Below are positions 1 to 64,000 of a stretch of DNA of 64,000 bases, in pieces. The notes under the pieces were generated by a model. The model saw nothing but the letters and a program-made list of their open reading frames with translations, searched no databases and was not told where the DNA came from. Origin of the DNA: an uncultured Elusimicrobia bacterium. Lineage in GTDB: Bacteria > Elusimicrobiota > Endomicrobiia > DTEH01. The stretch spans positions 10,647 to 74,646 of the forward strand of contig CAZDUB010000006.1 in NCBI GenBank assembly GCA_964508565.1, written 5' to 3'. The position numbers and the translations under genes were made by a program. Each line of letters opens with the position of its first letter. Position 1 is the first letter of the stretch.

Positions 1-1
1 T

Positions 2-610
2 GGTTCTGGCAAAGGTACTCAAGCACAACTTATTTCTAAAAATTTTGGTATACCGCATATCTCTACAGGAGATATATTTAGAAATATTATTAAAACAAAT
101 AAACCAAAAAAATTAGCAGATATTGTAAACAAATATGTGAAGGAAGGATTATTAGTACCTGACGATATAGTTTTTGAATGTGTAAAAACCGCATTAAAAA
201 ATAATAAAAGTTTTATTTTAGATGGATATCCGAGAAATTTGAATCAAGCGGAACTTTTGGATAAATACTTTGGCAACAATGGAATAAATAAGGTTATTTA
301 TTTTAAAGTTACAGATAAAGAAATAATAAAACGGTTGTCTTCAAGACGGGTGTGCCCAAAATGTGGAAAAGTTTATAATATATATACATTGAAACCTAAA
401 AAAGACAATATCTGTGATATATGTGGTATTAAATTGATAATTAGAGAAGATGATAAAGTTTCGACAATTAAAAAAAGACTAAAAGTTTACAAAAAAGAAA
501 CTCTACCTTTAATAGACTACTATAAAAAGAAAAATTTACTTTTAGAAGTAAAAGCTAACGATACTGTTGAGAATATATATAATAATATTGTTTCAAATAT
601 AATAAAGTGA
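2..610 (+). CDS. adk: Adenylate kinase, 5'-truncated by the window edge
   Basis: Frame from nt 2 reads GSGKGTQA (P-loop) and HISTGDIFR, in frame with track ORF 137..610. Has LDGYPR and a Zn-lid (CPKC...CDIC). Confidence 0.97.
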   Translation, partial: GSGKGTQAQLISKNFGIPHISTGDIFRNIIKTNKPKKLADIVNKYVKEGLLVPDDIVFECVKTALKNNKSFILDGYPRNLNQAELLDKYFGNNGINKVIYFKVTDKEIIKRLSSRRVCPKCGKVYNIYTLKPKKDNICDICGIKLIIREDDKVSTIKKRLKVYKKETLPLIDYYKKKNLLLEVKANDTVENIYNNIVSNIIK

Positions 611-1401
611 TCATAGAAAAAAAAAGTGATAAAGAAATCAAAATTATTAAAGAAGCTGCAGAAATTTTAAGTCAAATTATATTAAAGGCGAAAAAAAGTA
701 TATTAAAATGTAATTCAACACTAGATTTAGAAAATATAATATGTGATACGATAAAAAAATACAATTGTGAGCCTGCTTTTAAAGGTTACAGAGGATATCC
801 AGCTTGCAGTTGTATATCTATAGATGATGAATTAGTACATGGTATTCCTAACAAGAACAAAAAAATAAAAAGAGGGCAAGTTGTTTCTATTGATATAGGA
901 ATAAAGTATAAGAATTTATATGCAGATGCTGCGACAACTGTCTTTTTGGATTCACAAGATATAGATATAGAAAAAAAACAAGAGATAAAAAATTTACTTG
1001 AAGTAGCTTATCAATCAATATATAATGTTTTACCTTATATAAAAGATGGTGTGAGAACCGGAGATGTAGGATTTCATATTCAAAGATTTGTAGAGTCTAA
1101 AGGTTATAATGTAATTAGAGAATATGTGGGTCATGCTATAGGTAGAGAGCTTCATGAAAAACCCGATATACCTAATTTTGGGAATCCTGGAGAAGGATTA
1201 AGAATTTTGTCCAACACTGTTATTTGTGTAGAACCTATGGTAAGTATCGGTGATTGGCATACAGTTGTAGATAAAGATGGGTGGACTGTAAGAATGAAAG
1301 ATGGTAAGTTGTGTGCTCATTTTGAACACATGATTTTAGTTAGAGAACAAGATTCTCAAATATTAACTGATCACGAAGCAATTAAACCAGAGATCATCTG
1401 A
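607..1401 (+). CDS. map: Methionine aminopeptidase type I
   Basis: [25 protein letters not shown] and AHFEHMI motifs; adk-map-infA synteny. Confidence 0.96.
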
Positions 1402-1408
1402 AATATCT

Positions 1409-1657
1409 ATGGCAAAAGAGAGAGATGACAAAATAGTTACAGAAGGTACAATAGTTGAAGTTTTACCTGCGACAATGTTTAGAGTAAGAGTGGACAATAC
1501 CGGACATATAGTATTGGCGCACCTTTCTGGTAAAATGAGATTAAATTTTATAAAACTTGTTGTAGGTGACAGAGTTAAAATAGAAATGTCACCTTATGAT
1601 TTAACGAAAGCAAGAATAGTATATAGAATAACGGGTAAAAAAAATGAAAGTACGTAG
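1409..1657 (+). CDS. infA: Translation initiation factor IF-1
   Basis: EGTIVEVLP...[38 protein letters not shown]. Confidence 0.97.
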
Positions 1658-1757
1658 TTCAGTAAAAAAAATATGTAAAAATTGTAAAATCATAAAAAGA
1701 AAAAAAAATATATTGGTTATTTGCTCTGATCCAAGACATAAACAAAAACAAGGCTAA
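1644..1757 (+). CDS. rpmJ: 50S ribosomal protein L36 (37 aa, Zn-binding form); not in the ORF track
   Basis: Hand translation [37 protein letters not shown], with C11/C14/C27/H32; lies between infA and rpsM. Confidence 0.97.
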
Positions 1758-1805
1758 ATATTTTTGGATGCTGGAATAAATTTATAAATATAGGAGGATA
1801 CTAAG

Positions 1806-2213
1806 ATGGTACGTATTGCTGGTGTTAATTTGCCAAGCAATAAAAGAATAGACATAGCTTTAAGTTATATATATGGCATAGGCAGAAGTTTAGCTAAAAA
1901 AATTTTGGAAGCTACTAATATAGATGGTTCAATAAGAACAAAAGATTTAACAGAAGAACAAGTTGCAATTTTAAATAAGTATATAGAAGAGAATTTGAAA
2001 GTAGAAGGTGACCTTAGGTTAGAAGTTCAACAAAATATAAAACGCTATATAGATATCCAATGTTATAGAGGGATGCGTCATAGAAGAAATCTTCCTGTGC
2101 ATGGACAGCGTACCAGAACCAATGCAAGGACTCGTCGTGGGCCGAGGAAAACTGTGGGTTCTGTAAGTGCCGCAACTAAAAAGAAAATGGCACAACAAGA
2201 TAAGAAAAAATAA
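1806..2213 (+). CDS. rpsM: 30S ribosomal protein S13
   Basis: [33 protein letters not shown]; AGGAGG RBS upstream. Confidence 0.98.
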
Positions 2214-2238
2214 ATAATTAAAAAAGGGTTTATTTACT

Positions 2239-2607
2239 ATGAAAAAAGAAAAACGTCTAACAGAACCAGTAGGAAGAGTATATATAAAAGCAACTTTTAA
2301 TAACACTATAGTGACTATTACTGATACTAAAGGTAATACAATTTGTAGTAGTTCTGCTGGTAGTAGTGGTTTTAAAGGTACAAAAAAAGGTACTCCTTTT
2401 GCAGCACAAATAGCTGCACAAAATGCAGCCAAACGTGCTGTAGAACTTGGATTAAAATATGTTTCTGTTTATGTTAAAGGTCCTGGACCAGGTCGCGATT
2501 TAGCTATAAGAGCATTACAAACTGCTGGGTTAACAGTAACTGCTATTTATGATATTACTCCTATTCCACATAATGGTTGTAGGCCAAGGAAACTCAGAAG
2601 AGTATAA
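2239..2607 (+). CDS. rpsK: 30S ribosomal protein S11
   Basis: [37 protein letters not shown]. Confidence 0.98.
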
Positions 2608-2638
2608 AAAATTAACATTTTAGGAGGTATAGCAATTT

Positions 2639-3265
2639 ATGGGACGTTATTTAGGAGCCACCTGTAGAATTTGTCGTAGGGAAGGCCAAAAATTGATGTT
2701 AAAAGGGGAGAAGTGTTTATCTCAAAAATGTCCTATTGAGAAAAATAGGAAGTACCCTCCAGGACAACATGGTAGAAAACCTGTTAAACTTACTGAATAT
2801 GGTAAAAGATTAAGAGAGAAACAAAAGTTAAAACATATGGCTGGTATAACTGAAAGACAATTAAAAAATTATTTTGAAATTGCGAGAAGACAAAAAGGTT
2901 TAGTTGGCGATAACTTATTAAAGTTAATAGAGAGACGACTTGACAACGTTGTTTATCAGATAGGTTTTGCACCTTCTAGAAAAGCTGCAAGACAACTAGT
3001 TAGTCATAAAAACATTCTTGTAAATGATAAAATTGTAAATATTCCGTCATATTTAGTAAAAGTTGGTGATAAGATAAAGCTAAAGGACTATTTAAAAGAA
3101 AATATATATGTTCAAAAAAGCTTAGATTTAAAAGGTGGTAAAGTTCCAGGTTGGATAAAATATAATCCTGAAGAATTAACAGCAGAAATAATTAGATTAC
3201 CTTCTAGAGAAGAAATTTCTTTTCCAGTAAATGAAACTTTAATTGTAGAATTTTATTCTAGATAA
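2639..3265 (+). CDS. rpsD: 30S ribosomal protein S4 (Cys-containing N-terminus)
   Basis: MGRYLGATCRICRREG, YPPGQHG, LREKQK, ERRLDNVV, NETLIVEFYSR. Confidence 0.98.
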   Translation: MGRYLGATCRICRREGQKLMLKGEKCLSQKCPIEKNRKYPPGQHGRKPVKLTEYGKRLREKQKLKHMAGITERQLKNYFEIARRQKGLVGDNLLKLIERRLDNVVYQIGFAPSRKAARQLVSHKNILVNDKIVNIPSYLVKVGDKIKLKDYLKENIYVQKSLDLKGGKVPGWIKYNPEELTAEIIRLPSREEISFPVNETLIVEFYSR

Positions 3266-3276
3266 GGGGAAAAGAT

Positions 3277-4272
3277 ATGGAAAAATTGCTTTTACCAACA
3301 GAATTTGAAGATATTACAGATGAATCAAAAAGAAAAAATAAATATGGATATGAGGTATATGGTAAATTTGCTATATATCCTTTTGAAAGAGGATTCGGTC
3401 ATACTATAGGTAACTCTTTAAGAAGAATACTTCTCTCAAGTATTGAAGGGGCAGCTATTACAAGTTGCAGAATTAATAATGTTTTGCATGAATTCAGCGA
3501 AATTCCAGGTGTTAAAGAAGATGTTATATATATATTAATGAATCTTAAAAAAATAAGATTTAAAGTATATGGGGATCATCCTGAAAAAATAAAATTATCT
3601 GTATCAGGAAAAGAAAAAAGTATTGTTGTAGCTGGCGATTTTCAAACCTCGCATAATGTAGAAATAGTAAATAAAGACGAATACATTGCAACGATAGATG
3701 AGAGGGGATTGTTAGAAATAGAATGTGAAGTTAAAAAAGGACGAGGATATGTTTTGAAAGAGCAAAATCAAACAGAAAATGCGCCTATTGGTACTCTGTT
3801 TGTTGATAGTATGTTTTCACCAATTATTAAAGTAAACTACGAAGTTGAATCAGTACGTGTAGGAGAAAAAACTGATAAAGATAAACTTATTATGGAAGTT
3901 TGGACAGATGGTACCATTTCTCCGAAAGATAGCATAATTTATGCTGCTAATATATTAAGAGAAAATCTAAAAGTTTTCTTTATAAAATCAGCAATAGAGT
4001 CAGCTTTATTAATGTCAGAGAAAAAAGAAAGTGAAATGAGTGAACAAGAGATGCTGAGATTAAAAAACTTGTTTTCTCAACCTATAGAAAATTTAGGCTT
4101 GTCTAACAGGCCAAAAAATTGTTTAAAAGAAAATAATATAGAGACTATAGGTCAACTTGTTCAAATGACAGAAGAACAACTTAAAATGTTAAGAAATTTA
4201 GGAGAAAAATCTTTAGAGGAAATAAAACAAAAACTTAAAGAAAATAATCTAAGTTTGGGGATGAAACTATGA
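3277..4272 (+). CDS. rpoA: RNA polymerase alpha subunit
   Basis: PFERGFGHTIGNSLRRILLSSIEGAAIT, IPGVKEDV, TDGTISP, C-terminal RNLGEKSLEEI. Confidence 0.98.
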   Translation: MEKLLLPTEFEDITDESKRKNKYGYEVYGKFAIYPFERGFGHTIGNSLRRILLSSIEGAAITSCRINNVLHEFSEIPGVKEDVIYILMNLKKIRFKVYGDHPEKIKLSVSGKEKSIVVAGDFQTSHNVEIVNKDEYIATIDERGLLEIECEVKKGRGYVLKEQNQTENAPIGTLFVDSMFSPIIKVNYEVESVRVGEKTDKDKLIMEVWTDGTISPKDSIIYAANILRENLKVFFIKSAIESALLMSEKKESEMSEQEMLRLKNLFSQPIENLGLSNRPKNCLKENNIETIGQLVQMTEEQLKMLRNLGEKSLEEIKQKLKENNLSLGMKL

Positions 4273-4625
4273 TAAAAAATGTATATAGAAGAAAACTAAA
4301 TCGTACATCTTCTCACAGAAAAGCAACATTAAGAAACCTTGTAGGTAACTTAATAAAATATGAAAGTATAAAAACAACAAAAGCAAAAGCGAAAGAACTT
4401 AGGTGGTTTATTGAAAAACTAATATCTAAAATAAAGAATACAAAAGAGTTATTCAATAAATATAGGATTGCTAATAGTGTACTATTTTCTAAAAAGTTAA
4501 GTGAGAAATTAATAAAAGTTATAATCCCAAGATACGAGAATATTAATTCTGGATATGTCAAATTAGCTACTTTAGGAAGACGAAAAGGCGATAATGCTGA
4601 AATGAGTATAATAAAATTTAAATAA
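4269..4625 (+). CDS. rplQ: 50S ribosomal protein L17
   Basis: [34 protein letters not shown]; follows rpoA. Confidence 0.95.
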
Positions 4626-4639
4626 CAATAGGAGAGGAT

Positions 4640-5665
4640 ATGTTTGATTTCTTATTTAAACTTTTTTCAAACGATATGGGGATGGACCTTGGTACAGCAA
4701 CTGTTTTGGTGTATGTTAAAGGACAGGGGATAGTCTTGTGTGAACCTTCTGTTGTAGCTATAGATAAAGAGACACAGGAAATATTAGCTATAGGATTAGA
4801 AGCTAAGCGTATGTTGGGCAAAACACCAGCTAATATTGTAGCAGTAAGGCCGTTACGCAACGGCGTTATAGCAAATTTTGATATTACGGAAAAAATGATT
4901 AGATACTTTATACAAAAAGTTCACAACAAAAAAACTTTACTTCATCCTAGGATTGTAATTGGAATTCCCTCAGGTATTACAGAGGTTGAGAAAAGAGCTG
5001 TTAGGGAGTCAGCAGCACAGGCAGGTGCAAGAGAAATATATTTGATTGAAGAACCTATGGCAGCAGCTATAGGCGCAGGGATAGAAATAAACCAACCACG
5101 TGGAAGTATGATTGTGGACATTGGTGGAGGGACTACAGAAGTAGGAGTGATATCTTTAGGTGGTATGGTTGTAAGTAAATCAATTGACATAGCAGGAGAC
5201 GAACTTGATGAAGCTATAATTCAATATTTTAGAAGGAGATATAATCTTTTTATTGGTGAAAATACAGCTGAAGAAATAAAAATAAGAATTGGTTCTGTTT
5301 TTCCATTAGAAGAAGAACTTTCTATGGAAGTAAAAGGTAGAGATCAGGTTACAGGCTTACCAAAAACAATAGTAGTAACTTCTGAAGAGATAAGAGCTGC
5401 CCTTATGGAACCTGTATCTTCTATTATAAGTTTAATAAAAAGTGCACTTGAAGAAACACCTGCTGAGCTTGCTGCAGACTTAGTAGAGACAGGAATAACA
5501 TTGGCAGGTGGTGGTGCACTACTTCGTGGTATAGATAAGTTAATAACAAAAGAAACAGGTCTGCCCACAAGAATAGCAGATGACCCTATCACATGTGTGG
5601 TGCGTGGAACAGGTAAATATTTGGAAGAAATAGATCATATTAAAAGAAAAAAAATGTTTAAATGA
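4640..5665 (+). CDS. mreB: Rod shape-determining actin homologue MreB
   Basis: [38 protein letters not shown]. Confidence 0.98.
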
Positions 5666-6492
5666 GTTTTAAAGAGTTTTTAGATAAGAACCATCCAACT
5701 ATTTTTTATATCTTTTCTTTAACTTTTTCAATAATATTCTTATCAATACAACTTGTAACTTATTATGTATCTACATTTAGAAGTTTTTTTTTATATTTTT
5801 TTTCTTATACTTATAGGCCTATATACAATATTATCAATTATCCTTTAGAAGTTACAAACAGGTTTGTACAAATACCATATTTGTATGAAGAAAATCTTCA
5901 TCTTAAAAAAGTGTTGTGGAATTTTTATTCTTACAAGATTTCATATGACAAGATTTTTGAGAATTTTAGACAATTAGAAATTTATAACGATGTTAAGTCA
6001 TTTAAAAAATATGATTTTTGTCTAAGTACAGTTATAAACAGAAATTATGAAACATGGTTTAATGAACTTACGATTGAAATTTTAAACAAAGAAACTAAAA
6101 TAAAAGAGGACATGCCAGTTGTAGTTTATGTAAAACCTGACAAATTCTTTTTTGTTGGAAGAATATGGAGTGTAAATAACAATGTTGCTAAGGTTTTGTT
6201 GATTACAAATTCTTTAAGTATGATACCTGCAAAAATAAAAGATAAAGAAATCTATGGAGTAGCTATTGGAAATTCTTCATCTGATGTGTTATTTATGGAT
6301 TATATTCTTTTAGAAGATGATGTAAGAATTGGTGATGTTGTTGTTACAAATGGAATTAACAATATACCTTTAGGTATAGAAATAGGTAGAGTTATTGACA
6401 TTCAGTTGTCAGAAACTGGTTTTAAAAAAGCAGTTGTTAAATTAGATTATAACATAAATGCTCTTAAAAATTTGTTGATAATTGCCAATTAA
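5662..6492 (+). CDS. mreC: Rod shape-determining protein MreC
   Basis: N-terminal TM segment, LYEEN coiled coil, VGRI and [18 protein letters not shown]; position after mreB. Confidence 0.88.
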
Positions 6493-6501
6493 TAAAAAGT
6501 T

Positions 6502-6990
6502 ATGAAAATGTATAAAGTTGTTATATTTATAACAGTTGTCTTTTTTATTTTAGTGTTTGAAATAATATTTAAAAACATATTACCTTTTTATATACAGCCT
6601 AATTTATGGCTATCATATATTGTTTTTCTTGCCTTATTTATGTCTCACACAGAAGCAGTAACAGGGGGGTTTTTTTTAGGTATTATATATGACACTCTAC
6701 ATCTTACAGTTTTTGGAGTTAATATATTGTTATTTTCTACTATTGGATATATTATGGGTTGGTTTAACAAAAAAATAAACGAAAAATTGTCAAAAGTTCA
6801 AATTTTAACATTGTTTATTGGTAATATGATTTATTATTTAATTATGTTCGTTTTAGTTATCTTTAATGTATGCAATTATAATTTAAGTATCCTAAAGATA
6901 TTATATTCAACCTTGTTGACTGTATTGATAGGATATTTTGAATTGCAAATTTTATACAAATATTATAAAATGAACTCTCTTATATCGTAA
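6502..6990 (+). CDS. mreD: Rod shape-determining protein MreD
   Basis: Hydrophobic 162 aa, QPNL and GFFLGIIYD..FGVN motifs; between mreC and mrdA. Confidence 0.88.
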   Translation: MKMYKVVIFITVVFFILVFEIIFKNILPFYIQPNLWLSYIVFLALFMSHTEAVTGGFFLGIIYDTLHLTVFGVNILLFSTIGYIMGWFNKKINEKLSKVQILTLFIGNMIYYLIMFVLVIFNVCNYNLSILKILYSTLLTVLIGYFELQILYKYYKMNSLIS

Positions 6991-6995
6991 GAAAA

Positions 6996-8816
6996 ATGGA
7001 TTGGGAAAACATACCTTATTTTATAAGAAGACAATTCCTTAATACTTCTAAAAAGATACAATATATATTGATTGGTTCATTTTTATTTATTTATGCTGTT
7101 TTGATTTATTATCAAGTAATTAGAGGAGGTTATTATTATAATCTTTCAGAAAAAAACAGGTTAAGGATGTTTGTTATAAATGCTCCTCGTGGAGTTATTT
7201 ACGACTTTAATAACGAAGTTATAGCAGATAATCGTCCTTCTATAAATGTTTATTACTATCCAGTAAAAGCACCTTCGGATCAAGAAATTAATTTAATATT
7301 GAATTTATTTCCCTCTGTTAAAGACAAAATATATTATGCTTTAAAAACTGGCAAAATTATTCAATTATATACAGATTTAGAAAGAGAAAAATTGTTTTAT
7401 CTTTATTCTTTAAAACACAGAATAAGTAATATTTTTATTTCAACTGAGTTTAAAAGAAAATATCCTTACCAAAATTTATTTTCACATTTAATAGGTTATG
7501 TCGGAAGAATTTCTTATGATGAGTATTTAAGTGTAAAGCATAAAGGGTACTTGTACGAAGATTTGATTGGGAAATCCGGCATTGAAAAATTTTATGAAGA
7601 CCATCTTCGAGGAATTAATGGTGTTTTGCTTATGGAAGTAGATGCAAAGGGAAATCCTACAAAAATTTTAAAAAATGTCCCACCTGAACCAGGCAACAAC
7701 ATTTATACAACTGTTGATTTAGATTTACAAAAAGTAGCCAGAAATGCTTTAATTAAAACTGGCCACAACGGTGCTATTGTAGGTATAGATCCTAGAGATG
7801 GAGCAATTAGAATATTTGTTTCTTTCAAAGATTTTGATCCTAATATGTTTATAAACAAAAGACAAATAGAAAGCGAAATTTTTAATGATCCTAATCTACC
7901 TTTGTTTAATAGAATAACACAAGGGGTATATCCAGCTGGCTCTACATTTAAAATTTTAACAACAATAGCTGCACTTAATAGTGGAAAACATTCTCAAGAT
8001 ATTGAATATTTTTGTCCTGGCAGTTTTAAACTTGGAGAAAAAATTTTTAAATGTTGGGAAAAAAAAGGACATGGAAAAGTTGATTTGTATAATGCAATAA
8101 AATTATCTTGTAATGTTTACTTTATAAATTTAGGTTTAAAGATAGGAATAGATGAGATAGAAAAATATGCTAAAATGTTTCATTTTGGTCAAAAAGTAGG
8201 GATTGATTTGCCATATGAATCTACTGGCATTGTACCTTCAAAAAAATGGAAAAAAGAGAAAACAAAAACAGATTGGTATGAAGGAGATACAGCATCTGTA
8301 AGTATAGGCCAAGGATATCTTAGTGTAACACCTTTACAGCTTGCTTTGTTTGCCTCAATTATTGCAAATAAAGGAGAAGTATACTTACCATATATAGTTT
8401 CAAAAATTGTTGACCACGAGGGGAATATTTTATATGTTCATACTCCTGTTAAAAAAGAGATAAAAGAAATAAAACCTGAGATATGGGACTTTATACACAA
8501 GGCTATGAAATCGGTTGTAGATAGTGGGACTGGTATAGCTGCAAAAATACCAGGATGTGATTTAGCTGGTAAAACAGGGACAGCACAAAATCCTCATGGG
8601 AAAGACCATGCCTGGTTTATATGTTTTGGACCTTTAGAAGAAGGAAAAACTCCTGAGTTAGCATTAGCTATTTTAGTAGAACATGGAGGAACTGGTGGGG
8701 GAGTTGCAGCACCAATTGCAAGAGAAATTTTTAAGTGTTATTTAGAGAAGTCAAAAAAAATTAAAATGGACCTTCCAAGTCAACAAATAATTAAAGCAGA
8801 AGAGTATGGAGACTAA
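6996..8816 (+). CDS. mrdA: Penicillin-binding protein 2
   Basis: APRGVIYD, GKSGIE, SxxK (STFK), SxN (SCN), KTGT. Confidence 0.96.
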   Translation: MDWENIPYFIRRQFLNTSKKIQYILIGSFLFIYAVLIYYQVIRGGYYYNLSEKNRLRMFVINAPRGVIYDFNNEVIADNRPSINVYYYPVKAPSDQEINLILNLFPSVKDKIYYALKTGKIIQLYTDLEREKLFYLYSLKHRISNIFISTEFKRKYPYQNLFSHLIGYVGRISYDEYLSVKHKGYLYEDLIGKSGIEKFYEDHLRGINGVLLMEVDAKGNPTKILKNVPPEPGNNIYTTVDLDLQKVARNALIKTGHNGAIVGIDPRDGAIRIFVSFKDFDPNMFINKRQIESEIFNDPNLPLFNRITQGVYPAGSTFKILTTIAALNSGKHSQDIEYFCPGSFKLGEKIFKCWEKKGHGKVDLYNAIKLSCNVYFINLGLKIGIDEIEKYAKMFHFGQKVGIDLPYESTGIVPSKKWKKEKTKTDWYEGDTASVSIGQGYLSVTPLQLALFASIIANKGEVYLPYIVSKIVDHEGNILYVHTPVKKEIKEIKPEIWDFIHKAMKSVVDSGTGIAAKIPGCDLAGKTGTAQNPHGKDHAWFICFGPLEEGKTPELALAILVEHGGTGGGVAAPIAREIFKCYLEKSKKIKMDLPSQQIIKAEEYGD

Positions 8817-10176
8817 AAAGAATTTGAAATTTACTTCTTTAAAACAAGAAGAAAGTATATTAAAACAAATATTTTTCAAAACAAATTGGCAATTAGTTAT
8901 AATTGTTTTTGCATTAACATTGATAGGTTTTATTATGATTTATTCTGCAACTTTTTCTAATTATGGTGCTTCTTATTTGATTAAACAGTTTGTCGCTTTA
9001 ATTATAGGACTATCGTTATTTTTTATGTTTAGTATAATTAATTACCAACTATTTCAAGACTATTATATTTATCTATACTATATTTGTTTGTTTTTATTAG
9101 TAGCAGTCTTATTAATAGGTACAGTGTATAGAAACACGCGTGCTTGGATAGATTTTAAGTTTTTTTCTTTCCAACCTTCAGAAATAGTAAGGATTTTATT
9201 TATATTATTTATATCAGGATTTTTTAGCGATTATCAGAAAAACTCAAAATTTAGTAGATTTTTGTTAGCGTGTATTTATTTTGGAATAATAGCAATACTT
9301 TTACTTTTAGAACCTGATTTTTCTGCGGTAGTGTTATATTTTCCTATACTTGTTGTAATTTTTTATTTAGCAGGAGTCAACAAGATAATGTTAAATTATA
9401 TTTTGTTGTTTAGTATAACAACTATTTTTTTGTTTTTAACAAAAATTTTTTTATTACTTAAACACGAAAGTATAAATTCACATATTTTAAAATTCTTTTA
9501 TTTGTCTATAAATGGAATAAATATTCAGTATTTTTTAGTATTATTTATGATTGCGTTAATTTGTTTTTTGATTTGGTGGATACTTAAAAAATTATTATTT
9601 AGAGTTAATGTATTATTTCTTTTTTTGACAATAATTGTTTTATGGTTTAGCTATACTTGTGTAAGTATTAGTCATAAGTTCATAAGATTATATCAACAAA
9701 AAAGAATTATAGCATTATTAGATCCTTATTTTGATCCATCTGGTAGTGGATATCAGGTAATCCAAACGAAGATTGCTATAGGTAGCGGACGAATTTTTGG
9801 TAAAGGATTATTTAGAGGAACACAAACAAAGCTTGGTTTTGTTCCTGAAAAACATACTGATTTTATTTTTTCTTTAATAAGTGAAGAGTTTGGATTTATA
9901 GGTTCCACATTAACATTGTTATTATATTTGTGGTTAATATTGGAAGGTATAAGAATTTTAAATACTGCAAGAGATTTCTATGGTAGTTTGGTGTCTGCAG
10001 CTATAACTGTGATGTTTTGTTTTTATTTTTTTATAAATGTTGGTATGTGCTTAGGTATTGTGCCTGTAATAGGTATACCTTTGCCATTTATATCATATGG
10101 TGGTTCAAATTTAATTGCTTCGTATTTTGCAGTTGGAATATTGAATTCAATATATATAAGAAGATATATTTATTAA
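8806..10176 (+). CDS. rodA: Rod shape-determining SEDS protein RodA
   Basis: FQPSEI, EPDF, GSGYQVIQTKIAIGSG, PEKHTDFIFS, GIPLPFISYGGS. Confidence 0.95.
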   Translation: METKKNLKFTSLKQEESILKQIFFKTNWQLVIIVFALTLIGFIMIYSATFSNYGASYLIKQFVALIIGLSLFFMFSIINYQLFQDYYIYLYYICLFLLVAVLLIGTVYRNTRAWIDFKFFSFQPSEIVRILFILFISGFFSDYQKNSKFSRFLLACIYFGIIAILLLLEPDFSAVVLYFPILVVIFYLAGVNKIMLNYILLFSITTIFLFLTKIFLLLKHESINSHILKFFYLSINGINIQYFLVLFMIALICFLIWWILKKLLFRVNVLFLFLTIIVLWFSYTCVSISHKFIRLYQQKRIIALLDPYFDPSGSGYQVIQTKIAIGSGRIFGKGLFRGTQTKLGFVPEKHTDFIFSLISEEFGFIGSTLTLLLYLWLILEGIRILNTARDFYGSLVSAAITVMFCFYFFINVGMCLGIVPVIGIPLPFISYGGSNLIASYFAVGILNSIYIRRYIY

Positions 10177-10177
10177 T

Positions 10178-12667
10178 ATGGAAAACATTTCTGATTTGTT
10201 AAAGTTAGTATCAAATCCAGGACAGTACATTAATTCTGAATATAATTCAGCGGTAGATTCTATTATTTATAAATGGCAAAAGAAAGATGTCGTAAAAATT
10301 TGTATATGTTATCCTGACAAATATGTAATAGGTATGTCTAATTTAGGAATTGAGATAATTTACAAGTTACTTAACTCATTAGATAATGCTTTATGTGAAC
10401 GCGTTTTTGCACCAGAACAGGATATGGAAGACCTATTATCCAAGACTAATACTGAGTTGTTCTCTTTAGAAACACAACATAAACTTTCGGATTTTGATGT
10501 TATAGGATTTTCTTTACAGCATGAAATGTGTTATACTAACATATTTACGATTTTACATCTTGCCAAAATACCTTTTAAAAGAAAGGAAAGAAAAAACATT
10601 TTTCCTTTAATAATTGCAGGAGGGCATTGTAGTTGTAATTATTCTGTTCTTATGGAATATATAGATTTTTTTGTTATTGGAGAAGCAGAAGATTTTTTAC
10701 CGCAGTTTGTTAATTTGGTTTTTAATTATAAAAGAAAAATTTTAGAAAAAAAAGACGAAAATATTAAATCAGAATTACTTAATGAAATAGATAAATTTAA
10801 GGAAACATTTGTCCCGGAAAACGAAAATAAAAAAGTTTTCCCAGCAGTTGTAGATATAAAGAAAAGTTTTTATCCTTTATCACCAACAGTCCCAACTATT
10901 AGGACTGCTCATCTACGCTTAAATATAGAATTAACTCGTGGTTGTGGCTATAACTGTAACTTCTGTCAAGCTACGTATACCCATAAACCTTTAAGATATA
11001 GGGACAAAGAGTATGTTAAATATATAATAGAACAAAGTTTAAATACTACTGGATATGATGAAATTGCTTTGACAGGATATTGTGTTACTAATTATCCATA
11101 TTTAATAGAAATAATGAAGTTTATTCATAACAAATTTGATAAAAATTATGTATCAATATCTTTACCGTCTTTGAGAATAGAGGATATAAATGAAGAATTA
11201 GTTAGAGAGTTATCGTATCCGAGGAAATCTACAATTACACTTGCTCCCGAAGCAGGTACTGAAAGATTAAGAAAAGTTTTAAACAAAAATATATCTAATA
11301 ACGAGATATTTAATAAAATTAAAATATTGTATAAAAATGGTTTTAAAAAAATAAAGTTATATTTCATGATAGGTTTACCAACAGAAACACAACAAGATAT
11401 AGAATCTATTCCTAAATTGATAAAAGAATTAAAAAAATACTTTCCACTTATTAAGTTTAATGTATCTGTTTCAATTTTTGTTCCAAAACCACATACACCT
11501 TTTCAGTTTGCTAAAATGGATAATTATGAAAGTTTATATAATAAATTAAATTTCTTAATAAAAAATTTAAAGAAAGATATGATTATTGGTTCAGTTAAAA
11601 ATAAAATTTATTCGTCATTTATAGAAGCACTTATTTCTCGCGGTGATAAAAGAATTGGAGATTTGATAGAATCGGTATGGGAAAGAGGAGCAAGGTTTGA
11701 CAATTGGGATGAAAGTTTTAAAGTTGATTTGTGGATTAATGGAATAATAAAAAATAATATAGAGTTAAACGATTATTTATTTACAGAATACTCAGCATTT
11801 GCAAAATTCAGTTGGGATAATGTTGTCTATACTTCTAAAGAGAAACTTTATGAGAGATATAATAATGCTATCCAAGCGTTTGCTCTTAGTTCTTTAGAAC
11901 AGAAAGAGTTACAATTTAGTGAGATTGATATAAGAGGTAATTTCGATAGTGTAGAAACAAGAAACAATACAGAAATAATAAAAAATAAAAACGAAAATCG
12001 TTATACATTGAGATTAAGATTTGCTCGTAAGGGTAAAATTAGATTTATCTCTTATTTTGATCAAATGGAAATCATAAAAAGAACATTAAGAATGTCTAAT
12101 TTACCACTTAGTTACACTCAAGGGTTTAATCCTCAGATTAAACTTTCTTATGCCCCACCTACTTCAATAGGATATGAAAGTGAATCAGAATATGTAGATG
12201 TAGAAATCACAGATTTAATAGATATACATCAAACTATAAAAATAATAAATAAAAATTTGCCACACGGTTTTAGTTTAATGAACGCTAAAATTTTTATGGC
12301 AGAATTGAAGAAAATACCAGCTTTAAACAATGTAGTAAATTTAATAGAATATTTAGTTACATATAGTGATACATTTGCTGTTGAAAAACTTGAGAACTTT
12401 TTTTTAGAGAAAGAAGTAATTGTTGAGAAAGTAAAAAGAACAGGTGTTGATATAATAAACTTGAAAGATCTAATAAAAGACATAAAGATTATAGCTCAAA
12501 ATAAATTACAGCTGTTGTTAAGATTTGGCCCTAACAAGAGTTTAAAACCAGAATTTGTAGTTAGTAAAATTTTCAATATCTCAGAAGAGAATTTATATAA
12601 ATTTGATATCTTAAGAAAAAATTTGTATATAGAAACACCTAATGGAAATATCTTGGAGTTAATGTAA
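10178..12667 (+). CDS. Radical SAM protein (TIGR03960-like) fused to a C-terminal radical-SAM-linked domain (TIGR03936-like)
   Basis: YPDKYVIGMSNLG, RGCGYNCNFCQA (CxxxCxxC), TLAPEAGTERLR, YFMIGLPTE; C-terminal RFARKG..RFIS..D...YTQGFNP..K; usual position after rodA. Confidence 0.85.
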   Translation: MENISDLLKLVSNPGQYINSEYNSAVDSIIYKWQKKDVVKICICYPDKYVIGMSNLGIEIIYKLLNSLDNALCERVFAPEQDMEDLLSKTNTELFSLETQHKLSDFDVIGFSLQHEMCYTNIFTILHLAKIPFKRKERKNIFPLIIAGGHCSCNYSVLMEYIDFFVIGEAEDFLPQFVNLVFNYKRKILEKKDENIKSELLNEIDKFKETFVPENENKKVFPAVVDIKKSFYPLSPTVPTIRTAHLRLNIELTRGCGYNCNFCQATYTHKPLRYRDKEYVKYIIEQSLNTTGYDEIALTGYCVTNYPYLIEIMKFIHNKFDKNYVSISLPSLRIEDINEELVRELSYPRKSTITLAPEAGTERLRKVLNKNISNNEIFNKIKILYKNGFKKIKLYFMIGLPTETQQDIESIPKLIKELKKYFPLIKFNVSVSIFVPKPHTPFQFAKMDNYESLYNKLNFLIKNLKKDMIIGSVKNKIYSSFIEALISRGDKRIGDLIESVWERGARFDNWDESFKVDLWINGIIKNNIELNDYLFTEYSAFAKFSWDNVVYTSKEKLYERYNNAIQAFALSSLEQKELQFSEIDIRGNFDSVETRNNTEIIKNKNENRYTLRLRFARKGKIRFISYFDQMEIIKRTLRMSNLPLSYTQGFNPQIKLSYAPPTSIGYESESEYVDVEITDLIDIHQTIKIINKNLPHGFSLMNAKIFMAELKKIPALNNVVNLIEYLVTYSDTFAVEKLENFFLEKEVIVEKVKRTGVDIINLKDLIKDIKIIAQNKLQLLLRFGPNKSLKPEFVVSKIFNISEENLYKFDILRKNLYIETPNGNILELM

Positions 12668-12694
12668 TTACTTTGAAAAGGAGGTATGCTACTT

Positions 12695-12934
12695 ATGGCA
12701 CATGCAACCAATGGTAGAGATAGCAGACCTAAATATCTTGGAGTTAAAGTTTTTGAAGGTCAATTCGTAAAACCGGGTCAAATTATACTTAAACAAAGAG
12801 GAACAAAATTTTTAGCAGGAAAAAACACTTATATGTCAAAAGATTTTACAATACATTCTAAAATAGAGGGGAAAGTAAACTTTAGATTTATTTCTAAAAA
12901 TAAACAAATTGTAGAAGTTATTCCATTAAACTGA
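12695..12934 (+). CDS. rpmA: 50S ribosomal protein L27 (probable start 12695)
   Basis: NGRDS..KYLGVK, GQIILKQRGTKF, DFTIHSKIEGKV. AGGAGGT at 12679-12685 abuts ATG 12686 but is 9 nt from ATG 12695. Confidence 0.93.
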   Translation: MAHATNGRDSRPKYLGVKVFEGQFVKPGQIILKQRGTKFLAGKNTYMSKDFTIHSKIEGKVNFRFISKNKQIVEVIPLN

Positions 12935-12940
12935 AATATT

Positions 12941-14227
12941 ATGTTTGTAGATAAAGCTACAATTATAGTAGAATCTGGACGAGGTGGTAACGGCTGCGTA
13001 AGTTTTCGTAGAGAAAAGTTTGTACCATATGGTGGACCTGATGGTGGTAATGGTGGTAAAGGTGGTGATGTTTATTTGAAGGCTAATCCAAACATTGCTA
13101 CTTTATATGATTTTTTACACAGACCACACTACAAAGCAGAAAATGGAGAACATGGCAAAGGTAAAAATATGTCCGGCAAAGATGGGAAAGACATATATAT
13201 TGATGTGCCTTGTGGTACAGTAGTTTATAAGATTGACGAAAATAACAATAAAATAAAGATTGGAGATTTAAATACACCATATCAAACAATTTTAGTAGCA
13301 AAAGGTGGTAGAGGAGGGAGAGGAAACGCTGCTTTTAAATCTTCTACAAATAGAGCTCCCAAAATTGCAGAGTTGGGACAACCTGGTGAAGTTGTTAAAT
13401 TGTTTTTAGAATTAAAACTTATTGCTGATGTAGGAATTGTTGGTTTGCCAAATGCTGGGAAGTCAACTCTTCTTTCTGTGTTAACTTCAGCTAGACCTAA
13501 AATTGCAGATTATCCTTTTACTACATTGTATCCAAACTTAGGAGTTTGTAAATACGATAATTTTGAATTTGTATTAGCAGATATACCTGGGATAATAGAA
13601 GATGCTCATAAAGGTAGAGGTTTAGGGTTAGAATTTTTGCGACATATTGAAAGAACAAAACTTATTTTACATTTAATAGACATAAGTGTTGGAAGTGTTG
13701 AAAAAATTTATCATAATTTTAAAATAATAAAAAAAGAGTTAAGAAGTTATTCTAAGGAAATTTTAAAAAAGCCAATGATAATTGTTTTAAATAAAATTGA
13801 TTTAGTTGAAGAAAAAAGATTAAATAAAATAATTAAAAGTTTATCTAAAAAATTGAACAACAAATATCCAATAATTTCTATTTCAGCAATTAAAAAACAA
13901 TCTCTTGATATTTTGGTAAAAAAAATTGTATATTTTTTATCAAAAATTAAAACTGAGAAGTTTGAACCTGAACAATTACAACACCAAGAAACAAAGTTTG
14001 AATATCAACCAATTTATACAATAGAAAAGATTGGTAGTAGTTTTATTATAAAAGGAAAAAAAATAGAAGATATTGTGAAAATGACAAATTTGGATTCTGA
14101 AGAAAGTCTTGAGAGATTGCAGAAGATATTTAAGAAAATTGGACTTGAGAAGATGTTAAAGAAACAAGGTATAAAACCTGGTGATAAAGTTATAATATCT
14201 GATATTGAATTTACATACACTGAATAA
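12941..14227 (+). CDS. obgE: GTPase ObgE/CgtA with C-terminal extension domain
   Basis: MFVD, GGPDGGNGGKGG, GLPNAGKST, DYPFTT, DIPG, NKID. Confidence 0.97.
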   Translation: MFVDKATIIVESGRGGNGCVSFRREKFVPYGGPDGGNGGKGGDVYLKANPNIATLYDFLHRPHYKAENGEHGKGKNMSGKDGKDIYIDVPCGTVVYKIDENNNKIKIGDLNTPYQTILVAKGGRGGRGNAAFKSSTNRAPKIAELGQPGEVVKLFLELKLIADVGIVGLPNAGKSTLLSVLTSARPKIADYPFTTLYPNLGVCKYDNFEFVLADIPGIIEDAHKGRGLGLEFLRHIERTKLILHLIDISVGSVEKIYHNFKIIKKELRSYSKEILKKPMIIVLNKIDLVEEKRLNKIIKSLSKKLNNKYPIISISAIKKQSLDILVKKIVYFLSKIKTEKFEPEQLQHQETKFEYQPIYTIEKIGSSFIIKGKKIEDIVKMTNLDSEESLERLQKIFKKIGLEKMLKKQGIKPGDKVIISDIEFTYTE

Positions 14228-14240
14228 ATTTTTTAAGAAA

Positions 14241-14312
14241 GCCGGCGTAGCTCAGTGGTAGAGCAGGCGCCTTGTAAGCGTCAGGTCGGGGGTTCAAATC
14301 CCTTCGCCGGCT
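14241..14312 (+). tRNA. tRNA-Thr(TGT)
   Basis: Acceptor GCCGGCG/CGCCGGC, anticodon loop CT-TGT-AA, GGTTCAAATCC; no encoded CCA. Confidence 0.95.
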
Positions 14313-14386
14313 TTTTAATTTAGATAATTATTTTGTGTAAACTCTTTAATTTAATTTTTTAATTTTATAAACCATTTAACTTAGTT

Positions 14387-14460
14387 GCGCCTGTAGCTCA
14401 ACAGGATAGAGCAACGGCCTTCTAAGCCGTGGGCTGTGGGTTCAACTCCCTCCAGGCGCG
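14387..14460 (+). tRNA. tRNA-Arg(TCT)
   Basis: Acceptor GCGCCTG/CAGGCGC, stem ACGGC/GCCGT, loop CT-TCT-AA, GGTTCAACTCC. Confidence 0.94.
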
Positions 14461-14498
14461 TTTAATCAGTCAATTATTATTTTTAAAAATTTAGAAGT

Positions 14499-14571
14499 GG
14501 GCCCGTAGCTCAGTAGGTAGAGCACCGGCCTTTTAAGCCGGGTGTCGAGAGTTCGAATCTCTCCGGGCTCA
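14499..14571 (+). tRNA. tRNA-Lys(TTT)
   Basis: Acceptor GGGCCCG/CGGGCTC, stem CCGGC/GCCGG, loop CT-TTT-AA, GTTCGAATC. Confidence 0.95.
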
Positions 14572-14590
14572 CTTTGTTTTGAAAATATTT

Positions 14591-14665
14591 GGTGGTTGTA
14601 GCTCAACTGGATAGAGCACCTGGCTGTGGCCCAGGTTGTTGCGGGTTCGAGTCCCGTCAACCACC
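14591..14665 (+). tRNA. tRNA-His(GTG), with encoded G-1 and C73
   Basis: G + GTGGTTG/CAACCAC + C, stem CCTGG/CCAGG, loop CT-GTG-GC, GGTTCGAGTCC. Confidence 0.95.
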
Positions 14666-14690
14666 CAGAGTGGAAAGTAGTGTTGTTAAT

Positions 14691-14770
14691 AGTTTGAAGT
14701 ATGGAGTTCGGAGTTTAAAGTTTGTAAAAAATTATTATTTCAACTTTGAATTCAGAACTCTATACTAACA
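14691..14770. repeat. Heptamer-built inverted repeat (hairpin) in the tRNA-His/tRNA-Val spacer
   Basis: Arms 14698-14722 and 14742-14766 match at 21/25 positions (24/25 pair allowing G-U). Left arm is AGTTTGA AGTATGG AGTTCGG AGTTTAA AGTTTGT. Confidence 0.85.
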
Positions 14771-14777
14771 TAAAACT

Positions 14778-14849
14778 GGGCGGTTAGCTCAGCGGGAGAG
14801 CGCCCGGTTTACACCCGGAAGGTCAGAGGTTCAAATCCTCTACCGCCCA
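14778..14849 (+). tRNA. tRNA-Val(TAC)
   Basis: Acceptor GGGCGGT/ACCGCCC, loop TT-TAC-AC, GGTTCAAATCC. Confidence 0.94.
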
Positions 14850-14873
14850 TTTTGAGTTTTTAAATTAAAACAA

Positions 14874-14949
14874 GGGCTCGTGGTGTAGCCTGGTTTAACA
14901 CGCTGGCCTGTCAAGCCAGAGAGCGCGGGTTCAAATCCCGTCGAGCCCG
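14874..14949 (+). tRNA. tRNA-Asp(GTC)
   Basis: Acceptor GGGCTCG/CGAGCCC, stem CTGGC/GCCAG, loop CT-GTC-AA, GGTTCAAATCC. Confidence 0.95.
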
Positions 14950-14966
14950 TTTTAGAGGGGGAAAAA

Positions 14967-16070
14967 ATGGCTGAAGTAGTTTTAGAAAATGTGACAAAAA
15001 AGTATGGCGAGTTTGAAGCAGTTAAGGGAATTAACCTTGAAATAAAAGACAAAGAATTTTGTGTTCTTGTAGGTCCTTCTGGTTGTGGAAAGACAACAAC
15101 TTTACGTATGATAGCTGGACTTGAAGAAGTAACCAGCGGTAAGATATATATTGATGGTAAGTTAGTAAATAATTTACATCCTAAAGATAGAGATATAGCA
15201 ATGGTATTTCAGAACTATGCTCTTTATCCTCATATGAAGGTGTATGACAACATGGCTTTTGGGTTAAAAATTCGTGGTTATTCAAAAAAAGAAATTGATA
15301 TGAGAGTAAATGAAGCAGCAGAAATTTTAGGTATAAAACACCTTTTGAACAGATATCCGAAAGAGCTTTCAGGTGGACAAAGACAAAGAGTGGCTGTTGG
15401 TCGTGCTATTGTAAGAAAGCCAAAGGTATTTTTGTTTGATGAACCACTATCTAACCTTGATGCAAAACTAAGAGTTCAGATGCGTGCAGAACTTAAAAAA
15501 CTCCATGAAAGATTGCAAACCACAATTATATATGTAACTCATGATCAAGTTGAAGCTATGACTTTAGGTGACAAAATATGTGTTATGAAAGACGGTGTTA
15601 TACAACAAGTTGATGAACCTATAAAGTTATATGACAATCCTAAGAACAAATTTGTTGGAGGATTCATTGGTTCTCCACCCATGAATTTTGTAGATGTAGA
15701 AATAAAGAAAGAAAATGGTGATTTATATGCTGACGAAGGTACATTTAAACTAAAACTTCCAAAAGAGTTTGAAGACAAAATAGCAAATTATGTAGGTAAA
15801 AAAATGATTCTCGGTATGAGACCGGAATATATGTATGATAAGTTATTTTATTCTGGTCCGATTGCAGAAGGTTCTGTTATAACTTTAACAGTTGATTTTA
15901 TTGAGCAACTCGGTTCTGAAATATATTTACACTTAACAAGTGGTAAAAACAATTTTGTAGTAAAAGCAGATCCACACGATAAGGCTAAACCTAACCAGAT
16001 AATAGAAGTGGTAGTAAATTTAAATAAAATACACTTATTTGACCACGAAACAGAAGAAACAGTTGTATAA
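14967..16070 (+). CDS. Carbohydrate ABC transporter ATP-binding subunit (MalK/UgpC/MsmX family)
   Basis: GPSGCGKT, VFQNYALYPH, LSGGQRQR, FLFDEPLSNLD, YVTHDQ, FIGSPPMN, C-terminal regulatory domain. Confidence 0.93.
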   Translation: MAEVVLENVTKKYGEFEAVKGINLEIKDKEFCVLVGPSGCGKTTTLRMIAGLEEVTSGKIYIDGKLVNNLHPKDRDIAMVFQNYALYPHMKVYDNMAFGLKIRGYSKKEIDMRVNEAAEILGIKHLLNRYPKELSGGQRQRVAVGRAIVRKPKVFLFDEPLSNLDAKLRVQMRAELKKLHERLQTTIIYVTHDQVEAMTLGDKICVMKDGVIQQVDEPIKLYDNPKNKFVGGFIGSPPMNFVDVEIKKENGDLYADEGTFKLKLPKEFEDKIANYVGKKMILGMRPEYMYDKLFYSGPIAEGSVITLTVDFIEQLGSEIYLHLTSGKNNFVVKADPHDKAKPNQIIEVVVNLNKIHLFDHETEETVV

Positions 16071-16071
16071 T

Positions 16072-16278
16072 TTATTTCTTTGAGTAAATAGATACAAAAA
16101 ATTCTATACTTCTATTATATGTCTTTTCTTTTTCTGGTGGGAAAAAGCACCCAGGAAGTTCTCCATGACTTCTATGATACAAAACACATTCACAGCATTT
16201 TCCTTTTCTATGGCAAGGTTCATAACTACAGGTGCAATTCTTTAAGTTTCTATCTATATTACAAATGGATTTATTCAT
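16072..16278 (-). CDS. Small Cys-rich protein (DUF6485-like), probable start 16278
   Basis: [22 protein letters not shown]...LPGCFFP..EKTYNRS; GGAGG RBS precedes the second Met of the track ORF. Confidence 0.7.
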
Positions 16279-16373
16279 AGTGGTACCTCCTTCTTGTATA
16301 ATTTTAGACAATGTCAATATTTAAATACAGATCTCAAAAAAATGACAAAAATAAATATATTTTATTAAAATAT

Positions 16374-16400
16374 CTCTGTCCACTCTGTGTCTTTGTGGTG
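16374..16400. repeat. Solo arm of the 9-mer CTCTGTG repeat family
   Basis: CTCTGTCCACTCTGTGTCTTTGTGGTG resembles 30601-30637. Confidence 0.65.
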
Positions 16401-16430
16401 TCTTTCTTTATATAAATTTATATAAATAAT

Positions 16431-18572
16431 TTAAATTCTTTCAAATAATAAAATTATACTTAGAAAAACACTAAATAGGCTCAAAATAGTTCCTATCTTG
16501 AAACTTAAAGGTTCATAAATAAAAATAATTTTGTTTTTGCCTGCTGATAATATTATTCCACTCATAAAGATATTTGTGTGATATATTTTTGTTTCTTTAT
16601 TGTTAACTTTACACTTCCATCCAGGATAAAAATTTTTTGATAAAACAAAAAATTTTGGAGAGTCAGAAATTATTTCTATTATAATTTTATTGTTTAAATA
16701 ATTTATTTTTTCTAAATCTATATTTTTAGATTTTTGGTTATTACTTAGCATCTTTTTAATTTCAAAGTCATAATTGTGTACTATTGCAGTATTAAAAATC
16801 TTCCAGTTTATTTCTTCCATTAGTTTTAAAGATTTTCCTAAGTTAGATTCAAAAATTATGTTTTCTACGGGATATATAACTGGTAAAACAAAAGGATTTT
16901 CATAAATCTTCATATGTTTAAAATTATAAGCAAGTTTGAAGTAATTGGTCTTTTGTTCCAGAGATGATAAAACATATTTAATATTGGCTATACTTAAAAA
17001 CGCTACGGTGTCATCTAATGATTTTCTACTATAAATAAAATTTTTGAATTTATTATAATTTTTCAGTTCAATATCTTGTCCTTGGAAGTTGAAAAGTTTA
17101 TATTCTATATTTACATTTCCTAATAACTTATCTTTATAGTTAGCGATTGCGTTATATAAGTCTTCTGCGTAAGAAATGCCTGCTAATTTTTGTGTTAATG
17201 GAGTTAACATAAAGCGATATTTATGTATGTCTAAATTATTTTTTTCTATCATAAAATTTATCACTTCTTTTTTTTCTTCAAGTATAGAATTAGGTAACAA
17301 CATTGATATTTTATTATTATAAAAATACAATTCAAAAAAAGTAATAATTGCTAAAAGAGATAAAAATTTCTTATATTTTTTTAACTTTATTTCTAAAAAC
17401 TGCAGACCATAACTCCCTAATATACAAATAATAAACAGAATTACATACATTGATGTAGCTGGATATCTAAAAATCCTTATAAATGGAAAAACTTTATACA
17501 AAATCCTAAAAATAAAAAAGTTGTCTCCAAGTGAATAACTCAATATTATGATAGCTACTAAAATTAAAAATATTTTTTCTTTTAAATCTTTATGAAATAA
17601 AACTCCCAATATAACCAAAGCAATAGCTACTACACCGCAATAAAATGTATACCACCAATAATTAGAAATTTCTAAAATTAAGTTTGAATATAAATTTTTG
17701 AAATTAAATTGCCAACTAAAAGGATAAATTAGATTTAACAAATCTTTAAAATTTAATGCTCCCAATCTAGCTTCTTCATATTTTAGCCCAATGTTTTTAA
17801 TATCTTCTCCTGCACGAACAGAATAGAAGAAAAATTCAGCTGTTGGAATGATCTGTATCGAGGCTAAAAGTAATGAAAATGTCAGACTTATTGTTAACAC
17901 TAAAATTGGTGTAGTTGTTTTTCGTTCAAAACATTTATAAATAGCATAAAAAATTAAAAATAAAACAGAATAAACCCATATCTGCGCGTGCCCAGCTAAA
18001 AATTGTATAGCAACCACATAGGATAATATTATAATTTTGTACATTTTTATTGTTTTTATTTCGTCAAACAACAAAATTATTAACGGCAACCATATCATAG
18101 TAGCAAACACGCTTAAAAATTCAATTCTACTTACCATATAGCCATTAAAACTCCAAATAATACTTCCAAATATAGAAGCAGTTAAACTTATTCTTTTTTT
18201 TCTTAGAAACAAAAACATAAATATGAAAGCTAATAAAAAATGCAGAATTATAAATATTTTATATGCTGCTACGAAGTCTTCTAAAAGGTAAAATATTAAA
18301 CTAAAAGGATAAAATACTTGAGATTGCAAGTTTGCTAAAAATGGATAACCACAATAGTTATAATGGTTCCATAGAGGTATTACTTCTAAATAATTTACAC
18401 TTTGAGATTTTAAATTTAACAAGAAATTTTTTGTTAATACTTTCCAGGGTTTAAATTGTAAAATTATATCACGCTGGAAGTATGTTAATGGTTTAAATAT
18501 TATTTTATTGAAAAAAATCAGATTTAAAACACAACCAAATATAAAAACTATTAAATATATTTTTTTTCTCAT
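16431..18572 (-). CDS. YfhO-family multi-TM (GT-C-like) membrane protein
   Basis: PLWNHYNYCGYPFLANLQSQVFYP, FLAGHAQ, many TM segments, C-terminal NFYPGWKCKVN...FIYEPLSFKIG. Confidence 0.82.
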   Translation of the reverse strand: MRKKIYLIVFIFGCVLNLIFFNKIIFKPLTYFQRDIILQFKPWKVLTKNFLLNLKSQSVNYLEVIPLWNHYNYCGYPFLANLQSQVFYPFSLIFYLLEDFVAAYKIFIILHFLLAFIFMFLFLRKKRISLTASIFGSIIWSFNGYMVSRIEFLSVFATMIWLPLIILLFDEIKTIKMYKIIILSYVVAIQFLAGHAQIWVYSVLFLIFYAIYKCFERKTTTPILVLTISLTFSLLLASIQIIPTAEFFFYSVRAGEDIKNIGLKYEEARLGALNFKDLLNLIYPFSWQFNFKNLYSNLILEISNYWWYTFYCGVVAIALVILGVLFHKDLKEKIFLILVAIIILSYSLGDNFFIFRILYKVFPFIRIFRYPATSMYVILFIICILGSYGLQFLEIKLKKYKKFLSLLAIITFFELYFYNNKISMLLPNSILEEKKEVINFMIEKNNLDIHKYRFMLTPLTQKLAGISYAEDLYNAIANYKDKLLGNVNIEYKLFNFQGQDIELKNYNKFKNFIYSRKSLDDTVAFLSIANIKYVLSSLEQKTNYFKLAYNFKHMKIYENPFVLPVIYPVENIIFESNLGKSLKLMEEINWKIFNTAIVHNYDFEIKKMLSNNQKSKNIDLEKINYLNNKIIIEIISDSPKFFVLSKNFYPGWKCKVNNKETKIYHTNIFMSGIILSAGKNKIIFIYEPLSFKIGTILSLFSVFLSIILLFERI

Positions 18573-19327
18573 TTTATGTTAAAAAAATTTTTTGCGTTTT
18601 GTTGTGTAATTGTGTTAACTGTCATAAAATCAAGATTTTTTATCTGTGCTATTTTTTCAATTATATACTTTAAGTTTAAAGGAGAATTTACTCTTCCTCG
18701 TAACGGTTCAGGGGAAAGATAAGGTGCGTCTGTTTCTACTAAAATTTTTTCATTTGGTAAAGTTTTTATTAAATTTTCGTAGTTGCTGTTTTTAAAAGTG
18801 ATAACACCTGTAAAACCTAAATATAGTCCTTTATTTATAACTTTTTTAGCAAATTCTAAATCATTATTCATACAATGAATAACAGCATTTGAGATTTCAT
18901 ATTTTTCTATTATTTCATATACTTGTTGGTTGCTATTTCTTGTATGAATTATTATTGGTAAAGAATGATTTTTAGCGAATTCTATTTGAGATATAAAAGC
19001 AACGATCTGCTGTTGGGGAGAAGAAAAATTATAATAAAAATCCAGACCAATTTCTCCTATAGCTACTAATTTATTTGTAACACTTAAGCTGTTAAACAAA
19101 TTTTCTAATAAATTTTCAGAGTAGTGTTTCGCGTTATGCGGATGAATCCCTACAGCACAGTATAAAAATTCATAATTTTTGTAATATTTTAAAAAATTTT
19201 CAACATCTTTTTCGTTTTCACAAATACATATAATTCCATTGAAATTTAAATTTTTAGTTTCTTCTAAAATTTGCTCTATTTTTTCTAAGAGTTTTTCATC
19301 AAAAATATGAGTATGTGTATCAAACAT
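18569..19327 (-). CDS. tatD: TatD-family nuclease
   Basis: DTHTH, GIHPH, GEIGLD, IIHTR, HC, LVETDAPYL. Confidence 0.93.
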   Translation of the reverse strand: MFDTHTHIFDEKLLEKIEQILEETKNLNFNGIICICENEKDVENFLKYYKNYEFLYCAVGIHPHNAKHYSENLLENLFNSLSVTNKLVAIGEIGLDFYYNFSSPQQQIVAFISQIEFAKNHSLPIIIHTRNSNQQVYEIIEKYEISNAVIHCMNNDLEFAKKVINKGLYLGFTGVITFKNSNYENLIKTLPNEKILVETDAPYLSPEPLRGRVNSPLNLKYIIEKIAQIKNLDFMTVNTITQQNAKNFFNIK

Positions 19328-19329
19328 AA

Positions 19330-20700
19330 TTATGTTTCAACACAGAGTTTATTTAAATTTTTAGAATTTATTTCTTTTACATAATTTTTTAGTCTTAAAA
19401 AATCTTCATAAGAACACCAAGCAGGAACCTTATTTTTTATCCCGTTAAATAGAAAGATGGAGTTGTTGTGTAGTAATGGATCAACATCTTCATCGAGACC
19501 TAATTGATAAAAAAGTTTGCTTTTCGGTACAGGAGACATCTCACACAATCTTACTCTCATACCGTATTTTGCTACATAGTTTATAGAGTTGTATACATCT
19601 TCTAAAGTTTCATTTGGAAGCCCTGCTAATATGTATACAGAGATTTCTTGTGGTTTGTATCCAGCATCTATCAAATTGTTTAGTCCGTATTCAAATTCTT
19701 TTGTATTTATTTTTCTGTCTACAATGTTGTGTGTTTTGTTGTTACTTGTTTCTAAGCTTAATCTTGGGTCTGTAAAGTTTAATTCTTTCATTAGTAAAGC
19801 TAGTTCTTTATCTATAAATTTTGGATTTATTCCATTAGGAGTATAAAATTTTATTGGTACTCTTAGTTCTAAAAGTTTTCTAAATAGTTGTTTTACTTCA
19901 TCTATATTTTTGGCATTGAATAAAGCGTCATCATAAAAAACAAAGTTTTTTGCTCCTGTTAGGTAAAATAAGTTTTTTATTTCTTCTGTAAAAGTTTCTA
20001 TTGATTTTTGTTGATACTGTGTTGATATAGAACGAGCTGCGCAATAGTCACAATTGTTTAGACATCCATAAGAGAATCTTGTTACTACATACCAAATCTT
20101 TTTGTAGCTTGAGTAGTCAGGTAATGGATAATTTCTAAAATTTAAGTAATTCTCAATAGAAGAAAGATTAAGAAATTTTAACAACTCATAAACACTATTT
20201 GTAGTAAATAAGCAGTCTACTAAATTGCCAAATTTTAAGTAAGAATGTTTGAGCATAAGTTTTGGATAAATACCCCCAAGTAAAATTTTTGTATTTGCTA
20301 AATAAGTTCTTAAAAGCTCAACAATTTCTTTTACGCCTAAATACCAGTAAGTCATTGTAGAGGTGACTATTGCATAGTCAGCATCTTTATTTGATTTTAG
20401 AAAATCTATGATTTTTTGTTGGTCTATACCATAGCGTTTATATTTTAGTGGGATATTTGAAAGTATTTCTGGTTTTTCTACTACTGAGTAAGAAAATTTT
20501 CCTGTGCCATCCGGCTTAACTTTTATTTCTTCAAAGTAATTTCTATCCAAACAGTCTAATAGAACAACTTCTATGTTATAAGACTTTAGTATATTTGATA
20601 TGTATAAAAGTCCAAGGGGTTTTATCCATACATCGTAAGCGTTGAAATCGTAAATAGGTGGGTTTATTAAAAGTACTTTCATAAGAGGATAATCTATCAA
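19330..20700 (-). CDS. B12-binding-type radical SAM protein
   Basis: LLINPPIYDF...KPLGLLY, ILLGGIY, YGCLNNCDYCA (CxxxCxxC), FYDDAL, YILAGLP. Confidence 0.85.
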   Translation of the reverse strand: MIDYPLMKVLLINPPIYDFNAYDVWIKPLGLLYISNILKSYNIEVVLLDCLDRNYFEEIKVKPDGTGKFSYSVVEKPEILSNIPLKYKRYGIDQQKIIDFLKSNKDADYAIVTSTMTYWYLGVKEIVELLRTYLANTKILLGGIYPKLMLKHSYLKFGNLVDCLFTTNSVYELLKFLNLSSIENYLNFRNYPLPDYSSYKKIWYVVTRFSYGCLNNCDYCAARSISTQYQQKSIETFTEEIKNLFYLTGAKNFVFYDDALFNAKNIDEVKQLFRKLLELRVPIKFYTPNGINPKFIDKELALLMKELNFTDPRLSLETSNNKTHNIVDRKINTKEFEYGLNNLIDAGYKPQEISVYILAGLPNETLEDVYNSINYVAKYGMRVRLCEMSPVPKSKLFYQLGLDEDVDPLLHNNSIFLFNGIKNKVPAWCSYEDFLRLKNYVKEINSKNLNKLCVET

Positions 20701-20793
20701 AATTACTCTTTTTTTTCAACACTTTAATCTTCTATATAAATTTTATAAAATAAAAAATTAAATTTTACATATTGGAGGTAATTTTGTTTACTT

Positions 20794-21942
20794 ATGAAAA
20801 ATGTAATTTTAATGGGATTGACGAGTTTGTTTACAGATATATCTTCTGAGATGATTTATCCACTTTTAGGTTTGTACTTGGTTTCTTTAAATACCCCGTT
20901 TACTATAATTGGAATAATAGAGGGAATAGCAGAAAGTGTAGCCAACTTACTTAAAGTTTTTTCAGGTAACATTTCTGATAAGTTAAACAAAAGAAAACCT
21001 TTTGTGATTTTTGGATACAGCTGTTCTACATTTGGTAAGATATTTTTGTATTTAAGCAAGTCATGGCCGTTAGTTCTTTTTGCAAGAATAGTAGATAGAT
21101 TTGGTAAAGGAATAAGGAACGCTCCCAGAGATGCTCTCATTGCAGAATCTACGGATGATACAAAAAAAGGAAAAATTTTTGGATTACATCGTGCTATGGA
21201 TACATTCGGTGCTATGTTAGGTGTAGTTATTGTGTATTTGATATTTTTTTATTCTAAAGATAATATTCCTTTTAAAAAAGTTTTTCTATACTCAATCATA
21301 CCTGCTGTTGTTGCTTTGATATTTTTGCTTTTTGTAAAAGAAAAAAAGTCACAAATGATTTCTACTAAAAAATTTGAGTTTAAACTATACCAGTTTAGAT
21401 ATATACCCCAAAAAGCAAAAACCTATATTCTAATTTCGGTTTTGTTTGCTTTGGGAAATTCGTCAAATCAATTTTTAGTTTTAAGAGCAAAAAATTTAGG
21501 TATGGAATATATAGATGTTATACTTCTTTATCTTTTGTATAACCTTTCTTATACTGTTTTTTCTTATCCTGCAGGTATAATAAGTGATAAGGTTGGTAAA
21601 AAAACAATTATTACTGCAGGATACTTTATATATATGTTAGTATACTTGTGTTTTGCATTGATTAATGAAAATACGAAAAATTTGATATGGATTCTGTTTA
21701 TAGTATATGGTATATACATAGGATTAGTAGAAGGACAAGAAAAAGCATTTCTTTCTGAAGTTGCACCTCAAGAGTACAAAGCAACGATTATAGGTTTACA
21801 CTATACACTAACAGGTTTTATGTTGTTTCCTGCAAGCTTTATTGCAGGAGTTTTGTGGGACAAAATAGGGGCATTTGCTACTTTTATTTTTGGTAGCATA
21901 ACAAGTTTTATAGCTATGTTGTCTATGATTTTATTTTTGTAA
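20794..21942 (+). CDS. MFS transporter
   Basis: DISSEMIYP, GNISDKLNKRK, DRFGKGIRNAPRDALIA, about 12 TM segments. Confidence 0.92.
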   Translation: MKNVILMGLTSLFTDISSEMIYPLLGLYLVSLNTPFTIIGIIEGIAESVANLLKVFSGNISDKLNKRKPFVIFGYSCSTFGKIFLYLSKSWPLVLFARIVDRFGKGIRNAPRDALIAESTDDTKKGKIFGLHRAMDTFGAMLGVVIVYLIFFYSKDNIPFKKVFLYSIIPAVVALIFLLFVKEKKSQMISTKKFEFKLYQFRYIPQKAKTYILISVLFALGNSSNQFLVLRAKNLGMEYIDVILLYLLYNLSYTVFSYPAGIISDKVGKKTIITAGYFIYMLVYLCFALINENTKNLIWILFIVYGIYIGLVEGQEKAFLSEVAPQEYKATIIGLHYTLTGFMLFPASFIAGVLWDKIGAFATFIFGSITSFIAMLSMILFL

Positions 21943-21956
21943 TAAAGGAGTTTTTT

Positions 21957-22457
21957 ATGGATGGATTGGAGATGTTAAAAACAAGAAGAAGTATTAGAAG
22001 ATATATAAAAAAAGAAATACCTAAACAGATAATAGAAGAAATAATTAATTGTGCCAGATTAGCACCAACAGCTAACAATAAACAACCCTGGCTTTTTGTA
22101 GTAATAAAAGATTCAATTCTAAAAGATAAAATAGCAGAGCTAACCGATTATGGTAAATTTATAAAAGAAGCAGATTGTGTTGTATCTGTTTTTTGTGAAA
22201 ACACAAAATATTATTTAGAAGACGGTTCCGCAGCTACTCAGAATATCTTACTTGCTGCGTGGTATTTTGGAATTGGTAGTTGTTGGATAGCAGGTGATAA
22301 AAAACCATATGCAGAAAAAATAAGAGAATTACTTAATATTCCTGAAAAATATAAATTAGTTAGTTTAGTATCATTAGGATATCCTACTAAAGAAGAATTA
22401 GTTAATACAAAAAAGATATTCAAAAAAGATTTAAAAGATGTTATGATTATAAAATGA
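21957..22457 (+). CDS. Nitroreductase-family protein
   Basis: RRSIRRY, APTANNKQPW, QNILLAA, GSCWI, LGYP. Confidence 0.92.
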   Translation: MDGLEMLKTRRSIRRYIKKEIPKQIIEEIINCARLAPTANNKQPWLFVVIKDSILKDKIAELTDYGKFIKEADCVVSVFCENTKYYLEDGSAATQNILLAAWYFGIGSCWIAGDKKPYAEKIRELLNIPEKYKLVSLVSLGYPTKEELVNTKKIFKKDLKDVMIIK

Positions 22458-22888
22458 AAAAAGATAATGTAAGATTTGAATACTCTGCAGGCGGGGTAGT
22501 TGTGGATAAAGATAAAGTATTGGTAATAAAAACAAAAAATCTTAAAAATGAAGTAATTTATACTTTTCCAAAAGGCCATATTGAAGAAGGAGAAACTCCA
22601 CAACAGGCAGCCATTAGAGAAGTGGAAGAGGAAACAGGTGTAAAAGCTGATATAAAAGAAAAAATAAAAGATGTAGAATATTGGTTTATACATAATGGTA
22701 AGAAAATTCATAAAACAGTTAACTGGTTTTTAATGACTCCCATAGAAGTAAAACCTACTAAAAATATTGAAGTAGATGAAGTTTTTTGGTATGATATAAA
22801 TAAAGTAAAGGATATCTTATCATATAACTCAGATAAAGAATTAATATCCAAAGTTTTAGATATTTTAAGCAAGAACAAGAAAACATAA
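22454..22888 (+). CDS. NUDIX hydrolase (Ap4A hydrolase-like)
   Basis: SAGGVV and Nudix box GHIEEGETPQQAAIREVEEETGV. Confidence 0.92.
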   Translation: MKKDNVRFEYSAGGVVVDKDKVLVIKTKNLKNEVIYTFPKGHIEEGETPQQAAIREVEEETGVKADIKEKIKDVEYWFIHNGKKIHKTVNWFLMTPIEVKPTKNIEVDEVFWYDINKVKDILSYNSDKELISKVLDILSKNKKT

Positions 22889-22909
22889 ATTTTAAATATT
22901 AACTAAAAG

Positions 22910-23242
22910 GTGACTAAAATGCAAAAAAAAGAGAAATATACATTTGAAGAGGCTCTTCATAGGTTAGAAGAGATAGTATCTAAACTTGAGATGGGAGATG
23001 TCCCTTTAGAAGATACTATTAAACTTTTCCAAGAAGGAATGGAACTTATAAATTTTTGTAATCACAAGTTGGAAGAAGTAAAATTTAAAGTTGAAATGGT
23101 GGTAAGAAATAAAGATGGATTTAGTTTGGTAGATTTTAATAAAATATCTAATAAAAATGTTGAGATAAAAAATAATGAATTAGATGAAATTGAAGAAGAG
23201 GAAGATAACAAGGATGATGAAAACGGTGAACTCCCATTTTGA
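22910..23242 (+). CDS. xseB: Exodeoxyribonuclease VII small subunit with acidic C-terminal extension
   Basis: [36 protein letters not shown]; xseB-ispA-dxs synteny. Confidence 0.92.
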
Positions 23243-24098
23243 TATTGAGAAAAAATTAAAAAAAGACATTGAATGGTTTTCTAAAAAATTAAATGTTACA
23301 TTATTGAGATATTTAAAACCTCTGTCAAACAAATTTAGAAAGATGGTTATGTATTCTTTATTTCCTGGTGGCAAAAGAATTAGACCAATACTTATGTTTG
23401 CTACAGGTGAGATGTTAGGCATCAGAAAAGATAAACTCTTTATTCCTGCTTGCAGTATTGAATTGATTCATAATTACTCTTTAATTCATGACGACTTACC
23501 TTCAATGGACAATGATGACTATCGGAGAGGAAAGTTGACAGTTCATAAAAAGTTTGGAGAGGCGAACGCTATTCTTGTTGGAGATGGTTTGTTAACTTTA
23601 AGTTTTGAAATATTGTCTAATTGGAAAATTAACCATGAAATATTTAAAAAAGTTTTAAAATTAGTTTCAAATGTAGCTGGTTTTAGTGGACTTATAAAAG
23701 GTCAATTTTTAGATTTGTCTGCCACTACTATAGAAAACAAAAAATTAAAAAAACTTTTAGTTGATATATGTGCAAACAAAACTGCAAAACTGATCCAAGC
23801 CTCTATACTTATTCCTGGATTGGTTAAGAAATTAAACAAGAAAAGATTAAGTATTTTGTCTGAAATAGGTTATAAGATAGGTATGTTATTTCAGATAACA
23901 GATGATTTAATAGATTATATATCAGGCCAAGACAAAAACAAGTTGTGCTATCCTAAAGTTTACTCAATAGATGGGACAAAGAAAATAATAAAGCTTTTAT
24001 ATGAAGAAATAGTTAATAAAATAAGAACAAATTTTAACAATCCTACTCAACATTATTTTATATATTTAGTAGACAAGATTGCCAATAGAACAGTGTAG
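23184..24098 (+). CDS. ispA: Polyprenyl (farnesyl) diphosphate synthase; real start probably 23214 or 23217
   Basis: [39 protein letters not shown]. Confidence 0.92.
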
Positions 24099-24104
24099 AG
24101 TTTT

Positions 24105-25964
24105 ATGAGACTTTTAGATTTAGTAAATTCGCCTAAAGATATTAAAAAATTTAATTACGCTCAACTAAAACAGTTAAGTGAAGAAATAAGAGAATTTATT
24201 TTAAACACTGTCTCTCAAACTGGTGGACACTTAGCTTCAAGTCTAGGATCTGTAGAACTTACTGTTGCACTTCACTATGTTTTCAATACTCCTGAAGATA
24301 AAATTGTGTGGGATGTAGGCCATCAAGCTTATGCTCACAAGATTTTAACAGGTAGAAAAGATCAGTTTCATAAGTTAAGACAGTTTAACGGGATAAGTGG
24401 CTTTCCAAGAAGAGAAGAATCTGAATATGATACATTTGGTGTAGGGCATGCATCAACTGCTATTTCTGCTGCCTTAGGAATGGCTGTAGCCAGAGACCTA
24501 CAAGGTAAAAAACACAAAGTTATAGCAGTTGTTGGAGATGGTTCTTTAAGTGGAGGACTTTGTTATGAAGGATTAAACCATGCTGGGCACTTAGGAAAAG
24601 ATTTTATTGTTGTTTTAAATGACAATGCTATGTTTATTTCTAAAAGTGTCGGTGCGATAGCAAAGATGCTTGTAAAGATTTTGACTTTAGGTTTAATCAA
24701 AAAAATAGAAGCAAAAGTTGATAAATTTTTAAGAAGGTTAAAGTATATAGGAAGTGTGATGTTAAGAGTGGCAAAAAGGTTTAAATTACTGTTGTTCCCA
24801 GGAATGTTGTTTGAAGAGATGGGATTTGCCTATATAGGACCAGTTGATGGACACGATATAAAAGAATTGTGTGAAGTATTTAAAAGTGTTGACATGTTTA
24901 AAGGGCCGGTAGTTGTGCATGTTGTTACAAAAAAAGGAAAGGGCTTTAAACCTGCAGAAGCAAAACCAGAAAAATATCACGGAGTAAGCTGTTTTGATTT
25001 AGTTACAGGAGATGTTGTAAAATTTAATAATAAAATGACTTTTACAGAAGTTTTTAGTGAAAGTATAGTTTCTTTAGCAGAAAAAGATGAAAGAATAATT
25101 GGTATTACTGCTGCTATGACAGAAGGCTGTGGATTAGAGAAATTTTCCTTACTTTATCCCGAAAGATTCTTTGATGTTGGAATTGCAGAAGAACATGCAG
25201 TGACTTTTGCTGCTGGTTTGGCTGTTGAGGGATATGTCCCTATTTGTGCTATCTATTCTACTTTTCTTCAAAGAGCGTTTGACCAAATCATACACGATGT
25301 TGCTTTACAAAACCTACATGTAATTTTTATGATTGATCGCGCCGGTATTGTAGGAGAAGATGGTCCTACTCATCACGGAGTGTTTGATCTTTCATATCTT
25401 AGGTTAATACCAAATATGACTATTATGGTGCCAAAAAATGGAGAAGAACTTAAAAATATGTTATATACTGCAATATATCACATATCAGGGCCTGTGGCTA
25501 TTAGGTATCCTAGAGACTATATTCCGGATGAAAATATTAACTTTAATGATTTTACAAAAATAAATTTTCCAAAAGCAGAGATTTTAAGAAAAACAGAAAC
25601 TTCAAAAGTTAAATTTTTAGTATGTGGTCCTAAAATTTATTTTTTAGAAGAATTACTAAAAAATAAGTATAAAGATTTGGATTACACATTAATAAATATG
25701 CGATTTATAAAACCGATAGATGAAGAATTGTTAAAAGAAATATGTAATAACTTCTCTGCAGTAGTAACTGTAGAAGAAAATACTATAGTAGGGGGATTAT
25801 TTTCTTGTATTAGTGAATTTGTAGTAAGAAATAATAAAAAAACAAAAGTAGTGCCAGTTGCTATACCAGATAAATTTATAACTTTTGGTAAGAAAAGTTT
25901 GCTTGAAGAATATGTAGGTTTTTCAGAAGAAAATTTTGTCAATATTATAAACAGTCTGATATGA
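24105..25964 (+). CDS. dxs: 1-deoxy-D-xylulose-5-phosphate synthase
   Basis: GGHLASSLG, WDVGHQAY, GDGSLSGG, DVGIAEEH, IYSTFLQRAFDQ, DGPTHHG. Confidence 0.97.
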   Translation: MRLLDLVNSPKDIKKFNYAQLKQLSEEIREFILNTVSQTGGHLASSLGSVELTVALHYVFNTPEDKIVWDVGHQAYAHKILTGRKDQFHKLRQFNGISGFPRREESEYDTFGVGHASTAISAALGMAVARDLQGKKHKVIAVVGDGSLSGGLCYEGLNHAGHLGKDFIVVLNDNAMFISKSVGAIAKMLVKILTLGLIKKIEAKVDKFLRRLKYIGSVMLRVAKRFKLLLFPGMLFEEMGFAYIGPVDGHDIKELCEVFKSVDMFKGPVVVHVVTKKGKGFKPAEAKPEKYHGVSCFDLVTGDVVKFNNKMTFTEVFSESIVSLAEKDERIIGITAAMTEGCGLEKFSLLYPERFFDVGIAEEHAVTFAAGLAVEGYVPICAIYSTFLQRAFDQIIHDVALQNLHVIFMIDRAGIVGEDGPTHHGVFDLSYLRLIPNMTIMVPKNGEELKNMLYTAIYHISGPVAIRYPRDYIPDENINFNDFTKINFPKAEILRKTETSKVKFLVCGPKIYFLEELLKNKYKDLDYTLINMRFIKPIDEELLKEICNNFSAVVTVEENTIVGGLFSCISEFVVRNNKKTKVVPVAIPDKFITFGKKSLLEEYVGFSEENFVNIINSLI

Positions 25965-26407
25965 AGTACATAGTATTAATTAGTCCAAAAATACAAGCAA
26001 ATAATTTGTCTTTGCTTAAATCTATTGAAATGTTAAATTATAAAAACATAAAAGAAATTTCCACAAATAAAATTTATGCCTTTAAAGGAAACATAGGTAA
26101 AAAAGAAATATATAAAATAGCAGATGTTTTACTTGTAGACCCAATTGTAGAAGTATTTAGTATCGTTCAAAAAATTAGAAGTATTAAAGATTCGACAATA
26201 GTTAATATCTGGTATAGACCAGAAGTGTTAGATGTTGAAGCTTTATATATAAGCAAAGCTATAAAGTATATTAACATAAAAGACAATTTAGAAATACATT
26301 CAGGCATATCTTTAAAATTTACCCCTAAGTTAAAAAAAGAAGTAGTAGCAGATATAATAAAGAGTCTATTTATGAATCCTCTGATACAATACTATGAAAT
26401 TATATAA
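25961..26407 (+). CDS. purS: PurS-like FGAM synthase subunit with two tandem PurS repeats
   Basis: Two ~75-aa halves ending LLVDPIVE and LFMNPLIQYY (PurS LLANPVIE motif); directly upstream of purL. Confidence 0.68.
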   Translation: MKYIVLISPKIQANNLSLLKSIEMLNYKNIKEISTNKIYAFKGNIGKKEIYKIADVLLVDPIVEVFSIVQKIRSIKDSTIVNIWYRPEVLDVEALYISKAIKYINIKDNLEIHSGISLKFTPKLKKEVVADIIKSLFMNPLIQYYEII

Positions 26408-28778
26408 CACTATAAAAATTTTAAATGCTTCGGATAAACAACTAATAGAGATAAGCAAAAAAGGTCTGCTTTCTCTTTCACTTGAAGAGATGAAAGCTAT
26501 CCAAAAATATTTTACTGCTAAAGGTAGAAATCCAACAGATTGCGAAATAGAAACTATAGCTCAAACATGGTCAGAACATTGTAAACACAAAACTTTGACA
26601 GCTGCTTTAGAATTAAAAATAAAAAATGGGAAAAAACAACTCATAAAAAAATATAATAATGTGTTAAAAGAAACAATATTTGAGGCCACTAAAAAAATAA
26701 GCCATCCAGATTGTATTTCTGTTTTTGAAGACAATGCTGGTGTAATAAAGTTTGACGAGAAATACGCTTTAGCATTTAAAGTAGAAACTCATAACCATCC
26801 ATCTGCTTTAGAACCATATGGTGGTGCAGCTACAGGTATCGGTGGTGTAATTAGGGATATAATTGGATGTGGTCTTGCCGCAAAACCAATAGCAAACACA
26901 GATGTTTTTTGTTTTGGTGAGCTTAACTATACGGGACAGCTCCCAGAAGGTGTTTTTCATCCTAAAAGAATATTTAGTGGAGTAGTATCTGGAGTTAGGG
27001 ATTATGGTAATAGAATGGGGATTCCAACTGTAAATGGTAGCATAGTGTTTAATAATGGCTATTTATACAATCCTTTAGTATACTGTGGGTGCGTAGGAAT
27101 ACTTCCAATAGACAAGGTCAAAAAAGAAGTATATCCAGGCCAAGTAATAGTTTTAGTTGGAGGAAAAACAGGAAGAGATGGTATTCACGGAGCAACTTTC
27201 TCTTCAGATGCTCTTCATAACAAGCTTCCAACCTCAGTGGTTCAAATAGGAGATCCTATAACAGAAAAAATGTTTTTAGATGTGATACTAAAAGCGCAAA
27301 AGTTAAATTTATTTACAGCTATTACTGACTGTGGAGCAGGAGGGCTGTCTTCTGCATGTGGCGAGCTGACAAAAGAATGTGGATGTAAAATTTACCTTGA
27401 AAAAGTTCCACTAAAGTATAAAGGAATGTTACCATGGGAAATATGGCTATCCGAATCTCAAGAAAGAATGGTGTTAATATGTGATAAAGATAAAGCAGAA
27501 AAACTATTAGACATATGTAAAAAAGAAGATGTTGAAGCTACAATAATAGGAGATGTAACAAATACGAAAAAACTTGAAGTTTACTATAATGACACTCTGA
27601 TATGTGATCTTGATATGGAATTTTTACATAACGGCCTTCCAAAAAGAGAATATAGTTTTACATATACTTCTAAGCTAAAAAAAATTAAATCAACAAAAAT
27701 AAATTCTAAATATTCTATAGAAGAGTTAGTTTATAAAGTTGTTGCTTGTGGTAATGTTGCATCAAAAGAATTTGTTATAAGACAGTACGACCATGAAGTT
27801 CAAGGCAATACTGTGTTAAAACCTCTTGTTGGGGACAGTTCCACCAACATTTTCTCCCCCCAAGATGCTTGTGTGATATATCCATTTAATATAGACAACA
27901 TGCTTGACTCTAAAAAAGCATTTGCAATAGCATGTGGAATAAAACCCACCTTAAGCAAAATTGATATAAAAGTTATGACTCAATATGTGATAGATGAAGC
28001 AATAAGAAATTTAATATGTGTTGGTGTAAACTTTGAAAAAATATTTTTATTAGACAACTTCTGTTGGGGTGAACTTAACAAAAAAAATCTGCTAGATTTG
28101 TTTTTATCTTGTGAAACAGCAGCACAAACTGCTATTTTATTTTCTACACCATTTATATCTGGAAAAGATAGCCTCAACAACTACTACTTAGTTGGTAAAA
28201 AAAGAATATCAATACCTTCTACTTTATTGATATCTTCTATAGGCATAATTGATGACATCAACCACATAAAATCTTCCTATTATAAACAAAGTGGAAATAT
28301 TTTACTTCTGCTTGGGAAAATACAACCCTCATTAGGTGGCTCTGTAGTAGAAAAATTTTTAAATAGTAAAAACTTACCAGTAGGTACTCTAAATGTTATC
28401 GAAGCGAAAAAAATTTACAAATTTCTAAATAAGCATAACAACTTCATCCTTTCTGCCCATGATATTTCAGATGGCGGGTTGATAACAACAATTTTAGAGT
28501 CGTGTTTTGCACAAAATATGGGAGCTACTATAAATCTAAATACAGACAACTTAATAGTTACTTTATTTTCAGAACCGCCATCTTGTATAGTAGTTGAAGT
28601 AGAAAAATCTAAAAGCAATGAGTTTTTAAAATATTTACAAAAAGAAGAGGTTCCTTATTTATATTTAGGAGAAGTTACAGACAACAGAGAAGTTACTATT
28701 GTTAACAAAGGAAAAACTGTATTAAAACTTTCAGTTGAAGAAATATATAAATTATGGTCTGATAGTATAAAATTATAA
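26394..28778 (+). CDS. purL: FGAM synthase subunit PurL
   Basis: QTWSEHCKH, FKVETHNHP, GIHGATFSS, DCGAGGLSS, SESQERM, QYDHEV. Confidence 0.96.
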   Translation: MKLYNTIKILNASDKQLIEISKKGLLSLSLEEMKAIQKYFTAKGRNPTDCEIETIAQTWSEHCKHKTLTAALELKIKNGKKQLIKKYNNVLKETIFEATKKISHPDCISVFEDNAGVIKFDEKYALAFKVETHNHPSALEPYGGAATGIGGVIRDIIGCGLAAKPIANTDVFCFGELNYTGQLPEGVFHPKRIFSGVVSGVRDYGNRMGIPTVNGSIVFNNGYLYNPLVYCGCVGILPIDKVKKEVYPGQVIVLVGGKTGRDGIHGATFSSDALHNKLPTSVVQIGDPITEKMFLDVILKAQKLNLFTAITDCGAGGLSSACGELTKECGCKIYLEKVPLKYKGMLPWEIWLSESQERMVLICDKDKAEKLLDICKKEDVEATIIGDVTNTKKLEVYYNDTLICDLDMEFLHNGLPKREYSFTYTSKLKKIKSTKINSKYSIEELVYKVVACGNVASKEFVIRQYDHEVQGNTVLKPLVGDSSTNIFSPQDACVIYPFNIDNMLDSKKAFAIACGIKPTLSKIDIKVMTQYVIDEAIRNLICVGVNFEKIFLLDNFCWGELNKKNLLDLFLSCETAAQTAILFSTPFISGKDSLNNYYLVGKKRISIPSTLLISSIGIIDDINHIKSSYYKQSGNILLLLGKIQPSLGGSVVEKFLNSKNLPVGTLNVIEAKKIYKFLNKHNNFILSAHDISDGGLITTILESCFAQNMGATINLNTDNLIVTLFSEPPSCIVVEVEKSKSNEFLKYLQKEEVPYLYLGEVTDNREVTIVNKGKTVLKLSVEEIYKLWSDSIKL

Positions 28779-28783
28779 ATCCT

Positions 28784-29557
28784 ATGGAAACAAAAGCTAT
28801 TGTAATAAGAGTAGGTGGTACTAACTGTGATAAAGAAACAGTAAATGCATTAAATCTCGTAGGATTTGATACAAAACTTGTTCACATAAATGAGCTCATA
28901 AGAAAAGAAATAGATATTTTAGATTTTAACTTGTTGGTTATTCCTGGAGGATTTTCTTTTGGTGATTATATTTCTGCAGGGAAAATTTTCGCAGTTGAGT
29001 TGTATTATAAATTAAAAAAAGATTTAGAGAAATTTATATCTAATAGAAAAAATTACATAGTTGGGATATGCAATGGTTTTCAAATTTTAGCAAAATTAGG
29101 ACTTCTACCAAATCCTACATTTAAACAACAGTTTACACTTACCTATAATGATTCTGGAAGATTTGAGTGTAGATGGGTTTATCTAAAAGTCAACAAAAAC
29201 AACCCATCAGTTCTTAAAAATTTACCAGAAATCATAGAATTACCAATAGCACACGCAGAAGGAAAGTTTTTTTGTGAAAATAATATATTAGATTACATTA
29301 TTGAAAATAATTTAAATTTATTTGAGTATTGTGATAAAAATGGAACACCTAAAAATTATCCTATTAATCCAAATGGTTCTATTCATAATATAGCAGGCAT
29401 AACAGATCTAACAGGACATATAATTGGTCTTATGCCACATCCTGAAAGATACATAATTCCTTTACAACATCCTTTATATCACTTAAAACGAAATCTTCTA
29501 CCATATGGAAAGCTGTTTTTTTCTTTAATAAAGGAATCTATTCTACAGAATAACTAA
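28784..29557 (+). CDS. purQ: FGAM synthase glutaminase subunit PurQ
   Basis: GTNCD, PGGFSFGD, GICNGFQIL, IAHAEG, MPHPER. Confidence 0.96.
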   Translation: METKAIVIRVGGTNCDKETVNALNLVGFDTKLVHINELIRKEIDILDFNLLVIPGGFSFGDYISAGKIFAVELYYKLKKDLEKFISNRKNYIVGICNGFQILAKLGLLPNPTFKQQFTLTYNDSGRFECRWVYLKVNKNNPSVLKNLPEIIELPIAHAEGKFFCENNILDYIIENNLNLFEYCDKNGTPKNYPINPNGSIHNIAGITDLTGHIIGLMPHPERYIIPLQHPLYHLKRNLLPYGKLFFSLIKESILQNN

Positions 29558-29558
29558 T

Positions 29559-30356
29559 ATGGAAGTTAAAAAAAGGTTAGATAAAATACTAGTTGAAAAA
29601 AATTTGGCTGATTCTAGGGCTAAGGCTGCCAAAATAGTAAAAGATTTTGGAGTAAAAGTGGACAATGAAGTTGTGTATGACCCATCAAAATTAGTCAGCG
29701 AAGATACAAAGATAGAACTTGTTAAACCCTACGAATATGTGTCTGCCGGTGGTTACAAATTAGAAGGATTGCTTAATAAAAAAATAATAGATGTTAAAGA
29801 TAAAATTTGTTTTGATATAGGTTCTTCAACTGGTGGTTTTGTTGATTGCCTTTTAAGATTTGGTGCAAAAAAAGTTTATTGTTGTGATGTAGGGAAAGAC
29901 CTTTTACATGAAAAGTTGAGAAACAATCCAAAAGTAGTCTTGTTTGAAGGAGTTAACTTTAGATATTTCGTAGAATTAGGATATAAAGAAAAAATAGAAG
30001 ATAAAATAGATATATTTACAGCAGATGTGTCATTCATATCTTTGACAAAAATTATTCCAGTTATATTAAAAATAGCACCATATAAACATATTTTAATTGC
30101 TCTTATCAAACCGCAGTTTGAATGTGAGCCCAAATATGTAAAAAAAGGTATAGTTAGAGAGGAAAAATATCGCCTTCAAGCAGTAGAAAAAATTGTCAAT
30201 TTTTGTAAACAGCTTGGATATAAAAAAAATACTGTAGAAGAATCATTAGTTAAAGGTAAAGAAGGAAATATTGAGTATTTTGGTGTGTTTGAATTTGTAA
30301 GTGAATGTGTTCATTGTTCTAATTTAAAAAGAACCACAAAGTACGCAAAGGCGTAG
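29559..30356 (+). CDS. tlyA: TlyA-family rRNA methyltransferase
   Basis: KRLDKILV (S4 domain), YVSAGGYKL, DIGSSTGGF, DVSFISL, LIKPQFE, GKEGNIEY. Confidence 0.93.
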   Translation: MEVKKRLDKILVEKNLADSRAKAAKIVKDFGVKVDNEVVYDPSKLVSEDTKIELVKPYEYVSAGGYKLEGLLNKKIIDVKDKICFDIGSSTGGFVDCLLRFGAKKVYCCDVGKDLLHEKLRNNPKVVLFEGVNFRYFVELGYKEKIEDKIDIFTADVSFISLTKIIPVILKIAPYKHILIALIKPQFECEPKYVKKGIVREEKYRLQAVEKIVNFCKQLGYKKNTVEESLVKGKEGNIEYFGVFEFVSECVHCSNLKRTTKYAKA

Positions 30357-30675
30357 AAGATTTATGAGAGTAAAAACAAATAGATGTATGAATAAATTTG
30401 TAAAGGCCTTATTTAATATAAGTCCACCTGACTTCTTCTGTGCTCCCTTTGTCTTTTATTTTTTCTCTGTTGTAAAATTAATGAAGTATACCACAAAGGA
30501 CATAAAGACCCAGAGAATTTATGAAAGACAAGAAAGTAAAATCTGTGAATGAGTTTGTTAATGATTCTCTCTACACATTTATTCAACAAATTTTAAGATT
30601 CTCTGTGTTCTTTGTGTCTCTTATATTCTCTGTGGTGAAAAATAACAAACCACAGAGAGTACGAAGACAAAGAGG
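30332..30675. repeat. Two tandem ~158-nt hairpin units with 9-mer arms, plus a third left arm
   Basis: Left arms start at 30332, 30490 and 30648 (ACCACAAAG-GACATAAAG-ACCCAGAGA type). Right arms at ~30432-30473 and 30598-30637 (CTCTGTGTTCTTTGTGTC...CTCTGTGGT). Confidence 0.82.
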
Positions 30676-30679
30676 TTTT

Positions 30680-30759
30680 GTTAGGGTCAGCATATTACTG
30701 AACCTTAACCTTCTATACCCTACACCATTTTATAAATTGTAGGGTTCTGATTTATCAGA
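30680..30759. repeat. Three abutting short hairpins
   Basis: GTTAGGGTCAG/CTGAACCTTAAC with AACCTT x2; perfect ACCCTACA/TGTAGGGT (30717-30745); TCTGA/TCAGA (30746-30759). Confidence 0.75.
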
Positions 30760-30762
30760 CAT

Positions 30763-30874
30763 AGTGAGCAGTTGGTAGCTAGGAGTTGGTAGTAAGTAGT
30801 GATTGGTAGGTAGTGAGGTAAGATATTAACATACTCTGAACTTCCTGCTCCAGATTCCGAACTACAAACTAACT
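30763..30874. repeat. Facing degenerate heptamer tracts
   Basis: Eight AG/GG-initiated 7-mers at 30763-30818 (AGTGAGC AGTTGGT AGCTAGG AGTTGGT AGTAAGT AGTGATT GGTAGGT AGTGAGG). Six ACT-type 7-mers at 30833-30874 (ACTCTGA ACTTCCT GCTCCAG ATTCCGA ACTACAA ACTAACT). Confidence 0.85.
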
Positions 30875-31038
30875 TCCCCTCTATTAAGAGGGAATTAAGG
30901 GGTGTATTACACGAGTTTATTGAGTTTGTTGAATTTATTAAGTTTTCTAGTATAGTGCTAAATCCTAAACCTTTTTGAAAACAGACAACGATAAAACCAA
31001 ACGACCAGATAATCAAACAACTAAACAATCACATAACT
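30875..31038. repeat. GC hairpin, 9-mer tract and 8-mer tract
   Basis: CCCTCT-ATTA-AGAGGG then AATTAAGGGGTGT; GAGTTTATT GAGTTTGTT GAATTTATT AAGTTTTCT (30913-30948); seven octamers AGACAACG ATAAAACC AAACGACC AGATAATC AAACAACT AAACAATC ACATAACT (30983-31038). Confidence 0.8.
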
Positions 31039-31050
31039 GATATTTTAATT

Positions 31051-32451
31051 ATGCAAAACTTATATCGCCAGATTTTTTTCACAACAACAAAATATGTGTT
31101 TTTAAGAAACTTTTTTATGGTAATTACTGGAATTGTAAGCATCTTCATTGTTCGTCTGTTGGGCCCTGAGGAATACGGTAAGTACGCATTAGTTTGGCAA
31201 CTTATAGGAACAATAGGGCCAATACTTTCTTTAGGTTGGCATGCAACTTTAGCAAAGTTTTTACCTGAAAAAGATGAACAAGAGAAAAAAATTTTATTTT
31301 CACAAAGTGTGTTAAGTGTAGCAGTTTTATGTTTGCTTTTCTTACTCATAGGATATATTATAATTCAATTTCTGCCGCAAATAATACCAGCAGAAATAAA
31401 GCAAATAAAAACCTTATTTCTTTTTTTTATATCTTTTGTTGCATTCTTTAATGTGTTTGAAGGTTTTTATAGGGGATTAGGAAAGTTTAACCAGTGGAGT
31501 ATTATTGATGGAATGAGGTCTAATTTGGGAAATTTGTTGGGACTAATTTTTCTAATTTTAGGTTTTCGTATATACAAAAGCATAATATATAGCAATTTTG
31601 CTGTAGCTTTTATTTTTTTAGTTGTTGTTGCTTTTTCATTACGTAATTATTTCTTTTTCACCAAAAACAAAGTTGAGAAAGTAGTTTTAAAATTTGCTTT
31701 AACTATGTTTTTAGGCCAGATAGTTTATCTTTTTATGTCTAGTATAGATTCTGTGATGTTGCGTTCAATACTAAAAGATCCTTCAAAAGTTGGTATATAC
31801 AATGCAGGTATAAGAATTCCTAAAATTATTGAAACGATGTTTATTGCGGTTCTGTCCACACCATTTTTATATTATTTTTCATCACCTGGATTTGCTGAAC
31901 AAAGATTAAAAATACTGGAGTTTAGTAGTAGAATTTTATTTATTTTTTTTGGATTTGTATCATTACTGCTGTTCGTTTTCTCAAAATATATAATATTTAT
32001 TCTATTTGGTAACATCTACAGTGAGAGTATCATAACTTTACAACTTTCAAGTTTAGGTTTGTCGTTACTTGCGTATCTTATATTGTTTTCTGTTTATTTT
32101 ATGTCAATTAACAAGCCAGAAATAGGTACTTTCTTAGGTATAGCTTATTTTTTAATAGTTGGAATGTTGAATTTATTATTTATTCCGATGTTTAAATCGT
32201 ACGGTCCCGCAGTGAGTAATCTTATTGCTTTAGTTGTTTATTGTATTTTAATTTTAGTGATTGTAAAAAAATTAGAGTTTTTTAAAAAATTTTTGTTAGT
32301 TGGTTTATGTATATTTATATCTGTGATGTTTGGATATATTTTTAATCATTTATTATCTCCTGCTATATATCTTCTACTTATTATTTTGTTTAATGTAATC
32401 ACTTTTGAGGAGGGGAAAAAAGTATGGGAGATTATAATTCGCAAGGTTTGA
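31051..32451 (+). CDS. Oligosaccharide flippase (Wzx-like)
   Basis: VRLLGPEEYGKYAL, VGIYNAG, ILFGNIYSES, GPAVSN; 12-14 TM segments; heads a glycosyltransferase cluster. Confidence 0.9.
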   Translation: MQNLYRQIFFTTTKYVFLRNFFMVITGIVSIFIVRLLGPEEYGKYALVWQLIGTIGPILSLGWHATLAKFLPEKDEQEKKILFSQSVLSVAVLCLLFLLIGYIIIQFLPQIIPAEIKQIKTLFLFFISFVAFFNVFEGFYRGLGKFNQWSIIDGMRSNLGNLLGLIFLILGFRIYKSIIYSNFAVAFIFLVVVAFSLRNYFFFTKNKVEKVVLKFALTMFLGQIVYLFMSSIDSVMLRSILKDPSKVGIYNAGIRIPKIIETMFIAVLSTPFLYYFSSPGFAEQRLKILEFSSRILFIFFGFVSLLLFVFSKYIIFILFGNIYSESIITLQLSSLGLSLLAYLILFSVYFMSINKPEIGTFLGIAYFLIVGMLNLLFIPMFKSYGPAVSNLIALVVYCILILVIVKKLEFFKKFLLVGLCIFISVMFGYIFNHLLSPAIYLLLIILFNVITFEEGKKVWEIIIRKV

Positions 32452-33178
32452 ATAAAAACTTTGATTTACATGAAGTAGTATGGGATAAACAAAAAATTAA
32501 AAGGTTATGGGAGTGTTATGAGACGACAGATATTTTTAAAGATGAAAAATTTTGTCAAGCAGATTTTTATGTTAATTTTTTGAAAATATGTAGAAAATAT
32601 TTACCATCTAAAGGTAAAGTGTTGGTTGTGGAGTTGGACGGTTAGTTACATCACTTTATGATTACGGATACGAAGTTTATGCAACAGCTATTTCTGAAAA
32701 GACGGTAAATATGTTAAAGCAAGTATTTTCTGATAAAAATATAATTATAAAACAAGGTGAGATATCCAGAATACCTTTTGAAGATAATTATTTTGATTGC
32801 GTTTTTATAACTGAGGTTTTGGAACACTTAACTTATGATGATCTTTACAGTGGACTACAAGAAATAAGGCGTGTTCTAAAACCTTATGGTAAGTTTGTCA
32901 TCACTGTTCCTTATAAAGAACAATTGCAAAAGATAATCTGTCCTGACTGTAGTGCAATATTTGTCCCATCTCAACATATGAGAAGTTTTGATGAAAATTC
33001 AATGATTTTATTGTTATCACAAGCTGGATTCAGAATAAAATTTTGTAAACTTATGCCTAAAATTCCGTTAACAGGTAATCTCTTTAAAGACCTTGTTAAA
33101 AAAATTTTAGCAAAACTTAATAAAGTAGCAATGCAATTTATGTACGGGAGTATTTTTGTCACTATCGCTGAAAAATAA
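32424..33178 (+). pseudogene. Frameshifted class I SAM-dependent methyltransferase
   Basis: Frame 1 ends ...KGKVL. From 32624 another frame reads GCGVGRLVTSLYDYGYEVYATAISEKTVNM, continuous with track ORF 32711..33178 (FDCVFITEVLEHL). The motif I Asp is missing. Confidence 0.85.
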
Positions 33179-34106
33179 TGAATATTCTTTTAGTTTATCT
33201 CAAACGTAAATGGTCAACTGCCGAATATTTTGAGGAAGCATTTAGAAAATTTGCTGATGTTGATGTTTTTAATTTTGCAGAAACGCCATATTGGAGTGAT
33301 TTTAGGTTTAAATTACCATTTTATATTCCCAAAGGAATTCCTGTATCAGTTAAAAGCGTAATAGAAAAGTTTGATAAAAAATTTGATTTAATTATAGAAA
33401 TAGCAACTGCTGGACAGCACCATCTTGTAGGATATAAGAAGGTCCACAAATTATTTCCTGAAATAAAGAGAATATTTATAGCTTGTGATGTTTACCGTTT
33501 TGACCAGAGAAAATTTATGTTGTGGATAAAAAACGATTTTGATTATATATTTTCTACTCAAAAAATTTTGTGAACATATTTAAACCGGTGCACTCATATT
33601 GGTTGACATATGCTTGTGACACGAAAATACATAAGAAATTTGATTTATCAAAAATTTATGATATTGTTTTTGTTGGCAATATTGACCCGGGTGTTTATCC
33701 TGAACGAGTAAGATTGCTTGAACTTATTGGCAAAAAATTCAACTTGAAAGTCTTTACAAATGTCTATGGTGAAGAAATGGCGAAAATTTATTCTCAAGCA
33801 AAGAGTGTGTTTAATAAATCAGCTGCTGGAGAGATAAATATGCGAATATTTGAAGCAATGTCATGTGGAAGCTTACTTATTACTGATAGGTTAAAGCCAG
33901 AAACAGGACTTGAAGAAATTTTTCAGGACAAAAAACATCTGGTGTTTTATGATAACGAAAATGATTTATTACAAAAAATTGATTATTATTTAACTCACGA
34001 ATCTGAACGAGAAGAGATAGCTTTAGGAGGGTATAAAGAAGTTTTAGAAAAACATACCTATGAACATAGAGTAAAACAATTGTTGGGAATAATTTTGGGT
34101 GATTAA
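33178..34106 (+). pseudogene. Frameshifted glycosyltransferase (CgeB/Glyco_trans_1_2-like)
   Basis: Track ORFs 33178..33573 and 33570..34106 join if one A is added to the A6 run at 33560-33565 (STQK-NFVNIF). The C-terminal half has YDIVFVGN, NMRIFEAMSCGSLLITD, HTYEHRV. Confidence 0.8.
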
Positions 34107-34109
34107 CAT

Positions 34110-34160
34110 TTGAAATCAGAAGTTAAGTTAGATATAATAAATTAACAAAAATACTAACTT
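34110..34160 (+). promoter_or_regulatory. Probable sigma70 promoter and inverted-repeat operator of the abiE operon
   Basis: TTGAAA (34110-34115), 17-nt spacer, TATAAT-type -10 box at 34133-34138. AAGTTAG (34125-34131) and CTAACTT (34154-34160) form an inverted repeat straddling the -10. Confidence 0.55.
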
Positions 34161-34183
34161 TTTATATTTTTTAGCAATGACCT

Positions 34184-34768
34184 ATGAGGTTACCTATTTT
34201 AATCGAGAACGACAGGCTTTTATTCACTTTAAGTGATATCTGCCAAATATTAAGAATAAAACCTTCATCTGTTAAGGTTTTATTATCAAGGTATGTAAAA
34301 AATGGGTATTTAATAAGAATTAAAAGAAATTTGTATATACTTAAAAACAAAATAGGAAATTTGTCAAACGAGGAGAAGTTTATTATAGCAAATATGGTTT
34401 AGGCGCCTTCATATATTTCATTTACAACCGCTTTTTCATACTATGGTATATCAACACAGCTACAGCAAAATTTTATAGAATCAGCAGCAGTATGTAGAAC
34501 AAAAATTATGGGAAACGAATATTTTACTTTCAGATATTTTAAATTGGACAGAAAGTATTATTTTGGATTTATAAGAAAAAACAATTTTTTTATAGCAACT
34601 CCTGAAAAAGCAATTTTAGATAGTTTATATCTTATAGTGTTAGGTAAATATAAACTTGATGCATCAGCAATTGATTGGAGCAAAATTAGTAAGATAAAGC
34701 TTACGAAAATTTTGAAGAAATTTCCTGAAAAAATTAGTAAACTAATTCTAAGTTTATGTAAGATTTAA
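34184..34768 (+). pseudogene. AbiEi-family antitoxin (type IV TA) with one in-frame TAG
   Basis: wHTH-like N-terminus (FTLSDICQIL...LSRYVKNGYLIRIKRNLY). TAG at 34400-34402, then in-frame APSYISFTTAFSYYGI...IATPEKAILDSLYL. Confidence 0.85.
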
Positions 34769-35420
34769 TTAAACAAGAAATTTTTGAGCTAGAAGTTTTG
34801 CAATATCTAAAAAACAAGAAATTTTGGATAATCTAGTATTTAATTGATGGAACAATGTTAAGGTTGTGTTATGATTTGCCAAGATATTCTGTCGATTTAG
34901 ATTTTTGGTTAAAAAGAAGATAAATATAAATAATTTTTATACTCAGAGCATAAACACTTTGCAGGAACGATATTATTTTAACTAATAAACAAAACAAGTT
35001 TTTTACACTACTATTTGAGATAAAATCAAAAGATTATCCAAGAAAATTAAAAATTGAGATAAGAAAAAAATAGTAAGATATGAATTTAAACCCAAGATAG
35101 CATTTTCTAAACACTCAACTACTCAAGTTTTATTAAATTGTTTAAATTTAGACCAAACTATGAAGAACAAAATCCTTACTTTTATTGAAAGAAAAGAAAT
35201 AAGAGATTGTTTTGATATAGAATTTTTGTTAAAAAAAGGTATGGAACTTAAAACTTCAAAGTCAAATCTGAGAAAAATGAAAAATATACTTCTAAAGTTT
35301 AAACCTGTAGATTACAAAGTTACATTAGGTTCTATTTTAGAACCAGAGTTAAGAAAATATTACGAAAAAAATAACTTTGAATTTTTAATCACAAAAATTA
35401 ATGAGTTGTTGAAAGAATAA
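34756..35420 (+). pseudogene. AbiEii-family nucleotidyltransferase toxin, multiply disrupted
   Basis: ATG-TAA at codons 1-2. Fragments in shifting frames: DLIKQEIFELEVL, LDNLVF, DGTMLRLCYDLPRYSVDLDFW, LKIEIRK, KNKILTFIERKEIRDCFDIEF. Confidence 0.85.
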
Positions 35421-35421
35421 A

Positions 35422-36147
35422 ATGAAATATTACAGAGAAAACTATGATATTGACAAAATCTGTCCTTTGTGGGCAGATTATCAGGTTGTGCAAATGATAA
35501 AACCATCTTCAATTATTTTAGAGATAGGTTGTGCAACTGGCTATATTGGAAAGTTTTTGAAAGAAAAAAGAAATTGTAAAATGTATGGTATTGAAATTGA
35601 CAAAGAAGCAGCGAAATTGGCACAGCCATATTATAAAAAAATCATTGTTGGCGATGTTGAAGATGAAAATACTTTATCAACTCTTAACTACGAACTTCCT
35701 ATCATGAACTATTTTGACTATATTTTATGTATGAATGTTTTAGAACATCTTAAAGATCCTAAAAATGTTTTGAAAAATATAAGAAAGTATTTAAAGTCAG
35801 ATGGATATTTAATAATCTGTGTTCCGAATGTCGCACATTGGGCAGTAAGGTTAAGATTGTTATTTGGAGACTTTGGAGATGATAGAAAGATATTTGGTGA
35901 ACATGGTATTGCGGTACTTGATGAAACGCATTTAAGGTTTTTTACATTGAAAAAAATTAAACAATTAATTATAGAGTCTGGATATGACATACTAAGGTTA
36001 ACAATAGATCCTGATAAAGGTATTCCAAAAATACATGGCTTAGTATTAAGAATCCCTAATGGTTGGAAAATACTCAAAGCATTTTATTCTATTTGGCCAA
36101 CACTTTTTGCAGGGCAGTTTGTAATATTAACTAAACCAAGATTTTGA
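35422..36147 (+). CDS. Class I SAM-dependent methyltransferase (sugar O-methyltransferase-like) containing an in-frame heptamer tract
   Basis: ILEIGCATGYIG, FDYILCMNVLEHLKDP, PNVAHW, HLRFFT. Confidence 0.88.
   Translation: MKYYRENYDIDKICPLWADYQVVQMIKPSSIILEIGCATGYIGKFLKEKRNCKMYGIEIDKEAAKLAQPYYKKIIVGDVEDENTLSTLNYELPIMNYFDYILCMNVLEHLKDPKNVLKNIRKYLKSDGYLIICVPNVAHWAVRLRLLFGDFGDDRKIFGEHGIAVLDETHLRFFTLKKIKQLIIESGYDILRLTIDPDKGIPKIHGLVLRIPNGWKILKAFYSIWPTLFAGQFVILTKPRF
35673..35714 (+). repeat. Six degenerate heptamers inside the methyltransferase CDS
   Basis: TTTATCA ACTCTTA ACTACGA ACTTCCT ATCATGA ACTATTT, encoding about LSTLNYELPIMNY. ACTTCCT is identical to 30840-30846. Confidence 0.7.
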
Positions 36148-36166
36148 ATAATTATCTGATTTATAT

Positions 36167-37303
36167 ATGAGCTTGAAAATAGATATTATAACTCCATTTT
36201 TTTATCCAATGGTTGGAGGTGCTGAGACTTATGTTTATGAGTTGTCTACACGATTAGCAAAATGTGGTTATGATGTTACTGTTCATACTTCATTTTTTGT
36301 AAAAGAATCATTCAATTTATCTCAGTTTGAAGTTATTAATGGAGTTAAAGTTTATAGATATAAACCAATATGGAGAAATTATTATTATTACTGGCTTTGG
36401 GTACCAATGATTTCAAAAACAGATGTTTTGCATGTATGCGGTTATGGCCATCTGTGTTTTAGTTTAACAATTTTACGCTACAGTCGTAAATTTCCAATAA
36501 TTTCTACACCAATTGGTGTATCTGCACCTATTGAAGGTCCAAAATCTAGGTTATTAAGAAGACTTTATGATTCTATAATTGGTATAAAACATCTCTCAAT
36601 ATGTAAAAAAATCATAGTTTTAGCAGAAGAAGAAAAACAATGGTGTATAACAAGAGGAATTAAAGAGGATAAAATAATCAAAATTCCAGTAGGAATACCA
36701 GAAGAAGCCTTCTTAATTTATGATCCATCTTTAACAAAACAACTTTATAATTTGGAGAAATATATATTATATGTAGGCCGTATTCATAAAGATAAAGGTG
36801 TAGTTGAATTAGTAAAAGCATTTTCATTAGTTAATGTTGAAGTGTCAGATTTAAAATTAGTATTTGTAGGGCCAGATGACGGTTACAGGGATGAAGTTCA
36901 AAAAGTAGCTACACAGTTAAATATACAAGATAAAATTGTATGGGTTGGGAAGGTGACTCAAGAGGAGAAGTATTTATTGATTTCTAATTGTAAAATTTTG
37001 GTTTTACCAAGCAAATATGAACTTCAGGGAATAGTTTTGGTTGAAGCAATGGCGCAAGGAAAACCAGTAGTTGCTACTAATGTAGGTGGTGTTTCTGATT
37101 TTGTAAAAAACGGATGGAATGGGTTTTTGGTTAGGTATGGAGATGTAGAAAGTTTAGCTGATAAAATTAAGATTTTATTAAGCGACAGCAAAATATATGG
37201 GTATTTATCATACAATGCTAAAAAAACTGCGGAAGAATTTAAATGGGATAAAATTATTGATAGATACGAAAAAATTTATAGAGAGATAGCCACAATTAAA
37301 TGA
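36167..37303 (+). CDS. Glycosyltransferase family 4
   Basis: PMVGGAE, LYVGRI..DKG, LPSKYELQGIVLVEAMAQGKPVVATNVGG. Confidence 0.92.
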   Translation: MSLKIDIITPFFYPMVGGAETYVYELSTRLAKCGYDVTVHTSFFVKESFNLSQFEVINGVKVYRYKPIWRNYYYYWLWVPMISKTDVLHVCGYGHLCFSLTILRYSRKFPIISTPIGVSAPIEGPKSRLLRRLYDSIIGIKHLSICKKIIVLAEEEKQWCITRGIKEDKIIKIPVGIPEEAFLIYDPSLTKQLYNLEKYILYVGRIHKDKGVVELVKAFSLVNVEVSDLKLVFVGPDDGYRDEVQKVATQLNIQDKIVWVGKVTQEEKYLLISNCKILVLPSKYELQGIVLVEAMAQGKPVVATNVGGVSDFVKNGWNGFLVRYGDVESLADKIKILLSDSKIYGYLSYNAKKTAEEFKWDKIIDRYEKIYREIATIK

Positions 37304-38523
37304 AAATAGCATTTAACGCAATAAGAGTATCAAATAAAGCGGGTTCTGGTTTTGATACTTTTATAATTAATTTTATTAATACTTTTGCAAAATATATCTA
37401 CTCTGAATTCCAAACTCCTAACTCTGAATTATATTTCGATGTTTATACTTTATATCCATACCACTTCCCAGAAGTTAAAAAAGAAGACATAAAACATATA
37501 AAAATTCCTTTTTTAAGTTGGAGGCGTAATACTAAGTCTCAAAGGACATCAAATAGTATTGGTAACAAACAACAAACTAAAAAGATTTTTTCTTTCCTGA
37601 CTCCTATCTACTACCTCCTATCTACTATCTACTGCCTTTTCGGTGATTACTTTCGTATGTTTTGGACACAATTTATTTTCCCATTTTATGCTTTAAGATA
37701 CGACTTGGTAATTTCATTAACTGAATATGAAGCATCTGTTTTTTTCTCTAAACGGCAAATAATAATTATGCATAGTGTTGTTTTGTTTTTGTTTAGAAAT
37801 TTCCCTAAAAAATATAAGTTATATGTCTCATTTTTACTACCAGAAATATTAAAAAAATGTAGGAAAATAATAGTTGTATCAGAAACCTTGAAGTCGCAAC
37901 TACAACAGATTTTTAGTATTCCTGAAGATAAAATATTTGTTTTATATGAAGGAGTAGATACACAAAAGTTCAGACCTGCTTCAAAAGAAGAGATATTGGA
38001 GTTTAAAAAAGAATTAAACTTGCCCAACAGATATGTTCTTATGGTTGGACATAGTCATCCAGTAAAAAACTTTAGTCGGATACTGGAAAGTTTTAAGTAT
38101 GTGAAAGAAAAAATACATTGTGAACTTGTAATTGCTGGATATATAGGAAAAAATTTAAAGCTACCTTTGTATGTTAGGTATGTTGGTCATGTGACAAATG
38201 AAAAACTATATTTATTATACTCAGCTGCAGAGTGTTTTGTTTTTGCTTCACTTTATGAAGGTTTTGGTCTTCCACCACTTGAAGCAATGGCTTGTGGCTG
38301 TCCTGTAGTTGTTTCAAATAGTGGTTCATTACCAGAAGTATGCGGTGATGCTGCAATTTATGTTGATCCTTATAATCCAAAAGATATTGCGGAAGGAATT
38401 ATTAAAGTTTTATCTAACGAGACATTACGCCAAGAACTTATCAAAAGAGGTTTTAAACAAATAAAAAAATTTACTTGGGAAAAATCAGCTCAAAGATTTA
38501 TGGAGTTGTTGAAAAATATTTAA
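37300..38523 (+). CDS. Glycosyltransferase family 4 (MtfB/WbdA-like) containing in-frame heptamer tracts
   Basis: [47 protein letters not shown]. Confidence 0.92.
37400..37634 (+). repeat. Three degenerate heptamer tracts inside the GT4 CDS
   Basis: ACTCTGA ATTCCAA ACTCCTA ACTCTGA (37400-37427); AACAAAC x2 (37564-37577); ACTCCTA TCTACTA CCTCCTA TCTACTA TCTACTG (37600-37634). Confidence 0.8.
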
Positions 38524-38568
38524 AAATAGTATAAAATATTAAAATAACAATTTTAGGAGGAAAAAACT

Positions 38569-39603
38569 ATGTCTAAAGAAGAAAAACTTAAAGCTTTAAG
38601 TTTAGCTATATCACAAATAGAAAAAGAATACGGTAAAGAAGCAATCGTAAAGCTTGGTGAAAAGAAAAAACTTGAAGTAGAAGTTATACCAACAGGGATT
38701 TTATCTTTAGATTTAGCTTTAGGAGTTGGAGGAGTACCTAAAGGAAGAGTAATAGAAATCTTTGGTCCAGAAGCTTCTGGAAAGACAACCTTAGCTTTAA
38801 CAATTGCTGCTGAAGCACAAAAGCAAGGTGGAATAGCAGCAATGATAGATGCAGAACATGCTTTTGACCCAAATTTTGCAAAAAAATTAGGAGTGGATGT
38901 AGAAAATCTCTATGTTTCACAACCTGATTATGGAGAACAGGCTTTAGAAATAGCGGAAACACTTGTTAGAAGTGGGGCAGTAGATGTTGTTATAGTAGAT
39001 TCTGTTGCAGCGCTTGTTCCTAAAGCTGAAATAGAAGGGGAGATGGGAGAAGCACAGATCGGTCTACAAGCACGACTTATGTCTCAAGCATTAAGAAAGC
39101 TTACTGCTGCTGTAAGCAAATCCAAATCAATTATAATATTTATTAACCAAATTAGACAAAAAATAGGAGTGATGTTTGGTTCTCCTGAAACAACAACAGG
39201 TGGTTTAGCATTAAAATTCTACGCTTCTGTGAGATTAGAGGTAAGAAAAACAGATATTATTCGAGTAGGCGATGAAGTTGTAGGATATTGGGTTAAAGTT
39301 AAAGTTGCCAAAAACAAAGTAGCCCCTCCTTTTAAAGAAGCTACATATGAATTTTATTTTGACAGCGGGATAGATAGGTTGGGATGTTTATTAGATGTAG
39401 CGGTGGAGGAAGGTATAATAGAAAAAGCAGGTTCTTGGTATACTTACAAAAACGAAAAATTAGGGCAAGGAAGGGAACAAGTAAAGAATTACTTAAAGTC
39501 TAATTTAGAATTAGCAAAAGAAATAGAGTCTTCTTTAAGAGCTAAGTTTAATATTCAGCAAACTTCTGCAGTAGAAGAAAAACAACAAGAAAAGAAAAAA
39601 TAA
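38569..39603 (+). CDS. recA: Recombinase RecA
   Basis: [49 protein letters not shown]; AGGAGG RBS. Confidence 0.99.
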
Positions 39604-39615
39604 AGTTTAAATTCT

Positions 39616-41544
39616 TTGATGAGAATTTTAATCATATCTCATACTTTTCCTTATCCACCAAACGAAGGGATAAAACTTCCTTTATACAATTTAATAAAGG
39701 AATTTTCATTGCAAAGCGAAGTGTATCTTTTAAGTTTCATCTTAAAAGATGAATTAAAGTTTATAGATGAAATAAAGAAATATTGCAAAAAAATTGAAAC
39801 TGTAGAATTTGCTCCTCCAATGAGTAGCTTAAAGCGTTTTATTAATTTATTTGAGGCTTTGCCTTTTAATGTAAAACAATTTTATAGTCAAATTTTTAAA
39901 AATAAACTTGTTCAATTGATAGAAGAGAACACCATAGATATTGTATTTTTTGATTTTTTAACAACTGCTCTATATAGTAAATTTGTACAAAAAACAAATG
40001 TTAAATTCTTACACTATCATGATGCTATGAGTATGTTATTTTATAGAAATTCATTAGTTGAAAGAAATTTAATAAAAAAATCTTATTGGTACTTGCAGTA
40101 TAAAAAGCTCTTAAAGTTTGAAAATAATTTTAATGAAATGTTTGACAAAATTACAGTAGTTGCTCCAAAAGATAAATATTGGTTGGTAAATAATTCAAAA
40201 ATTCTTGAACAAAAAATTGAAATTATTCCAAACGGAGTAGATATTGGATATTTTGCTCCTTTTAGTAAAGAGAGAATTTTAGAATTAAAAAAAAGATACA
40301 AAATACATTCCCCATCTTTACTTTTTCGCGGAATAATGAACTTTCAACCTAATATAGATGCCTGTGTATGGTTTATTGAAAAAGTTTTTCCGCTGATTAA
40401 AAAAGAAATTCCTGAGATAAAACTCTATATAGTAGGGCCTAATCCTCCAGCCAAGCTTTTTAAACATAGTGGTCAAGATATAATTATTACTGGATATGTA
40501 GATGACATAAGAGTATATATAGCTTGCTGTGATATAAATATTGCTCCAATGATTAGCGGTTCTGGTATAAAAAATAAAGTGCTTGAAGCAATGGCAATTG
40601 GAAAACCTTCCGTTGTTAGTTCTATTGTAAAAGAAGGAATGCCTGAACTTGAAAACAATTTTAATGTATTATTTGCAGATACTCCGGAAGAATTTGTAAG
40701 ACAAATAAAGTTGTTATTGAATAACAAAGGACTCTATAATAAAATTTCCCAAAATTCTATAAAAACAATTTTAGAAAAATATACTTGGAAGAGTGCGTCA
40801 AAAAAATTTATGGATTTATTTAATGAGGAAATTCAAAAAAGAAAAGTTAAAAGAATCTCAATAATAATTCCTGCTTATAATGAATATAACACAATTTGTG
40901 ATGTATTAAAAAAAGTAAACGAAGTAGACTACGGAATAGAGAAAGAAATTATAGTTGTAAATGATGGTTCTACAGATTCTACTGCTGATAAAGTGAAGCA
41001 GCTTATAAATGAGGGATATCCAATTAAATTAATTTCTCATCAGAAAAATTGTGGAAAAGGTACTGCAATAAAAACTGGTATAAAAAACTCTACTGGCGAT
41101 GTTGTTGCTATTCAAGATGCTGACTTAGAATATAATCCAGAAGAAATTAAGTTTTTGCTTGAACCCATATTAAATAAAAAAAGTTTAGTAGCATATGGCT
41201 CCAGATTTTTAAAACCAAATCCTGTGATTTATAAAAAATACTACTTAGGCAATAAAATAATCAGTAAGTTTATAAGTTTACTTTTTAAAAGAAAAGTTAC
41301 AGATTCCTATACATGTTATAAAGTTTTTCATAAAAAGGCTTTAGAAAACATTGTTTTAAAAAGTAAAGGGTTTGAAATAGAAGCAGAACTTACTTGCAAG
41401 TTTTTAAAAAAAGGTTATGATATTCTTGAACTACCTATTAGTTATTCACCAAGAACTTTACAACAAGGTAAAAAAATCAAATTTAAAGATGCAGTTAAAG
41501 GTTTCTTAACAATATTAGCTAATAAGTTTTCTTTAGCCGATTGA
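39616..41544 (+). CDS. Fused GT4 + GT2 (DPM1-like) glycosyltransferase
   Basis: N-half FRGIMNFQPNID, GSGIKNKVLEAMAIGKP. C-half IIIPAYNE, VNDGSTD, QDADLEYNP, DSYTCYK, GFEIEAELT. Confidence 0.88.
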   Translation: MMRILIISHTFPYPPNEGIKLPLYNLIKEFSLQSEVYLLSFILKDELKFIDEIKKYCKKIETVEFAPPMSSLKRFINLFEALPFNVKQFYSQIFKNKLVQLIEENTIDIVFFDFLTTALYSKFVQKTNVKFLHYHDAMSMLFYRNSLVERNLIKKSYWYLQYKKLLKFENNFNEMFDKITVVAPKDKYWLVNNSKILEQKIEIIPNGVDIGYFAPFSKERILELKKRYKIHSPSLLFRGIMNFQPNIDACVWFIEKVFPLIKKEIPEIKLYIVGPNPPAKLFKHSGQDIIITGYVDDIRVYIACCDINIAPMISGSGIKNKVLEAMAIGKPSVVSSIVKEGMPELENNFNVLFADTPEEFVRQIKLLLNNKGLYNKISQNSIKTILEKYTWKSASKKFMDLFNEEIQKRKVKRISIIIPAYNEYNTICDVLKKVNEVDYGIEKEIIVVNDGSTDSTADKVKQLINEGYPIKLISHQKNCGKGTAIKTGIKNSTGDVVAIQDADLEYNPEEIKFLLEPILNKKSLVAYGSRFLKPNPVIYKKYYLGNKIISKFISLLFKRKVTDSYTCYKVFHKKALENIVLKSKGFEIEAELTCKFLKKGYDILELPISYSPRTLQQGKKIKFKDAVKGFLTILANKFSLAD

Positions 41545-41562
41545 TATTTTGGAGATATTATT

Positions 41563-43461
41563 ATGTGTGGTATTTGTGGGATAGTAAATTTTAACACATT
41601 ATCTATAGATCAACAAAAATTAAAAAAAATGTGTGCTGTTTTGTTTCATAGAGGGCCGGATGAAGAAGGCTTTTACTTTGATAGCCAAGTGGGATTTGGA
41701 ATGCGTCGTTTAGCAATAATAGATCTTATAACTGGACACCAACCAATTCATAACGAAGAACAAACAGTTTGGATTATATGCAATGGTGAAATTTACAACT
41801 TCTTGGAACTTCGTAAAGAACTTGAGATAAAACATCATAAGTTTTATACAAACACAGATGTGGAAGTAATAGTCCATTTATATGAAGAATACGGAATAAA
41901 TTGTGTTAACTACCTAAGAGGAATGTTTGCTTTTGCTTTGTGGGATAAAAAAATAAAAAAATTGTTTTTGGTAAGAGATAGAATTGGTAAAAAACCTTTA
42001 TTTTATTGTTTTAGAAACGGAATGTTACTTTTTGCTTCAGAAATAAAGTCTATACTTGAATACTTAGATTCTACTCCTGAAATAAATCTAAATGCAATAG
42101 ACTATTTCTTAACTTATCAGTATATCCCTCAACCTATAACAATTTTTAAGGATATATACAAACTTCCAGCCGCTTCATATATGGTTTGTGATATGAAAGG
42201 CAACTATCAGATAAAAAAATATTGGGAGGTTGATTTTAGAAAAAAATTAAACATTAGCTTTGAAGATGCAAAATACAAAATAAAACAAATTTTAACTGAA
42301 GCTACAAGGTTACGATTAATAAGTGATGTCCCAATAGGTGCTTTCTTATCTGGTGGACATGATTCAAGTATAATAGTTGGGTTGATGGCTGAGAATTTGC
42401 AACAGAAGGTAAAGACATTTTCTGTTGGATTTAAAGAGCAGAATTTTTCAGAATTAAGATATGCTAGAATTGTAGCAAAACATTTTGGTACTGAACATAC
42501 AGAAATAATTGTAGAACCAAATATGGTAGAAATCTTGCCAAAACTTGTTTGGTTTTATGACCAACCATTCGCGGATACATCAATGATCCCATCCTATTAT
42601 GTGTCAAATGTGACAAGAAAATATGTCAAAGTTGCATTAAATGGTGATGGAGGAGATGAAAACTTTTGTGGATATTTAAGATATCAAGCTATGAAATTGG
42701 CTTCGTTATTTCCATTTGAAGTTTTTGACAGCAGCTTATATGTTACATTAAGCAAACTTATTCCGAATCTAAAAGTTTCTTTTATAAAAAACAAACTTAG
42801 ATATTTTAAAAGGTTTCTTACAGCTTTAGGATATCCAACTCCAACAAGACAAGTTATTTGGCATTGTTTTTTTACTAACGAACTTAAAAATTTTATATAT
42901 TCTAGATATATGAAAGAAAATGTAAAACAAAATGTTTATAACTATTTGATTGATACATATTATAAAGCAAAAGCTTATGATATAATAGACAAAATTTCTT
43001 ATATAGATATTAACACATATCTACCAGAGGATTTACTTGTTAAAATGGATATCGCTTCTATGGCAAATTCACTTGAAGCGCGTTCACCTTTTTTGGACCA
43101 TGTTTTATTTGAGTTTACAGCACAAATCCCATCTAACTGGAAGCTGAAATATGGATTTAAAACGAAATATATCTTAAAAGAAGCATTTAAAAATTTTTTA
43201 CCAAAAGAAATAATAAAAAGACCAAAACAAGGTTTTGGACTTCCTATTAGTAAGTGGTTAAAAGAAGATTTAAAAGAGTATGTTAAAGATATATTGTTTT
43301 CTGAAAAGTTTGCAAAAAGAGGGTTATTTGAACAAAAAAAAGTTGAATTTTTAGTAAACAGGCACTTTTCAGGAAAAGAAGACCATGGATATAGAATATT
43401 TGCTTTAATAGTTTTAGAGTTGTGGTTTAGGGTATATATTGACAAGGAGATAAAATTTTAA
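41563..43461 (+). CDS. asnB: Asparagine synthase-like glutamine amidotransferase (polysaccharide-associated AsnB)
   Basis: MCGICG, HRGPD, CNGEIYN, RDRIGKKPL, FLSGGHDSS, GDGGDE, SLEARSPFLD. Confidence 0.93.
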   Translation: MCGICGIVNFNTLSIDQQKLKKMCAVLFHRGPDEEGFYFDSQVGFGMRRLAIIDLITGHQPIHNEEQTVWIICNGEIYNFLELRKELEIKHHKFYTNTDVEVIVHLYEEYGINCVNYLRGMFAFALWDKKIKKLFLVRDRIGKKPLFYCFRNGMLLFASEIKSILEYLDSTPEINLNAIDYFLTYQYIPQPITIFKDIYKLPAASYMVCDMKGNYQIKKYWEVDFRKKLNISFEDAKYKIKQILTEATRLRLISDVPIGAFLSGGHDSSIIVGLMAENLQQKVKTFSVGFKEQNFSELRYARIVAKHFGTEHTEIIVEPNMVEILPKLVWFYDQPFADTSMIPSYYVSNVTRKYVKVALNGDGGDENFCGYLRYQAMKLASLFPFEVFDSSLYVTLSKLIPNLKVSFIKNKLRYFKRFLTALGYPTPTRQVIWHCFFTNELKNFIYSRYMKENVKQNVYNYLIDTYYKAKAYDIIDKISYIDINTYLPEDLLVKMDIASMANSLEARSPFLDHVLFEFTAQIPSNWKLKYGFKTKYILKEAFKNFLPKEIIKRPKQGFGLPISKWLKEDLKEYVKDILFSEKFAKRGLFEQKKVEFLVNRHFSGKEDHGYRIFALIVLELWFRVYIDKEIKF

Positions 43462-43479
43462 ATATAAGGAGGTTTTGCT

Positions 43480-43671
43480 ATGCCAATAATAAGAGTAGAA
43501 ATGTGGGAAGGGAGAGATACACAAACGAAAAAAAATTTAGTAGAAAAGTTAACTCAAGTTACATCTGAAGTACTAAACTGTCCAAAACAAGCAGTAACAA
43601 TTGTTATTTATGATATACCTAAACATAATTGGGCACAAGAAGGTAAACTTGCATCAGAACAATCCAAATGA
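43480..43671 (+). CDS. 4-oxalocrotonate tautomerase-family protein
   Basis: 63 aa, Pro-1 (MPII), GR.....K..LV, HNWAQEG; GGAGG RBS. Confidence 0.9.
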   Translation: MPIIRVEMWEGRDTQTKKNLVEKLTQVTSEVLNCPKQAVTIVIYDIPKHNWAQEGKLASEQSK

Positions 43672-44765
43672 AAAAAGACGAAGTTTATATTAAAAGATGT
43701 TTTGAGTTAGCTAAAAAAGCAACAGGATATACATCTCCTAACCCTTTGGTTGGATGTGTTATAGTATGCAACAATAAAATAATTGCTGAGGGCTATCATA
43801 CTGCTTTTGGTAAGCCCCATGCTGAAGTAGAAGCAATCAATGACGCTATAAAAAATGGGTACAAAGATTTACTAAAAAAAGCTACCTTATATGTAAACTT
43901 GGAGCCGTGTTCTCATTGGGGTAAAACTCCTCCTTGTGTAGATAAAATAATAGAAGTAGGGATAAAAAGAGTTGTCTGTTCAATGATAGATCCTAACCCG
44001 TTGGTAAAGGGAAAAGGAATAAAAAAATTGCTTTCTAAAAGAATAGAATGTAAAGTTGGAGTTTTAGAAGAAGAAGCGAAAGAATTAAATAAGTTTTATA
44101 TAAAGTGGATAACAAAAAAACTTCCATATGTAACAATAAAGATGGCTTCTACCTTTGATGGTAAAGTCGCTACAAAAAAGGGAGAATCTAAATGGATAAG
44201 TAATAGATATTCTAGGTATTATGTACACAAACTAAGAAGTGAGTACGATGCTGTGCTGGTAGGAATAAATACAGTAGTTGTTGATAATCCAAAGTTGACA
44301 ACTCATGGACAAGGTAGAAATCCTGTAAGAATTATAGTGGGCAATCTAAAAAACTTAAAATACGCACATAAGAAATATAATGTCTTTGATGATAAAGTTA
44401 AAACCATAATTTTTACAGATGAAGAAAATTCAAATTTTGCTAAAATAAGATTTAGTAATACTTATTTTTATTTTTACTCTAGAGAAATAAAATTTAAAGA
44501 TATCTTTTCAAAGTTAGCAAAAGACCATAATGTTAGTTCTGTATTAGTTGAGGGAGGTCCTAATACAGTTTGGAGGATTTTAGATGAGAAGCTAGCAGAT
44601 GATATAATTTTGTTTGTTGCTCCAAAAATATTTGGAGGAATAAATTCCAAAACATGGGTAGAAGGAGAAGGAGTAGAACGAATTACTAAAGCAATAAATG
44701 TTGAGTTTATAAATATTGAAAGTATGTATGGAGATTTGATAATAAAGGCAAAAATATTGTCTTAG
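43668..44765 (+). CDS. ribD: Riboflavin biosynthesis deaminase/reductase RibD
   Basis: PNPLVGCVIV, HAEVEA, LEPCSHWGKTPPC, SKWIS, LVEGG. Confidence 0.96.
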   Translation: MKKDEVYIKRCFELAKKATGYTSPNPLVGCVIVCNNKIIAEGYHTAFGKPHAEVEAINDAIKNGYKDLLKKATLYVNLEPCSHWGKTPPCVDKIIEVGIKRVVCSMIDPNPLVKGKGIKKLLSKRIECKVGVLEEEAKELNKFYIKWITKKLPYVTIKMASTFDGKVATKKGESKWISNRYSRYYVHKLRSEYDAVLVGINTVVVDNPKLTTHGQGRNPVRIIVGNLKNLKYAHKKYNVFDDKVKTIIFTDEENSNFAKIRFSNTYFYFYSREIKFKDIFSKLAKDHNVSSVLVEGGPNTVWRILDEKLADDIILFVAPKIFGGINSKTWVEGEGVERITKAINVEFINIESMYGDLIIKAKILS

Positions 44766-44782
44766 TGTAAAATAGAAAGATT

Positions 44783-45406
44783 ATGTTTACAGGGATAATA
44801 GAAGAAGTAGCTGAAATAAAAGAAATAACTTCAGATAAATTAGTTATTAAATCCACTCTTGAGGAACTTAAAATTGGAGATAGCATTGCTGTAAATGGAG
44901 TTTGTCTTACGATTGTGGATTTAAAAAAAGTTGATAAACTTTTAGAATTTTCTGTTAATATATCAACAGAAACATTAAATAAAACAAACTTGAAATTTTT
45001 AAAATCAACACATAAAGTTAACTTGGAAAGACCGCTAAAAATAAACGGTCGTTTACATGGCCACATTGTTACTGGACATGTGGATACTATTATACAATTA
45101 CAAAAAATTGATAAAGAAAACTTTTATTTTAGTTTACCAGATGGAGATTACGAAAAATATATTGTAGAAAAGGGCTCAGTTGCTTTAGACGGTATAAGTT
45201 TAACCGTAGCTAAGAAATTTAAAGATAGTTTTAGTGTAGCTGTAATACCTTTTACTCTAAATAACACAAATTTGAAATTTAGAAAAGTAGGAGATTACAT
45301 AAACTTAGAAGTTGACATTTTAGCGAAATATGTTGAGAATATCCTTAAGAAAAATAAAGGCTCTAATATAGATTTAGATTTTCTAAAACAACATGGTTTT
45401 GCTTAA
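44783..45406 (+). CDS. ribE: Riboflavin synthase (alpha chain)
   Basis: [49 protein letters not shown]. Confidence 0.96.
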
Positions 45407-45411
45407 TAAAT

Positions 45412-46632
45412 ATGAAAAAATTAAAAAATAAAGTTTTTGCAACAATCCCAGAAGCCATAAAGGAGATTAAAAAAGGCAGACCAGTGATAGTAGTTGATGA
45501 CCCAGACAGAGAAAATGAAGGAGATGTTGTAATCCCCGCCGAAAAAGTAACTCCATATTGGATAAATTTTATGGCAAAATATGCAAGAGGGTTAATTTGT
45601 GTTGCTCTTCCAGAAGAAAGACTTGTAAAACTTAAAATATACCCAATGGTTGACAATCCTGACTTACCACATGAAGCGGCTTTCGCTGTATCTGTAGATG
45701 CAAAAGAGGGAGTAACTACAGGTATTTCTGCTTATGATAGAGCTACTACTATTAAAAAATTAATAGATCCTTCAGCAAAACCTGAAGATTTTGCTCGTCC
45801 TGGCCATGTATTTCCGTTGATATATAAAGAAGGAGGAGTTTTAGTTCGGGCTGGTCACACAGAAGCTTCAGTTGATTTAGCAAAGCTTGCTGGTTTATAC
45901 CCAGCGGGAGTGATTTGTGAAATAATGAACGAAGACGGTACTATGGCAAGATTACCTGAACTTGTTAAGTTCGCAAGAAAACATAAGTTAAAAATTATAA
46001 CTATTAGTGATCTTATAAAATATCGTAGAACCACAGAAAAACTTGTAAAAAAAATTGTCACTACCAATTTGCCTACCAAATATGGAAATTTTAAACTATA
46101 TGTATATCAAAACATCATAACTAAGGAACACCATTTAGCATTAGTAAGTGGAAAAATAAATCAAAGAAAAGAAATATTAGTTAGAGTACATTCTTCTTGT
46201 CTTACAGGAGATATACTTCATTCATTAAGATGTGATTGCGGTTTCCAGTTAGAAGAAGCACTTAAAAAAATAGGAAAAGAGGGTGGAGTACTTTTATATC
46301 TACATCAAGAGGGAAGAGGTATCGGTTTAGTTAATAAACTCAAAGCGTATAATTTGCAAGATAAAGGACTCGATACGGTAGAGGCAAACATAAAATTAGG
46401 TTTTCCTCCAGATTTGCGTGATTATGGGATAGGTGCTCAAATACTTGCGGATTTAGGAGTAAAAAAAATTAGACTGTTAACAAACAATCCAAGAAAAATT
46501 GTTGGATTGGAAGGATATGGAATTAAAATAGTAGAAAGAATACCAATAGAAATCCCTCCTATTAGTAAATATATGAAGAAATATCTTAAAGCAAAAAAAT
46601 ATAGACTTGGACACTGGTTGAAACACATTTAG
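45412..46632 (+). CDS. ribBA: Bifunctional DHBP synthase / GTP cyclohydrolase II
   Basis: [49 protein letters not shown]. Confidence 0.97.
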
Positions 46633-46635
46633 AAA

Positions 46636-47781
46636 CTATTTATATTTAATCTGCACAATACTTGATAAAAATGCTGTAAATATTGTTTGTATACCTATTG
46701 CACTGATAATTAAACTTATAATTCCCAATCTTAATTCTTGTAATTCTCCAAAATTGCTCTTAGCCCATATATAAATAATATAAAGTAACCCCAAAATTCC
46801 TATTGTTAATATCAATAATCCAATAAGTAAAATTCTCTCTAAAGTTAAAAAATTCAAAAGTTTTTTTATAAATTTATTTTCTTCTAAATTTATACTATGT
46901 GTGAACGCTTTTGCAGCAAACCATATGTTTAATATTTGCCATCCAACAATTGTAACCACCCCATTGAAGAATAAAACATGTGTACCCCACTGTCTACCAA
47001 ATAAAAATAAATATCCTTTAAAAACAATTATTAAAGATATTATAACAGTCGGTATAAAGAGTAACACTCCAGGAAGAAGAAACAAATAATCTGGACTATA
47101 TAGTAGCATAAATCTTATATGTCTCCAAGCATCTCTAAAAGAAGAGAGTTTTGACTCACCAATTCTTGGATAGTAAGTAATAGGAATTTCAGTTATTTTT
47201 AGCTTTTTCTTTAAAGCGTGAATCACCATCTCTGAAGCAAATTCCATTCCTGTAGTTCTAAGGTTCATTTTTTGATAAGCTTCCTTGGAAAAACCTCTTA
47301 ATCCACAGTGTGCATCAGAAACATTACCCCCAAAAAACAATTTCAACATCCCACTTAATATTGGATTCCCAATATATCTGTGTGACCAACTCATTGCACC
47401 TTTTAAAATTTTACCTTTAAATCTTGAGCCCATTACTAAGTCGTATCCTTCTTGAAGTTTTTCTAAAAACTTTGGAATTTCATAGAAGTCATATGTATTG
47501 TCGGCATCGCCCATTATTATATATTTACCATTAGCATTTTCTATTCCTTTTCTTAAAGCAGCTCCGTATCCTTTTTGTTCTTCAAATAAAAGTATCACAT
47601 CAGGATACTTTTTTATAACTTCTACAGAAGAATCAGTAGAACCGTTATCAACAACGATTATTTCACCAACAATGTTGTTTTTCTTAAAAACATCTTGTAT
47701 TTTTTTTATACAAATCTCTATTGATTTTTCTTCATTTAAACAAGGAATAACAACGGATAGTTCTATGTGATTTTTGTTCAT
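46636..47781 (-). CDS. GT2 polyprenyl-phosphate glycosyltransferase with C-terminal TM helices
   Basis: VVIPCLNEE, VDNGSTD, MGDADNTYD, DAHCGLRGF, GMEFASEM. Confidence 0.88.
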   Translation of the reverse strand: MNKNHIELSVVIPCLNEEKSIEICIKKIQDVFKKNNIVGEIIVVDNGSTDSSVEVIKKYPDVILLFEEQKGYGAALRKGIENANGKYIIMGDADNTYDFYEIPKFLEKLQEGYDLVMGSRFKGKILKGAMSWSHRYIGNPILSGMLKLFFGGNVSDAHCGLRGFSKEAYQKMNLRTTGMEFASEMVIHALKKKLKITEIPITYYPRIGESKLSSFRDAWRHIRFMLLYSPDYLFLLPGVLLFIPTVIISLIIVFKGYLFLFGRQWGTHVLFFNGVVTIVGWQILNIWFAAKAFTHSINLEENKFIKKLLNFLTLERILLIGLLILTIGILGLLYIIYIWAKSNFGELQELRLGIISLIISAIGIQTIFTAFLSSIVQIKYK

Positions 47782-47899
47782 AGAGATTTATATACAATAT
47801 ATACATAAGAAAATCAATTTGTTTGTAAATATTGATTTTAGGATATTAATTAAATAATAAAAACATATTTAAAAAATTTTTATTAGGGGGGCAGAAATT

Positions 47900-48217
47900 A
47901 TGTACAGCGTGATTGAAGTGGGTGGAAAACAATATATAGTAGGAATAGGAGATGTAATAATTACAGAAAAATTAAATTTAGAAAAAAACAGTGAGTATAT
48001 AATAGATAAAGTAATGTTAGTCAAAATGGACGATGGTACCATAAAAATAGGAACCCCTTATGTTGAAAACGCAAAAGTAATAACAGAAGTTGTTGATAAT
48101 GTAAAAAGCAAGAAAGTAATAGTATTAAGAAAAGGAAATCCTAAAAAGAATTGGAGAAGAAAATATGGACATAGACAACAACTAACTATTTTAAAAATAA
48201 AAAATATTGAAGCTTAG
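47900..48217 (+). CDS. rplU: 50S ribosomal protein L21
   Basis: MYSVIEVGGKQY, IGTPYVENAKV, YGHRQ.LT. Confidence 0.95.
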   Translation: MYSVIEVGGKQYIVGIGDVIITEKLNLEKNSEYIIDKVMLVKMDDGTIKIGTPYVENAKVITEVVDNVKSKKVIVLRKGNPKKNWRRKYGHRQQLTILKIKNIEA

Positions 48218-48228
48218 GGGTTAAAGAT

Positions 48229-49917
48229 ATGGATGATATATCTAAATATATTGAAGAAGACATAATACCAGAAGATATTTATCAATATAATCATGAGTTA
48301 AAAGTAGGAGATGTAATAGAGGGCAAAATCATAGAGATTACAGATGAAGGTATTTATGTAGATATAGGTTCTAAAACAGATGGCCTTATTCCTATAGAAG
48401 AATTTGCTAGAACAAAAAATATAGACAAGATTTTTAAACCCCAACAAGTAATAAAAGTTTTCGTAAATAGACTTAATTATGATAATGTGCATCTTTTATC
48501 GTATAAAAGAGCAAAAGAAATAGAATTAGTAGATAAACTTAAAGAGAACTTTGAAAAAAGGGTGCCAATAGATGCTCATATAGTTTCAGTAGTAGATAGG
48601 GGCTACATTATAGACATAGGTGGTGTAGATGCATTTTTACCATTTAATGAAATAAGCAAAGAAGTAAAACAAAAAATTTCAGAAGAAAAGAATATATTAG
48701 ATTCAGACCTTACTTTTAGAGTTATTATAAAAAATTTGGATATCTCACCAGATAAGAGATTAAAAATAACAGCTTCTAATAAATTATATGAAGAAATTGT
48801 TAAAGAAGAACTTAAAGAAAAATTGTTTTCACAAATAAAAGAAGGTGATGAGGTTATTGGCACTGTAAAAACAATAACCAACTTTGGAGCTTTTGTAGAT
48901 ATAAACGGGGTAGATGCATTATTACACATAAGTAACATTGCATGGTATAAACTAAATCATCCGCAAGAAATCTTAAACTGTGGTGATAAAATAAAAGTAA
49001 AAGTTTTAAAAATAGATAAAGAGAAAGGCAAAATAGAAGTTGGACTGAAACAACTTTTTCCACACCCATGGGATGAAGTTGATAAGAAATATAAATTAGG
49101 GGAAGTAATAAAATGTAGAATAACAAACATTACTATTTTTGGAATTTTTGCTGAAGTGGAACCTGGAGTGGAAGGTTTGATACATATTTCAGAAGTTGTT
49201 TGGGGTAACAGAAATATAGATTTAAAGAAAATGTTTAAAATAGGACAAGAAATAGAAGCAAAAATAATAGGTATTAATAAATCTGAAAGAAAAATTTCTT
49301 TATCAATTAAAAAAGCCACTAATAACCCTTGGGAAGATATTAAAAAAGAATATCCTGTAGGAAGTGTTCACAAAGGTAAAATCACAAAGATTACGCCGTA
49401 CAAAATCTATGTATCTATTAAGCCTGGATTTGATGGGGTGATTCATATTTCAGATATTTCGTGGACTAGAAGAAATATAGATTTGCATAAAGAATTTAAA
49501 GTTGGTGATTATATAGAATATAAAATTTTGGATATAATACCAGAACAAGAAATGGCTGTGTTATCTATTAAACATTTAAAGGAAAACCCATATGAAAAAT
49601 ATAAAGTTGATACTATAGTTAAGTGCAAAGTAAAAAAAATCTTACAGAATCTTTTAATTGTAGAAATTGAAAAAGATGTTGAAGGTATAATACATAAAAA
49701 AGAAGCCATCGTTGAACAAAAAGATTTAGGAAAAGATCTTAAATTAATTTATAAACAAGGCCAGGAATTAGATGCTGTTGTAATAGATTCTAATGAAAAA
49801 GCGCGTAGAATTGAGTTGTCTGTTAAGAAACTTGAAAAGATAATACAACAACAGCTAATTAAGAAGTTTTCTGAAGTAAAACTCCCTACATTAGGTGATA
49901 TCCTATCTGAGAAATAG
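48229..49917 (+). CDS. rpsA: 30S ribosomal protein S1
   Basis: Repeated S1 domains (VGDVIEGKI, FGAFVDINGVDALLHIS, EGLIHISE, DGVIHISDISW). Confidence 0.93.
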   Translation: MDDISKYIEEDIIPEDIYQYNHELKVGDVIEGKIIEITDEGIYVDIGSKTDGLIPIEEFARTKNIDKIFKPQQVIKVFVNRLNYDNVHLLSYKRAKEIELVDKLKENFEKRVPIDAHIVSVVDRGYIIDIGGVDAFLPFNEISKEVKQKISEEKNILDSDLTFRVIIKNLDISPDKRLKITASNKLYEEIVKEELKEKLFSQIKEGDEVIGTVKTITNFGAFVDINGVDALLHISNIAWYKLNHPQEILNCGDKIKVKVLKIDKEKGKIEVGLKQLFPHPWDEVDKKYKLGEVIKCRITNITIFGIFAEVEPGVEGLIHISEVVWGNRNIDLKKMFKIGQEIEAKIIGINKSERKISLSIKKATNNPWEDIKKEYPVGSVHKGKITKITPYKIYVSIKPGFDGVIHISDISWTRRNIDLHKEFKVGDYIEYKILDIIPEQEMAVLSIKHLKENPYEKYKVDTIVKCKVKKILQNLLIVEIEKDVEGIIHKKEAIVEQKDLGKDLKLIYKQGQELDAVVIDSNEKARRIELSVKKLEKIIQQQLIKKFSEVKLPTLGDILSEK

Positions 49918-49922
49918 TATAA

Positions 49923-50777
49923 ATGAAAAAGATTTTGACTCTTATCTCAATATTGATTTTATTTTTATTGGTTATTATAATCTCGTTTTCTTTAAAACCA
50001 AAAAAAGTTTTTTTCCCAAGGGAAAACGAAATAAAAATTATTGATGAGGATAAAATAGATGCTGAAATAAATAATTTGTCTTCAAAATTAGAATCTTCTT
50101 CAGAAGATGTTAATTTGATGGTAGAGTTAGGAATAAGGTATTTTATAAAGGGCCCACAGTTTTACGATAAATCTATAAATCTCCTATATAAAGCTTGGAA
50201 GTTAGGAAGTACAGATATAAGAATTTTCTATTATTTAGGTTGCATGTATGAATTTCTTAAGCTTTATAATATGGCTGTAGATGAATACAAAAAGTTTTTA
50301 ACAAATGTGCCCGATGACATAGAGGTTCTTGTAAGGTTAGGCAATCTATATTATAAATTAGGAAAAACAGTAGATAGCATAAAAATTTTTGATTATGTTT
50401 TGCAAAAAGACAAAAATAATATTATCGCTTTGTCTAACCTGGGATTTATATATTTTAACCAGAATCAAATAGATAAAGCTCAGGAATTGTTTAATCAAGT
50501 ATTAGCTATATCAAAGAAAAAAAATATAATTGAACCTAAAAATGTTAATTATTACTTAGGTCAAATTTTTTATAATAACAAAAATTATGATACAGCAAAG
50601 ACATATCTTTTAAGAGAACAACAATTATATCCCGACAACATAGAAAACTCATTGTTGTTAGTTAAAACTTATATTGCAGTTCAGGAATATCAAAATGCTT
50701 ATGATTTAGGCACACAACTTTTGGAGATTACTCCAGAGAATAGGGAATTAAAACTTTTATTAAAAAAATTGAAATAA
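49923..50777 (+). CDS. Membrane-anchored TPR protein
   Basis: N-terminal TM segment, repeated LG..Y..LG...A...Y helical repeats. Confidence 0.8.
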   Translation: MKKILTLISILILFLLVIIISFSLKPKKVFFPRENEIKIIDEDKIDAEINNLSSKLESSSEDVNLMVELGIRYFIKGPQFYDKSINLLYKAWKLGSTDIRIFYYLGCMYEFLKLYNMAVDEYKKFLTNVPDDIEVLVRLGNLYYKLGKTVDSIKIFDYVLQKDKNNIIALSNLGFIYFNQNQIDKAQELFNQVLAISKKKNIIEPKNVNYYLGQIFYNNKNYDTAKTYLLREQQLYPDNIENSLLLVKTYIAVQEYQNAYDLGTQLLEITPENRELKLLLKKLK

Positions 50778-50795
50778 AAAATAAACTTTTAAAAT

Positions 50796-52316
50796 ATGTT
50801 AGCCAAAGTTTATTCTGGTACAGTATATGGTATAGATGGTTTTATTGTAGATGTAGAAATAGATATTTCAAGCGGATTACCTTCTTTTAACATTGTTGGT
50901 TTACCTGACACTGCAGTAAAAGAATCAAAAGAACGCGTGAGCTCTGCCATAAGGAATTCAGGATTTGATTTCCCTTCAAAAAAAATTACAGTAAATCTTG
51001 CACCAGCTGATATTAAAAAAGAAGGTGCTGGATTTGATTTAGCTATAGCATTAGGAATTTTAGCAGCTTCTGGACAGATTAGTGTTGAAGAAGTAAAAAA
51101 ATATTATGTAATAGGAGAACTTGCATTAGACGGAAGCATAAGACCAGTTAAAGGGGTACTACCATTAGCATTAAAACTTGCAGAAGAAAATTCCAAAGAT
51201 TTGATAGTTCCTTTCCAAAATGTAAAAGAAACAGCTGTAACAAAAATAAATTCTTATCCAGTACAAACACTTAAGGAAGTTGTGATGTTTCTTAACAAAG
51301 AAATAAAGATAGAACCATTTAGAATAGATTTAGAAAAGTTGTACGAAGAAAATTTTGTATACGAGGTAGATTTTTCTGAAGTAAAAGGACAGCAATATGC
51401 AAAAAGAGCAATAGAAGTTGCAGCAAGTGGGGGACATAATATAATAATGATAGGACCTCCTGGCTCTGGAAAAACGATGCTCGCTTCAAGAATTCCAACA
51501 ATTCTGCCCAAACTTACACTGGAGGAAGCAATAGAAACTACGAAGGTTTATTCTGCAGCAGGACTTGCTAATAACAAACTTATCTCTACGCGACCTTTTA
51601 GGTCGCCTCATCACACTATTTCAGATATATCCTTAGTAGGGGGTGGGCAGTTTCCAAGACCAGGTGAGATTTCTTTAGCTCACAATGGTGTTTTATTTTT
51701 AGATGAACTTCCAGAATTTAATAGGAATGTATTGGAAGTTTTAAGGCAACCTCTTGAAAAGGGATATATAACAATTTCAAGGGCAGCAGGGAGATGTGAT
51801 TTCCCTGCGAGATTTATGCTAGTGGCAGCATGTAACCCTTGCCCTTGTGGATACTATGGACACCCAAAAAGGGAGTGTATATGTTCACCATATCAAGTTC
51901 AAAAATACATCTCAAAAATATCAGGTCCTTTACTTGATAGAATAGATATTCAAATAGAAGTACCACCAGTAGAGGTTGAAGACCTTACAAGTACCATACC
52001 TGCAGAGTCATCTTACTTAATAAGACAAAGAGTTGAAAGAGTTAGAAAAATACAATATGAAAGATATAAAGATAAAAAAATTTTTACTAATTCTCAACTT
52101 ACAAGTAAATTAATAAAAGAATTTTGTCCAATGACAGATGAAGCAAAAAGAATTCTAAAATTGAGTATTGAAAGTTTAAATCTATCTGCAAGATCATATG
52201 ATAGAATCATAAAAGTAGCTAGGACCATTGCAGATATGGATAATAAAGAAGTAATTGATTCGGTACATATTTCAGAAGCAATACAATATAGAAGTATTGA
52301 CAAATTTATTAGATAA
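50796..52316 (+). CDS. comM: YifB/ComM Mg-chelatase-like AAA+ ATPase
   Basis: IVGLPD.AVKESKERV, VNLAPAD, GPPGSGKT, PFRSPHH, LFLDE, SGPLLDRID, LSARSYDRI. Confidence 0.93.
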   Translation: MLAKVYSGTVYGIDGFIVDVEIDISSGLPSFNIVGLPDTAVKESKERVSSAIRNSGFDFPSKKITVNLAPADIKKEGAGFDLAIALGILAASGQISVEEVKKYYVIGELALDGSIRPVKGVLPLALKLAEENSKDLIVPFQNVKETAVTKINSYPVQTLKEVVMFLNKEIKIEPFRIDLEKLYEENFVYEVDFSEVKGQQYAKRAIEVAASGGHNIIMIGPPGSGKTMLASRIPTILPKLTLEEAIETTKVYSAAGLANNKLISTRPFRSPHHTISDISLVGGGQFPRPGEISLAHNGVLFLDELPEFNRNVLEVLRQPLEKGYITISRAAGRCDFPARFMLVAACNPCPCGYYGHPKRECICSPYQVQKYISKISGPLLDRIDIQIEVPPVEVEDLTSTIPAESSYLIRQRVERVRKIQYERYKDKKIFTNSQLTSKLIKEFCPMTDEAKRILKLSIESLNLSARSYDRIIKVARTIADMDNKEVIDSVHISEAIQYRSIDKFIR

Positions 52317-52328
52317 ATTTTTGTCATT

Positions 52329-55115
52329 ATGGAACTATCAAAAATAACTCCTAAAGTTGTAGTTTTTACGCCAACTTACAACGAGGCAGAAAATATAGAA
52401 ATTTTTGTTAAGGAAGTTTTTGAAGCTCTTCCAAATTGCCATTTATTAGTAGTAGATGATAATTCTCCAGATGGCACCTCTAAAAAGGTAGAACAACTTA
52501 AAAAGATTTATCCAAATCTTCATCTTTTATTAAGAAAAGAAAAAAGAGGACGTGGATATGCTGGTATAGATGGTTTCAAAAGAGCATTGGAGTTGAATGC
52601 GGATATAATAGTAGAAATTGATGCCGATTTATCACACTCCCCTAAAGACTTACCTAGATTTATAGAATTTTTACAAAATAATCCTGATGTAGATATAGTT
52701 GTGGGTTCTAGATATATTGAAAATGGGAAAGATTCAGAAAGGAACATAATAAGAAAACTAATAAGCTTGTTTGCTAGAGTATATATAAGAATAATCACAG
52801 GTATTCCATTAAAAGATATTACTTCTGGATACAAAGCCTATAGACGAAAAGTAATTGAGACTATTTTACCATATCTTTCTGCGTCAGATCCATTTATAGT
52901 AACAGAAGTAAATTATATATGTAAACTGCATGGCTTTAAGTTTTATGAAATTCCAATTTCATTTCACAAAAGATTACATGGTAAAAGTAAACTTTCTTTT
53001 TTTAAATTGTTAAAATATTTATTTAAAGTTTGGTTGTTAACAATAAAGTGGTTTTTTAAAGATAGTTATAATGCTAACTTTTTTAAGATATTAACCATAT
53101 CTACATTATTGAAATTATTGCTATTAGACAAATTTGGACTTACAGATGACGAGTCTCATTATTGGCAATATGCTCAACATCTTGACTTTTCATATTATGA
53201 CCATCCTGGAATGGTGGGATATTTGATTTATTTATCTACAAAGATTTTTGGTAACAATTACTACGGGGTAAGAACTCCTGCTATATTTTGTTTCTTAATT
53301 GCTTGTTTCTATTTTTATAAATTAGTTAAGGAAATATTTAATTCAAAAATAGCTTTTATGTCTGCTTTCTTGTTAAATGTTATACCAATAGCGTTTGTTG
53401 GCTCAATTATAACCTTACCAGATGCTCCAGTTGGTATGTTTTGGATGATGTATATGTTTTACTTTTATAAGTTTATTATTTCAAAAGATAGTTGGTTTCT
53501 TTATATATGTGGAGTAATTTTAGGAGCTGCTTTTATATCAAAATATAACGCGATATTTTTGTTTATAGGAAGCTTACTTATATTCTTTTTTGATAAAGAA
53601 TTAAGAAAACTTTTAATAAAAAAGGATTTCTATATTTTCTTAATAAACATACTAATTTTTTCTTCACCACTTATTCTTTGGAATATAGCACACAGCTTTG
53701 CTTCATTTCAATATCAATTTTTAAATAGAGTTTCTCAAAAATCTAGTATTTCACTTTTGACTTTCTTAGAGAACTTTGGGTATCAATCAGCATATATTTC
53801 ACCCATAGTTTTTTTATTGTTATGGTATACTATATTCTATTCAATTTTAAATCATAGCAAAGATAAAAAATATAATTTTTTTCTATACTTTGCTCTTCCT
53901 GGAGTTTTACTTTTTAATCTTTTAGGATTTAAAAATAAAATTTTACCGCACTGGCCTGCTATTTCGTATTTTACTTTATTACCAGTATTTGTGGCTTCTA
54001 ATAGAAAAAAGTTTTTGTATACAATTTCCTGGGTATCTTCTTTAGTTATTACTGTTGGGGTAGTTTTTATTACTATTTTTGGATTTATATCTATCCCTGA
54101 AAAATACCAAAATGCTGACACTCCTGATAAACTTTATGGTTGGAATGTAGCAGCTGACGAACTTCATAGATTAATAGAAAAATATCCTGATAGTTTTATA
54201 TTTACACATAAATACTATGTAGCTGGACAAATCCGGTTTGCTTTAGCTAAATACTACAAGGAAAAAATTCCTGAAGTGTTTTGTATAGATGATCATTTTA
54301 ATCAATATGATTTTTGGTCTGAGAATTTAAAGTTCTACAGCGGTAAAGATGCTATTTATGTTACTGAAGAAAGATTTCCGGAAGATAAAGTGTTAAATAA
54401 GTTGCCTTTTGAGAAAATAGAGTTGATATCAGTTATTTCATTTAAGAAAAGTAAATATTGGCCCTTGAGGAAATTTAAGTTTTATATATGTAAAAATTTT
54501 AATTATAAAAACTTATCTGAAGAATTTATACAAAACAAATATAATAATAACATCCGTGTGCTTCAATTTTATAGAGATTATGATAAAAAATTCTTTTTAA
54601 AAATTAACCGAAGCCATTTATATAAAAATAAAATTTTTAGAATTAGTTGGTATGCCTTAACTAGCCTAGGTAATGGATTATTTTTAATTCCAATAGTGAT
54701 AATTACTCTATATTTTATTGATAAAAAAAACTTTGTCAGAAATTTGATATCATTTTTAATACTAATAAGCATAGGTGGTGTGTTAATTCAGTTATTCAAA
54801 AATATTTTTAACAAACCACGGCCATTAAAACTTTTCCATGATATACTACACCAACCAATCAATGTAATTGGAGAACAACTCCGTGAATTGGGATTTCCCT
54901 CAGGACATACATTTCTTGCGTTTTCTTCTATGATATTTTTATCTGATAGAATTAAAAAATTTAAAGTTGATATAATTTTGTTTCTATTAGCTGTATTGAT
55001 TGGTATAAGCAGAGTTTTTGTAGGTGCACATTTCTTAAGTGATGTAATAGGTGGAATACTTTTTGCAGTAGTATTTACAAATATATACCTTAAGATTGAA
55101 AAAGAACTTTCGTAA
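52329..55115 (+). CDS. Triple fusion: polyprenol-phosphate sugar synthase (GT2) + ArnT/PMT-like GT-C + PAP2 phosphatase
   Basis: PTYNEAEN/DDNSPDGT/DADLSH; DDESHYWQYAQHLDFSYYDHPG followed by TM helices; KNIFNKPRP, PSGH, SRVFVGAHFLSD. Confidence 0.86.
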   Translation: MELSKITPKVVVFTPTYNEAENIEIFVKEVFEALPNCHLLVVDDNSPDGTSKKVEQLKKIYPNLHLLLRKEKRGRGYAGIDGFKRALELNADIIVEIDADLSHSPKDLPRFIEFLQNNPDVDIVVGSRYIENGKDSERNIIRKLISLFARVYIRIITGIPLKDITSGYKAYRRKVIETILPYLSASDPFIVTEVNYICKLHGFKFYEIPISFHKRLHGKSKLSFFKLLKYLFKVWLLTIKWFFKDSYNANFFKILTISTLLKLLLLDKFGLTDDESHYWQYAQHLDFSYYDHPGMVGYLIYLSTKIFGNNYYGVRTPAIFCFLIACFYFYKLVKEIFNSKIAFMSAFLLNVIPIAFVGSIITLPDAPVGMFWMMYMFYFYKFIISKDSWFLYICGVILGAAFISKYNAIFLFIGSLLIFFFDKELRKLLIKKDFYIFLINILIFSSPLILWNIAHSFASFQYQFLNRVSQKSSISLLTFLENFGYQSAYISPIVFLLLWYTIFYSILNHSKDKKYNFFLYFALPGVLLFNLLGFKNKILPHWPAISYFTLLPVFVASNRKKFLYTISWVSSLVITVGVVFITIFGFISIPEKYQNADTPDKLYGWNVAADELHRLIEKYPDSFIFTHKYYVAGQIRFALAKYYKEKIPEVFCIDDHFNQYDFWSENLKFYSGKDAIYVTEERFPEDKVLNKLPFEKIELISVISFKKSKYWPLRKFKFYICKNFNYKNLSEEFIQNKYNNNIRVLQFYRDYDKKFFLKINRSHLYKNKIFRISWYALTSLGNGLFLIPIVIITLYFIDKKNFVRNLISFLILISIGGVLIQLFKNIFNKPRPLKLFHDILHQPINVIGEQLRELGFPSGHTFLAFSSMIFLSDRIKKFKVDIILFLLAVLIGISRVFVGAHFLSDVIGGILFAVVFTNIYLKIEKELS

Positions 55116-55157
55116 ATTATATATTATAATATATTGATTAAAATTTAGGAGAAAAAT

Positions 55158-55928
55158 ATGAAAAAGATAATTTTTATAATAAGTTTTTTGTTTACATTTT
55201 TTAATTATTTTGTAGCAATGGAATATACTGTTGTAAAAGGTGATTGTTTGTGGAATATAGCAAAAAAATTTTATGAAAATCCTTTCTTATGGGGGAAGAT
55301 TTATGAAGCAAATAAAGATAAAATAAAAAATCCAGATTTAATCTATCCAGGACAGGTTTTTTTATTGCCTGATGTAGAGAATATTAAGAAATCTCAAGAA
55401 CAACAATTTCAACCTGAGGAAGTTGAAGAAGAAACTGAGCTTTCAGAAGAAAATAAATTAGAAACACAAAAAGAACAGACTACTGAATATTTCCAAGAAC
55501 AACAAGAGACAGAACAACTTGATCAACCTACTGAAGAAACTAAAGAAGTAAAAGAAGAAGTATCAACAATGCCACAACTAAAATATGAAGAAAACTTAGA
55601 ATTCCCAAAAAAATATAATTCAAAAGAATTTATTCCTTTTGGCAAAATAGTATCTGCTAAAGAAAGGAAGTTTTTTTATATTGATTTTGACATTGTATAC
55701 TGTGAAATTAATAAAAAATACGAAATAAAAGTTGGTGATATTTTAGGAATTTATCATTTAGGTCCCTCAAAATATGATACAACTTTGTTTAATGTTCCCA
55801 AAAATCAACTTACACTAATTGGTAAACTACAAGTTTTAGAGATTGACGAAGACAAAGTTGTTTGTAAAATAATAAGAGCTTATTCTCCTATTCTTATAGG
55901 TGATATGATATCAGGTTTTAAGAAATGA
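55158..55928 (+). CDS. Secreted LysM protein, TsaP-like
   Basis: Signal peptide, YTVVKGDCLWNIAKKFY.NPFLW..IYEAN...IKNPDLIYPGQ, acidic linker, beta-rich C-terminus; near dprA. Confidence 0.75.
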   Translation: MKKIIFIISFLFTFFNYFVAMEYTVVKGDCLWNIAKKFYENPFLWGKIYEANKDKIKNPDLIYPGQVFLLPDVENIKKSQEQQFQPEEVEEETELSEENKLETQKEQTTEYFQEQQETEQLDQPTEETKEVKEEVSTMPQLKYEENLEFPKKYNSKEFIPFGKIVSAKERKFFYIDFDIVYCEINKKYEIKVGDILGIYHLGPSKYDTTLFNVPKNQLTLIGKLQVLEIDEDKVVCKIIRAYSPILIGDMISGFKK

Positions 55929-56329
55929 AAAAACTGATATTGTTTATAGCAATTTTAGTACTTGCTTATTATATTTTTTATAATCAGTTTTATGTAAATG
56001 GGAAATTTAATGATTTTTTGGCAAAATATCCGCAATCAAAATATGCACAGATAGTGGATTATATATTAGGGTGGATATGTTCGTTATTAGGTAAAACAGA
56101 TAGTGCAATATTTAGATTTCAAAGAGTAGTTGAAATTTATGAAGTAGAAAATTTGAAACCAGCTGCACTTTATAATATTGCCCAATCTTATGAAGAAGGC
56201 AAAAAGGAAAAAAAACTTGCATTAAAGTTTTATAAATTAGTATATGAAAAATATCCAGATACCTATTATGGTGACCTTGGTAAAAAACGGTATGAATATT
56301 TAATTCTTATAGGCGTAAGGGAGGACTAA
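55925..56329 (+). CDS. Small TPR protein with N-terminal anchor
   Basis: KYPQSKYA, ALYNIAQSYE, YPDTYYG. Confidence 0.7.
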   Translation: MKKLILFIAILVLAYYIFYNQFYVNGKFNDFLAKYPQSKYAQIVDYILGWICSLLGKTDSAIFRFQRVVEIYEVENLKPAALYNIAQSYEEGKKEKKLALKFYKLVYEKYPDTYYGDLGKKRYEYLILIGVRED

Positions 56330-57145
56330 TTGTTGTTAGTGGTATTAAGAATTTTTATTACAATATTAACAATAATTTTGCCAACTTATTGCCAAGAAGA
56401 AAAATATTATGTGGAGATTGTATGCAGTTCTGAAGATGAAGTGTGTTCAATCTCTGGAGTGTTAAATGCTCAATCGTGGATAGACAAAGAAAAGATTTCA
56501 AGCAATAGTTCTTTTATATTAATAGGTCCGTATAATTTGGATGAAATAAACAATATTAAAGAGCGCATATCTCAAGAATTAAATTTACCCTGTAGCATAT
56601 ATGTAGATATTAATAAATTAGATGATATAGAGCCATATAATTTAACACAAGATTTAGATGATAATGTTTATATTTCTTCTTCTGCCAAAGTTGTATCTGA
56701 GGATATATTGAGTATTTATAACAACGAGAAAGTAAAGAAAATAATTCGTACAGCATTAGAACTTTATACTACGCCTTATAAATGGGGTGGAACAAACATA
56801 CACAAAGGTATTGACTGCTCATTTTTTGTACAGTATGTATTTATGAGATTAGGGATAAAATTACCAAGAACATCAAGAGAACAATTTAAAGTAGGAAAGT
56901 TTGTAGAAAAAGATGAACTTAAATGCGGAGATTTAGTTTTCTTTAAAAAAATAAAATATAGAAAAGTAAAAGGTAAACTTAAAAGATATGAATACATCAA
57001 CCATGTAGGGATTTATCTAATGAACGGAGAGTTTATTCATGCTACAATAAATTCTAAAAAAGTAACCATTTCTTCATTAGATGAACCATATTTCAAAACT
57101 CATTATGCTGGAGCAAGAAGAGTATTAAAAGATAATGATCTATGA
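56330..57145 (+). CDS. NlpC/P60 (C40) peptidoglycan endopeptidase
   Basis: TTG start after GGAGGA; signal peptide; PYKWGG, GIDCS, LPRTSREQF, GDLVFF, HVGIY, FIHA. Confidence 0.9.
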   Translation: MLLVVLRIFITILTIILPTYCQEEKYYVEIVCSSEDEVCSISGVLNAQSWIDKEKISSNSSFILIGPYNLDEINNIKERISQELNLPCSIYVDINKLDDIEPYNLTQDLDDNVYISSSAKVVSEDILSIYNNEKVKKIIRTALELYTTPYKWGGTNIHKGIDCSFFVQYVFMRLGIKLPRTSREQFKVGKFVEKDELKCGDLVFFKKIKYRKVKGKLKRYEYINHVGIYLMNGEFIHATINSKKVTISSLDEPYFKTHYAGARRVLKDNDL

Positions 57146-58278
57146 ATACATTAGAAGAACTTAAAAATTTGATTATATTAAATAATATTCCATCATTAGG
57201 TCCTGCTCGACTTAAGAAATTATTAGATTTTTTTGGTTCAGCGTCTAACATTTTGTCTGCAAGTGTAGGGGAATTAACTCAAGTTGAAGGGATATCTTTT
57301 CCAATAGCAAAAAGTATTCTTGAATATAAGAATAAATTTAATCCAGAAAAAGAATTAGAAATATTAGAAAAGAATAATGTTAAGTTAATTGCGTATTATC
57401 ATGAAGATTATCCGGAAGTATTAAAACATCTTACAGCTCCTCCAATACTATTATATGTCAAAGGAGAAATAAAGCCTTCAGACCTGATTTCAATTTCTAT
57501 AGTAGGAACAAGAAAACCCACTAATTATGGAAAACTTGTTGTGGAACATTTGATAAAAGGACTTGCTGATTATAATTTGACAATAATAAGTGGCTTAGCT
57601 TATGGAATTGATACATTTGCTCATGATTATGCTATTAAATATGGATTAAGAACAATAGCTGTGTTAGGTAATGGTTTAGGTATATTTTATCCTTTAGCTA
57701 ACAAAAAACTTCAACAGGAGATACCATCGTATGGAGCGGTTATATCGGAATTCCCTTATTTTTTTAAACCTAACAAATCAACATTTCCTCAAAGAAACAG
57801 AATCATAGCGGCTTTATCTTTAGGAACCGTTATAGTAGAGGCAGATATTAAGAGTGGTGCTTTAATAACTGCAAAGTTTGCAGCAGATTTAGGAAAGGAG
57901 GTTTTTGCGGTTCCAGGAAGCATTTTTTCAAAACAAAGCACAGGTACTAATTATCTTATAAAAAACGGTGCAAAAGTTGTAACAGAACCCGAAGACATTA
58001 TAGAAGAAATAAGAGAAATTTCTAATTTGTTTCGAAAAAAAATTAATCATAATAAAAATGTTGTAAAAACCAAAAAAAATCAACTTTTCTTTGATAATTT
58101 ATCAGAAAATGCAGAAAAAGTTTTAAACATAATATCTTCAGAGCCAGAAGGTATACATATAGATAAACTTCACAGTATATCAAATATAGAAATGCCTATG
58201 CTTATGCAAATACTTTTTGAACTTCAAATTGCATCCAAAATAAAAGAAATGCCTGGGAAGATTTATATATCAGTATGA
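57142..58278 (+). CDS. dprA: DNA-processing protein DprA
   Basis: IVGTRKP, ISGLAYGID, FPQRNRIIAALS, VEADIKSGALITA, VFAVPGSI, C-terminal wHTH. Confidence 0.96.
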   Translation: MNTLEELKNLIILNNIPSLGPARLKKLLDFFGSASNILSASVGELTQVEGISFPIAKSILEYKNKFNPEKELEILEKNNVKLIAYYHEDYPEVLKHLTAPPILLYVKGEIKPSDLISISIVGTRKPTNYGKLVVEHLIKGLADYNLTIISGLAYGIDTFAHDYAIKYGLRTIAVLGNGLGIFYPLANKKLQQEIPSYGAVISEFPYFFKPNKSTFPQRNRIIAALSLGTVIVEADIKSGALITAKFAADLGKEVFAVPGSIFSKQSTGTNYLIKNGAKVVTEPEDIIEEIREISNLFRKKINHNKNVVKTKKNQLFFDNLSENAEKVLNIISSEPEGIHIDKLHSISNIEMPMLMQILFELQIASKIKEMPGKIYISV

Positions 58279-60191
58279 AACTAATAATAGTAGAGTCACC
58301 AACAAAAGAGAAAACTATATTTAAGTTTTTAAACAAGCAATCAAGTAGTTCTAATAAAGAATATATAGTTAAAAGTTCATATGGACATGTAAGAGATCTA
58401 CCTAAAAATAACTTAGGTATAGATGAAAAAAATAGTTTTAAACCATATTATGTAGTTTTACCAAAATCAAAAAAAGTAATATCTGAACTAAAAAAATTTG
58501 TTCAACAGGCACAAGAGATTTATTTAGCAACTGACTATGATAGAGAAGGTGAATCTATTGCATGGCATTTAGTGAATGTTCTCGGGTTAGACATTGATAA
58601 AGTTTTAAGAATTACATTTCATGAAATAACTGAACGAGCAATAATTGAAGCATTAAACAATCCTCGCAAAATTGACATGAATTTAGTAAATGCACAACAA
58701 GCAAGAAGAATTATAGATAGATTAGTTGGTTATAAGATATCTCCTTTATTATGGAAAAAAATAACAAATAGGTTGTCTGCAGGTAGAGTTCAGTCTGTTG
58801 CACTTAAATTTATATACGATAGAGAACTTGAAATAAAAAAATTTGTTCCACAAGAATATTGGACTATTGAGTGTGAGTTTCATAGAGATAAAAACCATTT
58901 ATTGGAAACAAAGTTAACCCATATAAATGGTAAAAAATTAGATAAATTAGATATAAAAACAAAAGACGAAGCTGAAAAAATTATTGAAGAAGTAAAAAAT
59001 GTAGGTTTTGGTAAAATTTTAAGTATAAAGAGAGAAGAAAAATATAAATCACCACCAGAACCTTATATAACTTCCACTCTACAACAAGAAGCCTCTTGGA
59101 AGTTAAAATTTTCTCCTTCAAAAACAATGCTTATAGCACAAAGTTTATATGAAGGTGTGGATTTGGGAAATAACGAACGAGTTGGACTTATTACTTATAT
59201 GAGAACAGATTCTGTATATGTTTCTCCTTATGCTATTGATGAACTTAGACAATACATAAAAGAAAAATTTTCAGAACAATATCTATCAGAAGATATAAGA
59301 AAGTACAAAACAAAAGTAAAAAATGCACAAGAAGCTCATGAAGCTATAAGACCCACAAGTGTTTATAGGGAACCAGAGCAAATTAAAAAGTATCTTACAC
59401 AAGACCAATATAAACTATACAAACTCATATGGCAAAGATTTGTTGCTACACAGATGAAAGATTTAAAATATGAGAATATTATAGTTAAAATAGATGTAAA
59501 CAACAAATTTATGTTTGAATCGAATATCAAAAAAATTTTATTTGATGGTTACACTAAAATTTATCCTGAAGAGCAAAAGGAAGAAACAAAAAAATTTTTT
59601 GAAGTAAACCAAGATGAAATACTTAAGGTTGGTAGTTGTATAAGCAAGCAACATTTTACAGAACCACCACAAAGATATACAGAAGCAAGTTTAATTAAAG
59701 AACTTGAGAAAAATGGCATAGGAAGACCGTCTACTTATGCTACAATTGTGGATACTTTAAAACTTCGTGGTTATGTGCAACTTAAGGAAAGAAAATTTTA
59801 TATAACATCACTGGGTAAGGAAGTGATTGAATTATTGTCTAAATATTTCCCCGATATAATAGACAAATCTTATACTGCAAATATAGAAAAGTTATTAGAT
59901 AAAATTTCTCAAGGCAAAGAAGATTGGGTAAAAGTTGTTTCATTATTTTATAATCCGTTATTAAAACAGTTAAAAAGAGCAATGGAAGAAGTAAAACCAA
60001 AAAACGAAGTTGTATCCGACCAAAGATGTCAACTTTGTGGGGGAAGATTAATAGTTAGAACAAGTAGATATGGAAAATTTTTATCTTGTGAAAATTTCCC
60101 AAAGTGTAAATTCAAAATAAACAACTATGAAAAATCAGGAATTAAAACAGAACCAACTACAAATAACTCAGATATTTCAAAAATTACCTGA
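58275..60191 (+). CDS. topA: DNA topoisomerase I
   Basis: IVESPTK, ATDYDREGE, SAGRVQS, ITYMRTDS, AHEAIRPT, GIGRPSTY, one C-terminal Zn ribbon. Confidence 0.97.
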   Translation: MKLIIVESPTKEKTIFKFLNKQSSSSNKEYIVKSSYGHVRDLPKNNLGIDEKNSFKPYYVVLPKSKKVISELKKFVQQAQEIYLATDYDREGESIAWHLVNVLGLDIDKVLRITFHEITERAIIEALNNPRKIDMNLVNAQQARRIIDRLVGYKISPLLWKKITNRLSAGRVQSVALKFIYDRELEIKKFVPQEYWTIECEFHRDKNHLLETKLTHINGKKLDKLDIKTKDEAEKIIEEVKNVGFGKILSIKREEKYKSPPEPYITSTLQQEASWKLKFSPSKTMLIAQSLYEGVDLGNNERVGLITYMRTDSVYVSPYAIDELRQYIKEKFSEQYLSEDIRKYKTKVKNAQEAHEAIRPTSVYREPEQIKKYLTQDQYKLYKLIWQRFVATQMKDLKYENIIVKIDVNNKFMFESNIKKILFDGYTKIYPEEQKEETKKFFEVNQDEILKVGSCISKQHFTEPPQRYTEASLIKELEKNGIGRPSTYATIVDTLKLRGYVQLKERKFYITSLGKEVIELLSKYFPDIIDKSYTANIEKLLDKISQGKEDWVKVVSLFYNPLLKQLKRAMEEVKPKNEVVSDQRCQLCGGRLIVRTSRYGKFLSCENFPKCKFKINNYEKSGIKTEPTTNNSDISKIT

Positions 60192-61077
60192 AAATTTTAG
60201 AAATCTAATAACTAAATTTAAATTATATTTAATGGCAGAACAAAATGTGTCTCCTAATACGACCATTGCTTATATAGGAGATATAACAGAATTTTTTTGG
60301 TTTGTTTTTAGTAAACTGAAAATTAAAGAAGTTGAACTTGTTAACAAAGTAGTAGTAAGAAGTTTCATATCTTACTTACAAGATTTAAATTATGAAAAAT
60401 CATCAATTATAAGAAAAGTAAATAGTTTAAAAACATTTTTTAGATTTTTGATTAGAAAAAAGATCATTCAATTTAACCCAGTTTTATATATAAGCAACAT
60501 AAAGAAAGCACAACGGCTACCCACCTTTCTTACTAAAGAAGAAATAGAAAATTTGTTTTCTTTAATAGAACCTAAAGATTTTGCTTCAGCAAGGGATAGA
60601 GCATTGTTAGAGCTTTTTTATTCTTCAGGGTTGCGAATTTCCGAAGTTGCCCAACTTACAGAAGATGATATAGATTTATATGAGGGGTTAGTTACAGTAA
60701 AAGGAAAAGGAAATAAAGAACGGATTGTACCTGTAGGAGATATAGCTTTAAAGTATCTTAGGGAATATATGAGATATAAACACAAATTAGTAAATGCTGA
60801 AAAATATTTGTTTTTAAATAAGTTTGGACAAAGATTAAGTGTACGTGGCATAAGAAAAGTAGTATCTAAATGGATTAAAAAAGCGGCAATACACAAGAAA
60901 GTAACCCCACATACATTTAGACATACTTTTGCAACTCACTTATTAGAAGCAGGTTGTGATTTAAGAAGTATCCAAGAGATGTTAGGACACCAGAGTTTGT
61001 CCACTACAAATATATATACGCATTTAACCATAGAGAGATTAAAAAAAATATATCAAGAAGTCCACCCAAGAAAATGA
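60127..61077 (+). CDS. xerC: Tyrosine recombinase XerC/XerD family
   Basis: SGLRISE, GKGNKER, PHTFRHTFATH, LGHQSLSTTNIYTH (R-K-H-R-H-Y intact). Confidence 0.88.
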   Translation: MKNQELKQNQLQITQIFQKLPENFRNLITKFKLYLMAEQNVSPNTTIAYIGDITEFFWFVFSKLKIKEVELVNKVVVRSFISYLQDLNYEKSSIIRKVNSLKTFFRFLIRKKIIQFNPVLYISNIKKAQRLPTFLTKEEIENLFSLIEPKDFASARDRALLELFYSSGLRISEVAQLTEDDIDLYEGLVTVKGKGNKERIVPVGDIALKYLREYMRYKHKLVNAEKYLFLNKFGQRLSVRGIRKVVSKWIKKAAIHKKVTPHTFRHTFATHLLEAGCDLRSIQEMLGHQSLSTTNIYTHLTIERLKKIYQEVHPRK

Positions 61078-61817
61078 AAACCAATTACAAAGTATTAAAA
61101 TATAAATTGGCTATAAATAACAGGCATTTATACTCTTGCGGTTTTATTTTGTTAAATAGCAAAACTAAAAGTGTTGAAAGAATATGTTGTGTTGTTTCAT
61201 ATAATCCCGCAATATTTGAGGTGGATGTTAAACAAGATATTGATAAAATAGAAACAATTGTTTACAAATCTAAATTTGACGAAGGTTGTTGTTCAGAACT
61301 GACTCGAAAACTATATGTGTCATTTCATAATTTAGAAGAAAAGATATCTTCTGTTATTGAGAATGAATCAGAAGAAGCAATAAAAAATTTATTAATAGAA
61401 TCTTTAAATATAGATGATAGACAAAACATAAGGTTTGAATATTCTGTTGAAAATCTAAAATATAATATAGAAGATACTTCTGATTATTCTAGAATAGAAA
61501 CCGACGCAAACAAATTTAGTAGTAATAAATTTTTCATTAAAGCAAAACCAGTTATTGAAAATAAAAAGGGAGTAAGTATAGAAAAACTTAAGTTAAAAAA
61601 TGAGATATTGTGTGAGTTGACAGATAATAGAGAAATAGTAAAATATATAATGAGAATTTTGTTTGCGAAAGATAAAGATGAAAAAAGATTCTATGCAAGA
61701 ATAATAGAAATAAATAAAAAAAATGAACGGTATTATGAAATAATATGCTCTCTTACTCCTATAATTCTTACAAAAATAATAGTAGAAAAAACTAAAAAAT
61801 TAGTGGTAAAAAAATAA
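61074..61817 (+). CDS. Hypothetical protein (247 aa)
   Basis: Long ORF overlapping xerC by ATGA and ending 1 nt before the next ATG; no motif recognised. Confidence 0.75.
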   Translation: MKTNYKVLKYKLAINNRHLYSCGFILLNSKTKSVERICCVVSYNPAIFEVDVKQDIDKIETIVYKSKFDEGCCSELTRKLYVSFHNLEEKISSVIENESEEAIKNLLIESLNIDDRQNIRFEYSVENLKYNIEDTSDYSRIETDANKFSSNKFFIKAKPVIENKKGVSIEKLKLKNEILCELTDNREIVKYIMRILFAKDKDEKRFYARIIEINKKNERYYEIICSLTPIILTKIIVEKTKKLVVKK

Positions 61818-61818
61818 C

Positions 61819-64000
61819 ATGAATGATGAAAAAGATATAGAATTAAACGATTTGGATAAAGAGATTTATCAAGCAGAAAGAGAAATTTCACAATCAACTG
61901 TTAATTTTTTAAGGAACAAAATTGCACAACAAAAAGAACAATTTGAAAAGTTTAGTATAGCTAAGCAGAAAGAAATACAAGAATTACAGGAAAAGTTAAA
62001 AAATACTGAGGAAGCTTTAAAACAAACTCAAGCATTGTTAGAGAGATATCAACAATCAGAATTAGAAAATTTAAAAAAAGCAGCTGAAGAGCTACAAAGA
62101 CAAAAAGAGAAGGAAATGCAACGGTGGAAAATGATTGAAGAGGAGATTAAAAAATTCAAAGAAATTTCTTATTCTTCAGAACTAAGATTGAAAGAAGAAA
62201 TAAAAAGGTATCAAGAATTAAAACAACTATATGAAGAAAAAGTGAAGGAATGGGAAAATAAGTTCCTCCAGTTAGAAGTAGAACTACAAAATTATAAAGA
62301 ATTGTTATCCAAAAAAGAAGAAGAAATAATAAAGATTAACGAGGTAAAAAATAACGAAATTTCACAATTAAATCAAGAAATAGAAAAATTAAGAAAACAA
62401 ATTATTGACGAAAAAAGGACTTATGAACAAAGGATAAATGAAGCAAACGACACAATTAAAGAATTACAAGAAAGTTTAAACCAAGTATTGTTAAAGCAAC
62501 AACATTGGAAATTAGAAGCAGAGAAATATAAAGAATATTTACAAGAAAAAACTTTACAGATTGAACAGTATGAATTAAATATGAAACATTTGAAAGAAGA
62601 AGCAGAAGCTAAATATAGACAATATGAAGAACAGATAAACAAATATAAACAACAAATAGAATCACAATCAGTTGCTTTCCAAAATGAGAAAAAACAATTC
62701 CAAGACAGTTATGAAACAGAAATTGGTAAATTGAAATACGAGTTAGCAGAAGAAAGGAAGATAACTCACGAATTAACAAACATAAATAAAAACTTAGAAC
62801 AACAACTATTACAAAAAGAGGAACAAATTCAGAAACTTAAAAATGAACTAAAAAGTTTTGAAGCAGTAAAATTACAAGAATTTAAACAATTAAACGATAA
62901 AATTTCTTATTTAAATCAGGAAAACGAAAAGTTAATTTTAGAATTAAATCAGATAAAGCATAATTATGAAGAAGAACATAAATTAAGAATGATTATTGAA
63001 CAAAAACTTGATAACATAATAGCTGAAAAAAACAGACTTATTGAACAACTAAACAAAGATATAGAAGTTTGGAAGCATACACTTGAAGAAGAAAAGACTA
63101 AGGCAGAACAAAGGATAAATGCATTGATTGAGAGGTACGAAAATATTGTATCGTCTAGGAATGAAGAAATTAAAAAATTGCAGCAAGAGCTGATTGTTTT
63201 AGAAAACGAATATAATGAATTAAGAAAAATCTATCAAGAAACAAAGATAAATAATCAACACTCGCAAGCATCTGTTGATTATTTAGAAAAAAAAGTTGAA
63301 GAATTAAACAACCAACTACAAACAGAACGTGATAGATTCGCTGAAATTTTATCTTCCGAAAGGGCAAGTTGGGAAGAGAGAAGTAAGAAATATAATGAAG
63401 AATTGGAAAAAATTAAAATGGAGTATGAAGAAAAAATTAATTTTATGAAAAAAACAGAGGAAGGGCTGTTAAATGAGATAAAAAATTTAGATGTGGAATA
63501 CAAAAAATTATTAATTGTTAAAAACGATTTAGAAGAGAAAATAAAAAGCCTTTATGATGAAAATGAAAGTTTAAAACAAGCATTGGAATCTAAAACAAAT
63601 GAATATATAAAAAAATTAGAAGAACAAAAAATTTATTATGAAGAGAACATCAAGAAGTTAAACTCACAAATAGAGAAATTACAAAATGATTATTCTAATC
63701 TTCAAGTTCAAAAGAACAATGAGATATCAAATTTAATCTCACAATATGAAGAAAAAATTAAACAAATAGAAGAAAATTTTGCACAACAGTATAATAATTT
63801 TAATTCAGAAAGAAATGAACTTTTGAAAAAAATAGATGCTCTATCGTTAAAGATACAAGAATTAAATAGAGAAAAAGAAATATTATTGAATATAAAAAAC
63901 GAAAATGAAAAAATAATTAACGATTTGAAAGTAGAAATGAAAAAACAAATAGAACAAAAAAATAAAGAAATAGAAAATCTAAACCTACTTATTGATGAGG
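61819..64000 (+). CDS. Very long coiled-coil protein, 3'-truncated by the window edge; not in the ORF track
   Basis: Hand translation from ATG 61819 gives 727 sense codons with no stop; E/K/Q/N/L/I-rich, zero Pro, zero Cys, two Gly. Confidence 0.92.
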   Translation, partial: MNDEKDIELNDLDKEIYQAEREISQSTVNFLRNKIAQQKEQFEKFSIAKQKEIQELQEKLKNTEEALKQTQALLERYQQSELENLKKAAEELQRQKEKEMQRWKMIEEEIKKFKEISYSSELRLKEEIKRYQELKQLYEEKVKEWENKFLQLEVELQNYKELLSKKEEEIIKINEVKNNEISQLNQEIEKLRKQIIDEKRTYEQRINEANDTIKELQESLNQVLLKQQHWKLEAEKYKEYLQEKTLQIEQYELNMKHLKEEAEAKYRQYEEQINKYKQQIESQSVAFQNEKKQFQDSYETEIGKLKYELAEERKITHELTNINKNLEQQLLQKEEQIQKLKNELKSFEAVKLQEFKQLNDKISYLNQENEKLILELNQIKHNYEEEHKLRMIIEQKLDNIIAEKNRLIEQLNKDIEVWKHTLEEEKTKAEQRINALIERYENIVSSRNEEIKKLQQELIVLENEYNELRKIYQETKINNQHSQASVDYLEKKVEELNNQLQTERDRFAEILSSERASWEERSKKYNEELEKIKMEYEEKINFMKKTEEGLLNEIKNLDVEYKKLLIVKNDLEEKIKSLYDENESLKQALESKTNEYIKKLEEQKIYYEENIKKLNSQIEKLQNDYSNLQVQKNNEISNLISQYEEKIKQIEENFAQQYNNFNSERNELLKKIDALSLKIQELNREKEILLNIKNENEKIINDLKVEMKKQIEQKNKEIENLNLLIDE

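What the first reader, a model, noticed from the sequence alone, without database searches (positions are those of the whole stretch)
52329..55115. One polypeptide joining donor synthesis, periplasmic transfer and phosphatase: GT2 + GT-C + PAP2
Seen: three intact catalytic signatures in 928 aa: DPM1-type DADxSH, ArnT/PMT-type DE..Y...DHP, and PAP2 K-x6-RP / PSGH / SR-x5-H-x3-D. Known: in Rhizobium, separate RgtE (makes polyprenyl-P-GalA), ArnT-like Rgt transferases and PAP2 enzymes LpxE/LpxF remodel lipid A, and PAP2 enzymes also recycle undecaprenyl-PP. Inference: a self-contained dephosphorylate-and-glycosylate or carrier-recycling machine for lipid A or surface proteins. I do not know of a characterised three-way fusion.
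Basis: partly seen in the sequence, partly recalled or inferred. Interest (0 to 1): 0.75.

Follow-up and report, generated by a model that had tools for sequence, protein, structure and literature searches.

The report
Fused three-enzyme LPS sugar-modification protein
One 928-residue membrane protein of an uncultured Endomicrobia bacterium joins three enzymes that in related bacteria sit side by side in one gene cluster next to a lipopolysaccharide-core gene. It most likely removes a phosphate from lipid A and puts a sugar (probably mannose) in its place, an uncharacterised fused version of a known kind of pathway.

Summary
Window 52329-55115 (+) is one intact 928-aa ORF with GT2 (94 bits), PMT_2 GT-C (103 bits) and PAP2 (77 bits), all above Pfam cut-offs. 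Every catalytic residue is invariant across 21 homologues of 37-100% identity.

It is not a read-through artefact. The fusion recurs in independent assemblies with conserved synteny.

In 41 of 80 species-level genomes, mostly Elusimicrobiota, the same parts form a tight cassette: GT9 (LPS-heptosyltransferase family) -> DPMS-type GT2 -> GT-C::PAP2. In two Nitrospirota loci all parts are separate, overlapping genes. A second lineage carries the reverse fusion PAP2::GT-C, followed by a GT2 and an MprF-type flippase-like protein. The window's clade therefore only welded the GT2 onto an older GT-C::PAP2 fusion, seamlessly.

The closest solved structures are P. furiosus Dol-P-Man synthase, ArnT and Aquifex LpxE.

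Best explanation (about 0.5): cytoplasmic synthesis of polyprenyl-P-mannose, then periplasmic lipid A dephosphorylation and glycosylation, as with the separate enzymes FlmF1/FlmK/LpxF in Francisella or RgtE/RgtF/LpxE in rhizobia. The acceptor and the sugar are inferred, not shown.

Novelty: new variant of a known kind. No characterisation was found in the literature searched.

The parts
52329..55115 (+). Whole ORF, 928 aa: GT2::GT-C::PAP2 fusion protein
   Evidence: ORF listing; three Pfam domains above gathering cut-offs; AlphaFold2 model with mean pLDDT 85.2 and pTM 0.82.
52350..53051 (+). Cytoplasmic GT2 (GT-A fold) domain, residues ~8-241: DPMS-type polyprenyl-phosphate hexose (probably mannose) synthase without its own transmembrane helices
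   Evidence: Best solved-structure match is P. furiosus Dol-P-Man synthase 5mlz: 112 bits, E 2.9e-31; profile E 2.2e-42; Foldseek E 3.8e-12. ArnC scores only about 60 bits. The PfDPMS signature residues map to E19, D44, D98/D100, H103, R128, R142, S146, R215 and K221. Seven of these are invariant and D98 and S146 are nearly invariant (>=90%) in A1.
52620..52637 (+). DADLSH metal/donor-binding motif (residues 98-103)
   Evidence: Motif found. It aligns with PfDPMS 89-DADLQH-94. D100, S102 and H103 are invariant.
52998..53078 (+). Fusion junction: C-terminal amphipathic interface helix of the GT2 (…KYLFKVWLLTIKWFF) joined by KDSYN to transmembrane helix 1 of the GT-C
   Evidence: In unfused relatives the GT2 ends '…KYLFKVLKLK..GK*' and the GT-C gene starts 'MNYKLWFW…' 0, -1 or -4 nt later. 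In the fused clade the stop and start are replaced by 2-5 residues. Helices 224-244 and 246-268 in the model.
53064..54098 (+). GT-C transmembrane glycosyltransferase module (residues ~246-590), PMT_2/ArnT-like
   Evidence: PF13231 at 102.9 bits. Best Foldseek match of the GT-C+PAP2 model is ArnT 5f15/5ezm (E 3e-7 and 1e-6, 576-596 aligned columns). This is ahead of oligosaccharyltransferases (about 3e-5) and PMTs (3e-3 to 3e-2).
53145..53207 (+). First periplasmic loop with the GT-C catalytic signature DDESHYWQYA…YYDHP (residues 273-293)
   Evidence: Motif found. D274, E275, H277, Y278, W279, D291, H292 and P293 are invariant in A1, and most are also invariant in A2.
54111..54548 (+). Soluble alpha/beta domain (residues ~595-740), predicted periplasmic, between the GT-C helices and PAP2
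   Evidence: Strands and helices at 599-722 in the model. The region is included in the full-length alignment to ArnT, which has a C-terminal periplasmic domain. The periplasmic location is an inference.
54558..55112 (+). PAP2 integral-membrane lipid phosphatase module (residues ~744-928), active site predicted at the periplasmic face
   Evidence: PF01569 at 76.7 bits. Aquifex LpxE 6ebu: phmmer E 3.8e-13, profile E 1.2e-20; Foldseek TM-score 0.81, rmsd 2.6 A, 31% identity. LpxE has a periplasmic N-terminus and a periplasmic active site (PMC6581854).
54798..54824 (+). PAP2 motif C1, K-x6-RP (residues 824-832)
   Evidence: K824, R831 and P832 are invariant.
54897..54908 (+). PAP2 motif C2, PSGH (residues 857-860)
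   Evidence: Invariant.
55008..55043 (+). PAP2 motif C3, SR-x5-H-x3-D (residues 894-905), with the nucleophilic His901
   Evidence: S894, R895, H901 and D905 are invariant.

Best explanation
The gene encodes a three-module inner-membrane enzyme that modifies lipopolysaccharide, formed by fusion of a conserved operon.

Step 1 (family shown, sugar inferred). On the cytoplasmic face, the N-terminal DPMS-type GT2 transfers a hexose, most likely mannose from GDP-mannose, to polyprenyl (undecaprenyl) phosphate.

Step 2 (not explained by the sequence). The lipid-linked sugar crosses the membrane. It would use either a flippase encoded elsewhere or the protein's own transmembrane region.

Step 3 (inferred). 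On the periplasmic face, the C-terminal LpxE-like PAP2 module removes a phosphate from the acceptor, most likely the 1- or 4'-phosphate of lipid A.

Step 4 (inferred). The ArnT-like GT-C module transfers the sugar from polyprenyl-P-sugar directly onto the freed hydroxyl. The product would be a less anionic, glycosylated lipid A.

The topology fits without rearrangement. The GT2 has no transmembrane helix of its own. A single helix leads from it to the periplasmic DE loop. The PAP2 module follows a periplasmic domain, as LpxE's periplasmic N-terminus requires.

In evolution, GT-C::PAP2 is the old fusion. The GT2 gene directly upstream lost its stop codon in the window's clade.
For: (a) Integrity and selection: three domains above cut-off, with all catalytic residues invariant over 37-100% identity.

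(b) Functional linkage by gene order and fusion. Of 80 species-level loci, 69 have GT-C::PAP2 in one ORF. Forty-one show GT9->GT2->GT-C::PAP2, and gaps between GT2 and GT-C are mostly 0, -1 or -4 nt. Four loci plus the window carry the triple fusion. P0023, also fused, nests among unfused proteins in a neighbour-joining tree, which suggests a second independent fusion. Nitrospirota loci L079 and L080 have PAP2, GT-C, GT9, GT2 and a second GT-C as separate overlapping genes. An independent lineage has PAP2::GT-C followed by a GT2 and a PF03706 flippase-like protein.

(c) LPS link. The cassette's first gene is PF01075 GT9 and matches only the LPS heptosyltransferase I/II/III NCBIfam models. ADP-glyceromanno-heptose 6-epimerase (401 bits, above cut-off) lies nearby in 7 loci.

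(d) Closest structures: ArnT for the GT-C, and Aquifex LpxE (TM-score 0.81, 31% identity) for the PAP2.

(e) Donor. The PfDPMS signature residues are conserved, including His103, which corresponds to the mannosyl-O3 ligand His94. ArnC has Asn at that position.

(f) Precedents with separate enzymes. Francisella FlmF1 (Und-P-Man synthase), FlmK (ArnT-like) and LpxF give phosphate-free mannose at the lipid A 4' position (PMC2233673). RgtE, LpxE and RgtF are encoded by consecutive genes in Oligotropha (PMC7663294). The PAP2 protein LpxT binds ArnT physically in P. aeruginosa (PMC13142001).

(g) Chemistry (established knowledge). A polyprenyl-monophosphate donor releases polyprenyl-P, so the fused phosphatase is better explained as acting on the acceptor.
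Against: No biochemical or lipid A structural data exist for any Elusimicrobiota member, and none was found.

In the window and its fused clade the gene sits among housekeeping genes (rpsA-TPR-comM-[fusion]-LysM-TPR-NlpC/P60-dprA-topA). No GT9 or lpx gene was seen in the parts of the 64 kb examined (tblastn for GT9, Pfam on most ORFs of 150 aa or more). LPS synthesis in this particular clade was therefore not verified.

Aquifex LpxE itself also dephosphorylates undecaprenyl-PP (PMC6581854, abstract seen). B. subtilis YodM/PgpB is almost as close structurally. Similarity therefore cannot separate lipid A phosphatase activity from Und-PP or PGP phosphatase activity.

Scores against the NCBIfam equivalog models are far below their cut-offs: ArnC 69 bits against 529, LpxE 18 against 177, SepP 50 against 250. 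No ArnT model is matched at all.

The 'YYDHPP' motif resembles PMT 'DVHPP' more than ArnT 'EKPP' (from my memory, not tested).

No flippase was found in the cassette (a low-sensitivity test).

The sugar identity rests on conserved residues only.
Confidence: 0.5

Rival explanations
1. Carrier-supply machine. The PAP2 module is an undecaprenyl-pyrophosphate phosphatase of the BcrC/PgpB/SepP type. It regenerates polyprenyl-P at the periplasmic face for the GT2 to reload. The GT-C glycosylates an acceptor that needs no dephosphorylation, such as an LPS core sugar or a lipid A phosphate, as ArnT does.
For: The second-best NCBIfam hit for the PAP2 region is the Und-PP phosphatase SepP (50 bits), and PRK11837 Und-PP phosphatase is also hit. 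Aquifex LpxE, the closest structure, also hydrolyses C55-PP (PMC6581854). A different fusion, P0113 from Nocardioides, joins a VTT/DedA domain, PAP2 and GT2, which looks like a carrier-recycling assembly.
Against: The GT2 and GT-C cycle uses and releases polyprenyl monophosphate, so no pyrophosphatase is needed within the cycle. The conserved and repeatedly evolved fusion partner of PAP2 is the GT-C, whose active site is periplasmic, in both domain orders. It is not the GT2, which is the module that consumes polyprenyl-P. All matches to Und-PP phosphatase models are far below cut-off.
Confidence: 0.17
2. Protein O-mannosylation system of the actinobacterial Ppm1/Pmt (GT39) type. The GT2 makes polyprenyl-P-mannose and the GT-C mannosylates Ser/Thr of secreted or surface proteins. 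The PAP2 module has an accessory role.
For: The GT2 is DPMS/Ppm1-like. PF02366 (PMT) is matched at 26.9 bits, just above its 22.7 cut-off. NCBI names the family 'glycosyltransferase family 39 protein'. Ppm1 plus Pmt is a known bacterial pair (PMC5882110, abstract seen).
Against: Solved PMTs are much weaker structural matches (Pmt4 E 3.4e-3, Pmt1/2 E 3e-2) than ArnT (E 3e-7). This reading explains neither the conserved PAP2 fusion nor the conserved GT9 LPS-type neighbour. The better Pfam match, PMT_2, also covers ArnT-like enzymes.
Confidence: 0.1
3. A different lipid or glycan acceptor. One option is that PAP2 converts a periplasmic-leaflet phospholipid (PA, PGP or DGPP) to its alcohol, which the GT-C then glycosylates to make a glycolipid. 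Another is that the pair acts on a phosphorylated inner-core sugar (Kdo or heptose) rather than on lipid A itself.
For: B. subtilis YodM/PgpB, a PGP phosphatase, is as significant a structural match (E 1.4e-5, TM-score 0.71) as LpxE. The GT9 neighbour points to the inner core as much as to lipid A. Rumen and Elusimicrobiaceae clades keep GT-C::PAP2 without an adjacent GT2 or GT9.
Against: I know of no precedent for a GT-C glycosylating diacylglycerol or phosphatidylglycerol. PAP2 integral-membrane enzymes act at the membrane interface, which fits the lipid A phosphates better than core phosphates (established knowledge). Known systems combining PAP2, an ArnT-like GT-C and a GT2 all act on lipid A.
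Confidence: 0.15
4. Assembly or read-through artefact, or a decaying pseudogene in which only some modules still work.
For: None found. Two relatives (L027, L063) do have a broken ORF between the GT-C and the PAP2.
Against: The 928-aa frame is open. It is conserved at 919-942 aa in more than 20 independent metagenome and MAG assemblies, with conserved synteny down to 40% identity. All catalytic residues are invariant.
Confidence: 0.01

Closest known systems
Francisella novicida FlmF1 (Und-P-mannose synthase, GT2) + FlmK (ArnT/PmrK-like GT-C) + LpxF (PAP2 lipid A 4'-phosphatase)
   Same: The same three enzyme classes. The outcome is a phosphate-free mannose attached directly to the lipid A backbone after dephosphorylation (PMC2233673). 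The GT2 is DPMS-like in both.
   Different: In Francisella they are three separate proteins whose genes are not all adjacent. Here they form one polypeptide, or GT2 plus GT-C::PAP2 in relatives. Sequence identity to the Flm proteins was not measured here. The acceptor position and the sugar are unproven here.
Rhizobium/Mesorhizobium/Oligotropha RgtE (bactoprenyl-P-GalA synthase) + RgtF or RgtD (ArnT-like GalA transferases) + LpxE or LpxF
   Same: The logic is dephosphorylate, then glycosylate the 1 or 4' position of lipid A with a polyprenyl-P-sugar donor. In Oligotropha, rgtE, lpxE and rgtF are consecutive genes (OCA5_c19730/40/50), which is the unfused counterpart (PMC7663294).
   Different: The sugar there is galacturonic acid. 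The GT2 here carries DPMS (mannose-type) signature residues. The rhizobial proteins are separate. The Elusimicrobiota cassette additionally contains a GT9.
ArnC/ArnT (PmrF/PmrK) L-Ara4N pathway of Salmonella, E. coli and Cupriavidus
   Same: A GT2 that loads undecaprenyl-P and a GT-C that modifies lipid A in the periplasm. ArnT is the best structural match for the GT-C module, and ArnC the second-best family match for the GT2.
   Different: ArnT adds the sugar onto the lipid A phosphate and needs no phosphatase. The match to the ArnC NCBIfam equivalog is 69 bits against a 529-bit cut-off, and no ArnT model is matched. There are no deformylase or ArnE/F flippase partners here.
Aquifex aeolicus LpxE (PDB 6ebu)
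   Same: Closest solved PAP2 (31% identity, TM-score 0.81, rmsd 2.6 A). It has the same tripartite motif, a periplasmic N-terminus and a periplasmic active site.
   Different: LpxE is a stand-alone 180-aa protein and is multifunctional (lipid A 1-P, C55-PP, PGP). Its PSGH histidine is replaced by Asp, whereas the window protein keeps PSGH.
Pyrococcus furiosus / eukaryotic Dol-P-Man synthase (DPMS, DPM1) and mycobacterial Ppm1
   Same: Best sequence and fold match for the GT2 module. The donor- and acceptor-binding residues are conserved. M. tuberculosis Ppm1 is likewise a catalytic domain fused to a membrane partner that is a separate protein in other species (my own knowledge, not tested).
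   Different: PfDPMS carries its own GtrA-like transmembrane domain, which may flip the product (PMC12992685). The module here has none, and its membrane partner is the GT-C itself.
P. aeruginosa LpxT-ArnT complex
   Same: A PAP2-family enzyme and an ArnT-type GT-C interact physically at the inner membrane and act on the same lipid A (PMC13142001).
   Different: The interaction there is non-covalent and antagonistic, and LpxT is a phosphotransferase. Here the link is covalent and presumably cooperative.

Membership tests
GT2 polyprenyl-phosphate glycosyltransferase, DPMS/DPM1/Ppm1 type | GT-A domain matching Pfam PF00535 above the gathering score | tested here: met
   94.0 bits against a 23.3-bit cut-off, residues 12-179.
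GT2 polyprenyl-phosphate glycosyltransferase, DPMS/DPM1/Ppm1 type | DPMS signature residues: DAD(L)xH metal/donor motif, Arg/Arg/Ser phosphate-acceptor triad, A-loop Arg/Lys | tested here: met
   PfDPMS E12, D39, D89, D91, H94, R117, R131, S135, R202 and K208 align with E19, D44, D98, D100, H103, R128, R142, S146, R215 and K221. All are invariant or nearly invariant in A1. Q93 is Ser102 here.
GT2 polyprenyl-phosphate glycosyltransferase, DPMS/DPM1/Ppm1 type | Transfers mannose from GDP-mannose to polyprenyl phosphate | not testable with these tools
   Needs an enzyme assay. No NCBIfam equivalog is reached; the best matches are ArnC at 69 bits against 529 and AglJ at 69 against 325.
GT-C, PMT_2 family (covers ArnT/GT83 and GT39-like enzymes) | PF13231 match above the gathering score and a multi-helix GT-C fold | tested here: met
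   102.9 bits against a 26.1-bit cut-off. Foldseek finds ArnT 5f15 at E 3e-7 over about 596 columns, with other GT-C enzymes following.
GT-C, PMT_2 family (covers ArnT/GT83 and GT39-like enzymes) | Acidic catalytic motif (D-E) in the first extracytoplasmic loop | tested here: met
   D274 and E275 are invariant in both A1 and A2. The loop directly follows the first transmembrane helix in the model.
ArnT proper (undecaprenyl-P-L-Ara4N:lipid A transferase) | Match to a curated ArnT equivalog model; L-Ara4N pathway partners (ArnA/B/D/E/F) | tested here: not met
   No ArnT model appears among the NCBIfam hits at E <= 0.1. No Arn partners are seen in the window or the cassettes. The protein resembles ArnT in fold but should not be filed as ArnT.
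Protein O-mannosyltransferase (GT39, PMT) | PF02366 match; closest fold to Pmt1/2/4; protein acceptor | tested here: inconclusive
   PF02366 scores 26.9 bits against a 22.7-bit cut-off and overlaps the much stronger PMT_2 hit. PMT structures are weak matches (E 3e-3 to 3e-2) compared with ArnT. The acceptor cannot be tested here.
PAP2 integral-membrane lipid phosphatase (LPT family) | Tripartite motif KX6RP / PSGH / SRX5HX3D and a PF01569 match | tested here: met
   All three motifs are present and invariant. PF01569 scores 76.7 bits against a 27.2-bit cut-off.
LpxE (lipid A 1-phosphatase) | Curated equivalog match and lipid A 1-phosphatase activity | tested here: inconclusive
   The NCBIfam LpxE model PRK09597 scores 18 bits against a 177-bit cut-off, so it is not met. 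Aquifex LpxE is nevertheless the best solved relative (E 3.8e-13; TM-score 0.81). LpxE enzymes are known to be very divergent from one another (PMC6581854). Activity cannot be tested here.
Lipid A dephosphorylate-and-glycosylate systems (Flm / Rgt type) | Co-occurrence of a polyprenyl-P-sugar GT2, an ArnT-like GT-C and a PAP2 phosphatase acting together | tested here: met
   They are fused here. In relatives they are adjacent or fused in three other arrangements.
Lipid A dephosphorylate-and-glycosylate systems (Flm / Rgt type) | Genomic or biochemical link to LPS/lipid A | tested here: inconclusive
   Met in relatives: GT9 is adjacent in 41 of 80 loci and HldD is nearby in 7. Not met in the window's own clade, where no LPS gene was found in the parts of the 64 kb examined. 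The lipid A structure is unknown.

The most novel reading that the evidence does not exclude
The fused protein, and the GT2 plus GT-C::PAP2 pair of its relatives, could be a complete transmembrane glycosylation machine that also moves its own lipid-linked sugar across the membrane. The GT2 has lost the GtrA-like transmembrane domain that may flip Dol-P-Man in PfDPMS. No GtrA-type or MprF-type flippase gene accompanies the Elusimicrobiota cassette, whereas sister architectures do insert a GtrA domain or keep a PF03706 gene. The GT-C helices would therefore hand polyprenyl-P-mannose from the cytoplasmic catalytic site to the periplasmic one, next to a phosphatase that prepares the acceptor. If true, it would give a single-polypeptide model for the long-unsolved question of how polyprenyl/dolichyl-P-sugars are flipped.
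Probability: 0.12. Interest if true: 0.85.

Novelty: new variant of a known kind. Interest (0 to 1): 0.55.

Why it matters
Four reasons, if the reading is right.

1. It gives a strong 'Rosetta stone' argument. An LpxE-like phosphatase, an ArnT-like transferase and a polyprenyl-P-sugar synthase work as one unit. That unit, often together with a GT9, is widespread in poorly studied phyla: Elusimicrobiota, Omnitrophota, Ratteibacteria, Dependentiae and Nitrospirota.

2. It predicts that these bacteria, including termite-gut and rumen symbionts, carry phosphate-poor, glycosylated lipid A. That would affect charge, resistance to cationic peptides and recognition by host innate immunity.

3. A natural single-chain version is an attractive target for cryo-EM. 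It could show how acceptor dephosphorylation and glycosyl transfer are coupled, and possibly how the lipid-linked donor crosses the membrane.

4. About 700-930-aa proteins currently named only 'glycosyltransferase family 39 protein' could be annotated more precisely.

Tried and rejected
- Literature searches for a described GT-C/PAP2 or GT2/GT-C/PAP2 fusion found nothing relevant. Searches for Elusimicrobia or Endomicrobium LPS and lipid A chemistry also found nothing usable.
- Sequence searches of the PDB with the GT-C part gave no hit, as a single sequence or as a profile. Structure prediction plus Foldseek was needed instead.
- The promoter and terminator scan around the gene was uninformative. 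Promoter-like sites were fewer than in the shuffles (56 against a mean of 80) and terminator-like sites were at chance. No clear Shine-Dalgarno sequence precedes the ATG.
- A GtrA-type flippase was sought by tblastn with the GtrA regions of GT2::GtrA::GT-C relatives. Only the start of the GT-C matched, so none was found in the window or the cassettes. The test has low sensitivity.
- GT9 was sought in the window by tblastn and not found. Pfam annotation of about 40 window ORFs found no lpx, kds, lpt or waa genes.
- Taxon names for the reversed PAP2::GT-C lineage could not be obtained.
- DNA for P0023, the possible second independent fusion, was not available.
- Read-through artefact was considered and rejected.
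- ArnT membership was considered and rejected.
- I could not read model coordinates, so the distance between the PAP2 and GT-C active sites was not measured.

Full report
**1. The observation**

Window 52329..55115 (+) is a single ATG-to-stop ORF of 928 aa, in DNA of 25-36% G+C (mostly about 27%). Pfam finds three domains, each far above its gathering score: Glycos_transf_2 at 12-179 (94 bits), PMT_2 at 291-451 (103 bits) and PAP2 at 807-923 (77 bits).

A database search returned about 20 full-length homologues of 919-939 aa, sharing 76% down to 36% identity. Those with a name are called 'glycosyltransferase family 39 protein [Endomicrobia/Endomicrobiia bacterium]'. In an alignment of 21 of them, all the catalytic residues are invariant. 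The fusion is therefore real, functional and under purifying selection, and a read-through artefact is excluded.

**2. What each module resembles**

- GT2 module. It is closest to Pyrococcus furiosus dolichyl-phosphate mannose synthase: phmmer 112 bits, E 2.9e-31; profile E 2.2e-42; Foldseek E 3.8e-12. ArnC (about 60 bits) and GtrB are second and third. I mapped the residues that the PfDPMS structure paper assigns to donor, metal and Dol-P binding (PMC5526996) through the alignment. This gives E12->E19, D39->D44, D89/D91->D98/D100, H94->H103, R117->R128, R131->R142, S135->S146, R202->R215 and K208->K221. All are conserved or nearly so across the family. ArnC has Asn where DPMS and this protein have His. 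The module is therefore a DPMS-type polyprenyl-phosphate hexose synthase, with mannose the most likely sugar (inference).
- GT-C module. It has no sequence hit in the PDB. AlphaFold2 models are confident: full length pLDDT 85 and pTM 0.82; GT-C+PAP2 pLDDT 82. Foldseek ranks ArnT of Cupriavidus first (E 3e-7 and 1e-6 over about 580-600 columns). Oligosaccharyltransferases follow at about 3e-5, and protein O-mannosyltransferases are well behind at 3e-3 to 3e-2.
- PAP2 module. It is closest to Aquifex aeolicus LpxE: E 3.8e-13; profile E 1.2e-20; TM-score 0.81, rmsd 2.6 A, 31% identity. B. subtilis YodM/PgpB is next.
- Curated models. No NCBIfam equivalog cut-off is reached for ArnC, LpxE or SepP, and no ArnT model is matched. 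These are family resemblances, not orthology.

**3. Topology (inference from the model and from homologues of known topology)**

The GT2 has no transmembrane helix. After its amphipathic interface helix (224-244), one helix (246-268) leads to the loop carrying D274/E275. In ArnT-like enzymes this loop is periplasmic. The GT-C helices are followed by a soluble alpha/beta domain (about 599-722), as in ArnT, and then by the PAP2 helices. LpxE has a periplasmic N-terminus and a periplasmic active site (PMC6581854), which is what this arrangement requires. So the sugar is loaded on the cytoplasmic side, and both dephosphorylation and transfer occur on the periplasmic side.

**4. Comparative genomics, the main new evidence**

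A scan of one genome per species with a GT-C+PAP2 alignment gave 80 loci. Nearly all are Elusimicrobiota. A few are Omnitrophota, Ratteibacteria, Dependentiae (Vermiphilus) and Nitrospirota. ORF analysis gave the following:

| Arrangement | Loci (of 80) |
|---|---|
| GT-C::PAP2 in one ORF of about 700-800 aa | 69 |
| Full cassette GT9 -> GT2 -> GT-C::PAP2, same strand | 41 (plus 5 truncated or broken copies) |
| Three-way fusion | 4 (L001-L004) |
| GT-C::PAP2 with no adjacent GT2 (rumen and Elusimicrobiaceae clades) | 18 |

- In the full cassette the GT2 ORF is separate, about 235-250 aa and 39-53% identical to the window's GT2 module. Gaps between GT2 and GT-C are mostly 0, -1 or -4 nt.
- The first gene of the cassette is a PF01075 family-9 glycosyltransferase. 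It matches only the LPS heptosyltransferase I/II/III models. ADP-glyceromanno-heptose 6-epimerase lies nearby in seven loci (401 bits, above cut-off).
- The four fused loci share the window's synteny: rpsA-TPR-comM-[fusion]-LysM-TPR-NlpC/P60-dprA-topA. The 40%-identical P0022 shares it too.
- At the junction, unfused relatives read '…KYLFKVLKLK..GK*' followed by 'MNYKLWFW…'. The fused proteins read '…KYLFKVWLLTIKWFFKDSYNANFF…'. The stop and start were simply replaced by a few residues.
- A neighbour-joining tree places the main fused clade as one group. It puts the fused P0023 among unfused proteins, which suggests a second, independent fusion (approximate method, no support values).

**5. Independent arrangements of the same parts**

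- In Nitrospirota loci L079 (Leptospirillum) and L080, PAP2, GT-C, GT9, GT2 and a second GT-C are separate, overlapping genes on one strand.
- Among the 50%-identity representatives there is also a reversed fusion, PAP2::GT-C, of about 680-710 aa in many clusters. GT2::GT-C, GT-C::GT2 and GT2::GtrA::GT-C also occur.
- A metagenome scan with the reversed family (80 loci) shows a GtrB/ArnC-type GT2 immediately downstream in nearly all loci. In 38 loci a PF03706 (MprF flippase-like) protein follows it.
- So the trio of PAP2, GT-C and polyprenyl-P GT2 is linked in at least three gene or domain orders. The fusion of PAP2 to the GT-C arose at least twice.

**6. Mechanism and rivals**

A GT-C that uses a polyprenyl-monophosphate sugar releases polyprenyl-P, not polyprenyl-PP. 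A phosphatase welded to the periplasmic transferase is therefore best explained as preparing the acceptor.

Known systems do exactly this on lipid A. In Francisella, LpxF removes the 4'-phosphate, and FlmK adds mannose supplied by the DPMS-like FlmF1 (PMC2233673). In rhizobia and Oligotropha, LpxE or LpxF acts with RgtF or RgtD, with RgtE making the donor. In Oligotropha, rgtE, lpxE and rgtF are consecutive genes (PMC7663294). A PAP2 protein (LpxT) and ArnT also bind each other in P. aeruginosa (PMC13142001).

Together with the GT9/HldD neighbourhood and the ArnT and LpxE fold matches, I put the lipid A dephosphorylate-and-glycosylate reading at about 0.5. The rivals are:

- Und-PP recycling by the PAP2 module (0.17). 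Aquifex LpxE is multifunctional, and a VTT/DedA::PAP2::GT2 protein exists in Nocardioides.
- Another lipid or inner-core acceptor (0.15).
- Protein O-mannosylation (0.10).
- Artefact (0.01).

**7. Weak points**

- No LPS gene was found in the window's own 64 kb, and no whole genome could be inspected.
- The lipid A chemistry of Elusimicrobiota appears to be unknown.
- The sugar is inferred from conserved residues only.
- No flippase was identified.

**8. Novelty and verdict**

The enzyme classes and the pathway logic are known. Three things are new:

- the covalent GT-C::PAP2 unit;
- its further fusion with the donor synthase;
- a conserved GT9-GT2-GT-C::PAP2 cassette in little-studied phyla.

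I found no characterisation of any of these in the library searched. The proteins already sit in databases under a generic name. This is a new variant of a known kind, of moderate to good interest (0.55). It yields a clear, cheap experiment: heterologous expression and lipid A mass spectrometry with single-domain mutants. It also leaves open a speculative but attractive possibility of built-in donor translocation.

Noticed in passing
L079:3624-8900 and L080:9363-15094: In two Nitrospirota genomes (Leptospirillum sp. and a Nitrospirae MAG) all the components are separate, overlapping genes on one strand: PAP2 (188-196 aa) -> GT-C -> GT9 -> GT2 -> a second GT-C. This is the fully unfused form of the cassette.
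   Followed up: yes
L083-L162 (for example L098:8001-11050, L100:11046-11975): An independent lineage has the reverse fusion, PAP2::GT-C (about 680-710 aa). It is followed by a 315-aa GtrB/ArnC-type GT2 and, in 38 loci, by a PF03706 LPG_synthase_TM (MprF flippase-like) protein. No source gives a taxon name for it.
   Followed up: partly
window 16431-18572 (-) and 46636-47781 (-): The window also encodes a 713-aa YfhO-like GT-C and a separate 381-aa AglJ/GtrB-like polyprenyl-phosphate GT2 (137 bits to the AglJ model). This suggests a second lipid-linked-sugar glycosylation system in the same organism.
   Followed up: no
window 31051-43461 (+): A polysaccharide gene cluster: a Wzx-type flippase (31051-32451), a methyltransferase, two GT4 enzymes, a two-domain GT4::GT2 protein of 642 aa (39616-41544) and an asparagine synthase-like amidotransferase. 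recA lies in the middle of it (38569-39603).
   Followed up: no
L034:8124-9266 and equivalents in 41 loci: The cassette's GT9 carries an N-terminal extension of about 45 aa with a Cys-rich C-x9-C-x2-C pattern ('CGYQKNSNAHCKECKNY'), which the heptosyltransferase models do not cover. It is possibly a small zinc-binding element.
   Followed up: no
P0113 (Nocardioides sp. CF8, 770 aa): A different three-part fusion: VTT/DedA domain (37-162), PAP2 (328-439) and DPMS-like GT2 (493-667). It looks like a polyprenyl-phosphate recycling and loading assembly, and it is the best support for the carrier-recycling rival.
   Followed up: partly
P0125 (1156 aa, unnamed bacterium): A GT-C::PAP2 protein with an extra C-terminal region of about 470 aa that has no Pfam match.
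   Followed up: no
L027:1084-3183 and L063:9932-12117: In one Endomicrobium MAG and one Omnitrophota MAG the reading frame is broken between the GT-C and PAP2 parts. This could be a frameshift, a pseudogene or an assembly error.
   Followed up: no
L034, L035, L038, L042, L048, L049, L051, L068 at about 6500-8000 (-); L005:2989-5087; L007:8498-9802: Many Endomicrobium loci carry a second, PAP2-less GT-C paralogue (25-36% identical) next to the cassette. It may be a second user of the same lipid-linked sugar.
   Followed up: no
window 60127-61077 (+): A XerC/D-type tyrosine recombinase gene overlaps the 3' end of topA by 65 nt. The same overlap and gene order are present in the 40%-identity relative L081.
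   Followed up: no
window 10178-12667 (+): An 829-aa protein joining a radical-SAM domain (with the Radical_SAM_N2 domain) to DUF2344. It lies directly after the mreBCD-pbp2-rodA cell-shape cluster.
   Followed up: no

Follow-up and report, generated by a model that had tools for sequence, protein, structure and literature searches.

The window analysed here (64,000 nucleotides, G000:C6:10647-74646) breaks off inside a long gene on its forward strand, of which the first 727 of 824 codons are located at 61819..64000 (+). The frame is still open at the end of the window (ORF 61819..63999), and on the contig it continues for another 293 nt, up to a TAA at window-equivalent positions 64291-64293 (G000:C6:74939). 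The gene, designated CC after the coiled coil that it encodes, sits within the string dprA-topA-xerC-unk247-CC-polA-coaE; 1 nt separates its ATG from the TAA that ends the upstream gene, and its stop codon overlaps the ATG of polA (TAATG). The host is an uncultured hot-spring Endomicrobia bacterium, whose assembly is ~88% complete.

The upstream gene (61074..61817, +) encodes a 247-aa protein with no Pfam or NCBIfam match. It was found in 39 of 41 Endomicrobiia genomes, among them genomes devoid of CC, and it follows dprA-topA-xerC at all four loci inspected in other families (f2, f4, f5, and f9). Being class-wide and independent of CC, it is ruled out as a dedicated partner and has to be regarded as a neighbor.

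The complete CC protein (824 aa, 100.5 kDa, pI 5.35, net charge -25) contains 157 Glu, 120 Lys, and 102 Leu, with no Pro, no Cys, and only two Gly (G303 and G549). An earlier note on this DNA had drawn attention to the frame open to the window end and to the absence of Pro and Cys with just two Gly, all of which holds, the composition extending to the full-length protein. It had also left room for a known family to appear in the rest of the gene; once retrieved, residues 728-824 turned out to be further coiled coil belonging to no known family. The same note described a protein lacking a signal or transmembrane segment, a Walker A motif, and an N-terminal head, and we can only agree: the maximum Kyte-Doolittle mean over 19 residues is 0.29, no Pfam family is present at E<=0.01, GxxxxGK[ST] is excluded by the presence of only two Gly in the whole protein, and coiled-coil composition begins at residue ~10, with helix predicted from residue 12. 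NCBIfam gave only sub-threshold matches to SMC arm regions (TIGR02168, 32 bits against a cut-off of 567).

Such a frame might come from a mobile element or phage (as a structural protein), from a defence system (Lamassu/SMC-like), or from chance in AT-rich DNA. The host genome has ~30% GC, which lowers the number of Pro and Gly codons, these being G+C-rich; long open frames are not made any likelier by this composition, since stop codons are rich in A+T. PADLOC detected no significant defence family, the LmuB match being very weak (E 0.002, 14 bits), and a Pfam scan of the locus showed neither phage nor transposon genes around CC. The gene is matched in 9/9 other genomes of the host's family at a fixed chromosomal site, in the constant order xerC-unk250-CC-polA. 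Eight of these carry intact orthologues of 816–831 aa, conserved in length and motifs, with a near gap-free alignment at 39–60% identity, and in the ninth (G006) the gene looks broken. The gene is real and conserved, and the comparative data contradict a mobile, defence, or chance origin, a reading that we consider extremely improbable and close to refuted. The alignment depicts a rod-only protein of constant length under clear purifying selection.

Coiled-coil signal and predicted shape

Hydrophobic residues recur along CC every 3.5–3.6 positions (z = 15–19 over shuffles). Over the whole length the coherent peak lies at 3.56, with a power of 9.3 vs. 0.9 in residue shuffles and 2.7 (maximum 6.6) in block shuffles, 0/300 of which reached the observed value. 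This period recurs in all family members, and in CC the hydrophobic seam holds one phase along the entire chain. The coiled coil, which had been described in the earlier note as uninterrupted, does extend from end to end, but its heptad register has 17 discontinuities, mainly stutters and one-residue skips, with a stutter about every 30–50 residues. No internal sequence repeat was detectable. Regarding the core positions, a is occupied by Ile (29%) or Leu (22%) and d by Leu (38%), and Ile at a together with Leu at d is, according to established coiled-coil rules, the classic signature of a parallel dimer. The single phase of the seam (period 3.56) and this core composition fit a parallel two-stranded rod of ~120 nm, as estimated for 824 residues, in line with the length of more than 100 nm (if extended) expected beforehand.

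Structure-based searches returned generic helices. The AF2 monomer (pLDDT 68) has helices at residues 12-276, 314-511, 517-702, and 744-819, separated by low-confidence breaks. Foldseek against PDB retrieved only generic helical hairpins (p85 iSH2, SMC arms), none with E<=0.001, and ESM Atlas only generic coiled-coil clusters, all structural TM-scores being <0.2 by query. CC is most likely a cytoplasmic alpha-helical coiled coil of ~100 kDa, predicted from about residue 12 to 819 and folded as the parallel two-stranded rod described above; that it forms a dimeric rod is, from the sequence pattern, very probable.

Internal layout and taxonomic range

Conservation is unevenly distributed along the protein. 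The most conserved block in the alignment, residues 85-140 (62071..62238, +; K-W..IE.EIK.FKEIS...LKEE), contains W103, which alone is invariant in all 29 aligned family members. Its surface positions (b, c, and f) are 78–79% conserved, which makes it a candidate partner-binding patch. The conservation profile shows the highest conservation of solvent-exposed positions (0.85) at residues 225-252 (62491..62574, +). Residues 421-525 (63079..63393, +), with the family-wide motifs SR..EI..L..EL, ELR.IY..TK.EN, and ER..W and with R447 and E450 nearly invariant among the 29 sequences, close the region shared with relatives of ~600 aa. The profile then falls to a surface conservation of 0.44–0.54 in a poorly conserved spacer (residues 533-700; 63415..63918, +), part of an extension specific to the host's bacterial family, and rises again to 0.67–0.80 in a C-terminal module limited to the ~825-aa form (residues 701-812, LLIDEERKKK..IEIAQ...), the start of which occupies 63919..64000 (+) and which continues past the window.

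Over its N-terminal ~525 residues, CC is homologous to coiled coils of ~600 residues from other Endomicrobiia families, the two alignments (~825 aa and ~600 aa) being colinear in hhalign over 3-523 vs. 8-537 (probability 99.85%, E 1.2e-30). This colinear homology and the motifs KW..IE.E.K.F, SR..EI..L..EL, ELR.IY..K.EN, and ER..W place CC in an unnamed Endomicrobiia coiled-coil family. Of the 1.84 billion representatives covered by an exhaustive profile search, only 39 matched at E<=1e-10, ~30 of them anchored at the N-terminus, and a search of 89 Endomicrobiaceae and of ~190 genomes from other Elusimicrobiota classes did not recover the gene. As far as these searches reach, this is a small family confined to Endomicrobiia outside the Endomicrobiaceae, and it has no Pfam or NCBIfam model. 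Pfam detected no fused domain hinting at function in 10 remote members. Matches of profile residues 564-730 to the N-termini of 800–1200-aa proteins were discarded as due to composition, since these proteins are surface coiled coils of a generic, repetitive kind (Flg_new, Big_2), and a second coiled-coil ORF of the host genome (C1, 616 aa) proved unrelated to CC.

Gene neighborhoods and a possible motor partner

In three related lineages the CC gene adjoins MotA-MotB-MotB, and in two of them a FliF/FliG-like fusion is also encoded there. The locus of G016 reads TPR - FliF_C/FliG - MotA - MotB - MotB - CC604 - RR/GAF/HK - polA, that of G039 LarC - MotA - MotB - MotB - CC599 - RR/GAF/HK, with 9 nt between the last MotB and CC (the only tight gap between these two genes), and those of G010 and L075 FliG, MotB<-MotB<-MotA | CC -> TrxB -> polA. 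CC follows LarC directly, without MotAB, in L076 and L079, and it has yet another context in L077/L080. The backbone gene order of the family is LarC-[MotA-MotB-MotB]-CC-...-polA, and the position of the family beside flagellar-type stator and FliG-like genes is ancestral. The CC gene of the window, between xerC/unk247 and polA, does not adjoin the cluster; in the host's family, FliG-MotA-MotB-MotB-HK is found elsewhere in the genome, without CC.

The most widely kept neighbor of CC is polA, often with unrelated genes between them, which looks like inherited synteny and not like an operon with a shared function. In a second alternative, the string dprA-topA-xerC-unk247-CC-polA-coaE would denote a chromosome- or DNA-associated coiled coil engaged in segregation, nucleoid tethering, or a replication-repair scaffold. 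The tight contacts with xerC/unk247 upstream and polA downstream are present in all members of the host's family, and the proximity to polA is kept in most relatives. However, dprA-topA-xerC-unk300 is a class-wide block that also exists without CC, TrxB, GalK/GalE, or histidine kinase genes separate CC from polA in other families, and the protein is acidic and has no DNA-binding or ATPase domain. Moreover, no CC was detected in most of the phylum, yet chromosome segregation is a need of all these bacteria. We regard a role of this type as improbable.

Turning back to the stator genes, MotB_plug was detected in 16/16 CC-positive genomes (the host included) vs. 5/25 CC-negative ones among the 41 Endomicrobiia, and FliG_C in 13/16 vs. 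3/25, counts confounded by kinship, as the negatives are mostly reduced, host-associated Endomicrobiaceae. The genome harboring the window keeps a flagellar-type MotA/MotB pair, located at C6:114262-115764. FliG was not detectable either in this genome (88% complete) or in G008 (95% complete), and both keep the CC gene intact. Neither FlhA nor flagellin appeared in the five genomes searched. Homologs of motAB, flbD, and fliG have been noted as unexplained in free-living, non-flagellated Elusimicrobiota (10.1101/2022.07.08.499144), the only work that turned up when we searched the literature for accounts of an Elusimicrobia coiled coil or of a non-flagellar system of the FliG-like type. Adjacency in the three related lineages hints at a link between CC and MotAB/FliG, a tentative one that we would not take as the likelier outcome.

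CC has no enzymatic, nucleotide-binding, or membrane domain, and its role would therefore be structural, probably that of a scaffold. A scaffold or tether is what its layout suggests: a conserved N-terminal half common to the whole family and exposing several conserved patches, a variable spacer (~533-700), and a conserved C-terminal module. Given the position beside MotA and two MotB in three lineages and a FliF-C/FliG fusion in two, with no FlhA or flagellin found, the most likely partner would be an orphan ion-driven stator or rotor-like envelope machine, which would have the rod as a platform or spacer on its cytoplasmic side. Our preferred reading, to which we assign a probability of roughly 40%, is that CC is a lineage-specific structural rod or tether whose partner is most likely this orphan machine. 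In the host's family the gene would have been split from the motor cluster, lengthened by ~220 residues, and placed between xerC-unk247 and polA.

A more specific version, which we consider unlikely as a whole, is that CC could provide the cytoplasmic rod of an ion-driven machine, derived from the flagellum and so far undescribed, in non-flagellated Elusimicrobiota. This machine would consist of a flagellar-type MotAB stator, either alone or together with a membrane-anchored FliF/FliG fusion, and the rod would couple or space the stator to a cytoplasmic target. The rod would have been lengthened to ~120 nm in the host's family and would have stayed with the stator even in genomes that lost the FliG-like rotor. 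If this were true, stator and rod would be able to work as a unit with no rotor. A conserved partner in the shape of a rod would offer a concrete way into the question of what the orphan motAB/fliG machine does.

Comparison with known coiled-coil systems

Among bacterial structural proteins, long coiled coils without domains form the class with the least annotation, and crescentin, Scy/FilP, AglZ, and the ZorA tail each revealed, once characterised, a new piece of cell organisation. The earlier note had proposed an intermediate-filament (IF)- or crescentin-like cytoskeletal or tether protein, different from SMC. The distinction from SMC was upheld: CC has no ATPase head halves, hinge, or Walker A, and no SMC_N or AAA in Pfam, so that membership in SMC/Rad50/MukB is not supported, the likeness being reduced to the weak NCBIfam and Foldseek similarity to arm segments. 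A cytoskeletal element or tether is still the most sensible class. The IF or crescentin affiliation is not supported, as CC has neither head nor tail and is unmatched by PF00038 (IF rod) at E<=0.01. The tripartite IF build (head, rod segmented into 1A/1B/2A/2B by linkers, tail) is not seen either, because helix is predicted over 12-819 of 824 residues, with no Pro- or Gly-rich linkers.

Like crescentin (CreS) and other IF-like proteins, CC is predicted to be cytoplasmic and nucleotide-independent, almost entirely heptad coiled coil with stutters, and crescentin is its top, though insignificant, PDB match. It is, in contrast, twice the length of crescentin, without demonstrable homology to it, and confined to part of one Elusimicrobiota class, and its filament formation is only putative. 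The third alternative is a free-standing, self-assembling filament protein (IF-like) that would give the cell its shape or stiffness, or order its cytoplasm, without depending on any MotAB/FliG machine. A rod-only coiled coil of constant length and under purifying selection would suit such a filament, as would the retention of the gene in genomes without FliG, the probable co-transcription with housekeeping genes (judged from the 1-nt spacing and the overlap), and the identity of the best, if weak, PDB profile matches: crescentin with 24 bits (8afl, E 7e-5), lamin with 23, and vimentin with 20. These scores are at generic coiled-coil level, however; neither crescentin nor vimentin has a single significant stretch against CC, whereas for lamin there is just one, a short one (~72 residues). 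Besides the missing head, tail, and PF00038 match, the exposed conserved patches and variable spacer suit a partner-binding tether equally well or better than a homopolymer, and the absence of CC from the Endomicrobiaceae and other-class genomes searched argues against a general shape determinant of the group. We see this filament as rather unlikely. Still, if the motor link were false, CC would make a clean candidate as a new bacterial cytoskeletal element, and very little cell biology has been done in this phylum.

Scy and FilP of Streptomyces are cytoskeletal coiled coils with a 51-residue repeat and a periodicity of 51/14 = 3.64. They resemble CC in being long and domain-poor with a non-canonical mean periodicity >3.5. 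Membership of CC in this type is not supported, given that its coherent peak is located at 3.56, 3.64 shows no more than background power, and there is no autocorrelation peak at lag 51.

In Myxococcus xanthus, AglZ serves the Agl-Glt gliding motor, with its MotAB/TolQR-like AglRQS, as a coiled-coil platform. AglZ has an N-terminal receiver domain, whereas CC has no domain (no Response_reg); no sequence homology was found, and the linkage of CC to a stator is by gene neighborhood, in some relatives. The analogy would be functional, both being long cytoplasmic coiled coils tied, functionally or genomically, to a non-flagellar MotA/MotB-type proton motor. In Zorya, a MotA-like 5:2 motor bears a long coiled coil, the cytoplasmic tail of ZorA. 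There the coil is fused to ZorA, whereas CC is a separate gene without a PADLOC match, and the neighbors of CC relatives are FliG-like and kinase genes instead of ZorC/ZorD. What both would share is the concept of a MotAB-type stator to which a very long coiled coil is coupled, reaching into the cytoplasm.

Primary structure and predicted rod

The frame opening at ATG 61819 (+) runs for 727 codons as far as the end of the window (C6:10647-74646), and its TAA stop lies 293 nt beyond it on the contig, so that the full product (hereafter CC) has 824 residues (100.5 kDa, acidic, pI 5.35). The assembly (1.65 Mb, 80 contigs, ~30% GC) is 88% complete, and the sole public run containing this DNA is a hot-springs metagenome. 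The gene starts 1 nt 3' of the upstream stop, and its own stop overlaps the polA start (TAATG). The composition (E 157, K 120, L 102, Q 81, N 76, I 73) includes two Gly but neither Pro nor Cys, extending to the whole protein what the earlier note had read from the open frame; residues 728–824, retrieved from the contig and searched for domains, have the same coiled-coil character and no domain. Likewise, the lack of a signal or transmembrane segment fits the absence of hydrophobic 19-residue windows (highest Kyte-Doolittle 0.29). The Pfam search returned no family at E≤0.01, PADLOC no significant match, and NCBIfam a 32-bit match to the SMC arm alone (cut-off 567), which excludes SMC identity, as the first reading had supposed.

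Hydrophobic-pattern power at 3.5–3.6 residues stands 15–19 SD over shuffles. The hydrophobic seam is phase-coherent across all 824 residues with a period of 3.56, common to every family member, and a power of 9.3, versus 0.9 in residue shuffles and 2.7 (maximum 6.6) in shuffles of 20–40-residue blocks, 0/300 of which reached the CC value. This period recurs in giant coiled coils without kinship to CC in related genomes, so phase coherence is a mark of long continuous rods generally and is not specific to CC. Register tracking on the family profile split the chain into 18 heptad segments, with stutters (+4) and one-residue skips at most of the junctions, so the coiled coil is "uninterrupted", as it was first described, with respect to the helix but not to a strict heptad register. 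No internal repeats were found. The core residues, mainly Ile/Leu at position a and Leu at d, point, under established coiled-coil rules, to a parallel dimer, and the predicted rod would be about 120 nm long at 0.1485 nm per residue.

Conservation and range of the family

CC was matched in each of the nine further genomes of the window's family, eight of them carrying intact orthologues (816–831 aa, 39–60% identity) that align with almost no gaps, and the gene order xerC, ~250-aa unknown, CC, polA is kept at each family locus. The ninth orthologue (G006:C3:3700-5920; L013/L034) looks broken near residues ~700–776, with a 745-aa ORF and, apart from it, a match covering the final 46 residues; a frameshift, deletion or misassembly could account for this. 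Conserved blocks at residues 85–140, 225–252, 365–476 and 701–812 include solvent-exposed b, c and f positions (0.7–0.85), the spacer at 533–700 being variable (0.44–0.54). AF2 modelled the monomer as entirely helical (pLDDT 68), with breaks of low confidence at 277–313, 512–516 and 703–743, the last of which we treat as a limit of monomer modelling because it falls inside one of the best-conserved blocks. Foldseek gave generic helical hairpins only.

Only 39 proteins came out (E≤1e-10) of an exhaustive profile search against 1.84 billion representatives, and about 30 of them (590–900 aa) align their own N-terminus to that of CC; ten family relatives tested have no Pfam domains. In a sample of 301 Elusimicrobiota genomes, members came only from the window's family (9/9) and five further Endomicrobiia families; 89 Endomicrobiaceae and about 190 genomes from other classes yielded none. 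When the profile of the ~825-aa group was compared with that of four ~600-aa proteins from other families, the two aligned colinearly over residues 3–523 (probability 99.85%, E 1.2e-30) and had in common motifs including KW..IE.E.K.F, SR..EI..L..EL, ELR.IY..K.EN and ER..W, so that the ~825-aa form consists of a shared core of ~525 residues and an extension specific to its family. The studied genome has another long coiled-coil ORF (C1:252661-254511, −; L049:6665-8512; 616 aa, 2 Pro, 3 Gly), which is unrelated to this family (hhalign probability 0.6%).

Gene neighbourhoods and flagellar-type motor genes

The upstream gene (61074–61817, +) encodes a protein of 247 aa that matches nothing in Pfam or NCBIfam. 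It is present in 39/41 Endomicrobiia, including Endomicrobiaceae without CC, and lies 3' of dprA-topA-xerC at each of the four loci examined in other families. It thus belongs to a class-wide housekeeping block, which rules it out as a dedicated CC partner. The xerC/polA setting is best taken as a junction, particular to this family, of two conserved blocks, and does not count as evidence for a DNA-transaction role.

A different setting appears in other Endomicrobiia families. In G016 the order is TPR, a FliF_C/FliG_M/FliG_C fusion, MotA, MotB, MotB, the 604-aa homologue, RR/GAF/histidine kinase, a small ORF and polA, and in G039 LarC, MotA, MotB, MotB and, after 9 nt, a 599-aa homologue and RR/GAF/HK. 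G010 and metagenome contig L075 have TPR and a FliG-like gene, then MotA-MotB-MotB diverging from CC, TrxB and polA. Other contigs carry LarB-LarC-CC716-TrxB-polA-coaE (L076), LarC-CC709-GalK-GalE-polA (L079) and a Xer-type recombinase, CC894, radical SAM and DsbD (L077/L080). LarC, the nickel insertion protein, is 5' of CC or of the MotA-MotB-MotB-CC block in three lineages (L045, L076, L079). Compared together, these loci give a backbone LarC-[MotA-MotB-MotB]-CC-...-polA, with the stator block present at that site in some lineages and missing from it in others, which suggests insertion into, or loss from, a fixed backbone. In the window's family a FliF_C/FliG, MotA254, MotB, MotB, HAMP kinase and amidase cluster occupies another site without CC, the separation point lying exactly between motB2 and CC. 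The MotA proteins belong to the flagellar MotA/PomA/MotP type and not to TolQ/ExbB; searches of five genomes turned up neither FlhA nor flagellin.

Over 41 Endomicrobiia genomes, MotB_plug and FliG_C occur in 16 and 13 of the 16 CC-positive genomes and in 5 and 3 of the 25 CC-negative ones, counts confounded by kinship, the negatives being mostly Endomicrobiaceae. G004 and G009 have the FliG-cluster stator alone and G001 both stator types; the studied genome and G008 (95% complete) have only the second, MotA280/MotB217, and no FliG-like gene was detected in either by family or protein search. FliG, FlhA and flagellin were not found in the studied assembly (88% complete), and both FliG regions of its congener G001 are missing there through loss or an assembly gap. 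The MotA (280 aa)/MotB (217 aa) pair (C6:114262-115764; L050:6263-7762), about 40 kb past the window end, is 91% and 84% identical in G001 and G008. It follows WaaA and three GT9 heptosyltransferases and precedes an ECF sigma factor; its best NCBIfam matches, MotP/PomA/MotA and MotB/MotS, are below cut-off.

A second module, carried by congeners (L059, G001:C36:9000-26000; L060, G003:C1:37000-54000), runs from a TPR protein (554 aa) through FliG_M/FliG_C+TPR (631 aa) to coiled coils of 1616 and 899 aa, neither matching the 824-aa query; none of it was found in the studied assembly. Beyond the window, C6:92561-101352 encodes a giant protein rich in Pro and Gly (2397 aa) and, after it, a TPR-like protein of 531 aa; in G009 (L062, C35) their orthologues immediately precede the FliG-MotA-MotB-MotB-kinase cluster, a cluster that the studied genome lacks at this site.

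Given a flagellar-type stator in every CC genome and a FliG-like gene not found in all of them, we regard a link of CC to flagellar-type motor genes as tentative, at roughly three chances in ten. Unexplained motAB/flbD/fliG homologues have been recorded in free-living non-flagellated Elusimicrobiota (preprint 10.1101/2022.07.08.499144). We propose that CC would serve as a scaffold or tether, a parallel coiled-coil rod of ~120 nm bearing conserved putative binding patches; its ancestor gene may have neighboured an orphan flagellar-type stator and FliG-like cluster before it moved to a new site and lengthened in the window's family.

Comparison with known long coiled coils

The earlier note had favoured an intermediate-filament or crescentin-like cytoskeletal or tether protein. 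CC is probably structural and similar in kind to these, but membership of the intermediate filaments is not supported, as CC has no head, tail or PF00038 match and its PDB profile scores are at noise level. Scy/FilP differ in a 3.64 periodicity and a 51-residue repeat, both missing from CC, and AglZ in a receiver domain that CC lacks; Zorya, to which CC has no match, has its coil fused to ZorA. CC belongs to an unnamed family of a known kind, the bacterial long coiled-coil structural proteins.
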